Below, one piece after another: positions 1 to 64,000 of a stretch of 64,000 bases of DNA (the first letter of the stretch is position 1; each line of letters begins with the position of its first letter). Position numbers and translations under genes: made by a program. The stretch is taken from contig JAANOX010000045.1 in NCBI GenBank assembly GCA_020184695.1, forward strand, positions 72,684-136,683. Direction: 5' to 3'. The DNA comes from Histomonas meleagridis 2922-C6/04-290x. Its lineage: Eukaryota > Protista > Parabasalia. A model generated the notes under the pieces. It had not been told where the DNA came from and ran no database searches. It saw only the letters and a list, made by a program, of their open reading frames with translations.

Positions 1-1690
1 CAAATAATACAACGAAAACATAATTTGCGACGTATGCAACAAATTATTAATACAATTTTTTGCTATTTTATATATAAATTGTATTAATAAATCGGGATCG
101 AATTGTTTAAATATTAAATTTTCTCGTTTCAAAATAGTTATATATAAAGTTATTATCGAATTACTTAAATCGTTTTCATGTCTTCCTAATGGAAATTGTA
201 ATGTCCCAAGTTCATATCCATAATCCTTAAACTTCACCGATATATAATTTATCCATTTAAGATATGATTCATCTTTGTTATCTTCGACTTCATTTTGTTC
301 TTTTGTTGTTAAATATGGACAAAATTCGCAATTCGTTTGGCCAATCGTTTCGACACTAAATAACTTCGGCTTTTGCTCAGATAAATCATAAACAATCGAG
401 TCGAGCGCCTGATTAAGTTTTGAGTCATCCGAAAACTGAATTTGTAACTTACGTAATTGTAATATTATTTGACTTAACCCAATTCCAACTGTTGATGATT
501 GTGTTGTTTGAATACTTTTAATACGTTTTTCGCGTTCGTTTTTGTTCTTCTTCATTAATATGATGAAGATTAATGATAACAATAATAAAATTAATGTAAA
601 TATAATAAACGTTAATGAGATCCATCGATAAAATTGTGTTAATGAATCATCAACACTTATCGCTGAAATGACCTCAAAAACTGTGACATTATGTAAAGAA
701 ATCCTTTGGAAATAGAGTAAATATGGCTCCCCATCAATGTCCGCCTCTTTGATGTCCCCAAATTCCATATCCGAAATTTCATATGATATCTGATTCCATA
801 AACTCGAATTGAGTTCTTGAAGCGTTGGATACTTAGGAATACCATTGGAATCAATCGATAGTGGTGGTACTGTACCATTTTCGTCTTCCATTATAACTCC
901 GCCATTTGGTACTCGGAATACAAATTTGCATTCAAAAGATTTAGTAAGTTCTTGGATATACGTGTCAAGATTAATACTGGTGCCTGTGAGTGATTTATTG
1001 AATATGGATTCGGATTCAATAGTAAGAATGGTCGTGTTATCGATGATATGGATTTCATATGATTTATATATATTTGTAAATTGTGGACACTCTGTAATGT
1101 GGCCTTCATATGTTGTGTTTAGAATACTACTTTGATTGAATTGATAACAAATATTGGAGGTAATAAAATGAATGAGATAATTTTCGCTATTAAAAAAAAT
1201 TATATCACAATAATTGTCATTTTTTTCTTTGATGTAGAACCGATATGGACTTGACGAAATTTTTTTTCTGATTAATTTGGAATATTTGATAAAAGGATAA
1301 AGACCATCTCGATTACATTGTACGAGATCAGGCGAAATAATACCTGAAAGAAATTTGGATGATATTTCGATCTTAGAAAGTCTACCTTTTGCAAGTGAAG
1401 AAATTGCATCAGCATGATGTTTTAAATGTTGTTTTAATATCATTTTAATAGTTTGCATTGTAAATCCTCTTATTCTTGCCCATGGATAAATTAAAGCAAC
1501 CAAAAGTAAAAATGCTGAAAGTAAAAATGAAACATTTCGAACAATTTGAATTTTTTCTTTGATATGAAAGGTACTTGATGGCCTTTTAGATGGCTCATTA
1601 ATGGATGCATTGCGAAATCGAGTATTTAACTCAGAACTCGCAAAACCACCAGTTTTCAAAACACGAGATAGGATAGTCACTTTTTTCCAT
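1..1690 (-). CDS. Two-TM membrane protein with a cytosolic cyclic-nucleotide phosphodiesterase-like domain; runs off the left edge and is absent from the ORF track
   Basis: Hand translation gives a stop-free minus-strand frame from 1698 to 1. It has TM1 (NVSFLLSAFLLLVALIYPW), a luminal domain and TM2 (WISLTFIIFTLILLLLSLIFIILM). The window edge reads FKQFDPDLLIQFIYKIAKNCINNLLHTSQIMFSLYYL, resembling the start of a class I PDE catalytic domain (YHNxxHA region). TCACT at 1706-1702 precedes an ATG at 1690 that is out of frame by one A in an A6 run; the first in-frame ATG is at 1458. Confidence 0.7.
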
Positions 1691-1998
1691 AAAATAAATT
1701 AAGTGATTTACTAAAATCTGACAAAACAATCAAAAAACGTTTAAATTTATCGTGTAGTTAAAAAACACCGTAAAATTTAATCACAGAATTCTTCCCAAAA
1801 AAGCCGCTAGAGATTTCGCGATTAACTTCAATAGAGAAGAGGAGGTTGGATTGAATTTTGAATGCAATGAACACCGAAATTGTGTCGATTACACAAGTTT
1901 TTCAATAGTATTTAAAAGCTGATAAAATCGACATATATATTATTTATTCTATAAATTTTTAAATTTTCTATCATACACAATGAGTTTTCCGGCCGCAA

Positions 1999-2580
1999 TT
2001 AGTTTTCATTCTCCCAAAATATCGGAAGAGGTTCTGTTGATGGTTCTTGATTTGATTTATATTGAGTATTTAACCGTATTTTCATTGTGTTTGGTGATTC
2101 ATTGAGTGGACGCATTGAACACATCCTTGTGAAGACTTTTGGCTTGTTTTCCATTTTCAATAAGTGAAGATCACGAAGTCTTGAAACTTCTCCAGCTGTT
2201 TTTGGATTCATCATCCATTCCATATTTTCGCGGAATGCCTCTGAATCTTTTGTTAAGCTTAACCATTGTGTTTTGTAGTAGAGATTTGTATTCTGTTCTT
2301 GAGGTAATGCGATAATAGAATCACCACTTTTGATTCCATAGAAATCGAAAGTCATTTTTTCCAATAGTTCTGTACCGTTGTAGATGAACTTTTTTGGATT
2401 TTCAGGCCATAATGTTTGTAATGCTGATATTTGACCAGAAAGCTTTGCTGATATCATTCTTACTGGCTGATAAGGTGTGCATACCAATAAATCGACTCTG
2501 CGTGAATCTTTATCAAAGACGGACATCAATATTTTTGAGTTGACCAGACCAAAAACGCTGATTTGAATTGAATACCGCAT
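1999..2580 (-). CDS. Ubiquitin-like domain protein
   Basis: 193-aa ORF; KFIYNGTELLEKMTFDFYGIKSGDSIIAL matches the ubiquitin-fold pattern LIYxGxxL...L..YxIxxGxxI. Confidence 0.65.
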   Translation of the reverse strand: MRYSIQISVFGLVNSKILMSVFDKDSRRVDLLVCTPYQPVRMISAKLSGQISALQTLWPENPKKFIYNGTELLEKMTFDFYGIKSGDSIIALPQEQNTNLYYKTQWLSLTKDSEAFRENMEWMMNPKTAGEVSRLRDLHLLKMENKPKVFTRMCSMRPLNESPNTMKIRLNTQYKSNQEPSTEPLPIFWENEN

Positions 2581-3057
2581 CGCTAAATACTGTGCACAAA
2601 ATTTTCAATACATTTCATTGAATTAACAAAAGTGATGTGACAAAATAACTTGTAGTTTTCCTGAAACAAATTCTCGATCAAATTTTTTATTGTTTTTTAT
2701 TCCTCAATTCAAAGATAAGAACATAAAGGACGCATTTAAGTAGCTTAATGGCTTATTATGTATTTTTACGAAAACTTCATTATTTATGAACGTATCGTCA
2801 AAAAAAATGAAAAATTATAACTTGTAAGTAACTAAAAAAAAATCATGTCTTAATGGATGCGTTTGTAATAATGTTTACAAAGTTTAATTTTGTTAATCTT
2901 TTTAAGGTAATCATATAACGAAAATGAAAAAATTAAAATTCTCGAATTGAAAGTTGCTGAGTACTAAAACAAGAACATTTGCATGGACATAACACTGATT
3001 AAAATTTGTTTTTCTGATTATCTAACGATTCCGTACGTTTATATTTTTATTTTTGCA

Positions 3058-3624
3058 ATGACAGAATCCTTCCAACAAATATATTCTAATTACATAGATG
3101 CAATGAATGCGAAGCAAAAAAGCATGGATGCATTCGCTAAGTTTAATTTTAGATGGCTTCGAAAAATTCAAATTGAACTTCAATTAGATTCCATTTCAAT
3201 TCCTCAAGATCAAAAAAACGATGATGTTGAAGAAGCTCAAATAAGCAAAGAGAATGTAGATGAGTCAAATATTCAAATTCAAAAGAAGAAAGGAACTCCA
3301 AAAAAGAAAAAATTAAAACAAACGAAAAAGATAACACCTAGTGGATCAAAATCAAATTTATCAAAGAGTGCCGCTTCACAGAAATTGGAAAATACAAATA
3401 ATAAAGAAATTGAATCAGAATTAAATGATGAAAAACAATTTCTTGATACAGGATCACTGCTAACAAATATATTACCGGATGGATTAGATATGAAAGGAAG
3501 GCCAACAATTGAATTAAACTCGGAATATATTACCCAATTTACAAATTCTAAAGAATTCAACAAAAGGTGGAAAGAAAATTTGAAGCCACAAGTGTTAGAT
3601 AATAAAGGAACCAACTCCGCATAA
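3058..3624 (+). CDS. Hypothetical Lys-rich protein
   Basis: Open frame 2983..3624; likely start MTESFQQ at 3058. Contains a basic stretch (KKKGTPKKKKLK); the stop overlaps TAAA. Confidence 0.6.
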   Translation: MTESFQQIYSNYIDAMNAKQKSMDAFAKFNFRWLRKIQIELQLDSISIPQDQKNDDVEEAQISKENVDESNIQIQKKKGTPKKKKLKQTKKITPSGSKSNLSKSAASQKLENTNNKEIESELNDEKQFLDTGSLLTNILPDGLDMKGRPTIELNSEYITQFTNSKEFNKRWKENLKPQVLDNKGTNSA

Positions 3625-3883
3625 ATTACATTTCAATTTTCATCTATTTTAAAAAGTCAAAGTTATAATTTTGGTATTTGAGCTTATGTGTATTTGTCCT
3701 CGTGTAAAGACATTATATGAATTATAGGACATGTGTCATTAAGAGCTGATAAATTTTCTTCGTTGCCGTTTATTTTTATTTTATGTTAACGTTCGCTAAA
3801 CAAATTTTCTGATATCACAATTTTATGAAGTTTATAATGTAAATTACACATTTTTATTGAATGGTTTATTTATTCTCCACAAA

Positions 3884-4291
3884 ATGAATGAGCAACAAAT
3901 CACAGCAACATTAATCAAAGTTCTTTCATCCGAAGTCAAAGACACAAAAGACGCAATTTATCAGACTTATTCTTCCATGAAGAAAAGAAGAGAAAAATCA
4001 CAAGAATATTACCAACCTATTAAAGCATTATCAAATGCAATACAACAAACAAGAATCGGATTTTGTCAACAATCTGAAAACTGTGTGAAACAGATAGAAG
4101 GAGAAATTGAGCAACTTAAACAAATTCAAAAAGATAATGCCATTTCAAAGGAAGAACTACAAAAAACAACAGAAATGTTAAACAGCACTCCACCCCAAGG
4201 TGATGATAGTCCACTTTCGCTTGCCATCAGATCACTCTCAGCCATGGCACCATTTGTTTTATTTGCTCTAATCAGCTTCTATTCTTCCTAA
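3884..4291 (+). CDS. Small coiled-coil protein with C-terminal hydrophobic anchor (tail-anchored, possibly SNARE-like)
   Basis: ATG at 3884 (MNEQQ); heptad-like helical body; ends LSAMAPFVLFALISFYSS. Confidence 0.55.
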   Translation: MNEQQITATLIKVLSSEVKDTKDAIYQTYSSMKKRREKSQEYYQPIKALSNAIQQTRIGFCQQSENCVKQIEGEIEQLKQIQKDNAISKEELQKTTEMLNSTPPQGDDSPLSLAIRSLSAMAPFVLFALISFYSS

Positions 4292-5142
4292 TTCGCTAAT
4301 TTTTCATCTTGTAATAAATCATTAAATTGTTTAATTATCTCGTAGCTAATATGCTTGTCTTTTATAAAATTTGCAAATTCAAAACGCTTTTTTTAATGTT
4401 TCTATTTTCATAATTCACAGAATTCATTAATTGATTGTATTTCATATGTTTAGTGTTATTATTTAATGATGAATTATCACCATTAGATGGATTTGATACA
4501 ATTAATTATATCCGTTCAATAGTATATTACAATTTGCTTTAAAAGAATGGAAAGATGTTGATTTCTTAACATTTGGTAATTATTCATTCTGTAATAAGTC
4601 ATTAAAGTAACAGTTTTTTTATTTATCTCATCAAATACATTGTATGTATTACAATGGGTTCCAAAGTTTTTGATTCCTCCGTAATATGGCATGTTTGTTT
4701 TAGAGTAAGATATGATCCAACAAGCTAAACCTTTAGATTGTATTTATCTTTACACTATATATTGGAAAAAATGCTCACATTATGTATTATATTAAAGAAT
4801 CAAATTCGTGTCTTGATAAAACGATCATTTGAATATTTTATATAATTAATTAATGACTTATTATCGCGAAACAACAAATTCTTTTACTTAAAATTTATTT
4901 AAAATGCTTTTTAAATCAAATCAGCATATATACATCACTGTGAAATAGATTACGCATGAATCTAAATATAAAAATTAACATACGTACAGACTGATATCAA
5001 ATTTCATCCGAATGATACTTTATTCGAAAATTGCCAATTGTAAACTTCACTTTGTGTCACATTTTAAGTATAAACAGAAAGAGAACGTTATCAATGTTCA
5101 TTTTATTTATCCAATCATCAATTTAATTTATTCTTAAATAAT

Positions 5143-7308
5143 TTAATAATTTTTCATATTTTCCTTAAATATCTCTGAGCATGGTCCCAGGAGCCTATGG
5201 AACGATGCTCTATCCAACTTCACCAGCTTACAGTTCTCCAATGCCACAATTGTTGCAGCTCTCGGTGTGTTTTGCATCAAAGCCAATTCTCCGAAGTAGC
5301 TTCCGCTCTTCAAGTGGCATACCTCGTGGTTCACACCTTTGTCGTCTCTCTTCAGCACTGCGCACTCACCCTCCAATATTATGTAGAACTCGTCGCCGTT
5401 GTCTCCCTGTTTCATTATGACTTCGTTCGGCTTCGGGTTCACTGGCTGTAGCGCGTCCGCAACTAACAATATCTCATAGTCCTGTAGCACCTTCAAGAAC
5501 GGAACATTCCTTAGCAGAGACTTGTAGCGCTGCCTCTTCTTGTTGTGCTGCTCCTTTAGCAAGTACAGATATGTCGTTTGGTCAATCGCCCAGCACTGGC
5601 ACGGACCGTCTGCAATGATTGTCGCCGCGCGCGTGCTGCCGCTGATGAGTGCCAGCTCGCCGAAGTATTGCCCAGGATTCAGGACAGCAACTTGCACTTC
5701 GCGGTCGCCTGTCTTCTTTAGAACGCGCACTTTGCCGCTGCGCAATATGTAGAAGTTATCCGGCAAGTCGCCCTGCCGAATGATGACGTGCTTGTCCTCG
5801 AAGTCTAATGGGAACATTGCGTTGACTAAAGTCTCCAATTGGTCGTCTTGTAGAAATGAGAAAAGATCAACTTTGCGAACGGACTCTTGGAGCGATTTAA
5901 GAGTCTCAGGATCTTTGGGAACGACTTTGATGTCGACAACATCGTTCGACGTCATCCGCGATGACATTGCCTTGCGCCGGTATGCGCTGCCGTTGCGCGC
6001 TAAGATGGCTGGGTTGATGGCAGACTGCCGACGCCCGGTGGTGCGCGCGGTAGGGACAGAGTTCATGATGCTCGGAAATGCGGCGGAGCGACCGGAGAAG
6101 GTGGGCCACTCTTCGATGGAGGAATTGTCGTCGGACGATGGAGGATGGAACTGGTGAGATGCACTGTACTTGGGCATAGTCTCGGCAGCAGAAGGCGGAG
6201 GATTGTACTTAGGCATAGTTTCGGCTGCTGATGGTGGAGGATTATATTTGGGCATTGTCTCTGCGGCTGACGGTGGAGGATTGTACTTGGGCATGGTCTC
6301 GGCAGCAGAAGGTGGAGGATTGTACTTAGGCATAGTTTCTGCGGCTGATGGTGGAGGATTATATTTGGGCATGGTCTCTGCGACTGATGGGAATGGTTGG
6401 TATTTTGGCATGGCCTCTGTTGCTGGAGGTGGAGGATTGTACTTGGGCATGGTCTCGGCAGCAGAAGGTGGAGGATTGTACTTAGGCATAGTTTCTGCGG
6501 CTGATGGTGGAGGATTGTATTTGGGCATTGTCTCTTTGGCAGAAGGGAATGGTTGATATTTAGGCATGGTCTCTGTTGCTGGAGGTGGAGGATTGTATTT
6601 AGGCATAGTTTCTGCGGCTGATGGTGGAGGATTGTATTTAGGCATAGCCTCTGTTGCTGGATGTGGGGCATTGTATTTGGGCATGGTTTCTGAAGCAGGT
6701 GGAGGAGCACCATATTTGGGCATTGTCTCTTTGGCAGAAGGGAATGGTTGATGTTTTGACATGGCCTCTGCGGCTGATGGAGGTGGATTGTATTTGGGAA
6801 TTGTTTCTGTTGCTGGTGGAGGAGCACCATATTTTGGCATTGATTCTTTAGCAGATGGAAACGGTTGATGTTTTGGCATTGGCTCCGTTGCTGGTGGTGG
6901 GTTATGTTTTGGCATTGGTTCAATCGAAGGTGGAGGTGATAAATGTTTTGGTTTTGTATCTTTTGTTGAATGCTTTGGTGCTATTTCTTTCGGTTTGGGT
7001 TTGTGCACTTGTTCTTTTGTTGAAGATTTTGGAATGGTTTCAGAAGTTGTTGAAGATGTTGATGGTCTTTTTTGTTCTTTAGATTTTTGAGGTTCGTGTT
7101 CTGATATAGGCTTTGATTTCGATATTGGTTCAGCTTTAGTGTCTGTATGAGATTTCTGTGTTGTTTGTTGGTTTTTTGATAGAAGTGATACAATGAATGA
7201 TTCTGGATTTTCTGGTTGTTCCTCGAGAAGCGATACTACGATCTTTTTTAATAGTTCTTTGATTTTCTTGCTTTCAATATACTGCTCTGGACTTTGCCGG
7301 CCATTCAT
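5143..7308 (-). CDS. cAMP-dependent protein kinase regulatory subunit with a long Pro-rich repeat linker
   Basis: N-terminal D/D-like segment (IKELLKKIVVSLLEEQPENPESFIVSLL), inhibitor-like sites RRQS and RRKA, and two cNMP-binding domains with phosphate-binding cassettes FGELALISGSTRAAT and FGELALMQNTPRAAT. Confidence 0.92.
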   Translation of the reverse strand: MNGRQSPEQYIESKKIKELLKKIVVSLLEEQPENPESFIVSLLSKNQQTTQKSHTDTKAEPISKSKPISEHEPQKSKEQKRPSTSSTTSETIPKSSTKEQVHKPKPKEIAPKHSTKDTKPKHLSPPPSIEPMPKHNPPPATEPMPKHQPFPSAKESMPKYGAPPPATETIPKYNPPPSAAEAMSKHQPFPSAKETMPKYGAPPPASETMPKYNAPHPATEAMPKYNPPPSAAETMPKYNPPPPATETMPKYQPFPSAKETMPKYNPPPSAAETMPKYNPPPSAAETMPKYNPPPPATEAMPKYQPFPSVAETMPKYNPPPSAAETMPKYNPPPSAAETMPKYNPPPSAAETMPKYNPPPSAAETMPKYNPPPSAAETMPKYSASHQFHPPSSDDNSSIEEWPTFSGRSAAFPSIMNSVPTARTTGRRQSAINPAILARNGSAYRRKAMSSRMTSNDVVDIKVVPKDPETLKSLQESVRKVDLFSFLQDDQLETLVNAMFPLDFEDKHVIIRQGDLPDNFYILRSGKVRVLKKTGDREVQVAVLNPGQYFGELALISGSTRAATIIADGPCQCWAIDQTTYLYLLKEQHNKKRQRYKSLLRNVPFLKVLQDYEILLVADALQPVNPKPNEVIMKQGDNGDEFYIILEGECAVLKRDDKGVNHEVCHLKSGSYFGELALMQNTPRAATIVALENCKLVKLDRASFHRLLGPCSEIFKENMKNY
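6160..6925 (-). repeat. Coding minisatellite, about 20 units of ~39 bp (13 aa, consensus MPKYNPPPSAAET)
   Basis: About 20 PKY/PKH-anchored units counted in the translation, with variants MPKYQPFPSAKET and MPKYNPPPPATE. Confidence 0.95.
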
Positions 7309-8134
7309 AGAATATGGAATTTGTTAAAAAAGTGTAACCGATGCAAAAAGTCGAACAGCAAATATTTATTCAATTTTTCAGAAAACTGTTTTCGATCCTC
7401 ATCCATTCAAAATATTGTCACTTTTATAAAATAACGTACTTATAATAATCAGCAAGAAAAATTCCCAATTTCTTCCAAAAATTTATTTGCCAATTAATTA
7501 TTAAAAAAAAAATTAATGAATAAATATGATTTATGTATACATAAAAATTTTTTAGTTTTAAAATAATATGATTTTTTTTTCTTTGTTAGTTTTGTCACAA
7601 AAAGTCAAAACAACCACAATCCAAATTTAAATTTTAGTCGAGTTCTCAAATTTTATGGTTGGATTTATTTCCTTCTTCATTTATTAGCATTAAAATCTAA
7701 TGCTGCCTTTAACAAGTTAAATGTTGATGTAATTTTTGTTGTATTATCTGATTTGCGTATATGCAATTCATTTTCTGTTTCTTGATTTTTTCATAAAGAA
7801 AAACAAACAACTTAATATCATTCTGATAAGTTATTAACTATTCATGCTTAACATCACTGTTAGAGTTGACTTTTGATACATAGATACTCGGATTCACCGC
7901 CACTGTCATTCATCTGATTTGGGGTCATCTTCATATTTTAACTTAACTTAATAGAATCGACCTTTAATGAAATAAAAAGGATCAAATTCATCAGATTTTC
8001 CATGAGTTGAGACGTCTTTTCAAGTATCATATGTCGCTTCTCTTCTTCATGTTAATACGGCCGTATTTGAAGCTCAATATAACATTTAAAAAATATTTCA
8101 TTTATTTCAATTCGATGTTTCATACCACACATTC

Positions 8135-10471
8135 CTAAAGCAGACTTTTGTTCATTCCATTTCCTTCTTCGTTCACAATTCTTCTGTGTGCTTCGTCAGA
8201 CTTTATCACCAATTCGAGGAACACCTTTTCCAAACTTGACGACGAGCACGTGAAGTATTTTATACCGATATTTCTTTCCACTGCGTTTTTCATTAGTTTG
8301 AACAACTTATCTATTTTGATATCATTTGTCGGTATTGAGTATACTCTATTTCTATTTCTAGAAATAGACAATTTCGCAGATGGCAAATTCTCACTAAAGA
8401 ATCTTTCGACGTTTTCATTAATTGTCGAATTTTCTTGATCCAATAAAACGTCGACTTTCCATTCAGTACCGAACTTATTAGACAAATATTGCGGCGTTTC
8501 AATTACATATATACAGCCATGGAACATGATCGAAATTGTATCGCATAAAGATTCGGCTTCTTCAAGTAAATGTGTACATATCATTATCGTCTTTTGTCCA
8601 CGATAACGATTTAGTAAGTCATGAACATGATGACGTGCAATTGGATCTAATGAAGAAGTTGGCTCATCCAATAACACAACATTAGAATGTGACATTAAAG
8701 CTATAGCTACTGCGACTTTTCGTGCATTACCACCACTTAATTGTTGCATAGTTTTGTTTCGATGATCTGTAAGTTCAAGTTGTTGTATTAACATATCAGT
8801 TTCGATCTTAGCTTCACGTGGCGTTAATCCAAATATTTGCGCATAAAAGTTCATTTCTTCAGTAACAGTTGTTAAGTTTGTTAAATGATCATTAAATTGT
8901 GGGCAAATAGAAATACGCGAATGATTCGGACTATTAATATCAATTCCATCGACTTCAATGAATCCATTACTTACTGATATTTCATTTGTTATCATTTTCA
9001 TTAACGTCGTTTTACCTGCGCCATTTGTACCTAAGAAGCCAAATATCGAACCATTCCGTATACCAAATGATACATTATTTACTGCTGGTATTACGTTACC
9101 ATTTGAATTATAAAACAATTTACTGACATTACAAACTCGAACTGCATATTCACCTGGTTGTGCATTCAATGCTTGATTTGCTGCATTTATTGCTTCTTCT
9201 GTTGTTACTTGTGATTGTTGTACACGTGAAAAGAAATCTTTATGTTTCATATAATCACTTCTAGTTTTAAGTTGTGGGATTTTAACACGTAAATATTCAA
9301 TTAAGAATAAGACAAATCCATATATTACTATGTTAGCTAATGAAAATGATAATAATATCTTCGAATCTTCATATGAAGTCCATAATTGTTTAAACGTTTG
9401 TGTATTATATTGTAATTCTAATGTAAGTGAATATGTCTTATAAAAATTGGTGATTGGTATTAATGCAAATACATATGATAATATTTTACGTCCATTTTTG
9501 TCAGTGACAAATACTTCAAGCATCAATGATAAGAATAAGAGTAAAATCATAACAAGTGAACCAATGGTACTTGCAACTTCAGGCTTTGTGAACATAAATG
9601 AAAGACAATATAATAATAATAAAATAGATATACCTGAAACATAAATCGAAAATAACGTAAGGCCAATATTCTCACGGATGGTCTCAGCACCAATTAAATA
9701 ATAAATAAGCCAAAGAACTGTACTAATGATGGCCCATATAATATAATCAAATATGAATGATGAGATCCAATATGACGAGATTTTAACCCCACAAATCACA
9801 AGATATGGGCGTTTGGCTGACTTACAATCATCTGTGGTTATGGTGGATACTACTGAAAATAGACCAAAGTAACCAATGATTAAGTAAAATGGAATCATGG
9901 CACCAATAATTTGTATGACCATGGACTTGAGTTCAACAAAAGAGACATTAAGTGCTTCCATGCCTAAGGAAAGCCCAATAGTGCGGTAATATTGAATAAA
10001 TGCTTCATCAGATGAAGTTGTGGAATCATTGTATAAAAGCGTAACTGGATAATATGTGCTGCTAATGCCTTCTTCAAATGCAAGTCCAAGAATAATATTG
10101 GAATTAAAAACGCCCTTGGAAACATTATATGTGTACGAATTAAACTCTGAAATGGTATCAAAGGAAATACGTTTAGGCCATTTGTTAAGGTCTTTATGGA
10201 TTAAGTTAGAAAGAGATGTTGATAAATTTTGAACAACAGAATTATTAACGAGATTTGGTGGACAAACTATGGCATATGAAGGTTCATCTGTTCTTGTGAA
10301 TAAGGCAAAAGTATGCGCACTGTCCATTGAATCAACAGCTTTTAGTACAAAATAAAAAATCATAACAAGAATAATTGCAATAACAGCTGGTAATACGATT
10401 TTAAGAATAGATAGCCTAGAACGCCTTAAAATTAGGAACCGTCTCTTGAAAAGTAGCCAGATATGACCCAT
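8135..10471 (-). CDS. ABC transporter, ABCA-type half transporter
   Basis: Multi-TM N-terminal half, Walker A GTNGAGKT, signature LSGGNARK, Walker B VVLLDEPTSSLDP, C-terminal SSLEKVFL typical of ABCA. Confidence 0.92.
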   Translation of the reverse strand: MGHIWLLFKRRFLILRRSRLSILKIVLPAVIAIILVMIFYFVLKAVDSMDSAHTFALFTRTDEPSYAIVCPPNLVNNSVVQNLSTSLSNLIHKDLNKWPKRISFDTISEFNSYTYNVSKGVFNSNIILGLAFEEGISSTYYPVTLLYNDSTTSSDEAFIQYYRTIGLSLGMEALNVSFVELKSMVIQIIGAMIPFYLIIGYFGLFSVVSTITTDDCKSAKRPYLVICGVKISSYWISSFIFDYIIWAIISTVLWLIYYLIGAETIRENIGLTLFSIYVSGISILLLLYCLSFMFTKPEVASTIGSLVMILLLFLSLMLEVFVTDKNGRKILSYVFALIPITNFYKTYSLTLELQYNTQTFKQLWTSYEDSKILLSFSLANIVIYGFVLFLIEYLRVKIPQLKTRSDYMKHKDFFSRVQQSQVTTEEAINAANQALNAQPGEYAVRVCNVSKLFYNSNGNVIPAVNNVSFGIRNGSIFGFLGTNGAGKTTLMKMITNEISVSNGFIEVDGIDINSPNHSRISICPQFNDHLTNLTTVTEEMNFYAQIFGLTPREAKIETDMLIQQLELTDHRNKTMQQLSGGNARKVAVAIALMSHSNVVLLDEPTSSLDPIARHHVHDLLNRYRGQKTIMICTHLLEEAESLCDTISIMFHGCIYVIETPQYLSNKFGTEWKVDVLLDQENSTINENVERFFSENLPSAKLSISRNRNRVYSIPTNDIKIDKLFKLMKNAVERNIGIKYFTCSSSSLEKVFLELVIKSDEAHRRIVNEEGNGMNKSLL

Positions 10472-11738
10472 ATCTCAGTTCCAAAGGTAATAAAATGACA
10501 AATTGTTCGGTTTTGAAAGCGAATCTTTTCAAAAATATCGGTTCATTGAATTTTGTGAAGTACGATCGTATTTTGACAATGATTTATCTTGGTAAAATAT
10601 AAAAAATGTGTTTTTATTAAATTATTATTTTAAAATAATTTAAATTATTTCTATTTAGTCATTTGATTAGAAAGTCATAAGGACTGTGTGTGAGTAGAAA
10701 AAACATTTCTTTTTTGTTTAATTTGATCAGGGATATCCAATTGTTTTTACATCACGCTCGTGAAAGATATGATGACATAAGGTACCAAAATACCACGGAT
10801 TTTAGTGATAGATGAATGCAAAAGCCAGAATAAGAAAGAGTGGTTCTTGAAAAAGATATTCAAAAAATCTTCAAAGATGGGAAATTCGAATATTATGTTT
10901 ATTACGTCATTGGCGAATTGTTTGTTTGCGAAGAAATCTATGTTGCCTTATGTGAAAAAGGTTTTTAAAACCAATTAGTGATTCAATGTTTTCAACAAGT
11001 TATAATTTATAAATTGCATGTTGTTGCATCAAAACACTATTTTAATAAAATGTAAAACTTAAAATTTTTTGGAGTGGAAATTAAATTCATGAATTAAATA
11101 ATTTTTTTAGGAATTTTAAAGATACCATAAAAAATGTGTTCTAAATTGTATTTTTTTGAAATTATCTTTTCCTATTTTGGGTACACATGAGTTCCATTCA
11201 GAGAACAAATCTTTGCTACATTGGTTACTAATTCTGTTGTTCTTGGTTAATCGCGAGCTACTTTTGACTTAACAAATTTGTGGCTATTGCTAGTTTATTA
11301 TTACCATTTGGAATTTTGAACCAATCTCTTAAAATGCATCTCATCTATTTTGTATATCCACTATACAATTGTATGCAATAGTTACAATAGTTTTTCTTAT
11401 TTCTTTTCAAATCATAAAATAATAATTAAGAATGATAATTAAAATGACCATTTTATATTGGTGGGTTTAAGAATTTTTTTAATTTCGAATTTAATTTTGT
11501 TTATTGGCTGAATTTACAAAGCGCTTTGTGAATCTACACTGTGATATAAAAATATGCAATAGGGTTTGTAATTAGTTCAGCTAATAGTTGTATGAAGCTA
11601 TGATTTTCCAGACATCTGATTTCATATTTTAACATCCTTACTTTTACAGATTTCCTTCATTCCATTTTATCACTCGTTTTGTGATTATTTTCAGATTCTG
11701 AAAAAGTTGTAAAACGAAAAGTGGCAGGTATTTCTGAG

Positions 11739-12320
11739 ATGGATGACGAAATAACAGTAAAAGTCGTTTTTGTTGGTTCTTCAGGTGCTGGTAAAACATG
11801 CATCATATCAAAATATGTAAATGGTATATTCTTGGCTTCAAATTCATCTACAATTGGAGCAAGTTATTTTTCAAAAACTGTTCAATTTCAAGGTAAAACA
11901 TATAATATTAACATATGGGATACTGCTGGTCAAGAATTATATAAGAGCCTTGCCCCAATGTATTACCGCGGTGCAGTTGCTTCTTTTGTAGTTTACGATG
12001 CTGCAAATTACCAATCTTTTATTGAAGCAGAAAGTTGGATCAAAGAACTTCGAACAAATGCTCCTCAAACTTTGATTATTTTGTGCGCAAACAAAATTGA
12101 TCTGGTTGATGAAAGGAAAGTTAATTACGATGAAGGTTTCAAATTAGCCAGCGAACAAAAAGCAAAATATGTTGAGACCAGCGCCTTAAGTGGAGCAGGC
12201 GTAGAGCAAGCATTCGAAATTGTTTTTTCATATGTATCAGCTCAACCAAATGTTGTAAGCGAACCAGTGAAACCACTTGTTCCTGCTACAAATACCGAAG
12301 AGAAAAAGTGCGAATGCTAA
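11739..12320 (+). CDS. Rab-family small GTPase
   Basis: GSSGAGKT, WDTAGQE, YYRGA, NKID, ETSA and a C-terminal CEC (CxC prenylation). The real ATG is probably 11739 rather than the GTG at 11721. Confidence 0.93.
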   Translation: MDDEITVKVVFVGSSGAGKTCIISKYVNGIFLASNSSTIGASYFSKTVQFQGKTYNINIWDTAGQELYKSLAPMYYRGAVASFVVYDAANYQSFIEAESWIKELRTNAPQTLIILCANKIDLVDERKVNYDEGFKLASEQKAKYVETSALSGAGVEQAFEIVFSYVSAQPNVVSEPVKPLVPATNTEEKKCEC

Positions 12321-13004
12321 TATTAGAGATAAGTTCATTTGAATCTTATTTTTCAGAAACAATCACGAAATAAATAAAAAGAAAGAATCTATTTGTTTTA
12401 TTTTAAAATGTTTGTTGTGCAATTACTTTAAAAATAGAAATTATCACATCTTATTATTTTACCATTTCATCAGTTCGTCCTTTGTTTGGTTTACAAAAAT
12501 AATTTTAACAAAATATTGCATAGGATTTATCAAAAAGTCGAACTAAGCTGATTTTTCTATTGAATTAAAATTTCAAACCGTATTTCAACACAGAAACAAA
12601 TGAGGTAAATATTTTTTATGATTATATCACATTAATAATATTTCACATTATTTTAGAAATCAATAAAATATTTATATAAATTTTATATTTTTATTATTGC
12701 TCATTTATTTTTTGAAAATGAAAAAATTATAATAAACTTGTTTTAAATCAATTGAAAATTTAATATTTAAAATAATTTTGTGTTATTACAAAAAACATTT
12801 TTCAAACCTATAAAAAAGCTCGAATAAATGAAAAAATCTTTACAAATTGTAAAAGATAAAACTTTAATTTTGAATTCACCTTTATAAAATGTTTATAATG
12901 TGATGCCATCTCTTATATAAAAATTTATGTTTTTCGATTGTTAAATAAATTTTTTTGTATTTAAATATCTTCTTATTTTTTGGAGAAATCAATATTTTTA
13001 TTTG

Positions 13005-14267
13005 ATGAATCATAATCTACATATTCAACGATCTAACTTTTTTGTAGAAGAACGTGCAAACAAGCTCAACGAAGAACTTGCAAACATTGTAAAATTAGTT
13101 TCAAATTTAAAGATAGAAAACGAAACATTAAAAAGAATATATGATCTTTCTATAATTCACTTATTACAAATTCAAGATGATTTGGAAATGAACCGTCAAA
13201 TATTTAATAAAATGAGAGTAAAAGTAGATGGAGCTTCTTCACCAAGTGAAAATTTAATTCAACCAAATAATATCATTTCGAATTTAACACAAATGAATGA
13301 ATTACAAATTTCAAACATGCAATATGAAGTTGAACCAAATAATATCAATATTAAACTTAAAGCATCCATTAGAACGAATAATCTTGTTTGCTCAGTGTGC
13401 TTTCAAAATACAGGTGAAAATATTGTATTTAGTAATGGTAAAACAGTATTCATTGTATCAATTAATGATGGTAAAATGATTCAATCATTTAATATACCAA
13501 ATTCAAATAATATTCATGATTACACACCTAGATCAATAAGAGTAAGTCCTGATTCTTTATATATTGCACTTGGAGGACCAGATAATGCTATTATTATTTA
13601 TTCTATTGAGCAAAATAAGATAATAGCAAATCTTGAAGCACATCAAAAGCAAATATCTTCTTTGTTATTCTCAAATGATTCAACAATATTATACTCAAGT
13701 GGTTATGATGGAATTCTATGCGTTTGGGATTTACAACAAATGGCATTAAAACAAATGATTAAACCCCAAAAAGATTCATCAAATGAAATGATTGTTTCAC
13801 TTTCTAAAGATCCTAATGAATATTTCATTGCAACAGGACTTCTAAATGGTTCTGTTGGAATATATGAACCAACTTTTCAACAACCAATGAATAGTTTTCA
13901 AGCGCACGATTCTAACCAATGTTTACTTAATTTATCAATTTCTCCTTTTGATGGAACATTTGCAACTTCGTCGCATGATAAAACAATTAAAATATGGAAT
14001 CTTCATGGTGTTGCATCATGTAGAAGAATTCTTCAAAGTCATACAGATATAATATTAACTATTTGTTTTTCACCACTTCAATCAATTTGCTTTTCTGCTG
14101 GTAAAGATGAATCCATTAAATGTTGGGATTACAAAAAAGGGGAACTTTTATTCACCTTAAAAGGACATAGAAATACTTTATTTGAGATTGCTCATCATCC
14201 GTTTCAGAAAATATTTGCTTCATGTTCAGGCGATGGAATGGTTTGCATATGGGAATATGTTATTTGA
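13005..14267 (+). CDS. WD40-repeat protein with N-terminal coiled coil (Tup1-like architecture)
   Basis: Repeats such as AHQKQISSLLFS..SSGYDGILCVWD, SHDKTIKIWN, GKDESIKCWD and SCSGDGMVCIWE. Confidence 0.88.
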   Translation: MNHNLHIQRSNFFVEERANKLNEELANIVKLVSNLKIENETLKRIYDLSIIHLLQIQDDLEMNRQIFNKMRVKVDGASSPSENLIQPNNIISNLTQMNELQISNMQYEVEPNNINIKLKASIRTNNLVCSVCFQNTGENIVFSNGKTVFIVSINDGKMIQSFNIPNSNNIHDYTPRSIRVSPDSLYIALGGPDNAIIIYSIEQNKIIANLEAHQKQISSLLFSNDSTILYSSGYDGILCVWDLQQMALKQMIKPQKDSSNEMIVSLSKDPNEYFIATGLLNGSVGIYEPTFQQPMNSFQAHDSNQCLLNLSISPFDGTFATSSHDKTIKIWNLHGVASCRRILQSHTDIILTICFSPLQSICFSAGKDESIKCWDYKKGELLFTLKGHRNTLFEIAHHPFQKIFASCSGDGMVCIWEYVI

Positions 14268-14617
14268 ATGCAAATAATTAAAATAAACATTGTGGTTTAG
14301 TTCAAAAATTTAATTAAAAAACAAAGCTCATTTGTGATAAAAAAGAAACTTAATGCAAATATTATTTAATTTTAATATTTATAAAAGAATTTAACAATGT
14401 GTAAAATGTGTATGTGCACAAGGTCTTATTTGAAGAAAATTTTAAAATTTAACGGTCAAAAATAGGCTATTAAAAGTGACAAATAAAACATATTAAAATA
14501 AAAAATAATAAAGAAAAAACAAATAATCATATATAACCAAGATTTACTTCAAATATATTTTACATGAGTTTTTTAGGTGATTAACAAAAATCAAAAAAAT
14601 CATGATTTCAAAAAATA

Positions 14618-15316
14618 TCATGATGATGGTGAAAGATCCGAATCCATGTAAACATTACGTTTTTGTGCACTAGAGAAAGAAGAGTCAGAGAGACTGGATG
14701 TATCTGAAGAAGAAGTACTGTATTGATTAATATGATAACTACTCATTCTTGCTTTTTCTTTGTAACAACAAGCTAGTTTTATTTGTGATATGAGAACTCC
14801 TAATAATAAAATACCAACAAGAACTGAAATAGTACCGACAATGGATGGGGCAATAGAAGTGAGTAATTTGTCATCGCATGTTGTTGAATTTAATGGGCAC
14901 TGTATTTCAGTGATAGTTACATTTGTATGGCCACAACAATTTAAGAATGTTTCAAGTTTTTCTTTTGTTTCATTATAAGTTGAATCTTCCCAAATAAAAC
15001 CGATCGAATCAGCAATGTTAGGAATTTGTGAGAAGCAAATAACTGCGAAAAAGATGAAAAAGGCACCCAAAATTAAATCCAAAAATGCAAGGAATCCATT
15101 TGTAACACAACTTCTTTTGCAACCAGCAGTAATTGCAACAATGAGGGCAATACATGAAACGACTATACCAACAATAACAATATAATAAATTATTGGTATT
15201 GGTGAATCAATTTTTGCTAATATGGTAAATGTAACAAAAATTGCAAATATTACAGCTGCGAGACCATTTAAAAAAACTGAAAAGAATATGTTGCATGTAG
15301 CTTTGTTGCAACCCAT
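14618..15316 (-). CDS. Tetraspanin-family protein
   Basis: Four hydrophobic segments, CCG motif (LNCCGH) and further Cys in the large extracellular loop; Ser-rich cytosolic tail. Confidence 0.85.
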   Translation of the reverse strand: MGCNKATCNIFFSVFLNGLAAVIFAIFVTFTILAKIDSPIPIIYYIVIVGIVVSCIALIVAITAGCKRSCVTNGFLAFLDLILGAFFIFFAVICFSQIPNIADSIGFIWEDSTYNETKEKLETFLNCCGHTNVTITEIQCPLNSTTCDDKLLTSIAPSIVGTISVLVGILLLGVLISQIKLACCYKEKARMSSYHINQYSTSSSDTSSLSDSSFSSAQKRNVYMDSDLSPSS

Positions 15317-15878
15317 TTTTTTTTAATTTTTCAGCAGGTTTTTGAATGACAGGTTGTAAACATCACAAACTATAGAAAAAGTCATATTCATATGACTGTG
15401 TTTTTCCGTTAAAAACCGTCAATTTAAAACACACAATTTTAACATTCGCCGGCCGGTGTAAAAAAGTGACTTTGACTTTGCACAAAACACGAACTCCTTC
15501 GAACTGTAACGCATTACCAAATGAATTAATAGTTTAAACTACATTATCCAACAAAATGCAAAGAAAAAGCCAATATTTTTTGTCAAAACTTCAATCGATC
15601 AAGAAAAAAAAACATTTTTTTTTCAGAAATAACAAATATGATATTACACGCGGTAATTAGGCTTTCTTCAAAAAATTTTCTGGGAAATCCAATTCCAAGT
15701 TAGAGAGAAAATTAACCACTTTTTTTGCCAAAATAATTTACAACAAATTGAATGCTTTCCCTCATTAACCGCTGCCACGGATTTGAATGAATTACGCGTA
15801 ATAATATTTTCGGTTTTTCACAAGTATTGAGAAGTTTTTGAGCTCAGTGAAAAGTGGCGAAGTTGACCACAGAAATCT

Positions 15879-16742
15879 TTACTCAATCCTAAAAATACCA
15901 GCAGCATATGAAACAGATGTATCATACTTAGATCTTACGACAGATGATTGCGAGTAATGCGGCCAACTTACATTGTATTTGCTTTTGATTGTCATCATAG
16001 CAATTTTTATTGGAACTTCGCCACATATAGTATCACCAGTATCTTTTATAAATTTAGCAAAAGCATTTACATCACAAGAAGAAATTGCTTTCATTCCTTC
16101 TTTGTCTAGTCTTTCAATATTCTCATTAATAGAAACATTTCGATCAAGCAAATAAGTATAATCAAAGTCACTTCCCCAATGACAAAAGTCAGATGAAACA
16201 ACTAAAAGAGTATCTGGTTGATTCACAATTGGTGCTAAAGCTTCTGCAACATTTTGGATCGCTTCAGGAGAAATATCACCGATCATAATTGGGATAATAG
16301 AAAACTGTTTGTTCTTAAAAATGTATTTGAGTAAAGGACATTCCATCTCAAGGGAGTGTTCCTTTTCGGCAGTCGCCCTGTCCAACTTTTTGAATAAATT
16401 CCCGTTAGACGATAACAATTTTTCAATGGTATCGGTGTCAAATGGAATGTTGCCAAGTGGTGTTTCAATGCTTTTTGCATCTGCAATTGTACAATGGTTA
16501 ATATAAATGTAATGAGATGGACCAAGGATAACCACACGGTTAAACAATGATGTGTCAACAGCTTTAAATGCATGAGCTGCCGTGGATACCGAATAAACAT
16601 ATCCTGCATGTGGTGAAACAATAGCTTTTGTTGTTCCCTTCGCATTTGGGTCAACGGAGGCCTCGGAAAATGCCTTATCAAGCATGGAAATCAATTGGCG
16701 GCCGACGGGGTACCATGAGTTTTGGTGTGTTGCTCTTTGCAT
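15879..16742 (-). CDS. MEMO1: MEMO1 family protein
   Basis: SWY, SPHAGY, GPSH, EHSLEM, SSDFCHWG, TICG and SVSYAAG motifs in the expected order. Confidence 0.9.
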   Translation of the reverse strand: MQRATHQNSWYPVGRQLISMLDKAFSEASVDPNAKGTTKAIVSPHAGYVYSVSTAAHAFKAVDTSLFNRVVILGPSHYIYINHCTIADAKSIETPLGNIPFDTDTIEKLLSSNGNLFKKLDRATAEKEHSLEMECPLLKYIFKNKQFSIIPIMIGDISPEAIQNVAEALAPIVNQPDTLLVVSSDFCHWGSDFDYTYLLDRNVSINENIERLDKEGMKAISSCDVNAFAKFIKDTGDTICGEVPIKIAMMTIKSKYNVSWPHYSQSSVVRSKYDTSVSYAAGIFRIE

Positions 16743-16799
16743 TGAGCTATTTTGACTACTTTACATCGTAAATTTTACCAAAGTTTACACAAAAGTGCT

Positions 16800-18218
16800 C
16801 TAACTTTCTGTTGATGAATCAGAAGAAGAATCTGATGAGGAAATATTCTCTTTTATCTGTTCGCTGTTGCTTTCTTCGTTCTTATTTTCAACATTGATTT
16901 GAATTTTTGGTTCTTCTTCTTTTTCTTCAACTTTGATATTTTCTGATTCAATTGGATCATTAACCCTAAATTTTTGAACAGATGTTTCGAAAACTGATGC
17001 ATATTCGTCACTTGTGAATACCCTTGGCGCCTTATTTGGAATAACAGTCTTTGATCTGGGACTAATAGCTTTATTTCTTTTTTTCTTTTTCTCTTTTGTG
17101 CTTTCTGCAGGCGGCTTTAGTTTTGGCAACAGTGGATCAATGCCGAAGTTTGTATCCTTTGCGATATGTTGGAAAGACTTAGCGTACGACACATTATTGT
17201 TACTATTTGAGGACATTTTTCTTGTGTTTTTTGTGTCCTTTTGTTGTAACATTTGCCAATGCATTTCGAGAAGTTCTTTTTCTCTTTTTAACTCATTTAT
17301 TAATATTTCTTTTCGTTCTTTTATACTGTTTTCAAGAAGCAACTCTTCGTTTTTATGCTTTTGTTCAAGTTGCGTTTTCGCTTGTAAATAATCATTGTCC
17401 ATTTGGTTTTGTTGTTGTTTAGTTTCTTGTGATTGAAGCGCATTTATTTGTTGATTAACTTCTTCGGCTTTAGTATAATCGCCAGTAATAATTAAACTTC
17501 GTTCAATGTATTTAAGTTGCAGTAATTTCGTTGAGGACTTACGGTACTTCTCTGGATACTTCTCGCTCCATACGTATTGGAAATTTTCGTTTTCTTTTTC
17601 GTGTTGTCGCTTAAGTTTTTCGCGCGATTTTTCAGCCTTTTCATCAAATTCGGATATGCGGTAATTATGGTCTTCTGCTCTGTGTATTAGTGCGATTGTA
17701 AAAACAAGAATTGTATTCGATAACAATCCTTGTTAAGAAACATACTGTTCATCTTGCCGTTGTTTAGCTCTTTTGAATTGGGTTTCTTTATTGTCGTCGG
17801 TGATTTTTTGCTTCCGATTTTGCTCATTGAGTTTGACACATAGAATTAATTGATTCGTAAGTTCACATTTTTTGAATTTACGCTTGGCAGCACATGACTG
17901 AAGATATTCTCGAAGATGAGCAGAAAAAAGATGAAGCTCTTTTTCTGATAAATCAGTAAGTGCTTCATTAACTTTTTTCCGCTTTGATGACATAAGGGAT
18001 TTTCGAAGATCAACAAATTTTTTATTCTTAGATGTTGATATAAATATTGGTTTCACAGATTTTACATTTCTTGGTGATTCAGATTTAACGTTCCGTTGGG
18101 AATTTAAATTCGAATGCTGTGGGGTTTGCGATACACTTTGTGTTTGGCTCAAACTTGATTGATGAGGAAAGATGCTTCTTGCTCTTCTTTTTATTATAAT
18201 TGTTCTAGTTGTTCTCAT
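16800..18218 (-). CDS. Two-exon coiled-coil hypothetical protein, join(16800..17679,17746..18218), about 450 aa
   Basis: ORFs 17733..18236 and 16800..17726 join in frame (..DEQ|AEDHNYR..) after removing a 66-nt intron. ATG at 18218 follows a TCATT Inr-like motif. Confidence 0.8.
17680..17745 (-). other. Spliceosomal intron, 66 nt
   Basis: 5' GTATGT and 3' ACTAATACACAG, a one-base variant of the trichomonad fused branch/3' site ACTAACACACAG; removal restores the reading frame. Confidence 0.85.
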
Positions 18219-19446
18219 CAATGAACATTTTTTCACAGTGTATGTTAAAAAATTGACCTACATGAAGGTGTTTCTAATGATTATAGCTAAAAGATTCTCC
18301 ACCCACCCCAAATATTTGTGGGAATTTGAATATTTCACAAATGTAAAGTAAATCTCTTATTTGATGTTAAACCATTTATATTGAGTCAATAACCACTGGG
18401 TAAACCATTCAAGGCTATAATTTTTGAGTCGATCTTGCATCTAATCAACCAATTTTATGATCATATGCATTCACTTAGACAAAAAGTTTATATTGGATAT
18501 AAGTATCGTTCTCAAAGTTGATAACGAATGTTCCAAACAGTACCTTATAAAAGTGAAACTTTGCTTTCTTTAAGCATCTCAGAAATTGATTTTGTTGACA
18601 TTCTTCAGTATGTTGCAATTGCCATTGGTTCTTCAACGTCAATTAAATCTTGATTTTGGATAGAAGGTCGTTCAAGCTGCTTATTATTCACATCTCGTAT
18701 TAGATCCCTAGAGTACCCATTAATTCTATGTATTTTACTATTATTTTTATTTTGACCTATCAGTTCTATTCTGCCACATCACCTTTTTTTTCATTGTATG
18801 TGACATTTGAGGTTTGTTATTCATCATACAATTAAAAGTAAACGGAACTTTTGGAGAAGTCTCACAATGCCGATCGATTTCTTCATAAATTGGTAACAAA
18901 TCTTTTTTGACATAGCTGTATGTTAGGTTTGTGTATGATCCTAGCATGATGAAGATAAGTAAATACCTCACATAATACATTTCATAAACAGAACTCAACA
19001 CTTTCCACTCGAAATTCTAAAAATATGTTAAACAAGCATTTAAAAAAAATTACAGAATTGAGATAGGGTCCTATTCTCTAAACGGTCGTTCGACACCAAA
19101 TATAATAGAATAATCTCGTTATCTCATTATATCAAATTTTAAAAGATATATGATAAAGATTAATAATAACAGCAAATAATATTCTTATGTTATTATAAGA
19201 CGAAAACTACTCAATGATTTCAACTTCCAAACTAACGTAAATTGCTTTAGGTATCAGCATATTAATGGCGAATCGCGAATTAATTCAAATTCGCGACACT
19301 TAACTTATCAAAAAGTGACATTCAATCTACATGTCAAAATTAATATGTTGCTAATTATTCCCAGGCCGTTTACTTTTTTTCATATGAAAAAACATCAGCA
19401 AAAGCGATTTATTATACTGCAAAATATTCAACAAGGATATTCAAAT

Positions 19447-20230
19447 ATGGAAATGAAAAGAAAAACAAGAATAAATATTAAAACAGTTGCAAAGATCATA
19501 ATGATGATTGACAATGGTGAAAATATTTGTATAAATTTAGTAAAAATTGGGGCACCAACAAAGCAAACACCAGATTTAGTCGAATATATCAAAACAATGA
19601 CCGGAAAAAACAGTAGAATGTCAAATGAAGAATTGGCCAATATATGCAATTCATCAAATTAATTTCTCAATATTCCAAAATCAACGGTTCAGACATTCAG
19701 AAAAAAATTAGGATTCAAGTTAATACCACCTATTCGTACATTTTATCTTACTGAAGAAAAAAAAATTGCAAGAGTCTTTTTTTGTCGCAAACACCTATTA
19801 GAAAAAAAAAATGGGATAATATGCTTTTTACGGATGAATCCTATTTATGGCTTGGAGATGATGAATTGATAGATGGATCCGGTCTTATTCCAGACATGAA
19901 CCAGCCTATGGAGTAGGAAAATGAATTTTAATGCAGGACGGAGCCACGGCTCACACATCCAAAATAACTATTGATCATATGAAAAATTATGTAAATATTA
20001 TAGAGAATTGGCCGTCGATGTCGCCTGACCTCAACCCTATTGAGAATCTATGGTATATCATTAAGGCGAGAGGATATGAATTAAATCCGCAAACAAAATA
20101 GGAACTAATTGAATATACCTTTGCTGTATGGAGTTCAATTTCTTAAGAAGTTATAAATCACCTTATTGACTCCATGGAAGAGCGTATGAAGGAAGTAATA
20201 AGGAATTTTGGTGGGCCAACAAGCTTCTGA
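19447..20230 (+). mobile_element. Decayed Tc1-like (DDE) transposase with stops, frameshifts and an internal deletion
   Basis: Fragments: STVQTFRKKLGF, FTDES (D1), MQDGATAHTS (D2), NWPSMSPDLNPIENLW (E), ending GGPTSF*. Confidence 0.85.
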
Positions 20231-20705
20231 ATTTTCTGAATAAAAGTGAAACTTCTTTGACCAAATTTTATTCCCAAATGTAAAATATATCCAATTTAAA
20301 ACGATCGTAATTAAGTCAATTATTTTTGAATTATTTCTATCGTATGGGAATAATATTTGGCAACACTTTAGCTATCAATTCATTACAATATTATAAGAAT
20401 AGAGCATTACAAAAAATTATAGTATTACCCAACAATTCAGTGATTGATTATGCATCCTTTTTCTGATTTCTTTCAAATGATTATTTTTGTGAAATCGAAA
20501 AATCACAAAAAAGTGATTTTTCATATCGAATTAATTTATATTATCACAATACTTCAGTATTCCATTTATTTGTTAATAATGATTTTTCCTTACGCATTAT
20601 GTTTTTGGATGAAAAATATTATGAATATAGTTGGACACAAAAAAACAACTTTGTTAAGTTTAATATTAAACTTCCCAGAAAATAAAGTTTTTGAAATTAA
20701 AAAAT

Positions 20706-21389
20706 TACATAACATCCAACAACCTTTGGAAATTTGAATACTATATATTCAAAAAGTGGAGGCCCGTTTCAATCATAATAAAGAATTCGAATTAGGTGTA
20801 ATTTGCATTCAAAAATTGGCTTTCAATTTGTTTTCTGATGAAAATATTTTCGTTCAAGCTCATTTTGGATAATTTACAATTTTCGCTATGTTTTTTTTGA
20901 ATAAAAATAGTATTTGGCAAAAATGGTGTAAAATTTAAATGTTGTAATATTTCATATTCTGCATTTTGATTCTTCTTGTTATATGTTAATTCTCACTTAT
21001 ATGTGCTTATTCTCACCTATATGTGTTTCTTTTCATTATTTTATGTACCAACATTCGCTCAAATCATTCAAATATAATTTGACAAATATATAATTTGAAC
21101 GACTTTCATTTGATATAGATAATATATAGTGAACATGGGGTATAGTTAAAAATGAATTCAAACTTATTCTAATTTCAGAAATGGAGCTCATATGATTAAT
21201 TATATTCAAAGAGTTTACAAATCAATGTTTACATGCCTATTGAATTGAATAATTTTCCAGAAAACGAATTGGGAGCCGATTTTTGAATGCAAATTACAAA
21301 TTATTCAAATTCTTTATTAGGATAGAATGAAGTCTTCACTTTTTGAATACTGCCCATTCAAATTCCCCACGGTTGTAGGATAGTACCTA
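20706..21389. mobile_element. Non-autonomous TIR element (MITE-like), about 680 bp with ~140-bp imperfect terminal inverted repeats
   Basis: 20706-20845 is the approximate reverse complement of 21250-21389; both share tttgaat..tattcaaaaagtg..taataaagaatt.gaat..tgtaatttgcattcaaaaat.ggct. The right end is GGATAGTACC followed by TA. Confidence 0.8.
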
Positions 21390-21906
21390 AACGTCCTATA
21401 ATAACGGTCACTTGAAGAGTAAAATTTAACCTGACCCCCACCCCTAGTACACTTTATACTGATCACCTGTCTACGCCGAATTATAAAAAAAGTGCTCCGC
21501 GGAGTCGGGCTTCGGCAGGTTTGTGATAAATGCACTCATTCGCCATTAGGGCTCTCTTTGGGGGAGGGGGTACATTGGTCAAAAGAAAAAGAAAAAAAGA
21601 AAAAAATAGATTGCCCATTGAGTGAACAAACTTTGTTATTATCACTAATGTGCTGAGTCGAAAAGAATAAAAATTTAATCAGAAAAACCGAAAAAAAAAT
21701 TGAAAATATCTTAAAAATCGATTGAATGGTTTACTCAGATTGATGGTAAATTAAATATATAATTAGAATTAGGAACATATAATGTACTTGTTGTCGCAAC
21801 TATAAAATTAGTTCCGGATATATAAAATGGTACTAAAACTGGTAGGAATATTTTCGAAATAGCACAAAGATCATATAAAACTGATGGATATCAAAAAAAA
21901 AAAAAA

Positions 21907-22498
<592 letters not shown>

Positions 22499-22719
22499 AA
22501 GTTCAAAAAATGTTAAAATATTTAATGAATCACAATCGGAATAAATTTGAAGAACTATGGCCAGTAGAAGCTCACAATCAAAAAAGAAAATTAGAAGAAT
22601 ATAAAATTAGACAATTCATGAAGATTAGTCAGGAGATTCGAAGAGAAAAAATTATTGGATATGGGCCAGGAGCCATGGAAATAGAGACGAAATTCATTCC
22701 AAAAACGTTAAAAAATAAT

Positions 22720-22747
22720 GGGGGGGGGGGGTGGGGGGTTGGGAGGG
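22720..22747 (+). other. G-tract cluster G12-T-G6-TT-G3-A-G3 (potential G-quadruplex)
   Basis: Matches four G3+ runs with short loops, in otherwise very AT-rich DNA. Confidence 0.55.
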
Positions 22748-23731
22748 ATACAACAGGTTTTCCCTGGTTCTGATTCTGAAGCAATAAGAAAAAAATTCAA
22801 TAAGGTACATATCACTAGTCAAAATGACATGTTTCTTCAAACAAGGCTTGATAAAAGCATTTTAACTCAATAAAGTGTCTCCTTAGATTGTATTTAATAT
22901 ATCAGCCACTTTTTGAGATTCCACTTTATCAATGTAGTCATAAGAATTACGATAGGGAACAGTTAACAACTAAAATGCATTTGATAAAAAATAAAGTATC
23001 CAATTTCTTTTTTTTCATTATGGTTGGGGAAATGTTTATGGAACAAAGTGTTCTAATGTAATTCTATTAACATTACAAATTGAATTTAATTCTATCGCTA
23101 AACCAGTAAATATATTATAACCATAAACTTTGATATCGTCTATTGGGATACCAATATATAAATTTATAATAATTATCTACAACATATTCATCTACATCAT
23201 ATAATTCTGAATATTGTCGGACTTATTATTTATCATATTCAACATTAGTATCAGCATTTATTTCTCCTATCAATATTTCGGGATTAAAATTTTTGGAATT
23301 TATTTGTGTTAACATATTATAATATAATAATAATTCCATATATTTATTATTATAAAAACCTAGTTTTATAGGTTGTATAAAAATGAATATCAATTATCAT
23401 CTAGTGCATTACAGCTACCTATTTAGGGAAATTATACAAATTTAGATATTGAAAAATATGAAATTAATTCAGATAATGTTAATAGATATAATTGATATAC
23501 CTTTGGATATCCACAACGTTGGTTAGACTCACTCATCCGTAATAAAGCTATTGGAATTATAAAACAATATAATTATATATATATTATAAATATATAATTA
23601 AAATAATATATCAAGTCAAATTCATTAGTATTATATGTATTATTTGAAAATCGAGTTTCTGAAAAAATAATTAATGATTTTTTCATTGATGTATTCAAAT
23701 GTTTTTGCCCTTGGTGATATAGGTGAATTAA

Positions 23732-24600
23732 TCAAGCAATTTTCTTCGATACTCTGTTTGAGTTCATTTTCATTACCACTGTATGTGGATCATTTGAGGT
23801 ATAAATTTTTAAATCAGAACGATAAAAAGCATGTCGATTGTTCTCTGAAGTCGTTGCACTCAAAATAGCTAAGAGAACACGAGCAATTCGATCGACTGGG
23901 GTACCATTTTCATATTTTGAAGTTGTAGAACGAATTTCATTTTCAAAGACGCCGAATGTTACTAAATCGAGTGGTTGGAATAGATGCGAATGTGGAGGAA
24001 TAGCTACAAATCGTTCGTTGTTCTGAGTCAATTTTTTAATCATTTCATTATCGGATTGCTATGCACAATTGTCACAAATAAGAACAGTTGGTTTGTCCCT
24101 GAATTTTTCATCATTTCTCAAATTTCGAATGTAAACAAGAAAAAAATCATTAATATTATCTGAAATGATTTCCATCGAGGCATAAGCAGATTCTTGATAA
24201 CGTATGATAATATTCTCTTCAATGCGAATTCCTGATCGCAAAATTTCATTATTAAGAGTCTTTCTTGAGGTTATCATTAATGGTATTAATACATCACCAG
24301 CCATATAACTAGTAGTAATTAATAAGATTTTTTTTTCTGCTTCATCTGCACAATATTCAATTCTGGCATTTTTCGATAATGAAGGGATAACCACCTTTTT
24401 CGTTTTTCTATTGGCCAATTCCTGTTGACCAATCTCATCAAGATTAAAAATCAATTCTGTCGGCAAACCGCTCACATATTTTTCTGAATTTGAAATATGT
24501 TTTGAACAAGAACTCCTCGATAAATTTATTCGATCTTTTTCCTGTGAATAAGGCTTGGTCTTAACAATTTTATTTTGATGTCTTTTAATAAAATTACGAT
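23732..24600 (-). mobile_element. Decayed pogo/Tigger-like DDE transposase
   Basis: ELIFNLDEIG (D1), LICDNCA (D2) and PPHSHLFQPLDLVTFG (QPLD motif) across broken frames. Confidence 0.85.
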
Positions 24601-25118
24601 ATGAGTATAGAGAAACAGCAATATTAAATAGTTAAATAATATAATTACGAATTATAATCGTTCTTCACATACATTAGCTTAAAGGGTTGGGTTTTTATTT
24701 AAACTTTCACTATTTTATTAATTGCACGACAAAAATTTCCCCTATCGACTTCAAAAATTGAAGCAATTTTGCTCTCAGTCGTTGTAATAACATTATAATC
24801 TTTGATTATGATATATATTGCGATTACTTGCTTCATTCTAGATTTCGCATTTATCTGCATCCGATAATCACGTAATATGTATCTGACATCAGAATTGAAA
24901 AATTTTGTCGATAAAACATGTACTTACTGAGTTTCAGTGAATGAGGGCTTTTCTTTGAGGCTCATTTGGCGAAAAATAAAAAAAAAAATGGAAAAATTGC
25001 CATCTGAACGTATTTTGGTGTAAACAAAAGTGATGTATAATCTAATTCTCAGAAAACTTTTTAATAATAATATTGTGTAACAATTTTTTTTATGAACCAG
25101 TGGTCCATGAGCTACCAC

Positions 25119-26029
25119 ATGGATTTTGATAATTTAGTTCAAGCTACTGTATCTGTTGAACAACAAAGGATTGCTGAAAACACAAAAAGAACATATAATT
25201 TTTTGTTGCGTTCATATGACAATACGATGAATCAAATTCCTAATGCCCCCGAACCATATCCCATTACTGAGAATAAAACAGGTGCTTTTTTGGAATTCTA
25301 TAGGGGTCAACACCCTTAAACAACCTATTCCTACCTTAAATCATTCGTCTCGACTGTTGTATTCTATTTAAAAAAAGAATAACTTAGATGATTTTACGAA
25401 AACAAATAATTTTAAGTCGTACATGCTTGGTTTGAAAAGAATAATGAAGGGGAATACATCCCCAAATGCGAAAAAGTATGTCACAATACAACTTATTATA
25501 GAAATTGCAAAGAACTAATCAAAATGTAAAAAATGAAATAAAATATATGACAATAGAAAGTATGTGCTTTTATGGCTTTTTACGAATTTCTGAGGCGTGC
25601 AGATTAATGTGGATAGAAATAACATATGATCAGGACTGAAGTTTGGTATTACTCATTCCTTATTCTGAAACAGATCAGACAGGGAGGAGAGTCAATGTGT
25701 ACATTTGTCGTTCGAACACAATATATTCCCCTTTTCTATGGTTACCAAAATGGAAAGAATTAAGTCATATGAATGAAGAATCGAATGTCATTACATTATG
25801 TGATAGAACAGTTAGGAGAAAGTTTGAATTGCAACTTAAAATATTGGATTAGTGAATCCAGAGTTATTTAACACATTCTTTTCGTAAAGGGGCCGATCAT
25901 TAAGCATCATTGGCTGGAATTGCTGATTGCAAAATTAAAGCCCAAGGAAGATGGATTTCTTCATGCTATCAGCGTTATACTTCTATCCAAATGGTTGAGG
26001 CTGGAGATGCAATTACAGTAAAGATTTGA
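25119..26029 (+). mobile_element. Decayed tyrosine recombinase gene (DIRS/Crypton-like YR) with no adjacent RT
   Basis: Across stops and frameshifts: AENTKRTY (core-binding domain), FYGFLRISE (catalytic R), IPYSETDQTG (SKTDQ-like), HSFRKGA (HxxR, 25874), GRW and QRY (catalytic Y), then TGA at 26027-26029. Confidence 0.85.
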
Positions 26030-27071
26030 TTATTAACTCAATTTAAATTTGCTCATATAATTTTTTATATGAGATTGAAAAAGTTGTTACACAAAATTAT
26101 TTATCAAAAAGTTTTATGAGAATTTTAGTATGTTGTCTAGGTTTTTGATTAATTCATAATAGTATCATATTTCGCACATTTATTCGGGTCATAAATTATT
26201 TCAAAGTTCTCAGATTTAACTTTCTCATTTTACCCCATAATTTTCATTTATTTTTTCCTCTAGCTACTCTTTTGATCATACCGATATAGATTTACTTAAG
26301 TTAACGTTCGATCAGAAAGAGAGGGTAAAACGTCAAAAAGTACCTAAAAGTGACATGAATAAACTAACCAAAATATCAATTAAAAAAATGCTAAACACTT
26401 TATTAATGTATATCAAATATATATAAGAATTTGACTCAAAAAGCAATGGATTCAAAAAATAGCGGGATACACAAGCCTAGGTATGTCTCAACATGAAGAT
26501 AGACAGATTTATAATGGAAAACATATTAGTCATGATTCAATAAGAAAAGTCGATAATTCTATTGACAATGGCCAGGATTATTTATTATATGCGAAACATC
26601 AGGAAGTTTAAATTCGATGAATGATAATTATATGTCCGTCTTGTATCAATAAACGATGGATGATTTTTGTCTTTCGTATACTACAGAAAACTTGTTTCAA
26701 AGAAATGATAATGATTCTAATCTATTGTTAACTGGAGATGTTATTCTGGAAATTTATTTTGCACATAATTATGTTATAAAGTAGAAAACAGAAATAGTTG
26801 AAATTAATGTATAAAAAAATAATGATACTAATTACAATAATTCTCATTTAATGGATTTAGTTTCTCCAATTGCAGCAGAAGCAAATAGAAATACGGACAT
26901 CCAGATATTATATGATATTTATATTTATAAAATTTCGAAAATTTTTTGTCATCCAACCAGTAGGTTGCTTCAAATATACAGAAACTGTAAAATGTGAAAT
27001 GAGGTAAAATTGAGAGAGGAGTTATCACCCTCATTCATTAAATCTACATCCCGCATCTTTTTGAATGATTT

Positions 27072-28274
27072 ATGCCAATCGTTATCTTAAGATCAATAAA
27101 CATCTCAATCATCGTGACCCAGACACATATGCATTTTCCAGTTATTCTACCCATGCAACATACGAATTATGATAGACTAGCTGGTGATAAGAAAAAACAT
27201 TTGAATAATATTTTAGACTTACTGAAGACTCCAACAAGATTGGCAGATGGATCAATTCAGAAAATTTCTGATGAAACGAAAATACCAAAAGGTATGCTAA
27301 AAATCTAGCGAATCCAAATTCGACATTAATTGTACATGGAGTCAAAGGTGTATCAAGAATACTTAATAAGCAGATTGAAGATTCGATATATACAAAGATT
27401 ATGGAAGATTATATTCAACAGAGAAGATATTGTTCGTTGAAAACAGTCCAGACAGTTGCAAAACGAATTGTCTGTAATCATAAGCCAAATTTTAAAGCAA
27501 GTAGAACATGGGCCGAAGGATTTTCAAAAAGATACAATCTCAGTATAAGGGTATTACATGTTAAACGTCAAACTTAACCAAATGATGAAATTATGGCAAA
27601 ACTTGTCTCAGAGTTCGATGTTGCATTGATGCAATCACCAAAAAAATCAATATTTAATATGGATGAATTTTAAACGGTCGCTTAAAAATATTTCTCTAAA
27701 AGGTGATGATGATGTAACGATCTTATTAAAGTCAGACCCCAAAGAAACATAAACAGTAATTGCAACCATTAACGCAGAAGAAGAAAAATTACCTATAATT
27801 ATATTAGCAACTGGAAAAACAAATCGGTGTGAAGAAAAATATAAAAACCAAAGACTTAGAAAATATATCGCAAACAGAGATTTACTTATAATGCATTAAG
27901 AATCAGGATGGGCAACAGCGGATCTGATGAAACAATACCTCAAATGGTTGTCACGACAGATAGATAAATGAAATGCATCTTTACTTTTTAATCTGCATTC
28001 GTCTCACAGAGATGAAAAAGTTCAAAGTTATTCGGCAAAAAGAAATATTCAATTGTAATATATCCCAGCTGGTCAAATGGGATAGTGGCAACCGTTAGAC
28101 AGAAGCATATTTGGAAATTTAAAAAAAGTGTCACTATGAATTCGAAAAATACCTAATAAACAATAGCATCGATGAATATGATATCATTGATGCTATTGTA
28201 ATACTATTAGATGCTTGGGGGGAGATTCCCAATGAAGTTATTAGGAATTCCTGGAAACATTTAACCGAAAATTG
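27072..28274 (+). mobile_element. Decayed pogo-like transposase with CENP-B-type HTH
   Basis: FKASRTWAEGFSKRYNLS (HTH), SIFNMDE (D1), IPAGQ..WQPLDRSIFGNLK, ending IRNSWKHL. Confidence 0.85.
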
Positions 28275-29210
28275 AGAAAAAAAATCTTAAAAGTTCTTAA
28301 TAAACACTTGAAACCTATAATATTTTTCTTTTTTACAACTCATTTTAGCAATTATATGGATGAAATATTATTTGGCCGGCCAAAAAATACAAATATATAT
28401 GTTCAGATTTTTCCAATTCATACACATAATTTTATTATACTTCTCATAACAAGTTTTTAATATTAATTTTACTTAATGATTTTCAGGATTTAAAATGTTA
28501 TTCCAGAAATAAAATTTTCCCGCTTACATTTTTCTAGAAAGAGAAAATTGATTATTCTTCAATACAAAAATTACAATTTTTAAACAAAATAGTAGAATAC
28601 TTTTATTCATCGTACTGATATTTATTTAGTTTTCTATGTCAATATACCTCAATTTTGTTTGGTTTCAGGATTTTCAAGAAAAACATGAGAAAAAATAAGT
28701 TATTTGCGCTTAACGTACGTTGGGGGATGAAGTTTTAGTGAATAAGGGTAAAGGTAATTGATTTTTCAAACATAATGCTTCAAATTTTTTTTGAAGATAC
28801 CTGTGCTTTATCCGTATTATACATAATTGTTAAATCTCATAAAATTTCAAGCGATTTGTAGTTCTTGACTTCGAACTATTTAATTACTCAAAGGACCCTA
28901 TACCATTCATCCAATTGCGATAGGTTGATTCATGTCGTGGCAAATGAATAATGAGTTTTGGAGAATAGCTTGCATAGAATAATTATTATTTGGGTATTTG
29001 AATCTATAATTGAATAACTCTCGAAAAATCAACCATTATAAGATTTACTATTAGACTGTCGATTTCCCTAAATACGATATTAAATGGAATCGAATGTAAA
29101 AACGAAATTGGGGCACCTCATATTCTATCAACTTTTCCGGTTGCAAATTAACAAAAAATTGATAGACCTCTTTGAAACATTTAATTTTTAGCGTTCACCT
29201 GGAAGGTTTA

Positions 29211-32039
29211 ATGGAAAAAAGAATCTTAGAATTTGGCAAACAAATTTTTTCCACTGGGTTTTGTCAGGAAACTCTTCTTTACCCAATTGTAGTTAAAGAT
29301 TTTTTACAATTTTTTAAATCTGTTTTATCTTCAAATGATGAAGATAAAATTATTGGACTTTGTTACTCAGTATCACCTTTTCTTGCACAACATTTTTTTG
29401 ACCTCGGAGAAAACGAAATTTTGGAATTATGGGATAATATGATTTTATTATGTCAAAAAATAAAGACTCCTCTTGAGGAAAAAGGATTTTTTGAATCTGT
29501 TTCAGCAATGACATTATATAAATTCAAAATTTCACAGAAATTCCTTGATTTTTTAATTGATCCAGATTCTCGAAATGATTCAATTAAAGTTATAACCCTT
29601 ATTCTTTTGTATAAAATGTTACCGGATGGATTTATTATTGAACATTCCAAATATTTTATCACATTATTTACGGAGAATTTAAAAGATTTTTATTCATTAT
29701 ACTTACCATATCTTATCCGAATAATCATTGACTTAAATATGGATGCTAAGAGTCTTCAAAAAGTTCCAAATTTTGGATCTAATTTAATGTCAGCATCATA
29801 TTTGTTCATAAAAAATAATCCACCTAATTCAATAATTGTTCTTATAAACTCGTTATTTACGTTCCGCAAATGTATTGTTGGTTTTTTCAATGTCAAAAAT
29901 GAGTTTGTTCATACAAAATTATCACAAATTAATTCAACTGATATTGAATCCAATCTTTCTGCGTTAGTTCCATTCATTAGACTTTTACCATTTTTCAGTG
30001 AGGATGATCTTGATTCATTCTTTTCATATTTCAATCCAATTTTTTCAGATTATTTAATTTCAAAGTCAGTAATACCGAAAAATATAATATCAGAATTTCG
30101 TGAGACACAAATTGTTCTTCAGGTTGCGCCAATAATCGAAAAACTATATTCCATTTGTAGCCAAGCTTTGCAAACAGAATATTATCCTGCTGCCACTTTT
30201 GTGCTCAGCATTTTTTGTTTCACTTTTCTGAACCACTTCGACGGTTATCACGATTCAATTCTCGGCACTTTTGTAAACGGTCTCTCATCTGAATATCCAC
30301 ACAAAATTCCAATTATATTTTCTATATATGAAAATGTCGATTCTTATATTGAAAAAGAATTTTTAATCACTGAGAAAATCATACCCTTATTAATAAATAT
30401 TATTTCATCGACGAATGATGACAAAACGATTTATTGGTGTTTCAAAACACTTTGGACATTTCTTTATAACAATGGAATTAAGTTTTTCCCATCAGCCAAA
30501 AGCTTTTTAATATTATATGAGAATTTACCCCATAGCACACGTAGATATTTCTTTAAGTTTTTGGCTGCTTTTGTACATTTTTCACGGAACAATTCGACAG
30601 TTAATCCGATATTTTCATTTGCAGGATATTTATTTGATAAAAGCGAAACATTAGATAATGAAACCAAATCGAATTCATTATATTTAGCAAAATCATTAAT
30701 TAAATATGACGACAAATACTTAAATAGTTTTAAAGAAAAGTCATATGAAATAGCAAAAGAATTAATGTTTATGTCGAATTCCAATTTTTATGATATTTCA
30801 TTTCATTACATATGCGTTTTAAGTAAAATTACAAATGAAAAAGTATCTGACGAAATTATTAATCGTGCAATTGATATCTGTTTAGGAAAAGAAAAATGTA
30901 ATAATGAAATACAACTTAAAATAATTTCATGTTTAAGTAAATACATTGACTTTGTTCCATCTATAGCATTATTTGATGCACTTTTAGGATATCAAAATGA
31001 AGAAAATTCATTAAATGTGATGATGACCTTGTTAAAGAGCACTTATTTGAAAATTAATTACATAAATGAATTATTTGCGAAAATTATTTCAGTTTCCATT
31101 AAAACATTATCAGCGCAATTCTTAAGTAATTTGTTTTTGTTTGTTTCAACAATTATCACTAAAATATCAAAAGAAAATTTATTAAATTTGTTATTGTTAA
31201 CTTTACAAAATCGATTAAATATATTTAAAGAATTGCCTCCATATTATAACACCGAATTTTTATATTCGTTTTTCACATTTGTTAATTCGTATATAAATAT
31301 TTACACTAAAGAATCAAAATTAATTGTGAAACAACTTATGTATTGGATTGATTATGTTTCAAAATATTCATTACCTAAATTATTAAAAATATTCTTAACA
31401 GCTATTAAGAAAAATTTAGTTGATAAAAATGATTATGTTTTACTTATAAATTCATCCATTAATAGAATTAATAAACAAATTTATAGTATATCTATCGTTC
31501 GAATTGGGGTGGCCCTGATTATGACCGTTTGGAGAAAAGACAAAAATTCAATTGGCATTGAAAATTTGTTAGGATTCTTAGAAAATATTTGGGATGAGAA
31601 TTTCGAAGATATACGCTTTATAACATTATTAATTCCATTATTTATTGAAATCTTTTCGGACAGTAATTATAACGTAAAAGGTGACTTCGAAATATTTTAT
31701 GATATTTCAAATATAATAATTTCGGAATCACAAAAGTTTAATTATCCAAAATTAGTTAATGGTTACATTAACATGTTCCAAAATAAAATACCAATGAAAT
31801 CACTTTGCCAAAATACTGCAATTGTATTATTGCATTTCCTAATTAAAAATCGTAAAACTGCAAATGACGAAGGATTTAGCGATGAACTTTTGGTCAATAT
31901 GCATAAGTGTGTGAAACATTGCATAATGAGGGAAAATAATACAATGAAATTTTTGGCAAATTATTTCAAGGAGAAAAATGACGAATGGGAACGAGTAAAA
32001 ATGTTACTGAAGTCACCTACACTTCCGTTGTTTAAATAA
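29211..32039 (+). CDS. Large helical (HEAT/ARM-like solenoid) hypothetical protein
   Basis: About 940-aa intact ORF with amphipathic helical periodicity and no clear catalytic motif; the fold call is inference. First ATG at 29211. Confidence 0.55.
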   Translation: MEKRILEFGKQIFSTGFCQETLLYPIVVKDFLQFFKSVLSSNDEDKIIGLCYSVSPFLAQHFFDLGENEILELWDNMILLCQKIKTPLEEKGFFESVSAMTLYKFKISQKFLDFLIDPDSRNDSIKVITLILLYKMLPDGFIIEHSKYFITLFTENLKDFYSLYLPYLIRIIIDLNMDAKSLQKVPNFGSNLMSASYLFIKNNPPNSIIVLINSLFTFRKCIVGFFNVKNEFVHTKLSQINSTDIESNLSALVPFIRLLPFFSEDDLDSFFSYFNPIFSDYLISKSVIPKNIISEFRETQIVLQVAPIIEKLYSICSQALQTEYYPAATFVLSIFCFTFLNHFDGYHDSILGTFVNGLSSEYPHKIPIIFSIYENVDSYIEKEFLITEKIIPLLINIISSTNDDKTIYWCFKTLWTFLYNNGIKFFPSAKSFLILYENLPHSTRRYFFKFLAAFVHFSRNNSTVNPIFSFAGYLFDKSETLDNETKSNSLYLAKSLIKYDDKYLNSFKEKSYEIAKELMFMSNSNFYDISFHYICVLSKITNEKVSDEIINRAIDICLGKEKCNNEIQLKIISCLSKYIDFVPSIALFDALLGYQNEENSLNVMMTLLKSTYLKINYINELFAKIISVSIKTLSAQFLSNLFLFVSTIITKISKENLLNLLLLTLQNRLNIFKELPPYYNTEFLYSFFTFVNSYINIYTKESKLIVKQLMYWIDYVSKYSLPKLLKIFLTAIKKNLVDKNDYVLLINSSINRINKQIYSISIVRIGVALIMTVWRKDKNSIGIENLLGFLENIWDENFEDIRFITLLIPLFIEIFSDSNYNVKGDFEIFYDISNIIISESQKFNYPKLVNGYINMFQNKIPMKSLCQNTAIVLLHFLIKNRKTANDEGFSDELLVNMHKCVKHCIMRENNTMKFLANYFKEKNDEWERVKMLLKSPTLPLFK

Positions 32040-32534
32040 TAAATGAAATTTAATTTTTATTTTATTTAATCTGATTGTGAAAATTTTTTATTCATTAAAG
32101 AAAATATTTTTTTTTTCCTTAAAAAAATTACTATATCTAAAAAGATGTTTAAATATTTTAAGAATTCAAGTGATTTAGTATGTAAAAAAATATTTTTTGA
32201 CTATTTATCTTCAGTAAAAAGAAACACTTTTCCCTCAAACTCTGTTTATTTCTCCGAAATCCCTTAATACAAAATTTACATGTAAAATCAAATAAATTGT
32301 TAAAAAAATTATTTTCAACATATTGGCACGAAGTAGTTGTCCCAGACATTTTTCACCACTTGATCGTGTTTTATGCCACCGACTTTTTCTATCGGAGTCG
32401 TGTTTTCCCACAATTTTGATCTGTCGTTCTCAATGAAGGGTTGTGTGGCCGGATGATCCAATTAACAATTTGAATCGTTTATTTGAAATTTAATTGAAAA
32501 AGCTGTTTTTACGGTTACTTCAGTTCACTTTCGA

Positions 32535-33203
32535 ATGAGCGAAATTGGCGAAATAACTCCTGAAAGAATTGCTGCTGCAGAACCACTCGCTAACCAATGC
32601 TTAGAAATAGCTAGCCAAGTTCTTAATTCTTCTGACTGGAAGGAATCAAAAACTGAAGACGGTGTCAAATATTACACACGCTCTGTTCCAGGAAGCAGTT
32701 TCACAATGATTAAGAGCTCAGTTGTTGTCCCACGTCCACTTGATAAGATGGTTCAATTCTGCGCCCGCTTCAGAGAAGTTACATCTGAAACACCAGCTAA
32801 TCTTCGTGGTGGTGCTATCGAAAGAAGATTTTGGCCATTCCCAGGAACAAACGAGCACAATGAAGGTTTTATTTATCTTGCTCTTGAATCAGGTTCAATG
32901 TTTGTATCAAACCGTGATTTCGTCATGATCCGTAAATACTACGAAAAGGATGGAAGACACTACTACATCTGCGTCTCAATCGATGACGACAAGATTCGTC
33001 CACCATCAAAGAATCTTGTTCGTGGAAAGATTCTTTGCAACGCAACTGTCATCGAAGCTGAAGGTGATGGCACAAGAGTTTCTTTCATTGCACACGCTGA
33101 CCCAGCAGGTTCAATTCCAGCAGCAATTTACAACATGGCCTCATTAAAACAAGGTGCTTGCGTCAGGGCTATCCGTGACGATGCACTCAAAGAAATCAAC
33201 TAA
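32535..33203 (+). CDS. START-domain lipid-binding protein
   Basis: WKESKTEDGVKYY, VSNRDFV, NLVRG and HADPAG..P motifs typical of START domains; TCACT 5' of the ATG; stop overlaps TAAA. Confidence 0.88.
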   Translation: MSEIGEITPERIAAAEPLANQCLEIASQVLNSSDWKESKTEDGVKYYTRSVPGSSFTMIKSSVVVPRPLDKMVQFCARFREVTSETPANLRGGAIERRFWPFPGTNEHNEGFIYLALESGSMFVSNRDFVMIRKYYEKDGRHYYICVSIDDDKIRPPSKNLVRGKILCNATVIEAEGDGTRVSFIAHADPAGSIPAAIYNMASLKQGACVRAIRDDALKEIN

Positions 33204-33659
33204 AAATGATTACTTTATTAATTAGTATTCTTTGATTTTTTAAGCATTTATGATTTCATCGATGTATTTAATGTCAATGATTTATAATGGGTTTTCATTA
33301 TCATTATTTTACCCACCGAAATTCGAACAAAGAAGTTCAGTATCGATACGAGAATTTAATTTAACAAATGGAGAATTAATTTCTGATATTTCATTTCCAC
33401 AATTTTATTCGAATTGTATTTGTTTTGATCCTATTTCGATGTATTTCATTGATTTGCCTGATTATGAACTTTCGTATATATATAAAATTCAGCCGAATTT
33501 TTTGTTTCATTATTTTTTTCCATATAAAAATATATTAAGTAATGATTCGATATTTAATATAATGAATATATTACCTACGCTAATGTTTATCAAGAAAAGC
33601 AAAATAAAAGCTATTTTTAAATAAAAGAAGGAGAAATTTTAAGTGGCCGTTTAAAAATA

Positions 33660-34298
33660 ATGGATTTTGAAAAATTACAATATTTAAGACTTCGTTTAAA
33701 TAAAATAGTTCAAGCAAAAAGAATGAACGCAATAATGCAAGAAAACTTAAGGAAAAGAATCCAAGTTATTAATTCCAAATTATATCTGTTATCTTGTCCC
33801 CAACCAAATTATCCATCTAATATCTTTTTAGCGCAGTTGAAAATTTTTTCTCTTTCAGATGAAGAGAGTACTCAGCTTGTGGAGGCTTTTTGGAAAAAAG
33901 GACTTTTCAAAAATGATACTATTAATAGTCATACTACTAAAGTCAAAACAAAAAAGCCAATTGAAACTAAGAGAGATATATTTATGAATTTTGACCGAAG
34001 TTCAAGGCAAGAATGTTTATTATTTGAATCCTCAAATCTTCAAATGATGCAAAGATCAATTCCAAGTCCAATACGCTTACAGCCAACATTTTTTGACTGT
34101 GTTAGGTATCATGTAGTATCACAAATATTCGGGAAAAAATTACAAATTCGCGAAATATATCCAACGATGGAAATCAGGAAAGTTATGTCATTGATTCAAA
34201 GTAGCAAAAAGAAAGTGAGTCAAAATTTGGATGATATTGGATTTGACTCTAAGCAAATCCAGTATCAAATATCTGGTGTTCTTAATGATGTATCATAA
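33660..34298 (+). CDS. Hypothetical protein
   Basis: 212-aa ORF with ATG and plausible composition; the frame stays open about 50 codons beyond a TAA TAA pair. Confidence 0.5.
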   Translation: MDFEKLQYLRLRLNKIVQAKRMNAIMQENLRKRIQVINSKLYLLSCPQPNYPSNIFLAQLKIFSLSDEESTQLVEAFWKKGLFKNDTINSHTTKVKTKKPIETKRDIFMNFDRSSRQECLLFESSNLQMMQRSIPSPIRLQPTFFDCVRYHVVSQIFGKKLQIREIYPTMEIRKVMSLIQSSKKKVSQNLDDIGFDSKQIQYQISGVLNDVS

Positions 34299-35377
34299 TA
34301 ATATCTAAAATCTTTATGCACAAACGAAGCATTTCTAACCAAGAACACTAAAAACAAGCTATTGAATATTCTAAATCAAATATCCCTTTTATGCAAATCT
34401 CTTAACTTCTTAACATTTGTAATAATGTCATCGATCATAACAACTAATCAATAAAGATTTTCAAGTATAATTTTGAAATTCAAAATTAATATATCTTATT
34501 TCAAATAAAATAAATATTTTTAGCGTTAATATCAATTTCTTTTACAAGAATGTTAAATACATTTTAACATGTTCAAAGTTTTCTGATCTCTTACTAAAAG
34601 AAACATAATTTTTGGAATAAAATTTTTCACAAGGAAGTACCCTGATGTCGCTCCAATTCGCGTATCTATTATATTCATAAATTTTTGTATTAATTTTAAA
34701 ATTTCAAAGCCGTCAAAAATTGAATGCAATTTCATGTATCTCGAAAAATAGAGTATCATGAAAATAATGAATGACTTAAAAACACTTAATAACTAAAATT
34801 TAGATAATAATTTAAAAAGATAAATGATTTAATAATAATTAATAAAGATATTTGAATTTAAAAATTATTAAAACCGTTTTGTTTCAATGAATTTATTTCT
34901 GTTATCTTATTTCAATGAAAACAGATTCCTTTTACTGGGATTGATATTTTTGAGTAAAAAGAACCATAACATTATAAATTAACAAATGTTTCGATATCAA
35001 ATACGAGTTACACATTTATAATTCTTCGGAGGAGTGAAATCTAAAAATCAAACTGTGATTCTCATTCATCATTTTTCTATCTATCATTGTTATTCGACTA
35101 GATAACAGTTGTAATAAATACATTTAAAATATTCTATGAGTAATGTCATTTCTCGAAAAAAAGATGCTGATGTCTTCCTGTATATATTGTATATTTCATT
35201 ATATATCCATGAAGCAAATGAGGAACTTAATTATGGTCGTAAAGAACAACAATGAAATTTGTTTTCAGAATATATAAAAAAATCCATCTTTGAAGTATTC
35301 AAACCAATTAAAAAGCTGTTATTTCTGAATATCCCAGAAGAGACTCTATAAAATTTTTATTGATGTTAAAATAATAT

Positions 35378-35809
35378 TTACTTGAAATTTGACAAAATTA
35401 ACTCTCTCATCCGATTTTTGATGCTACTAACTTTTTCCCAATAGGCATCTAATATTGGTTTTTCTGGTTCCTGACTTATGTACTTATCATAGTTAAAATT
35501 AACGCAATCCTCATACCTCCAATTCTCTTCTTCATCTTTTTCCGCAGCTGACTCAAACAGTTTTCTTGATAAAGTGTGAGCTTTAAATTCATACTTACAG
35601 TACTTATGGTCTAATAATCTGAGATTTTTGTATAATTCACTTTTCATATCAATAGTTTTACCAATTAAATTAATGTCATTGCTTAAATTAAATTCAGGAG
35701 ACAACCCATTGACTTTAAAGGTACCAGAGTATTTGCCGATTTTAACCTGGGCACACATCCGGTTTTTATTGATTTTGTGTGAAATGACTTTTTGAGTTAT
35801 ATTTGACAT
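35378..35809 (-). CDS. Hypothetical 143-aa protein in a TE-rich block
   Basis: Intact ATG-initiated ORF with globular, non-biased composition; no family recognised. Confidence 0.45.
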   Translation of the reverse strand: MSNITQKVISHKINKNRMCAQVKIGKYSGTFKVNGLSPEFNLSNDINLIGKTIDMKSELYKNLRLLDHKYCKYEFKAHTLSRKLFESAAEKDEEENWRYEDCVNFNYDKYISQEPEKPILDAYWEKVSSIKNRMRELILSNFK

Positions 35810-36986
35810 CTTATCGTGAATAAATGAATAAATTTTGATCGTCTATTGTAATCCCCTCTAATATAAGTTTTTATTTTTTACACTTTTTTTTAGTATTATT
35901 AATTCATCTTAAAAAAAAATAATCTACACTATTTAGCTTTGATCCTAAAAAATCGTCTTCTCAGTATAATTATCGTTTTTCAACTCAATAGTTGCAGGAA
36001 AAATATAGATTTTTCATATGAAAATATTTTTCATACATATAGTACAAGCTTATAAACCTATTTTGGCACCTTTTTCACAAAGAAATTTTTTTATTTCTTT
36101 GAAACCCAGCTTTTTAGCAATTTCAATAGCTGTTTCAAATTATTAAAACATATTCCATTTTGTTAAAACATGTGTAAATTTTTTCAAATGAATATTTTTT
36201 GAATTAACATCAATTCCTTTATCTAAGAGTAACTTTTAATTTAAATAAAACAAAATACCTGAATGAATTATCGTTTTTTACTTATTCAAAAGTATTTTCA
36301 CCATTTATATATATATAATATAATAAACACATTGAAATATATATAAAATTAAAAAAACGATGATCTATAGATGATGTCTTAATCGAAAATAAAATAAATT
36401 TTATATGAAAAAATGAGTGTAAAAATGTTAAAAATATAAAAGAAAATATCATAAACATTCGGTTCGCGCTTATTGGATAGTTTGATAAATGGGCATCGGC
36501 AAGCATCTGCATATAATAGAAACATAGTGTTTGGATAAACCGAGAGAATATTGATCTAAATTTACGGTACAAATTAATATGATTTATATATTAGCCATAT
36601 TATTAAAACAAGAGAAAATGTGAATCAATTGATTGAAAGTGGATTTTGTTCTAAAGCCTTCACCTATTAGTATTTCTGTAGCAAATTAAATGGGAACATT
36701 TATAATATATTTATAATTATTTTCTATTATATATTATAATTATTAGAAAACATGTTCTCAATGAATTTTTTTTTAGATTCACATTTTTTATTACTTTTTC
36801 ATACAATTGTAACCGTTTGAACTCAGAATTATTTTGAATGAACGGCCGTTAGTCAAAAAAGTAGGGGTTTTTCACTAAAATAACCGTATGAAAATAGACT
36901 TTTTATATGTATTTTAATCGTCAACCCCTCTGAAATAACTGCCAACACAAAATTGAATGTAAAGCTAAATAAAAAACGATGTTACA

Positions 36987-37271
36987 CTATTTTATTCGAA
37001 TCCGAATGATTTCAATGAGCTCACTCGGGAAATTATTATTGTTCAGAACAGCGACAAGGCGGTGGGGCATTGAATCAATGAGCTTGCGAATTCCAAGTTG
37101 GGAAAGATTTTCCCAAACATGAAATGCAATATTGATTAAATCTTCTTCAGTTTGCGGCCCCAAGTCTTCAATCCTTCTCTTCACTATAGACCACAGGTTC
37201 TCAATAACGTTAAGGTCCGGGCTCATTGCAGGCCAATTTTGAACTCGATTGCAATATGTAGAACATGACAA
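36987..37271 (-). mobile_element. C-terminal fragment of a Tc1-like transposase
   Basis: NWPAMSPDLNVIENLWSIVKRR..KLIDSMPHRLVAV. Confidence 0.85.
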
Positions 37272-37529
37272 TTCATAAAGATTTATATGCGAAGCAATTG
37301 ATATTATTGATCGATTTATATAATATTAATTAAGTCAAAAATGAATTTTAATGGAACATTGATATAAAATTTGTGTTGTATTACAGAGACGATTAAATAT
37401 TTCACAATATCCTAATGCTTGATCGTAGTTTAGTTTAATATATGATAATTGTTTTCTTTGATTCATTCTAATTAATTCAATGTATAATGTATGCAATGTC
37501 GATAACTTGCTATTTAATAATATCTGTTT

Positions 37530-37750
37530 CATCATCTTTGCCAAATTTTATTTTTGTTCAAAAAACTTGGCGAAAATCGTAAATTATTCAAAATGAAATT
37601 GAATTAAAATATTTTATCAGAAAACAAATTGAGAGCCATTTTTTGAATGCAAATTACACCTTATTCAAATTCCCCATAATGATTGAATTAGGCCTTTACT
37701 TTATGAATACTACTCATTTAAATTTCCCACGGTTGTAGGATAGTACCTTA
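37530..37750 (-). mobile_element. 5' terminus (TIR plus subterminal region) of the same family as 20706-21389
   Basis: 37610-37748 matches 21250-21389, including cccacggttgtaggatagtacc. The reverse complement of 37530-37640 continues to match 20818-20930. Confidence 0.8.
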
Positions 37751-39191
37751 CACTCATCTCCAAAAATCCGTAACTTTTTTTTACATTTGAAAGAAATTCA
37801 ATGGTTAATTTTTACGGATTTTTGGTTAACGTACAATAATCAAAAAGTAGAAATAATTTATTGAATTACAAAATTTAATGCAAAATGTTTGGGTGCTGTA
37901 TTAGTGGGCTAATATTCTGCATCGGGTGTTGTATCGAGAACTTGTAACGACTTTCAATATCTGGGGGCGTCCGATTGACGAAAAATTTCGATATTTTGAT
38001 AAAATCGTCTTCAAATTGTGAATGATATATCATTATCATATGGTCTTCAAAAAACGTCCAAGGGTTATCTGCACTCGAATAAGTTTGGTATTTTCTGAGA
38101 TTAGTATCGATTGGTAATTTATGACTGACAACTAGAAATTGTATTGTTTTATCATTATTGTCTAAACATGCAAGGATTCTCGCCCTAAATGAAAGAACAA
38201 GTTTGTTGATAGTACTCATAGGAATTTAAATCTCAGCATTGAACAAGATATTGTATAACTTCATCTATATTTTTTGGGTTGTGCGCATTAACAAAATGTT
38301 TTAATATACCCCACAGGTTTTCTTTTGGGGAGAGATCACAACTATTTGGTGGCCAATTATTTAACCAAACGCACATCGCATTGAGAAAATCTTTCGTATA
38401 ATAAGAGGTATGAGATGATGCTCCATCTTGTTGCCATATTTATTGAAGTTGGCCAAAAATGTGATCAAGTGTGGGAAATACTGAATGAGTTTTTAAAATT
38501 TCAACATACTTTTTTGAATCTTCGGTTTAATTAATAAAAATTAAATCGCTTTTATAATTGACCCCAATAGCTGCAAATACCATAACTCCTTTTGGAAATT
38601 TTTCTTTTAATGCTATAATCTGATCTGAGGTTTCACCGTTTTTCCGCCAAACCCATTTCCCGTCTGACCTTAAACAAAACCGCGATTCGTCGGAAAAAAT
38701 TATTTTGTCGTATTGGAAATTAAGGTCATTTGATATATTTGTTGAAAAATTTATGTGTTTTGATATTTGTTGTTAACTTAAATTTTGAAACACTTTACAA
38801 GGTTTCCAGTTATACTTAAGTTTGTGCCTTGCTCTATTTATTTAAGTCGGAGATAAAGGTAAAAAAATGATAATGATCTATCACTAATCGTCGGATCAGC
38901 AGACGTAAAAGCATCAACTTGTTGCATCATTGAATCTGTAAGCTTTGTTGGCCTTCCTCTTTGTGCTGGAGTAGGACATTCTTTATTTTGTTTATAGTAA
39001 TTTAAAGTTTTATAAATTCTTTATTATTATTTCTACAATGACAAACATGTAAAATAAATTTTATTGTGTTCTCTTTGTTTTTAAGGTTTAAAATGTTCCA
39101 TTCTTTGGATTTCGATGGGTCATATCCTTCGTATTACATCTAAATGACTTTTGAATTGCTATTTGGTCTTACGAATTTTTGGAAACAAGTT
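37751..39191 (-). mobile_element. Tc1-like DD34E element (~1.44 kb, TA-flanked, 23-bp imperfect TIRs) whose decayed transposase ends in a Myb-like repeat
   Basis: TIRs CACTCATCTCCAAAAATCCGTAA (37751-37773) and TTACGAATTTTTGGAAACAAGTT (39169-39191). Transposase motifs RGRPTKL, IIFSDESRF and WQQDGASSHT, with 34 residues to E in NWPPNSCDLSPKENLWG, followed by WTFFEDHMIM..FIKISKFFVNRTPPDIESRYK. Confidence 0.85.
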
Positions 39192-39367
39192 TATTTTTTT
39201 CTTAGCCGATTAAAGCTATGATTTCTGTTCTCGTTTTGATCATATTTTGAGTCATTTGACAACCTGTGTCTTGCATGAACAATAAAAATGATGAATCAAA
39301 CAAACATTGTCAATATCTCGGGCTGGGCTTTGTTTGACAAATTTTCATTTGAGAATTTTTAATTTTA

Positions 39368-42300
39368 ATGCTTATTTTGTTTATTCTTCATGCATCTCAA
39401 ATTTTCATAGAAGAAAACAACACGCTAGTTGTCAATGCAGCTGATATTTCACAAGGGACATACAAACAATATCAAGACAAAACAGAATTTATTAATTTTG
39501 TGGATGATGTCAATCTATTTGAGAATTCAGCATTTAGAAATTGGCCTGCGTTAATTTCTGTTATAATTTCAAATTCAGTCGTTACCATTTCAGATTTCTC
39601 CTTTTATTCATGTAACGAGTTATCAATGATTACACTTTCAAATTCTGTAAAATCCATAGGTATTTCAACATTTCAAAAATGTACTTCTCTATTAAATATC
39701 ACAATTCCAAATTCTGTAACATCTATTGGTTCTTCAGCATTTCGAGAATGTACTTCTCTATCAATTGTAACGATTCCAAGTTCAGTGACATCTATTGGTT
39801 CTTCAGCATTTCGAGGATGTAATATTAATATTACATTTTACCAAATTCAACAACAAAAATTGAGAATGAATTGTTTTATTCTTGTCCATTGACCTCAATT
39901 ACCATGAGTGATAATGTTGAGACAATTGGAGATTATGCATTTTTTGGTGTTGTTATTGACACAGAAAATTTCAAATTTCCAAAATCATTAAAATCAATTG
40001 GATTTTTTTCTTTTGGCTATTGTAATCATTTCTATTCACTTATATTTAATGATGGAATGAAGACAATTGGTGATTCATCATTTAATTCATGTTATAACTT
40101 AAAAACAGTAGTAATTTCAAACACTGTTACAGAGATTGGATCTTATTCATTTTATGATTGTCATTCATTAGAATCTTTAACCATTGGGGAAAATGTTGAA
40201 ACCATTTGTGAAGAAGCATTTACAAATTCTAATTTAACTGAAGTCATAATACCCAAATCAGTTAAATTAATCGAAAACAATGCATTTTCTTGTTATAGTC
40301 TTGAAAACATTAAAGTTTCAAATGAAAATAAATTTTATCCGAATCATCAAAATGATGGAATTCTTTATAATAAAGAAATAACTCAAATCGGATATTATCC
40401 AAAACGAAATAAAAAAGAAACTTATGAATTTCCTAATACAGTTACTTCAATTGGTAATTTTTCATTTTCTAAATATCCTTTTAATAAAATTATAATTCCG
40501 AATTTTGTAACTTATATTGGTTATTATGCATTCGGTAGTAACCCTAATTTAACAGAAGTTATTATAGGAGAAAATGTTAAAATAATTGAAAATTTTGCAT
40601 TTTCTGGTTGCAGATTATTATCTAAAATTAGAATTCCTAATTTAGTTACCACAATTAATGAATATACATTTAGTGGTAATTCTAATTTAACAGAAGTTAT
40701 TTTTGGAGAAAATGTTAATATAATTAAAGAATCTGCATTTTCTTTTTGTGATTCATTAACTAATATTACAATTCCTAATTCAGTTACTGTAATTAATGAT
40801 TTTGCGTTTTCTTTTTGTAGTTCATTAGTTAATGTTAACATTCCTGAATCAGTTACTTTAATTGGTGAATCAGTATTTAATAATTGTTTAAAACTTCAAT
40901 TTATCAATGTATCAAAAGGGAACAAATTTTATTCTAATTATGATAATGATGGAATTCTTTATAACAAAAACATTACACAAATTCTTTATTATCCAATTTC
41001 GAACACAAAAGAAAAATTTGAAGTTCCAAATTCTATAATTAATATTAATGATTATTTATTTTATCAATGCACAAATTTGAAAGTGATTATTATTGGTGAG
41101 AATGTTAAAACAATTGGAAATCATGCTTTTAGTTATTGTACTTCATTAACAAATATTCAAATTCCTCATTCAGTAACATCAATTGGTCAATCATTATTTT
41201 TGCATTGTATCAAATTAGAAACAATTATTTAAAGTGAAAACATTGATAAAATAGACAAAAATACATTTAATTATTGTATCTCATTAACGAAAATCGAAAT
41301 CTCAAATTTAGTAACGTCAATTGGTATTTCAGCATTTTCATATTGTTATAATTTAGAAACAATTATTATGAATGATAACATTAACCAAATTGATGATTTT
41401 GCATTTTATAATTGTATTTCATTAAGAAACATTAACATTCCTGAATCAGTTACTTTAATTGGTGAATCAGTATTTAATAATTGTTTAAAACTTCAATTTA
41501 TCAATGTATCAAAAGAGAACAAATTTTATTCTAATTATGATAATGATGGAATTCTTTATAACAAAAACATTACACAAATTCTTTATTATCCAATTTCGAA
41601 CACAAAAGAAAAATTTGAAGTTCCAAATTCTATAATTTCAATTAAATCTTTTTCTAATTCTTCGTATTTAACAACAATTATATTAAATAATAATGTGCGA
41701 ATAATTAATGATTATACATTTCGTAATTGTCGTTCTCTAAAAGATATTGTTATTCCGAATTCAGTTATAACAATGGGAAAAAATTCATTTCAATATTGTG
41801 CAAAATTAGAATCAATTAAACTCAGCGAAAGTTTAACACGAATTAATGAATTTTCCTTTGATTCATGCGAATCATTAAGAAATATTATAATTCCTGAATC
41901 AGTTTCTCTAATATTTCCTTATGCATTTAGTTACTGTACTCAACTTGAAACTATTTCTATTCCAAAAGGTGTAATTCGTATTTATGATTATTCATTTTTA
42001 CGGTGTTCAAATATTAAATATATAAATGTATCTCAAAATAATAATAAATTTTCTAATTATCAAAATGATGGAATTCTTTATAATAAAGATATTACAAAAT
42101 TATTGTTATATACAACAGGATCTGAAAATAATGCATTTATTACACCTGAAACGGTTCAAATCATTGGAGAATTTGCGTTTTATTCATCTCAAAGTCTTTT
42201 CACTTTAACATTGGGCGAAAATATAAAAACAATTAAAAGTTCTGCATTTCGTAATTGCATTAATATGAAATGTGTATATTTTCATGGTGTTAATGAACCT

Positions 42301-42615
42301 AATGTTGAATGGGACGCATTTCTAAATGTAGGAACTGAAATTATTATGGTTCCAAATAATTACATATACATCCGAAGTTTATCTTTTTTGAATGTTTTAA
42401 GCGGTGAAATTGCTGATGGTTGTCCAGATGATAAAGTCATTACAAGAAAAAATAATTACACTTCAAGAAATGTTTATGTGATTTGTTCTATATTTGCTGC
42501 AATTATAATTGTTGCAATTTTGATTAGGGTGGTTGTTAGAAGACTTAGAAACAGAATTAATATAAAATTATTACCAAGTGATCCTCTAATGCCTCATGAT
42601 GCTGATAAAAATTAA
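39368..42615 (+). pseudogene. BspA-like leucine-rich-repeat surface protein, interrupted by one frameshift and one in-frame TAA
   Basis: Signal-like N-terminus, many TpLRR units (xIPxSVTxIGxxAF..C..L), a C-terminal TM (VYVICSIFAAIIIVAILIRVVV) and a short tail. Frameshift at T4 39836-39839; TAA at 41230-41232 is in frame with the 41368 ORF. Confidence 0.85.
40835..41637 (+). repeat. Near-identical 206-bp direct duplication inside the BspA gene (40835-41040 and 41432-41637)
   Basis: The two copies match by eye except for one G/A difference (aaaaggg vs aaaagag). Confidence 0.9.
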
Positions 42616-43102
42616 AAACATTTAATAAAAAAGTAAATAGTCTGAGAATATATTCTTTTGTATCTTCTATATAATAACTCTACAAGAGATCTTTATAAAG
42701 AGTATTAATACTCTTTATAATAACATTATTATATAGAACTCTTTATAATAACTACAAAAGAGAATATAAATATATAGATTTGTTTAAAAAAAATTAAAAT
42801 AATGTTATAAAACTAATATGAAATTTTAGATTTTTTAGTATGATAAAAAATTGTATAACTTCGTTCGAATTCACAATTGGTCCGTACTGTGAAAAAAGAA
42901 TTGTGAATAAAAGACGTTATATAACATCACCTTCATACAAATAACAAATATAACCGCCGGAATGAACCACCCTGTTAAAATTGAATGGCTTTCACAACTG
43001 TTACTTTTGTCGTACTTTACTGAAAATTAGGCCAAGATTTTTCATAAAAAAATGAGATATAAGAATAAAAAATAGCTCCCAAAGAATTGATATTTAATGA
43101 CG

Positions 43103-43663
43103 TTAGGAAATATTACAACAGCCTCCACTTCCTTGATTTGGTGATATTGATTTGACAATAGCTTTATCGAAAACTTCTTTAACTCCTTCGTTTTTGAGAG
43201 CTGAGCATTCTGCATAATCAAACGCTTGAATTTGCTTTGCCATCATTACGCCTTCCTCATAGGAAACGCATTGATCTGGCGGTGTTGAGCTTCTTAAATC
43301 TGTTTTTGTTCCAACAAGCAATATTACCGGTTGCTTAGAGTTGAGCTTTACCTCCTCAACCCATTTGTTCTTAATGTTTTCGAAAGACGATCTATCAACA
43401 ACTGAAAAACATAGCAAAAAAATATCTGTACCAGGGTAAGAAAGAGTTCTTATATTCTCTAATTCTTCCTGACCTGCCGTATCCCATAACTGAACTGGGT
43501 ATTCTTGGTCGTTAACTTTAACTTTGCATTTGGAATTTTCGAAAACTGTTGGAACATAATCTAAAGGGAAAGTACCATTAGAGTATATGACGAGGAGGCA
43601 TGTCTTACCGACAGCACCATCGCCGACGGCAACTAGTTTGATTGGATCCCTACCGGACGACAT
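43103..43663 (-). CDS. Rho-family (Rac-like) small GTPase
   Basis: GDGAVGKT, effector loop YVPTVFEN, WDTAGQE, GTKTDLR, ECSAL and C-terminal CCNIS. Confidence 0.93.
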   Translation of the reverse strand: MSSGRDPIKLVAVGDGAVGKTCLLVIYSNGTFPLDYVPTVFENSKCKVKVNDQEYPVQLWDTAGQEELENIRTLSYPGTDIFLLCFSVVDRSSFENIKNKWVEEVKLNSKQPVILLVGTKTDLRSSTPPDQCVSYEEGVMMAKQIQAFDYAECSALKNEGVKEVFDKAIVKSISPNQGSGGCCNIS

Positions 43664-44267
43664 TCTGAGTAATCTGTTTCTGAGAAAGACGTTAGGAAGT
43701 TTTTGAGAATGTTGCTAACAAAATAATTGAAAAGTTTTTGTTGGATTCTTCATTTCTGAAATTTACTTTATTGAGTGCTTATCTGGTCAGATAAGAATTT
43801 AAATTCTTATTCTTGATTTAAATTTAAATTCTTTGATTGATTTGTTTTAAAACATGTACATGTTTTAGTGAATAAAATTAGTAATACTTAAATAAATGTT
43901 GTTACTTAGTAAAAAGCTAACTGATTTTTTATGATAAAAGTCGAATTGTACTAATTTTCATTGAAATTGCATCACAAATGTGGAGAAATATTCATTAAGT
44001 TATTTGAAAAAAAAATATTATAAAATAGAAATATTAATAAAAGTTTGATAAATTCCTGTGAAAGATAAAAGCTTGAACTCATTGAGATATTTACGCATTT
44101 CATATTGAAAAAACGGCCTTTGTAAAATTATTGAATGCAATAACCGTGAGAAAAATAAACGTTTATTTTAAAGGTTTTCTGTGGCAGTTTGCAATTTTTC
44201 AGAAAAAATGATAAACGTCTTTTTATAAATTTTTGCCAACTTTACTTCAAATTTATGTTACAAATTT

Positions 44268-44801
44268 TCATTCTTTCTTTTCTTCTTTTTGTTCTGTGTG
44301 CTTGTGATGCGTTTTCTTCGGATTTGTTACATTTATGAGATCATCTTCTGTAAACTCGGCTCCACAAATAGGGCAAACATGAGTGTTTAGTTGAACCAAT
44401 GAATACTCAAGGAAAAGATGTCCACATTTAAATATTATGACCCATGAATCTTGTGTTCCTGGTGAAGGTGATTTACCAGATACAGGGCACACATATTCCA
44501 AGAGGTTTGGGAAGCCAAGTAAATCAACTTCTTTAAGGTTTTTTAAATGTCGGATATATTTGATTCGATTTGGAACTGTTCCTTCAGCAATAGCATTAAG
44601 TGCATCGTTCTTATTAAAAAATGTTCCAAATTTTGATACAAGTATTGGCGCATGTAAAGGAGAACCTGTTAGTGCGCATTCAACCCAACATGATTTCGAA
44701 TATGATGAAGACCTTTGAGAATTTTCGACTCTTGCTTGTGTATTATTTTTTGTTTTAACCATATCAGGTCTATGTGTGATTAATCCTCCATCAAGTCCCA
44801 T
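44268..44801 (-). CDS. RTF2: Rtf2-like RING-finger protein
   Basis: MGLDGG start, CALTGSPL..PI, CPVSG, CGHLF and CPICG..F..DDLI follow the Rtf2 family pattern. Confidence 0.8.
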   Translation of the reverse strand: MGLDGGLITHRPDMVKTKNNTQARVENSQRSSSYSKSCWVECALTGSPLHAPILVSKFGTFFNKNDALNAIAEGTVPNRIKYIRHLKNLKEVDLLGFPNLLEYVCPVSGKSPSPGTQDSWVIIFKCGHLFLEYSLVQLNTHVCPICGAEFTEDDLINVTNPKKTHHKHTEQKEEKKE

Positions 44802-44894
44802 TTATATCCGAGTGTAGGTGGACGTTAAAGAACCCTGAAAAAATGAATGGTTTACATGAGAATTGAATAGCAGAAGCCGTTAAAAACTCATCAG
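44802..44894. promoter_or_regulatory. Probable bidirectional promoter between RTF2 and the DDB1-like gene
   Basis: Head-to-head starts 93 bp apart; TCATCAG just before the + strand ATG. Confidence 0.5.
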
Positions 44895-47876
44895 ATGTTT
44901 CTTCACAAAACCCTGCAAAATGATACACAAATAACAGGAATCGCAGGGATATGTGATATTGACAATGATGTAACATCAATAGCAATTGCTCAAGGATGTA
45001 ATTTAAATATTGTAAATCCCAAAAATTTTCAGATTACACAAACTTATCCATTTATGTCACCAATTGAAGTTTTAGCATATGAAAAATATTCACAATCTAC
45101 ATTTATTCTTCTTCGAAATTATAATTGGTTTATTTTCAAACTTCCTGAATTAATTAAAACAGGCTCATTATTTGCTCCAATTTTTTCAAGTCCTCATCGT
45201 TCTTTATTACCACGAGAATCCGATTTAACAGAACCTCCAGCTGCCTCCACTCCAGTTGCCACGGCCATAATTCGGTTTAATGAGAGTCGAATTCTTTATG
45301 CAGTTCATCCACATTACATAGCTCTGCGTGTTCAGCAAAGTTGTATTCATGTCATTCCAATTGAAGGAAATAATGAACCATTTATCATTCCAATCTTACA
45401 ATCCAACATAGTTGACATGGCTTTTTTAGGACCAGTTTCATGTTCCACCCGACTTTCATTCATATCTGACTCTCAAACTGGCGATCGTTTACTATCTGTA
45501 TATTCTTTAAATGATACATCCACCGAATTCTCACTTGAATTCACAGTCAACTTACCAAACAATGCCCATTCGTTATTACCATTACATCCAGAATTACATT
45601 CCTCCATAGTTGTGTTTACACGCGATGGAGTTATTCGTATTACAGCACCCGAAGGCCTTTCTCAAACAGTTGAACATTTATCAGCGTTTATGCCACCATA
45701 CATTGTACATCATTGTCATTTCTTTGATGACATCTATTTAATCTGTGATTCCTGTGGCGGATTAAGTGGTGTTTCATTACCTGTTGAAGGTACAGTCACA
45801 ATTGAATCAATGAAAAACGTTGGCCCCACAAGTGGAATCATTGCAATTAACAAACAACATTTTTTTGTAGCGTCACCATTTGGTGATAGTCATTTTTATG
45901 AGTTTATATTATTAGAAAATTCGTTTTTGCTTAAAGAAATTGGAGTTATTCATAGTAAAGCAATTGTGTCTAATTTACAAGAGCTGAATGGTGAGATATT
46001 TTGTAACTCTGGAAGATCTAATTCATCTGAGATTAATATATTTGAGAAAGCTTTAAATGTTAAGAAAGAATGGAATATGAATGTTGGTGAATGTGTTAAT
46101 ATTTTTTGCTTTTTAATTGGTGAAAAAGTTTTTATTTGTTTAAATTATTATAATCAAACAAATTTGATAGAATGTGATATCGGAAGTAATAATATAAATA
46201 ATATTTATTGGAGTGAGATACAAAATGATAAAGTTACTTTAATGTTTGAAAAAATAGAAAATGAGTTAATTTTATATGCAAATGATACAAAAATTGTTAA
46301 ATTCGATGAAAAAATGAAAATTTTAAATAAAATCGAAAATGAAAATGTAAATTTAATATCAAATTCCAATAAATATATCATTTATACTACAAATTCAAAT
46401 GAAGTTAAAGTAATAAAAATTAAGAATTTTAAACTAAAAGTAAAATTCGATATAGATGACCAAATTTTATTAATTGCTAATGATGATAATTATATAGCTT
46501 TATATTTAATTAATAATTTTTTGGCTTTAATTAACATCAACGATGGAAGTAAAGTGCTCAAAAAGTTACCGCTGATCACGTTGAGTTCAATTTGCTTTTT
46601 TAATGATAATATTTTATTAGGCACAATAAATGGTAATATAGTATATTTAACGTTAGATTTAGAAGTCGAAAGAACAATTGAGTGTAGTGATTTTGATGTC
46701 AAACTTCAAAAATATCAAAATGAAATTATCTCAAATGGTAATCCATCATTTGAAATTCGGGGAAACATTCGATATTTTTATAACTTATGTACAAGTGAAG
46801 AAATTCATAAAGTAACAGAAGACCTAATTTTGTGTCTATATAAAGATGAATTAACATTATATCGAATTTTACCTAAATCCATTAATGGACTTCTTCGATC
46901 GATGTTTAAAGTTCCAGATTTATTAAACTTTATAATATTAGAAAACAACGTTGTGATTTGTTTAATCGAAGAGGATTCTAAACAATACATTATAAAATAT
47001 ATAAACTTCGAAGAGAATTATCGATATGAAATCCAACAAAGTTTAACACTATTTCAACACATTAAATTTGAAGAAAATGATTTAATAATCATTGGCTATC
47101 AATCCGATTATTTCATTGAGATATTAAACATTGATCTTCAAGTTAAGTGCAAACAAAAATTAGCGAAAACTCCGACATCAGTTTCGATACTCAATGATTT
47201 ATTAATTATATCAATTGAAGGCGGAACAATTGAATTCTATTGCATCAAAAACATTAATGAAACGTATGAAATCGAACGTAAGATGATCATTGAGTCACAT
47301 TATATTACGCCAACATTATATATAAATGAAAACGATTATTTGTTTGCAACAGATATATATCAATCATTGTTTGTGTATAAAATAATTAATAATAATAACA
47401 TAATAAAAGTAACTGAGGATAATATGGCGAAAGGTTTAAACAAAATCGCTGTGCTAAATAATAATAAAATATTCACTTCCGATTTTAAAGGTTCGATTTA
47501 TTATTACGAATTTAATGAAAATGATGGTAAGTTATATGAAAAAGGTTCGTTCCAATTATCATCGAAAGTTTTGTCATTGATCGAATTCGATAATAAAATA
47601 TTTTACTCAACTGAAGGAGGTGGAATTGGACAACTTACGGAATGTGATGATGTATTGTTAATGAAAGTAAGAGATGCTTTGGATGAAGAAAATGTCGTTA
47701 TGTTGGCTGACACTATAACACCTGCAATGTTCGAATGGAAACAAGAAAATATATTCATCGATTTGGATAACTTGGAAGTAATTTTGAAGCTGCCGAAAAG
47801 ATTAATTAATAAAATAGCACAAAAGGTGGGAATGAATAGAGATGAGCTTGTGAACCATTTACAGAAGTATCTATAG
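44895..47876 (+). CDS. DDB1/CPSF160/SF3B3-type multi-beta-propeller protein
   Basis: 993-aa beta-rich ORF with C-terminal CPSF_A-like segments (YLFATDIYQSLFVY, TSDFKGSIYYY, FYSTEGGGIGQL) and a terminal helical domain. Divergent from RTF2 across 93 bp. Confidence 0.7.
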   Translation: MFLHKTLQNDTQITGIAGICDIDNDVTSIAIAQGCNLNIVNPKNFQITQTYPFMSPIEVLAYEKYSQSTFILLRNYNWFIFKLPELIKTGSLFAPIFSSPHRSLLPRESDLTEPPAASTPVATAIIRFNESRILYAVHPHYIALRVQQSCIHVIPIEGNNEPFIIPILQSNIVDMAFLGPVSCSTRLSFISDSQTGDRLLSVYSLNDTSTEFSLEFTVNLPNNAHSLLPLHPELHSSIVVFTRDGVIRITAPEGLSQTVEHLSAFMPPYIVHHCHFFDDIYLICDSCGGLSGVSLPVEGTVTIESMKNVGPTSGIIAINKQHFFVASPFGDSHFYEFILLENSFLLKEIGVIHSKAIVSNLQELNGEIFCNSGRSNSSEINIFEKALNVKKEWNMNVGECVNIFCFLIGEKVFICLNYYNQTNLIECDIGSNNINNIYWSEIQNDKVTLMFEKIENELILYANDTKIVKFDEKMKILNKIENENVNLISNSNKYIIYTTNSNEVKVIKIKNFKLKVKFDIDDQILLIANDDNYIALYLINNFLALININDGSKVLKKLPLITLSSICFFNDNILLGTINGNIVYLTLDLEVERTIECSDFDVKLQKYQNEIISNGNPSFEIRGNIRYFYNLCTSEEIHKVTEDLILCLYKDELTLYRILPKSINGLLRSMFKVPDLLNFIILENNVVICLIEEDSKQYIIKYINFEENYRYEIQQSLTLFQHIKFEENDLIIIGYQSDYFIEILNIDLQVKCKQKLAKTPTSVSILNDLLIISIEGGTIEFYCIKNINETYEIERKMIIESHYITPTLYINENDYLFATDIYQSLFVYKIINNNNIIKVTEDNMAKGLNKIAVLNNNKIFTSDFKGSIYYYEFNENDGKLYEKGSFQLSSKVLSLIEFDNKIFYSTEGGGIGQLTECDDVLLMKVRDALDEENVVMLADTITPAMFEWKQENIFIDLDNLEVILKLPKRLINKIAQKVGMNRDELVNHLQKYL

Positions 47877-48302
47877 ATAAAAAATATATTTTAAAAATAA
47901 TTATTTGTGTATAAATTTTCGTTTTGATGAGAAGTGAAGGACAGAATAAAGTTTTGAAAACCATGTTCAAAAATTACGTATTTTTTCATCATATGGTATT
48001 CTTCCACACTAACTCCTTTTTTGTTACAATTATCGAGTTTTTGAATTTAATTGAACGAGATATATATCAAAAACCGAGTTAAAACACTTGACATCTTTTC
48101 TCAATTCCTTCGGAAAAATAAACTACAAGAATCAATGAAGAAATCACTCATTTGTTCGGACAAAATCATTCATTTTTTCAAAATGCATATGAAGCAGAAA
48201 TTATGTTTCATTAAAAAGATACCTTTAAATATTTTTATGAAAATAAATTAAAAAATATTAATAATTTAGGAAAATTAATAAAGCTTTGTATTATATATAA
48301 TA

Positions 48303-49601
48303 TAGGGTGTTCCACCCCAACCGTAGTATCTCTTTATATAGTATAGATACAACAATATTTTTAATATTAATCAGAACACTAAATTTGATGGGTTTTATTT
48401 TTTATTTAAAAATAATTTTTGTCAAGTCTATCATTAACTAATAATCGATTTTTCTTTAATTGAATGCAAAAAAATGACGTTTAAAATTTTCCCCCATACT
48501 AATGGAGCTTGATCAAAAATCAATCACAATATATCTCGCGATGAAGGGAATGTCAGCAAAAGCGATTCATACCGAAATGGAGATCATATTGGGAGAAGAA
48601 TGTATTTCATATTCAACATTATGTAAATACCTCAGACAAAGAAGTTTTGATCAAACAATGTCACCTTACATTAGTGAACCGATTACCCCTATTATCGAAA
48701 ATGTTGATTTAAAAATTATGGAAATTTTAGATAAATTTCCATATGCTTCAATAAGACAAATAGCTAAGTTAACAGAGATTCCAAACACTATTGTATATAG
48801 GCATCTTGCTGAAAAGCTTGGCTATGAAAATAAACTTTTAAAGTTGGTTCCACATATACTGACGGAAGATATTAAAAAACAAAGAGTCACTAAATCAATC
48901 AAAATTTTAAAGACATTGAAGATTGCAAGACATAACAGTTATAAATATTTTATAACAGGTGACGAGTCCTGGTTTTATTATGATTATTATTATGTTCGAC
49001 AATGGATACCACGAGGAACACCACGAGGTACAATAAGCAAAAGGACAATTACGCAAAAAAAAAGTAATGTTGACGGTTTTTCGGAATCCCCACGAATTTA
49101 AAGTTATTGACTTTCTTTCAAAGGGTGAAACATTTAATTCACAATATTATGTATAATATATTTTATCGAAACTTTCCAAAAAGAATGGTACAAATCCTAA
49201 AAATGACACAAGAAAAATTACTGTACATGCCGATAATGCAAAACCGCATACGTCGAGATATACAATCTTATATATGGACTCCAACAAGCTCAAAAGGGCA
49301 CCTCATCCCCCCTACTCCCCAGATATAGCTCCTTCAGACTTTTTCCTTTATGGATATGTAAAAGGAAAAATGGAAGGATTTCAATATGAAAGTAGAGAAG
49401 AGGTTGAAGAAAAAGTGATTTCAATATTATTAAATATACCGAAAGAAACTTTGCAAAGCGTTTTTGACGAATGGGAAATAAAACTTAAAAAAGTTATCGT
49501 AACGAATGGAGAGTTTATTTAATAAACATTTCATTATTATGAATAAATTTTAAAGAACTTCAAAAATGAGTGAGATACTACGGTTGGGGTGGAACATTCT
49601 A
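48303..49601 (+). mobile_element. Full-length mariner-type element (1299 bp) with ~30-bp TIRs, TA flanks and a frameshifted transposase (48502-49522)
   Basis: TAGGGTGTTCCACCCCAACCGTAGTATCTC and GAGATACTACGGTTGGGGTGGAACATTCTA (2 mismatches). Motifs ITGDESW, HADNAKPH and HPPYSPDIAPSDF; +1 in the A9 run at 49055-49063 plus further lesions. Confidence 0.93.
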
Positions 49602-49949
49602 TAATCATAATAATATATTCATTTTTTGTGGAAGAATCGATGAGAATCAATGATAACATTATTAATGGAGCAGCAATTGTTGGTAATATTTTTTTAGTTT
49701 CGAGTTTTCTTAAAAGCTCACTCTAAACGGTCGCCACAATAATAAAAACTGATTTATCTCATGATAGAATGAATCACTGATATATAAAACATGTTGAATT
49801 GCTTATGCAATTACATAGAAATAATATTTTCAAATCATTTTTTTTTGAAACATAATAGGTCTTTTGAACATGATTGAATGATTAAAATTCGAAAGTACTA
49901 TTTATTCAGGAAACCAAACCAAACTTGTTTGCACCTATTTTCGTGATAA

Positions 49950-50900
49950 ATTGTATCACATCTGCTTTTGCTATTCTTTGGTTATAACATTCCTCATATA
50001 CATCCTATAAGGAGAACTTTGAGCATTAATTTTTAATCCTGTTTTTTTAAATGCTAAACGGTTATTTCTCGATATTGTAGCCGTATCTAAAGCAATAATT
50101 ATGTCATCAATTGTCTTTGTTTGTGTATTTCCATCTCTTCCATTAATAATCCCTATTAATCTCATTTCAAAAACACCAGAAGTCACTAAATCATAAGGCT
50201 TAAAAAGATAAGATAAATGCGGATATAATGTAATTAATAAAATATCTTTTTGAGTGATTTCATTTAATAGATCCTCATCAATATGTTGTGAACATAATTT
50301 ATCGATGTCTGGAAATATCACTAATCTAACATATCCCCCAAATATTTCTTCATTAACAAAAGCTGATTCCTGATACCTGTAAATGAGATCCTTGTTTTCA
50401 CGGATACCATCTTTTATTTATTCCTTATCAAGGGTCTTTTTCAATTATGAGAGGTACTATAGTATCACCAGCCATCGGAATTGAAGAAATAACAGTCATT
50501 TTTTCTCGCTTATCTTTACATAATAAAATACTTTCTGATTATAAATGTTTTGAAAAACAGCGACTCTTTTATTTTTTCTGTCTGCCCAACTTTGACAACC
50601 AACTTCATCTATATTAAACACCAGTTCAACTGGAACTCCCTTAACATATTTGTTTAGATTTTTAATATGTTTTTGAACATAATCAAAAGGTAATCCAAGT
50701 CTTGAACTATTTTATGGGATAGCTATATCAATTCGAATTTTATCATCATTACGTTTAATGGATTTGTTATGCCAATCAATCGAAACATCGACACAGAATT
50801 GATCCATATTATATTGTCTTAAAAATCCGACTATTATCTAATGAATAAAGAGTAATTAATTCCTTATGAGTTCACTCATTATCATCGGCCTTCCATTTGG
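49950..50900 (-). mobile_element. Decayed pogo-like transposase
   Basis: ELVFNIDEVGCQSWADRK (D1) and PHLSYLFKPYDLVTSGVF (QPLD-like), similar in layout to 23732-24600. Confidence 0.75.
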
Positions 50901-50959
50901 TTTAGGTGGAGATTTTAGATGTTTGGTCAATTTTGATTGATTGCATTCACAAATTTTTG

Positions 50960-51750
50960 CGACCTTTTGCATCGAAAGATGACGAACGAGAATGGCAGTG
51001 CAAAAATGAAAAAAAAAAAGATTGCCGATAAGTTTAACACTAATATTGATTTAAAATCAGTTGTATTATCAAAAGAAAAGTTAGGGTTCAATAATAGACC
51101 TTTTATGAAAATTCTAAAGATATCTGAAGAACGAAAAAATCTTCGCTATCAATTCCCAAATTATGCAAAAGAAGAACTTAATGAAAAGTTATAGTGTTTC
51201 CAGATGAACCCCGTTTTGGGATTATGCTCAACAATCGATATGTGTATATAAAAAATGAAAATTGAATAAAACAGCTTTGCTAGAAAACACAATATAAATA
51301 GATTCAATTATGTACTGGAGAGCTACTAATCCTGGCTATGAGAGCGAATTGATTATTTCATCAAATAGTTGGATACTCGCGAATATATTTCTGTTCTTGA
51401 AATAACCTAGTTATTGTAATCAAGACATGTGATATGAAATAATGAATATGCGGTCGGTTATTTATGCAAGATGGAGCCGAATGCCACAATTTTAAAATTA
51501 CAATGAATTATCTCCGTAACAAGGCTCAGCTTGTTCTGGGTGGCTCCAAAATTCATGTGATATGAACCCAATCCAAATGATTTGGTCAATTATGAAAAAA
51601 AAAATTAACAAGAAAAATAATATGAAAACACTTAAAATCAAAACAAAAGAAAGTAATTATCGCAATTTTGAACATTCGGAATAATCTTTAACAACCTATG
51701 ATTGACAATCTTGTACAAGATTCTCGAGAATATAGGATTTAGTGCTTAAG
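50960..51750 (+). mobile_element. Heavily decayed Tc1-like transposase
   Basis: KEKLGF..RP, VFPDEPRFG (D1), FMQDGA (D2) and a DMNPIQMIWSIMKK-like terminal motif. Confidence 0.7.
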
Positions 51751-52022
51751 GTGAACGAATGTTTATTCGAACATTCTAACATTCATTATATATGGTAAGA
51801 TCATACTTTGGGTTACTTTTCGAAAAAATCACTTGTTGGATGAGCCATTCACAAAAATAAATCATTTTTATAAATTGAAGATAGAAGCAGTTGCTGTCCC
51901 AAAACTAAGTCGTTGCCTTACCATTCTCGGATTTGAAAATGGAATTAAAGTTCATAGAGAATGTTTTAGTATTGATTTTATAGGTGCAAATTCATTAATG
52001 CATCTAATTAATATTATCAAAA

Positions 52023-52900
52023 ATGTTATTCCGACAATTGGTGTTCGCCACCTATGCGAAGTTTCAAATTCCAACAAGGAGATATTATAATGTAATTAAA
52101 GAACATATCAGTAATACGGAAAAACCTACATCTCTACCAGCAAATCTATTACTCACTATAGAAGAAGAAGAAATAATAATCAATAATATACGTAAAGCAC
52201 AAATTAATAATGATTGCCTTACAGGAAAAGAAGTCCCAGAATTAGCCTCACAACTATATCAAAAAAAAACAAAAGAAGTACGTGAATTTAATAAAAATTG
52301 GTGCTGGAAATTTATGAAAAGGCATTAAGATAAAATTACAAAAGTGAGTCCGTTTTCAATTAAAGATAATCGTCCTCAAATCAATCAAAATGTAGTTGAG
52401 AGATACATCCAAGATATAGAAGGACTTATTGCTAATCCACCAATTTCTCAACTTTTGATTAATATCAATGTAACTGGCTTCAATAGAAGACCAGAAAAAG
52501 GCAAACGAAAAAATGTTATTGTATGTATAGATTGTTACGCATATGCATATTAAAGAGTAGATATTGATTTACATCATATTTCTCTGATCACAGCGATTAC
52601 AGTTTTTTGTCCATCTCTGAGACTATTATGTCTTTCAACAAGATAGACTCTTGATGAAGATATTCATAATACATTTATTTTCAGATGAGGTTCTTATTGT
52701 CTTACAAGAAAATATTTTATGACAGAACAATGGTATATTTAGTTTGAAATATTTTTGCGTCATATGTTCGAATGATACGAGAAAATTCGTACGGGCCAAA
52801 ATATTGTGTGATTATAATGTAATGGTTGTTCACCCTATTTCTGGTGAAGAATCATAAACGTTTATGATTCAATTGAAAAAAAATCGTCGTTGCTATAACG
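52023..52900 (+). mobile_element. Decayed pogo-like transposase
   Basis: LLTIEEEEII..FNKNWCWKFMKRH (CENP-B-like HTH) and LININVTGF (degenerate FNxDETG). Confidence 0.7.
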
Positions 52901-52918
52901 CATTTTCACACCAAAGAG

Positions 52919-53446
52919 ACGGTACTAAAGTACAACTCAAAAGGGTTGGGACAAGCATTTTCAATTCTATCAGGCAAGTTTTCAATTTTGTCCCAACCGG
53001 GTGAAAGTAGATTGAATACTTCTATACATGTTAAGTGAAAAATGATTAAAAAAATATTTATTTTTCTTATTTATTCATTTCTCATTGAGCTCAAAGCAGC
53101 CTAGTTGGGCGTAATTATGTACGGTTTGGGCATAAGTGCTTTTTTAAGCTTGGACTTTGTAATATATTCATGGCCACAAAGTGGTATCTAAATCACCCTA
53201 TATGAAGCTGATTCTCCATACCTCATTATTGAGTAAAATTCGAGAAACTGAAGATTTCGATATATTTTGTTAATAACCAATTCCGCGAACTGTTAAACCT
53301 TGTCCTGCATTATATGTCACTCTTATTTTTGTTGATTGAGTAATTGATAACATAATAAAAATCGAAATTTTGATTAAATGATTTACTATACAATATAAAT
53401 CCTTCAACGTCTGTACCAACCCTTTCGGGTTGGACTTTATACAGCG
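52919..53446 (-). mobile_element. Internally deleted TIR element (~530 bp) retaining an HTH fragment
   Basis: About 40-bp imperfect inverted ends (gtactaaagtacaactcaaaagggttgggac and gtaccaaccctttcgggttggactttatacagcg followed by TA). The interior translates on the minus strand to GLTVRGIG..ISKSSVSRIL..YKVQ. Confidence 0.65.
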
Positions 53447-53559
53447 TAACCATTAGCCAAAAAGTCGGAACAACTTTTTAGACACCCCAAAAAATTAACG
53501 TTCTCATGTAAAATAAAAAGCTCGTAATTAGTGTACATAAAAATGGTTCGTGTTCCTAT

Positions 53560-54480
53560 CGTTTCCTAATAATTTATCAGGAGTACAAAGATATTTTGTA
53601 ACCATTGCTTCAAAACAATGCCAATGTTTGAACTCTGTTATAAAACTCAATCGTAATTATATCAAGCAAACTTAATGCCTATTCATTTCCAATATAATCA
53701 GAATATAAAGTTTGGTGATGTTTGATTGCATCTTTTATATACTGAACAAAATGACATTATCATGCTTCCCTTCTTTCACCTAATAAAACTAATGATTTTA
53801 AAAAAAATAAGAATAAATCATGCTGATCAACATCAAATGAATCAGGTACACTATTAATGGTAAGGCCATGAAGAACACCGACTTCAATATCATTTTCAAT
53901 CGAAATAATGAATTTTAGTGAATCGTACAGATAAATCCATCTCGTTTTAACCAAACGAGGACATTTTTGACCAATCCATCATGATACTTTTGTAGCTCGT
54001 GATTGCGTTGTATATCTAAAATTATGTTTCTTAAATCTTCAGATTGACCAATAGCTGTAGATAACGAAATTAATTAAATGACAAAAACACGGTATTATAA
54101 TTATTGATGAAATTAATTGATTTGCTGGATTATCGATTCTGTTTTCTGTTATATTTATTATTCTTTGATCATTTTGCTCCTCGGAAAATATGATATCATA
54201 TTTATGTGAACCCTTAAGGTGCTCTCTCCATTTGTTTTTTCGCTTGCATACACTGAATCGACGAACTTCACCATTTAATTATCTAACGAAAGCTGGACAT
54301 CTCCAGTTAGCTGTTTTATATATGTAACATATTTCCCAATATGCAGGTGGGTTATCATCATAATTGCGGGATATGGTGGTTGCAATTATAAAATGAATTA
54401 AAATGTCCCTGTGTGCAGTTTTCTAGCGCATTGTTTTTGAAAGAATTTTGTTTTATAACGATGACTTTTTGATAATAAAT
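53560..54480 (-). mobile_element. Possible MULE/Mutator-like transposase remnant
   Basis: Broken frames give a WRC..C..H zinc-finger-like segment, IMMD and a late HWHCF segment in MULE-like order; highly degraded. Confidence 0.3.
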
Positions 54481-55209
54481 TTGACTACTACACCTGTTAT
54501 AATGATGTGATTAAAATATATTATATATTTGCCTGCAAATGATGTTTTGAAATCTTAATATTGTATCTAAATGAGATATATGTAAAAATTAGATTATAAT
54601 GATTATCATCTATTGACATTTTCTAATTGTATTCAAATGATTTTTGACGAAAAATATAAATCATTCAAATACAAATTGAATGGGAATATCTTCACTGAAT
54701 TTTAATCCATCCAATTTTTTCAATATTACACAAAAAGTCGTGAATAATTGTGAGGCTTTCCACTTTTTGAATGAAAATTGAAAAGATTAACACTACTACA
54801 ACAAAATTTTCTTCTAATCGTCGTAAAATACATACAAAATTTTCCAATAATTTTAATGGATATAGGCCCCCTCTTGTAGGAGGAATCCAAGTAAACGGTT
54901 TCTATGATTATGTATCGTATGTGAAAAAAATAACATTATTAGTAATTAAAATTGACTATGTTTGCTCGATTATAATTTCCATTATAAAGCATTTTTATTA
55001 GAAAGATTTACAAGAATTGCATAAATCTCCTCTAAATTGATCATGAAATGCATTTATTTTGCTTCTTTTATTTTTTCTTTTTTTTTGCTCCCATGTACAC
55101 TGTCGGCAAAAGTGCGGGTACACGAAATCCGAGCTATAAAAAAAAATCGATTATATCTAATCGATCTCTTTTCTTAGCAAAAAAAAAGTGGTCACAATTT
55201 TTCGGCCAA

Positions 55210-55470
55210 TGGTTGGCCACTACAGCACTTATGTATGCATCTTGGATGGTCATATAGAAATAGTTAAATTACTTATCAAACAAAAAGGAATTTATTTTGA
55301 TGCTAAAGATATTTATTTGTTTTATTTTATGTTTGTTTTAATAATTCGATATTTCAAAATAATATTTGGAAATGATTTGGATTATTTAAAACAGCATTTA
55401 TTTATGCATCTTCAAAAGGTCATACAGAAATCGTAAATTACTTTCTGAACAAAAAGGAATTGATATTAAT
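55210..55470 (+). pseudogene. Two broken ankyrin repeats separated by a ~90-bp AT-rich spacer
   Basis: TALMYASW|GHIEIVKLLIKQKGIYFDAKD and TAFIYASSKGHTEIV|LLSEQKGIDIN, each with a frameshift. Confidence 0.75.
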
Positions 55471-56050
55471 ATAATATTCTTTAATACTGATATGTACTAG
55501 TGGCTCATATACATTATGGATCTATAAAACAGAATGTTTTTATTGATCAAAATTCCATCAACATGAAAAAGTTATTAATTGAGTGTATTTTTCTCCAATA
55601 GGTGAAAAAATTGAAATGGGATACGTTTTTTATTCAAATCCAGCATTTCCAAGCCACTAACCACATCTCATGAGGTGTTTTCATTTGATAACGAAAAAAA
55701 TTACAGACACATGTGATTATAATCTCGTTAAATACGACTCAATAAGTTATTATTCAAAAAATGCAAATTTTGAAATATGCATGAAACCAAAAAATATTTT
55801 CTCTTATCATTCAAATTTCTTATCTCGAGGAAATTATGTCTATCTTGATTGTTTTCATAATTCGTACATTTCTTTCAAATACTTATTTCCTTTTGTAAAC
55901 TTTCTTATTCTTTATGGAATTCCAAATTTTTATTCTTTAAAATGCCTGACTGCTTTTATTTTTTCTATATTTTTATTTTGTATCAAGAAAGATTATTCTG
56001 TTAAAAAATGTAATTTAAATAATATGAAAATAAAAGAAAAAGCAAGGGTG

Positions 56051-57731
56051 ATGTTATGTTTTATAATATTTATTTCTCTATTTTCTTATTCACAACAAAG
56101 TTTTGATGAAGAAAAAAGAACTTTAACTATATCAAATTCATCCGAATTTTCGGATAATTATAAGGCCAATGCAAGTCATGTTATTATTGCAAATGGAATA
56201 ACAGTTATTCCAGAAAAATCTTTTTATAGATGGGAATCATTAATTACTGCTGTGATTGCTGATTCAGTTACTTCTATTGGAATGAATGCTTTTTATTTGT
56301 GCCGTAAATTAAAAAAAGTTTCATTTGGAAAAGGTATTACTGATATTGGTGGGTATGCATTTAGTGCATGCATTTTATTGAAAAATGTTACACTAACAAG
56401 TAATATTAAAACAGTTGGATATAATGTTTTTTTTTGAATGTAGTGGCCTTGAAATAGCAATTCTCAATGAAGGCGTGGAAATGATTGGCTCTAACATGTT
56501 TAAAAGTTGTTATAATCTTAAATACGTAACAATTCCAAGCACTGTAAACACAATTACAGAAAGTGCATTTACAAAATGCATAAGCCTTCAGTTCATTAAA
56601 GTTTCTAAAGATAATTTAAATTATTCTAATTATGAAAATGATGGTGTACTATATAATAAAGAAATTACAACACTTATTAGTTTTCTCCCAGGGAATATTT
56701 CCAATTATTATAAAATTCCTGATACAGTAACCAAAATAGAAAATAATGGATTTAACTCTTGTGATAATTTATCATCAATATCCCTTAGTTCTTCTCTACA
56801 AACGATAGGTCAAAGTGCATTTGAATCATGTATATTTACAAGTCTAGTAATTCCAGATACAGTAACATATATCGGACCTTCTGCTTTTTGTTATTGTGGG
56901 AAACTAAAATGGCTTACTATTGGAAAAAATGTGAACACAATTTTAAATAGTGCATTTTCATTTTGTGAATCACTTAAATGTATTATTTTTAATGGTGAAC
57001 TTTCACCAGATTTTGGATCATATTGTTTTAATCTGGTTAATAATATAACAACTGTTTTTGTTCCTGCTACATATCAAAATGAAACATTTGGTGACTTTAA
57101 TGTAACAAAGGGAACAATAACTGATGAATGTCTCCCTCCAACACAAACATTTACAAAATCAAATACATTTACGAAATCAAATTCATTCTCTAAATCAAAT
57201 ACATTTACTAAATCAAATTCATTTACTAAATCAAATTCATTTACATTATTATTATCTAACATTACATTATCACATACTTTTGTATTAACATATATTTTAT
57301 CATTTTCAAAATCAATGACACTGAGTGCTTCATATATAAATTCATATAGCATCGCTCATATTAATTCATCACTTACATATATACCAACTTTATTTATATT
57401 TTATGAATATACAGTTATTATTTATACTACATATTTCACTTATTATTCCAATTTTTATGTTGTTTTTAAAAATAATGAAATAATACCTGAAGATCAAACA
57501 TATATTTACATTATTATTGGTGTTTTGTTAGCTGTTATTATTGTTATCTCATTACTTATTGTTTTATTAATACATATTCGAAACAAGAAACAAAAAAGTG
57601 AAGAAGGGTCAAAAGAAATTAGTGAAAAAGAAGTAGAAACAAATAAATTTTCGATAAGCTTTTTACCAAAGAGTATGGAAGAAGATCCATTTGCAAAAGA
57701 TTTTAATGAAGATCATTTTGTTAACATATGA
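56051..57731 (+). pseudogene. BspA-like LRR surface protein with Ser/Thr stalk, TM and DPF-type tail; +1 frameshift in a T9 run
   Basis: Signal-like MLCFIIFISLFSYS at 56051, TpLRR units, T9 at 56427-56435 joining the two ORFs, TM YIYIIIGVLLAVIIVISLLIVLLI and tail EEDPFAKDFNEDHF. Confidence 0.85.
57147..57245 (+). repeat. 18-bp coding repeat (T/S)F(T/S)KSN, about 5 units
   Basis: TFTKSNTFTKSNSFSKSNTFTKSNSFTKSNSFT in the translation. Confidence 0.9.
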
Positions 57732-57818
57732 ACAAATAAAATCATGGGGAAAAAAGCTTTTTAATCGAAATTTCAATTAAACGATATAATTTTGGTATAA
57801 GTGATCTTTTTTTTTTTT

Positions 57819-60800
57819 AAAAAAATAAAAAAATGGTCCCGCAGGGATTGTTTATTCATCAAGACTTACAATGAGCTAAGTCTAATGTTCTTTAAGCTTG
57901 TGATAAGCAACTACAACTAGTGCTTAGATTGTTTTGTCCTTCCAAAAAAAACGAATCCAAGCAATATTCGCGTCATTGCTTGAGATAAACCTGTGAAAAA
58001 GCAATTGTCAGACGGTTTTCTTGAAAATGTACTTTTCAGTACATTTTCAAATTAAACTGCGGGATTTTGTTGGATTAATTCAGGGTTAATGTTTAGATTT
58101 TCGTTACTTACGATAATTTGGTTGTTTTCTTTGTGTTTATGATTTAACATATTCCAATATATTAAGGCTGAGCCTCTGATAGCATTATATGATAATGATC
58201 TTGCACATTTCTTTGTTTGCCTTAAATCATTGTTTAGTAGCGCTTTAATATTATTAAAAGTTTTCTTAGGTATAGCGCCAAGAGAACTAATAATAATTGG
58301 ATAAAACTTAATGTTTAATTGAGTTTTATCTCTAAGATCATCACATAAATTTTGGTATTTTTGAGTTTTGGTATTTATACAATAATCTAAAGAAGATATT
58401 GTTTCATCATTTAAACTCTTTAAATCACCATAAGGAACACTTACTTCGATTATAGTTAATTGATTTTTAATATTATCTACGAACCAAATATCCGGCATCA
58501 ATCTACTATTTTCAGGTTCTAGAGGACGCATATTTGGTAATTTAATCGTAGTGGATCTGTGAAATAATAGATTTTGATTAGTAATTTTATCAATTGAATT
58601 AATGACTTCTTCGACTATGTAATTGTGTCTAATTTTGTAAGAAGATTTCTATGGTAGGCAAGCGTTTAGACGATGTTTTAGATTATCATTACCATTATTA
58701 CATATTGTACATTTGGGCGTTTCCTTACCATGAGCTATAATTTCGCCAGTAGGTAAATTATTGCACCTAGCATTTATTGCAAATTTTACAATGTTATCAT
58801 TAGCCTTTGTCATTAACGGGTTTAAGAAGAATGAGCTACACGGGGATTTAATTAAAGTATTAAATGTATGTCCTTTAAGTGGCATCGAAGTTAAGTTTTT
58901 TGTCCACCTATTATTGAACATTTTATTTAATGATTTTAATAGAGATTTTCGAATTAGCAATATTATTATAATTTTCTTCTAATATCAAATCTCTTAACTT
59001 AAATGTATTTTCATCTTCTTCCTCTTTAATTTCAATTTTTAGTTTTTTAATTGCCTTAATAGCTTTTATACAAAGTGATTGAGTTCCTTGTTTCATATTA
59101 TTTAAGTTCCAGTTTAAAAATACAGAATCTTCATCATCTTCATTGATCTTCCTAAATTCTCTTTCACATTTAGTTGTTTTATTAAAAAAGTTTATAATGT
59201 TTTGATTAGACCAATAATTTAGTTCAAAGAAAGTTTTAATATTCAGGGCTCTTGCTCTTTCTATTAAATCTTGAATACCTAAACCACCATTTTTCCAATT
59301 AGTATGAAATATTGCAATTGGTGTAGCTATAGCTTGAAGATGTTGATTTAAGGTATTCCTGATTTCTTTGTTAATAAGTTCTAAATCTTTGATCCTACAA
59401 TTACTACAAGTTAATTCATAATCTAGGGCTGGGATGATAAATCTTTTAATAGCATCAATTTTTTGATTTAGTCTTAATTGGGACATGCCAATTAATTTTA
59501 TTTTATTTATAATGTCCTTGATTAAAGTATCTGAATGAAGCATTTTTGTTACATGAGATCTGGCTATTGGTGTACCTAAGTATTCTTTTAACGTTAATAA
59601 TTTAATTTTAGGGATCTCTTGGTTATTTAATTTAAAACTAGCGTTAGAAGAAACTCTTCTATTATTATCTAATAAATATGAATATAAACCACATTTTTTA
59701 ACATTAATTTTAAGTTTTTGCATAATTACAAAAAGTTGTCTCACGATTTCTAAAAATATTCTTCATACCATTCTCCGATTTACTGATCAATAGAATATCA
59801 TCTGCATAAGCTTGAATAACTATTCCATTAACTCCTTCATTTTTTTGTTTATAATTGACCATTCTCAATAGAGGGTCTATTGCTATATCAAATAGTAGAG
59901 GGGAGATTGGACAACCTTGTTTAACACCTTTTCTAAGGATGATTTTCTTTGATTTAAATTCCATTGTTTGGATAATATTCGAGGAATCAGTATAACAATT
60001 TTTAAGAATTTTAATAAAAGTTTTATCAAAACCTAAATGTTTTAAATTGTTGAATATTAATTTATGTGGAATTTCACCAAAAGCATTTGATAAATCAATA
60101 GAAGTTATGTAAATATCTTCTTTTGTTTTACTAACGTAATTAATTTGTTCTTGAACTGTAGCTGTATGTTGTAAGCACCCATTATAACCATTGATGAAGC
60201 CTTTTTGGTAATTGGAGATGATATTTAATTTCGAATTAAGTTGTTGTAGGGCAAAAGCAAATTGCATCATGATAATCCTATAACTGGTTGTAGTAATTGT
60301 AATTGGCCTCCAATTACTACAATTTTTAGGATCGTCATGTTTGTAAATTAGAACTACTTTGGAAGTTTCCCAATGAGTTGGAAAACATTTAGTATTTTTT
60401 TAATAGCTTTTTAGGATGACTTTAAAATGTTTTGAAGCCCATTTTGGGCATGCAGAAAATACTGGATTAGCTAAACCATCTAAAACATGAGCTCAGCTTA
60501 ACTTTCTTCTTTTAATAATTGATTTTATATGTTTTCTATTCATTACATTTAACCAAAATAGGTCTAAATCCTCTTCGTTAATCAGTTTCAAAGGGTTCCA
60601 GATAGATTCTGCATCCTCCTGGAAATCTGAAATTTTAGACCAAGTATCATTAAAATATTTTTCTGTATCTTTTTGTGAAATATTATAACAAGGAGAGAGA
60701 TTGGGGAATATGTTTCTTTCTAAACATTTTTTAGGGTCATCATTATAGAGTTCTTGTATCTTAATAATTTGTTTTTTTCTTCTGTCGTTTTTGTTTTGAT

Positions 60801-63800
60801 TAATTTTAGTAATATAAGAATCTAGCCAGTTAATTAGATTATCAAACCAATCATCTTGTTGGTTTTCCAAATTATTAAGACTAGCAGCAGATCTAGTGCC
60901 AAATGTGTTTTGTATAATTTCATCATTTGAGTTTTGAGAGATTGTTAAGAACTGTTCTTTAATTTTTGTCATATTGTTGTTCCATGTATCATCTCTTAAT
61001 TTAATATCTATATTTTTGAGTTGTTTGAATTCTAGAAGTAATAATGTTAAATCGGATGAGTTCTTTAGAGCTTTTTCTTCTGATTCTCTTTTTTAATTTT
61101 TGGGAGTATGTAACTTTCGGTAGAGTTAATATACCTTGATCAATAAGAATATCATATTTGTTGTACCATTTTTCTAATTTTTTAAGTTCAGTGTTTAAAG
61201 AGTTGTTAATTACTTCATTTTCATTATGTTCTTGAAGATCTTGTCGAGTATTCTGTTGGGGAATTTCGTTAGAATCTTCTTGAGTATTTATTTCAGGGTT
61301 AGTATTTCTATTTATAGAATTTTCATTATCGGAGTTATCTGAGAACATCTCATTCCAGTTAACTTCTATTAAGTCCTCCTCATCATTAGAAGAGTTATCT
61401 GAGTCGATTTCATTTAATAAATTTGATTTTAATTGTGCTGCCAAAATGTAAGATTCTGCTCCTTGGGTTCTAGCTTCTTGATGCGCTTGAGAAATATGTA
61501 TTGAAAGTGCATGTTTATCTCTATTGATACAATCTAGTTCTTTACAAATAACAATATTCTGCGTGTTAGTAAAATAGGATAAATCTTGAATGTTAAGATT
61601 TTTTCTACAAATATAGATTAATTGAGCCCAAATTACTCCGAATTCTTTAATTAACAGTGATGCATCATGATGATATTTTGCTAAATGATTTCTGAATGGA
61701 TCTCTTTTATCTGAAATATAATCACATAATAAACAAAAGAAAGGTCTAAGGTTTGTATCTTTAGTTTTCCAAATAATCTTCTTATTATGTATTGCTTCAA
61801 TTAATAAACATATTTCACTATCTAAATTATTTTCATTATGTTTCTCTAATAGGTGCTTCTTTCTGCTGTTAGCATATTTAGGTGATAAACAATTTGGGTG
61901 TGTACATGCAAACATTCCAGTTGATGGAAATTGTTTTTTGACAATCAGTTGGATAAGTAAAAAAGTATAATTAGATCTATATAATAGCTCGTCTTCATTC
62001 ATTTCTTTTAATTCTTCAATTAGTTTGTCTAATTCTGTTCTATTATTAATATTAGCAATTTTGCCTTCTATATATATAATATGTTGCGGATTATTATTGA
62101 AAACAAAATCTTGTTGATCATCTTGTTGATTATTCTGATTATTAATGTTGTTATGGTCATTATTAATTATAATATTTATTGTATTTTGGGGTTGTTCATT
62201 TTGTTGAATGTTATTGTTAGGTTGATTTTGTGTATTGTTATTTTGATTTTGGATATTCATAATGGAATTTGTGGTTACCTTCATTAAGTTGGTTAAAATA
62301 TATTGTACATTTTCCATAAATTTATTAAATAAATCATTTTGTTGGTTAAGGTTCTCAGTTTGATGAGTTAGAACATTGACTATAGCCAAGTCTGCAATCT
62401 CTCGATTTTCTTTTTGTTCCAAAATGAAATTTCGATTAATTTCCATTAATTCTTGGTTATAAGTCATAATTTTATCTAAATGTTCTTTATAAAGGTTTGA
62501 TTGTGCTATTAATTCTGAATTTTTAAAAGTAATTAACGAATTAATATTTTCACTCCATTTATCAATTAGAGTGTTATTATTTTCAAATATTTTTAGTTAA
62601 GTTCGATGAATTTAAAACTTGAGCTTCTTTAAAAACTGAAATTATAAGATTATGATTTTTATTAATATTATCTACAATGTTCTGATTTTGATTCTGTAGT
62701 AATGCTTTATAATCATCATTTGGATTTAGTTTGATTTTAATTAAATTTTGGATTAAATCTTTATTAAATATGTTTTGATTGGAGACGAAATTTTCAATTA
62801 GGTCAGTAGTATTTTTATTCTCATTGATCTTGGTATTTTCAATGTTTTTAATTTGATAGATTATATTATTCATAATTTCATTTTGTAACTCTAATTTATT
62901 CTGTAAATTAAATATTTTGATATCTTGTTCTTGTTGTAATTTTAGGAATTGGTCAAAAGTTACCTGATGATAGTTTTCCATTGTTGCTAAAGCGTAGTGT
63001 ATGCTATTTAGTAAATTTTTGATCGAAAAGTTTGATTTATGTAAATTAAATCTCGAGATTATTGTTTATGATTGGATTTTGGACACTATTTTGTGCAGGA
63101 ACTACCGAATTCTCTGTTTCTGGGTTTCTTAAGTAGTTTTAAATCAAAGTTGTTTTTGCATTAGTAGATCAACAAATTGTCTTCAAAAATCCGAGGTGAA
63201 ATACCTGAATTCGATATGCTAATGATATAGAATGCAAACATGAGACCCATTCTTCTGAATAATAAATTAATGTTTGGAGATGTTAATAAATATTTATTAC
63301 GTAACTCTATTGGGACAAAGTGTCTTTCATTATTAAGATTGAAGGTGAATTTGTAGGGTTTCGTAAGTATTAAGTTAGAGAATTCGTATAGTTGAATGAC
63401 CGCATTTTTAACAAATTCCTGCAGATACGCACTTTTTCCTAGTGATAAAATGTAATAGTCGATAAAAAGTAAAGTTAGTAAATTTGAGAGATCTTGTAGT
63501 TGGTGGTCGACTAAATTCTTAAAATGACACTCAAAATTGACTAGGTCTGTTTGGATGTTGGGTGTCGAAAAATCAGGAAAAAGAGCTTGAAAGAAGTCCA
63601 GAGACCGGTTTCGTAATTGGTTTCATTAATATGTTATCCCATAGTTCAAACGAGGATCAAGCAGTGAAATGGGAAGGACATCATGTTCACTGGGATCGAG
63701 ATATTGATGCTCAAATTTTCTTCAATATTTTGTATTAATATCTATCTTGTTTTGTGTTGTAAGGTGGTGCGTCGTAGTTTTCTGAGCTGTTCTGGGTGGG

Positions 63801-63948
63801 TGTCTTCCGGCCTGCGATATGCTTTGTAAAATAAAGTTTTGAGTTGAGACGCGAGACTAGTACTGTTGTGCTCTACTCCCAGGTAAAGCTCAAATCTGCA
63901 ACCTGGGGTAAAAATAAGCTCGATTTAAAAATGAAAAAAGAATGGTCC
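57819..63948 (-). mobile_element. RLE-type non-LTR retrotransposon (R2/NeSL-like architecture), near full length, ORF broken by frameshifts
   Basis: In order on the minus strand: three C2H2-like fingers (CTHPNC..HLLEKH, CLLC..HLAKYH, CKELDC..HISQAH), RT motifs WRPISI, QKGF, DLSNAF, GVKQGCPISPLLF and AYADD, then GGLGI, a CCHC knuckle (CTIC..HRLNAC) and a PD-(D/E)xK nuclease (PDIW..IIEV..K). An A12 run lies at 57807-57818. Confidence 0.92.
58021..58050 (-). other. Perfect 13-bp hairpin with GAAA loop directly after the retrotransposon stop codon
   Basis: Minus strand TTGAAAATGTACT-GAAA-AGTACATTTTCAA; the stop is at 58052-58054. Confidence 0.85.
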
Positions 63949-64000
63949 ACCAGAGTTTCAGACCTAAAAAAAAAAAAAGACCTTTGCGTTATCAGCACAA

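Follow-up and report, generated by a model that had tools for sequence, protein, structure and literature searches.

The stretch of DNA analyzed here, referred to as the window, comprises 64 kb of the Histomonas meleagridis genome. Positions 37751 to 39191 on its minus strand contain a Tc1-like DD34E transposon of the cut-and-paste type, in a copy that is full-length but dead. The element is bounded by a pair of terminal inverted repeats (TIRs) of 25 nt, at 37749-37773 and 39169-39193, which are 80% complementary and each start with TA. These dinucleotides, read directly at 37749-37750 (3' end of the element) and 39192-39193 (5' end), are putative target-site duplications, and the rest of the pair forms the 3' TIR (37751-37773) and the 5' TIR (39169-39191), both assigned to the minus strand. 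A first-pass annotation of this DNA had proposed that matching, TA-flanked TIRs enclose a Tc1 transposase together with a Myb repeat, and this was borne out by the pair described here, with the Myb-coding part lying inside it.

Each TIR includes a 14-nt inner motif, CCAAAAATYCGTAA, of which the 64-kb window has 3 copies, compared with a chance expectation of 0.21. The copy at 37760-37773 (CCAAAAATCCGTAA) belongs to the 3' TIR and the copy at 39169-39182 to the 5' TIR, which was delimited by the inverted-repeat pair and the motif count. The remaining copy is subterminal, at 37812-37825 (minus strand; 14-nt inverted pair, 100%). It is oriented like the 5' TIR and lies 38 nt inward of the motif in the 3' TIR and downstream of the stop codon that ends the last reading frame. 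The same arrangement was found in relatives of the element described below (L005, L010, L011, and L004). Of the domains of the transposase, the helix-turn-helix (HTH) domains are likelier than the Myb domain to bind this third motif. A BLAST search of the 64-kb window found no second copy of the family. Two other Tc1 remnants, at approximately 19300-20230 on the plus strand and at 36987-37295 on the minus strand, end canonically and lack a Myb, in agreement with the first-pass annotation. The region around the element is a patchwork of repeats, and the end of another element adjoins the TIR at 37748. The GC content of the window is 29.0%, and that of the published H. meleagridis genome is 28.7% (PMC8529796).

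The 3 minus-strand frames were translated and mapped on a profile of full-length relatives, which yielded 7 pieces that are colinear with the profile from position 7 to position 408. Remnants of an N-terminal, paired-like HTH region are spread over 3 pieces in 2 frames (38776-39112): a weakly matching piece at 39112-39026 (profile positions 7-35), a second at 39020-38868 (36-86, E 8e-11), and a third at 38841-38776 (102-123, E 6e-5). The Pfam domain HTH_32 was matched by this N-terminal remnant with an E-value of 0.1. The catalytic core follows in another 3 pieces. Its N-terminal part (38530-38772) contains the first catalytic aspartate in the motif FSDESRF and matches profile positions 125-203 over 38772-38533 (E 3e-32). 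A short middle piece (38443-38526), enclosed by stop codons at 38527-38529 and 38440-38442, matches positions 208-233 over 38520-38443 (E 2e-4), and the C-terminal part (38236-38439), with the second aspartate and the glutamate, matches positions 235-301 over 38439-38239 (E 2e-26). The latter part also matched DDE_3 with an E-value of 8e-6, although the DDE_3 scores of the core pieces, 26.2 and 13.1 bits, were below the Pfam cut-off of 28.6. The second aspartate and the glutamate (QQD…SPKE) are separated by 34 residues. Together with the colinearity and the position of the first aspartate, this spacing upholds the earlier assignment of the element to the Tc1-like DD34E group.

The seventh piece is an open reading frame (ORF) of 116 amino acids at 37878-38225, terminated by a stop codon at 37875-37877. 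It encodes the last helix of the transposase (TINKLVLSFRARILACL), a linker of about 30 amino acids, a Myb repeat, and the tail SPLIQHPNILH, as assigned from its translation and Pfam. Over 38225-37911, it matches positions 306-408 of the family profile with an E-value of 2.5e-17. The helix was previously described as running in frame into the Myb repeat. This description stood, as both are encoded by the same ORF. Three-frame translation also revealed a break at 38226-38235, where a TGA stop codon (38233-38235) and a 1-nt frame change split the ORF from the core. This break is part of more extensive damage. In total, the copy carries at least 4 in-frame stop codons (38773-38775, 38527-38529, 38440-38442, and 38233-38235) and 3 frame changes (near 39020-39026, 38841-38868, and 38226-38232). 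As these lesions split a transposase that is otherwise colinear with its relatives, the copy is full-length but dead; it is inert and unable to make a transposase-Myb protein.

The C-terminal segment of this ORF contains a decayed Myb/SANT repeat of the R3 type (37914-38066, minus strand), assigned from Pfam, AlphaFold2, Foldseek, and the family consensus. It passed the Pfam profile Myb_DNA-bind_6 (PF13921) with 23.5 bits (E 6e-5), its cut-off being 22.9, and reached 20.9 bits for Myb_DNA-binding (PF00249), below the cut-off of 24.4 (E 4e-4). Its aromatic residues are spaced W-18-F-18-Y, as in R3 repeats, with a phenylalanine in place of the middle tryptophan. Compared to the family, FGxxW has decayed to FEDDF and IKNRW/Y to IESRY, so that the KN residues of the recognition helix have been lost to ES. 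An AlphaFold2 model of the 116-aa piece, made with an alignment of 64 relatives, had a mean pLDDT of 84, with values of 94-97 in the Myb part, and contained helices at residues 58-71, 75-79, and 87-99 that correspond to the three-helix Myb fold. A Foldseek search of the PDB returned a list dominated by Myb/SANT structures, led by Trichomonas vaginalis Myb2 (3osf and 3osg), c-Myb, and Myb3 (3zqc), and including 1guu. The first repeat of c-Myb (R1) matched the model with a TM-score of 0.86 and an rmsd of 1.5 Å. Although the Foldseek E-values were weak, at 0.03 or higher, as is normal for a domain of 50 residues, the matches were uniform. The segment thus held up as a Myb/SANT domain in both profile and structure comparisons, which the first-pass annotation had named as tests that could refute it. 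SANT domains of CoREST, DMAP1, and NCoR/HDAC3 were also among the structural matches.

Seen in this copy only, the Myb repeat could be a local accident: part of a host Myb gene or a fortuitous reading frame beside a Tc1 pseudogene, or a domain captured by one copy. The patchwork of repeats in this region, with the end of another element abutting the TIR at 37748, fits such an origin, as does the frame difference between the Myb ORF and the catalytic core. A word-index protein search with the 116-aa piece also found no relative, and the ORF sequences of the window had no exact match in the protein collection. An exhaustive phmmer search of 1.84 billion representative proteins, however, revealed relatives in which the DDE core, the C-terminal helix, the linker, and the Myb are all encoded by a single ORF (P0007, P0015, P0018, and P0025), and with which the 116-aa ORF aligns over its whole length. 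In these proteins, the core motif DGA.CH…WPPNSPDL.PIE..W… is followed by the helix INKLV.SF..R…CL, the linker, and, in the same ORF, a Myb repeat of the form WT.EED…G.KW…N(R/K)T…IKNR(W/Y). Even the tail is shared, with a motif PL…PPI in the relatives and SPLIQHPNI in the window. Many relatives, at no more than 30-55% identity, thus encode the same order of helix, linker, Myb, and tail after the DDE core in a single ORF. A local accident is refuted by these proteins and is scarcely credible; the extension is a trait of the family, whereas the first-pass annotation would have been refuted had other copies lacked it. Among the top phmmer matches, P0001 and P0003 were spurious, being repetitive proteins (bacterial Ig-repeat and DUF1759), and P0002 was rejected as a plain multi-Myb protein.

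A subsequent profile search recovered 688 relatives at an E-value of 1e-5 or better. Precomputed Pfam annotations showed a Myb domain together with DDE_3 in 67 of the 120 relatives listed out of these 688, and dozens of the listed relatives are proteins of 400-480 amino acids with an HTH, DDE_3, and a Myb in one ORF. In a Pfam scan of 49 full-length members, DDE_3 was found in all 49, Myb_DNA-binding in 41, and Myb_DNA-bind_6 in 33, with PF00249 scores in the family reaching 53 bits; several of the members without a Myb match had sub-threshold ones. The N-terminal region matched HTH_Tnp_Tc3_2 in 29 of the 49 proteins, HTH_32 in 16, and HTH_23 in 13, and the family profile also matches PAX paired domains. 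The catalytic residues D147, D235, and E270 (P0039 numbering) are invariant in the 49-sequence alignment, corresponding to DD34E. The profile matched the catalytic domain of Sleeping Beauty (5cr4) over positions 116-332 with an E-value of 1.5e-48 and Mos1 with an E-value of 1e-11, and positions 354-403 matched c-Myb (E 1.3e-24) and T. vaginalis Myb2 (E 4e-20). In most members, the catalytic glutamate is followed by 135-200 residues. The 3 aromatic columns of the Myb repeat contain tryptophan in 73%, 82%, and 59% of the members, and the K-N-R-W motif of helix 3 is conserved. The full-length AlphaFold2 model of P0039 (pLDDT 86) places the Myb at approximately residues 355-403, and a low-confidence stretch at 341-350, between the catalytic domain and the Myb, is read as a probable flexible tether. 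Among the ESM Atlas large clusters, none combined DDE_3 with a Myb; only canonical Tc1 clusters were found, all with scores under 0.9. Likewise, the best matches among AlphaFold DB clusters were canonical Tc1 proteins, covering residues 1 to approximately 328 and ending before the Myb.

The genomic loci of relatives showed that the Myb repeat is carried by the mobile unit itself. The Myb-coding part lies inside clear TIRs in L002, L005, L009, L010, and L011, confirming the proposal that it travels with the element and arguing further against a local origin. The TIRs are perfect and TA-initiated in L002 (27 nt), L010 (26 nt), and L011 (28 nt), the latter two being located at contig ends, as is typical of multi-copy repeats. 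In L009, TIRs of 24 nt (88%) surround an intact ORF of 452 amino acids. L005 comes from H. meleagridis (GCA_020184695.1) and has TIRs of 44 nt (82%) and a single stop codon in an element that otherwise encodes the HTH, the DDE core, and the Myb in one frame. As the core of this element is only about 40% identical to that of the window copy, very divergent Tc1-Myb lineages coexist. The L005 locus and the window also have dispersed non-coding repeats in common, at 82-90% identity.

Contigs from sequencing runs were compared with the window over 36900-39900. Contigs of the DNA run X5, which has the same organism label, contained a version of the element that is about 97% identical to that in the window. 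In this version, the TGA at 38233-38235 is replaced by TGG (Trp) and one base is missing at 38227, which brings core and Myb into the same frame. Two further changes, from E to G in FG and from K to I in PIE, are towards the family consensus. This version retains the stop codon at 38527-38529 and is therefore also dead. Since it has a tryptophan codon at the position of the stop and no frame change, the lesions at the junction of core and Myb are specific to the window copy. The presence of core and Myb in different frames in the window could alternatively reflect a programmed frameshift, by which a short transposase and a longer transposase-Myb isoform would be made from the same element. The X5 version, with its TGG and without the extra base, speaks against such a functional frame change, and so does the window junction itself, which also has a TGA where relatives have Trp. 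Moreover, intact relatives, including P0039, P0040, P0119, and P0018, are encoded in a single frame throughout, and the frame of L002 is broken at different places than that of the window copy. We therefore regard a programmed frameshift as very improbable.

In the RNA-labelled runs X1 and X2, contigs covered 37752-39900 at 99.6% identity, with a depth of 130 compared to approximately 4 over the left flank; transcription is not proven by these contigs. The sequence to the left of the element in these two runs differs from that in the window. This difference in depth, along with the general knowledge that Myb factors are numerous in trichomonads, would be compatible with a domesticated host gene, in which a transposon-derived transcription factor is no longer mobile. 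The window copy is a pseudogene between TIRs, however, and its relatives have perfect TIRs and contigs that break at the TIR ends, as those of multi-copy repeats do. The DDE triad is also invariant in the family, and contigs from an RNA library are no proof of transcription. Domestication is thus a highly unlikely explanation for these genes, which are best read as transposase genes of mobile elements.

The pattern of sequence divergence suggests how the Myb repeat has been maintained in them. Over the 49 full-length proteins, the mean pairwise column identity was 0.42 for the catalytic core, 0.27 for the HTH, 0.25 for the Myb, 0.18 for the linker, and 0.12 for the tail, which puts conservation of the Myb on a par with that of the HTH and above that of the linker and the tail. 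Pairwise identities of the Myb correlated with those of the core (Mantel r 0.65), a value reached by none of 2000 permutations; for the HTH and the core, the correlation was 0.82. This co-divergence of Myb and core is a further argument against a chance association, and suggests that the Myb was acquired once, has been inherited with the transposase since, and is maintained by selection. As inserted copies decay neutrally, conservation of the Myb would come only from selection on transposition. On these grounds, we conclude that the Myb is probably needed for the spread of the element, or a strong help to it. It is not strictly indispensable to the family, because no Myb was detected in a few members (P0136, P0138, and P0146), whose C-terminal tail is different.

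Taken together, the window very probably holds a dead copy of a Tc1-like DD34E element from a family whose transposase carries a selected C-terminal Myb as an extra DNA-binding module. An intact transposase of this family would consist of 4 parts. A bipartite, paired-like HTH would bind the TIRs and be followed by a DDE core with an RNase-H-like fold; beyond the canonical Tc1 end (…GG.S/T..), a flexible linker of some 25-35 residues would lead to a single basic, DNA-binding Myb repeat of the R3 type with a short tail. The Myb would then serve as a third, tethered, sequence-reading DNA-binding module. A different reading is that the repeat is a SANT-type module, which binds histones or partner proteins and thereby tethers the transposase to chromatin or a host factor. 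Pfam and Foldseek do not separate Myb from SANT, and the SANT domains among the structural matches are in line with this reading. There is also only a single repeat, and a single R3-type repeat from R2R3 proteins binds DNA weakly by itself. In addition, the Myb core motif AACNG was not enriched in the non-coding ends of 6 elements, where 13 matches were observed and 9 expected, and most of these matches were the terminal AACTG.

The composition of the repeats argues for DNA binding instead. The Myb repeats of the family are basic, with a median pI of 9.9 and 84% of them above pI 8, and they have kept the R3-type K-N-R-W motif in helix 3, the residues of which contact bases in c-Myb. Their best sequence matches are DNA-binding R3 repeats of Myb proteins rather than SANT domains. 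Judged by its basic pI and K-N-R-W motif, the domain appears to be a DNA-reading Myb and not an acidic domain of the SANT type, and we consider a protein-binding SANT module improbable. The most likely role of the DNA-reading Myb is that of an accessory module for target choice or end binding. It may hold the transposase or the excised complex on genomic DNA, for example at Myb-type sites such as those in promoters, and so bias target choice, a role that we rate as a real possibility while giving it somewhat less than an even chance. By analogy with the separate Myb-like protein of Harbinger elements, it could also aid end recognition or synapsis, which is plausible at a level that still leaves it under even odds. 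A function of another kind (autoregulation, nuclear import, or chromatin binding, for instance) seems rather unlikely. Tethering to genomic or target DNA is slightly favored over end binding and these other roles, because no separate conserved Myb-type site was found in the element ends.

Tc1/mariner transposases are regarded as minimal enzymes, consisting of a paired-like DNA-binding domain and a DDE core, and Sleeping Beauty and other gene-transfer tools have been built on them. The elements described here share with the Tc1 family (Tc1, Tc3, and Sleeping Beauty) the TA flanks, the short TIRs with an inner binding motif, the N-terminal paired-like HTH, and the DDE core with 34 residues from the second aspartate to the glutamate. 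Canonical Tc1 transposases have about 60-70 residues after the catalytic glutamate and a length of 330-360 amino acids, whereas here some 135-200 residues follow, giving full lengths of 400-480 amino acids, the extra part being the linker and the Myb repeat. The termini also differ, reading AACTG or TACTG rather than CAGT, and several members have the third, inverted copy of the binding motif near the 3' end. In comparison with R2R3 Myb factors (c-Myb R3 and T. vaginalis Myb2 and Myb3), the three-helix fold, the 18-residue aromatic spacing, the G.(K/R)W motif, and the helix-3 motif (R)T…(I/L)KNRW are all shared. Unlike in those proteins, a single repeat is present, tethered to a transposase and without the context of a transcription factor.

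PIF/Harbinger elements are likewise cut-and-paste DNA transposons that encode a Myb/SANT-type domain inside their TIRs, and in Harbinger3_DR, nuclear import of the transposase needs the Myb-like protein (PMC3158080). There, however, the Myb-like protein is encoded by a separate ORF beside a transposase of another superfamily, whereas here a single ORF encodes a Tc1-type transposase that carries the Myb at its C-terminus. The relation is therefore one of analogy and not of membership. In SETMAR and in laboratory fusions of Sleeping Beauty to DNA-binding domains, a Tc1/mariner-type transposase is joined to a further functional domain, as it is here. SETMAR differs in that it has been domesticated as a host gene and has its SET domain at the N-terminus, and the engineered fusions, which have been used to bias integration sites, are artificial, while the fusion described here occurs naturally, at the C-terminus, and in mobile elements. 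The family could be the natural counterpart of such engineered fusions, with the Myb steering integration to Myb sites or promoters, and with decayed or domesticated copies having given Myb repeats or Myb-site DNA to parabasalid Myb networks, but we consider this extended scenario unlikely.

To our knowledge, none of the named Tc1/mariner families has such a Myb domain, and a search of the full-text literature found no paper describing a Tc1/mariner transposase with one. Transposons of this family seem to come with an additional DNA-reading module of their own. The retention under selection of an additional C-terminal, sequence-reading domain in a large natural clade would mean that the Tc1 scaffold accommodates a tethered DNA-binding module and benefits from it. 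In this clade, the effect of such a module on end recognition or target choice can be studied in a natural setting. The fusion also links a mobile element to the Myb domain family, described as greatly expanded in trichomonads. In the genome paper of H. meleagridis, transposases and Myb proteins occur only as separate annotations (PMC8529796).

Parabasalid proteins annotated as "tc3 transposase" or "Myb-like protein" may be members of one transposon family. One of the relatives found here is annotated as [quoted passage not shown]. Metagenome contigs are the source of most relatives, and those examined are eukaryote-like, with GC contents from 32% to 47%. An acetyl-CoA hydrolase gene beside one of these metagenome relatives is of the eukaryotic type.

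The terminal inverted repeats (TIRs) of the Tc1-Myb element, a dead Tc1-like DD34E copy on the minus strand of the window (37751-39191) with a C-terminal Myb repeat, share a 14-nt inner motif (37760-37773 and 39169-39182). Five of the 7 family members examined carried a third, 14-16 nt copy of this motif directly past the stop codon. In each of these, the extra copy was found 39-115 nt inward of the 3' TIR and oriented like the 5' TIR, which gives the 3' end a small inverted pair. In the window, the third copy lies at 37812-37825 and is paired with 37760-37773. Among the relatives, it was located at 3807-3823 in L010, 1348-1365 in L011, 1369-1394 in L004, and element positions 1325-1340 in the H. 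meleagridis locus L005, while none was found in L002 and L009 when up to 3 mismatches were allowed. This arrangement differs from that of IR-DR Tc1 elements, in which the inner and outer repeats are direct.

The window also contains 2 remnants of canonical Tc1 transposases, at about 19300-20230 on the plus strand and at 36987-37295 on the minus strand, whose core regions are 33-44% identical to that of the Tc1-Myb copy. Their C-termini (...GGPTSF and ...VLNNNNFPSELIEIIRIRIK, respectively) both stop soon past the last helix without a Myb repeat, in agreement with the first-pass annotation, which had described them as lacking the extension.

A different repeat, with long inverted ends, is present in high copy number. 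A complete copy of ~680 bp is located at 20707-21388 (ends 20707-20931 and 21252-21388), and a solo end (37527-37748) abuts the TIR of the Tc1-Myb element. DNA-run depth at this repeat was 8,000-25,000, against a baseline of ~500-900.

Contigs from 2 runs labelled RNA (X1 and X2) were 99.6% identical to the window over 37752-39900, which takes in the element and the flank to its right. Leftwards from 37751, where the element ends, these contigs continued for no fewer than 600 nt in sequence that is GC-richer, unrelated, and absent from the window. This part could come from a structural variant or from a second locus, or the contigs could be chimeric. A single contig from the DNA run X5 joined 36961 to 39337, with 9 other letters at the junction. 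The 2,375 bp left out include one of the canonical Tc1 remnants, the solo end of the high-copy repeat, and the entire Tc1-Myb element. The join is not a precise empty site; it may come from a paralogous locus or reflect a different haplotype.

The element is followed immediately on its right by ORFs for BspA-like leucine-rich repeats (39368-41232 and beyond), and internal repeats recur up to about 42100 and at 56567-56678. The metagenome contig L011, which carries an intact Tc1-Myb element, additionally contains 2 genes for pogo-like DDE_1 transposases beside that element (1812-3844).
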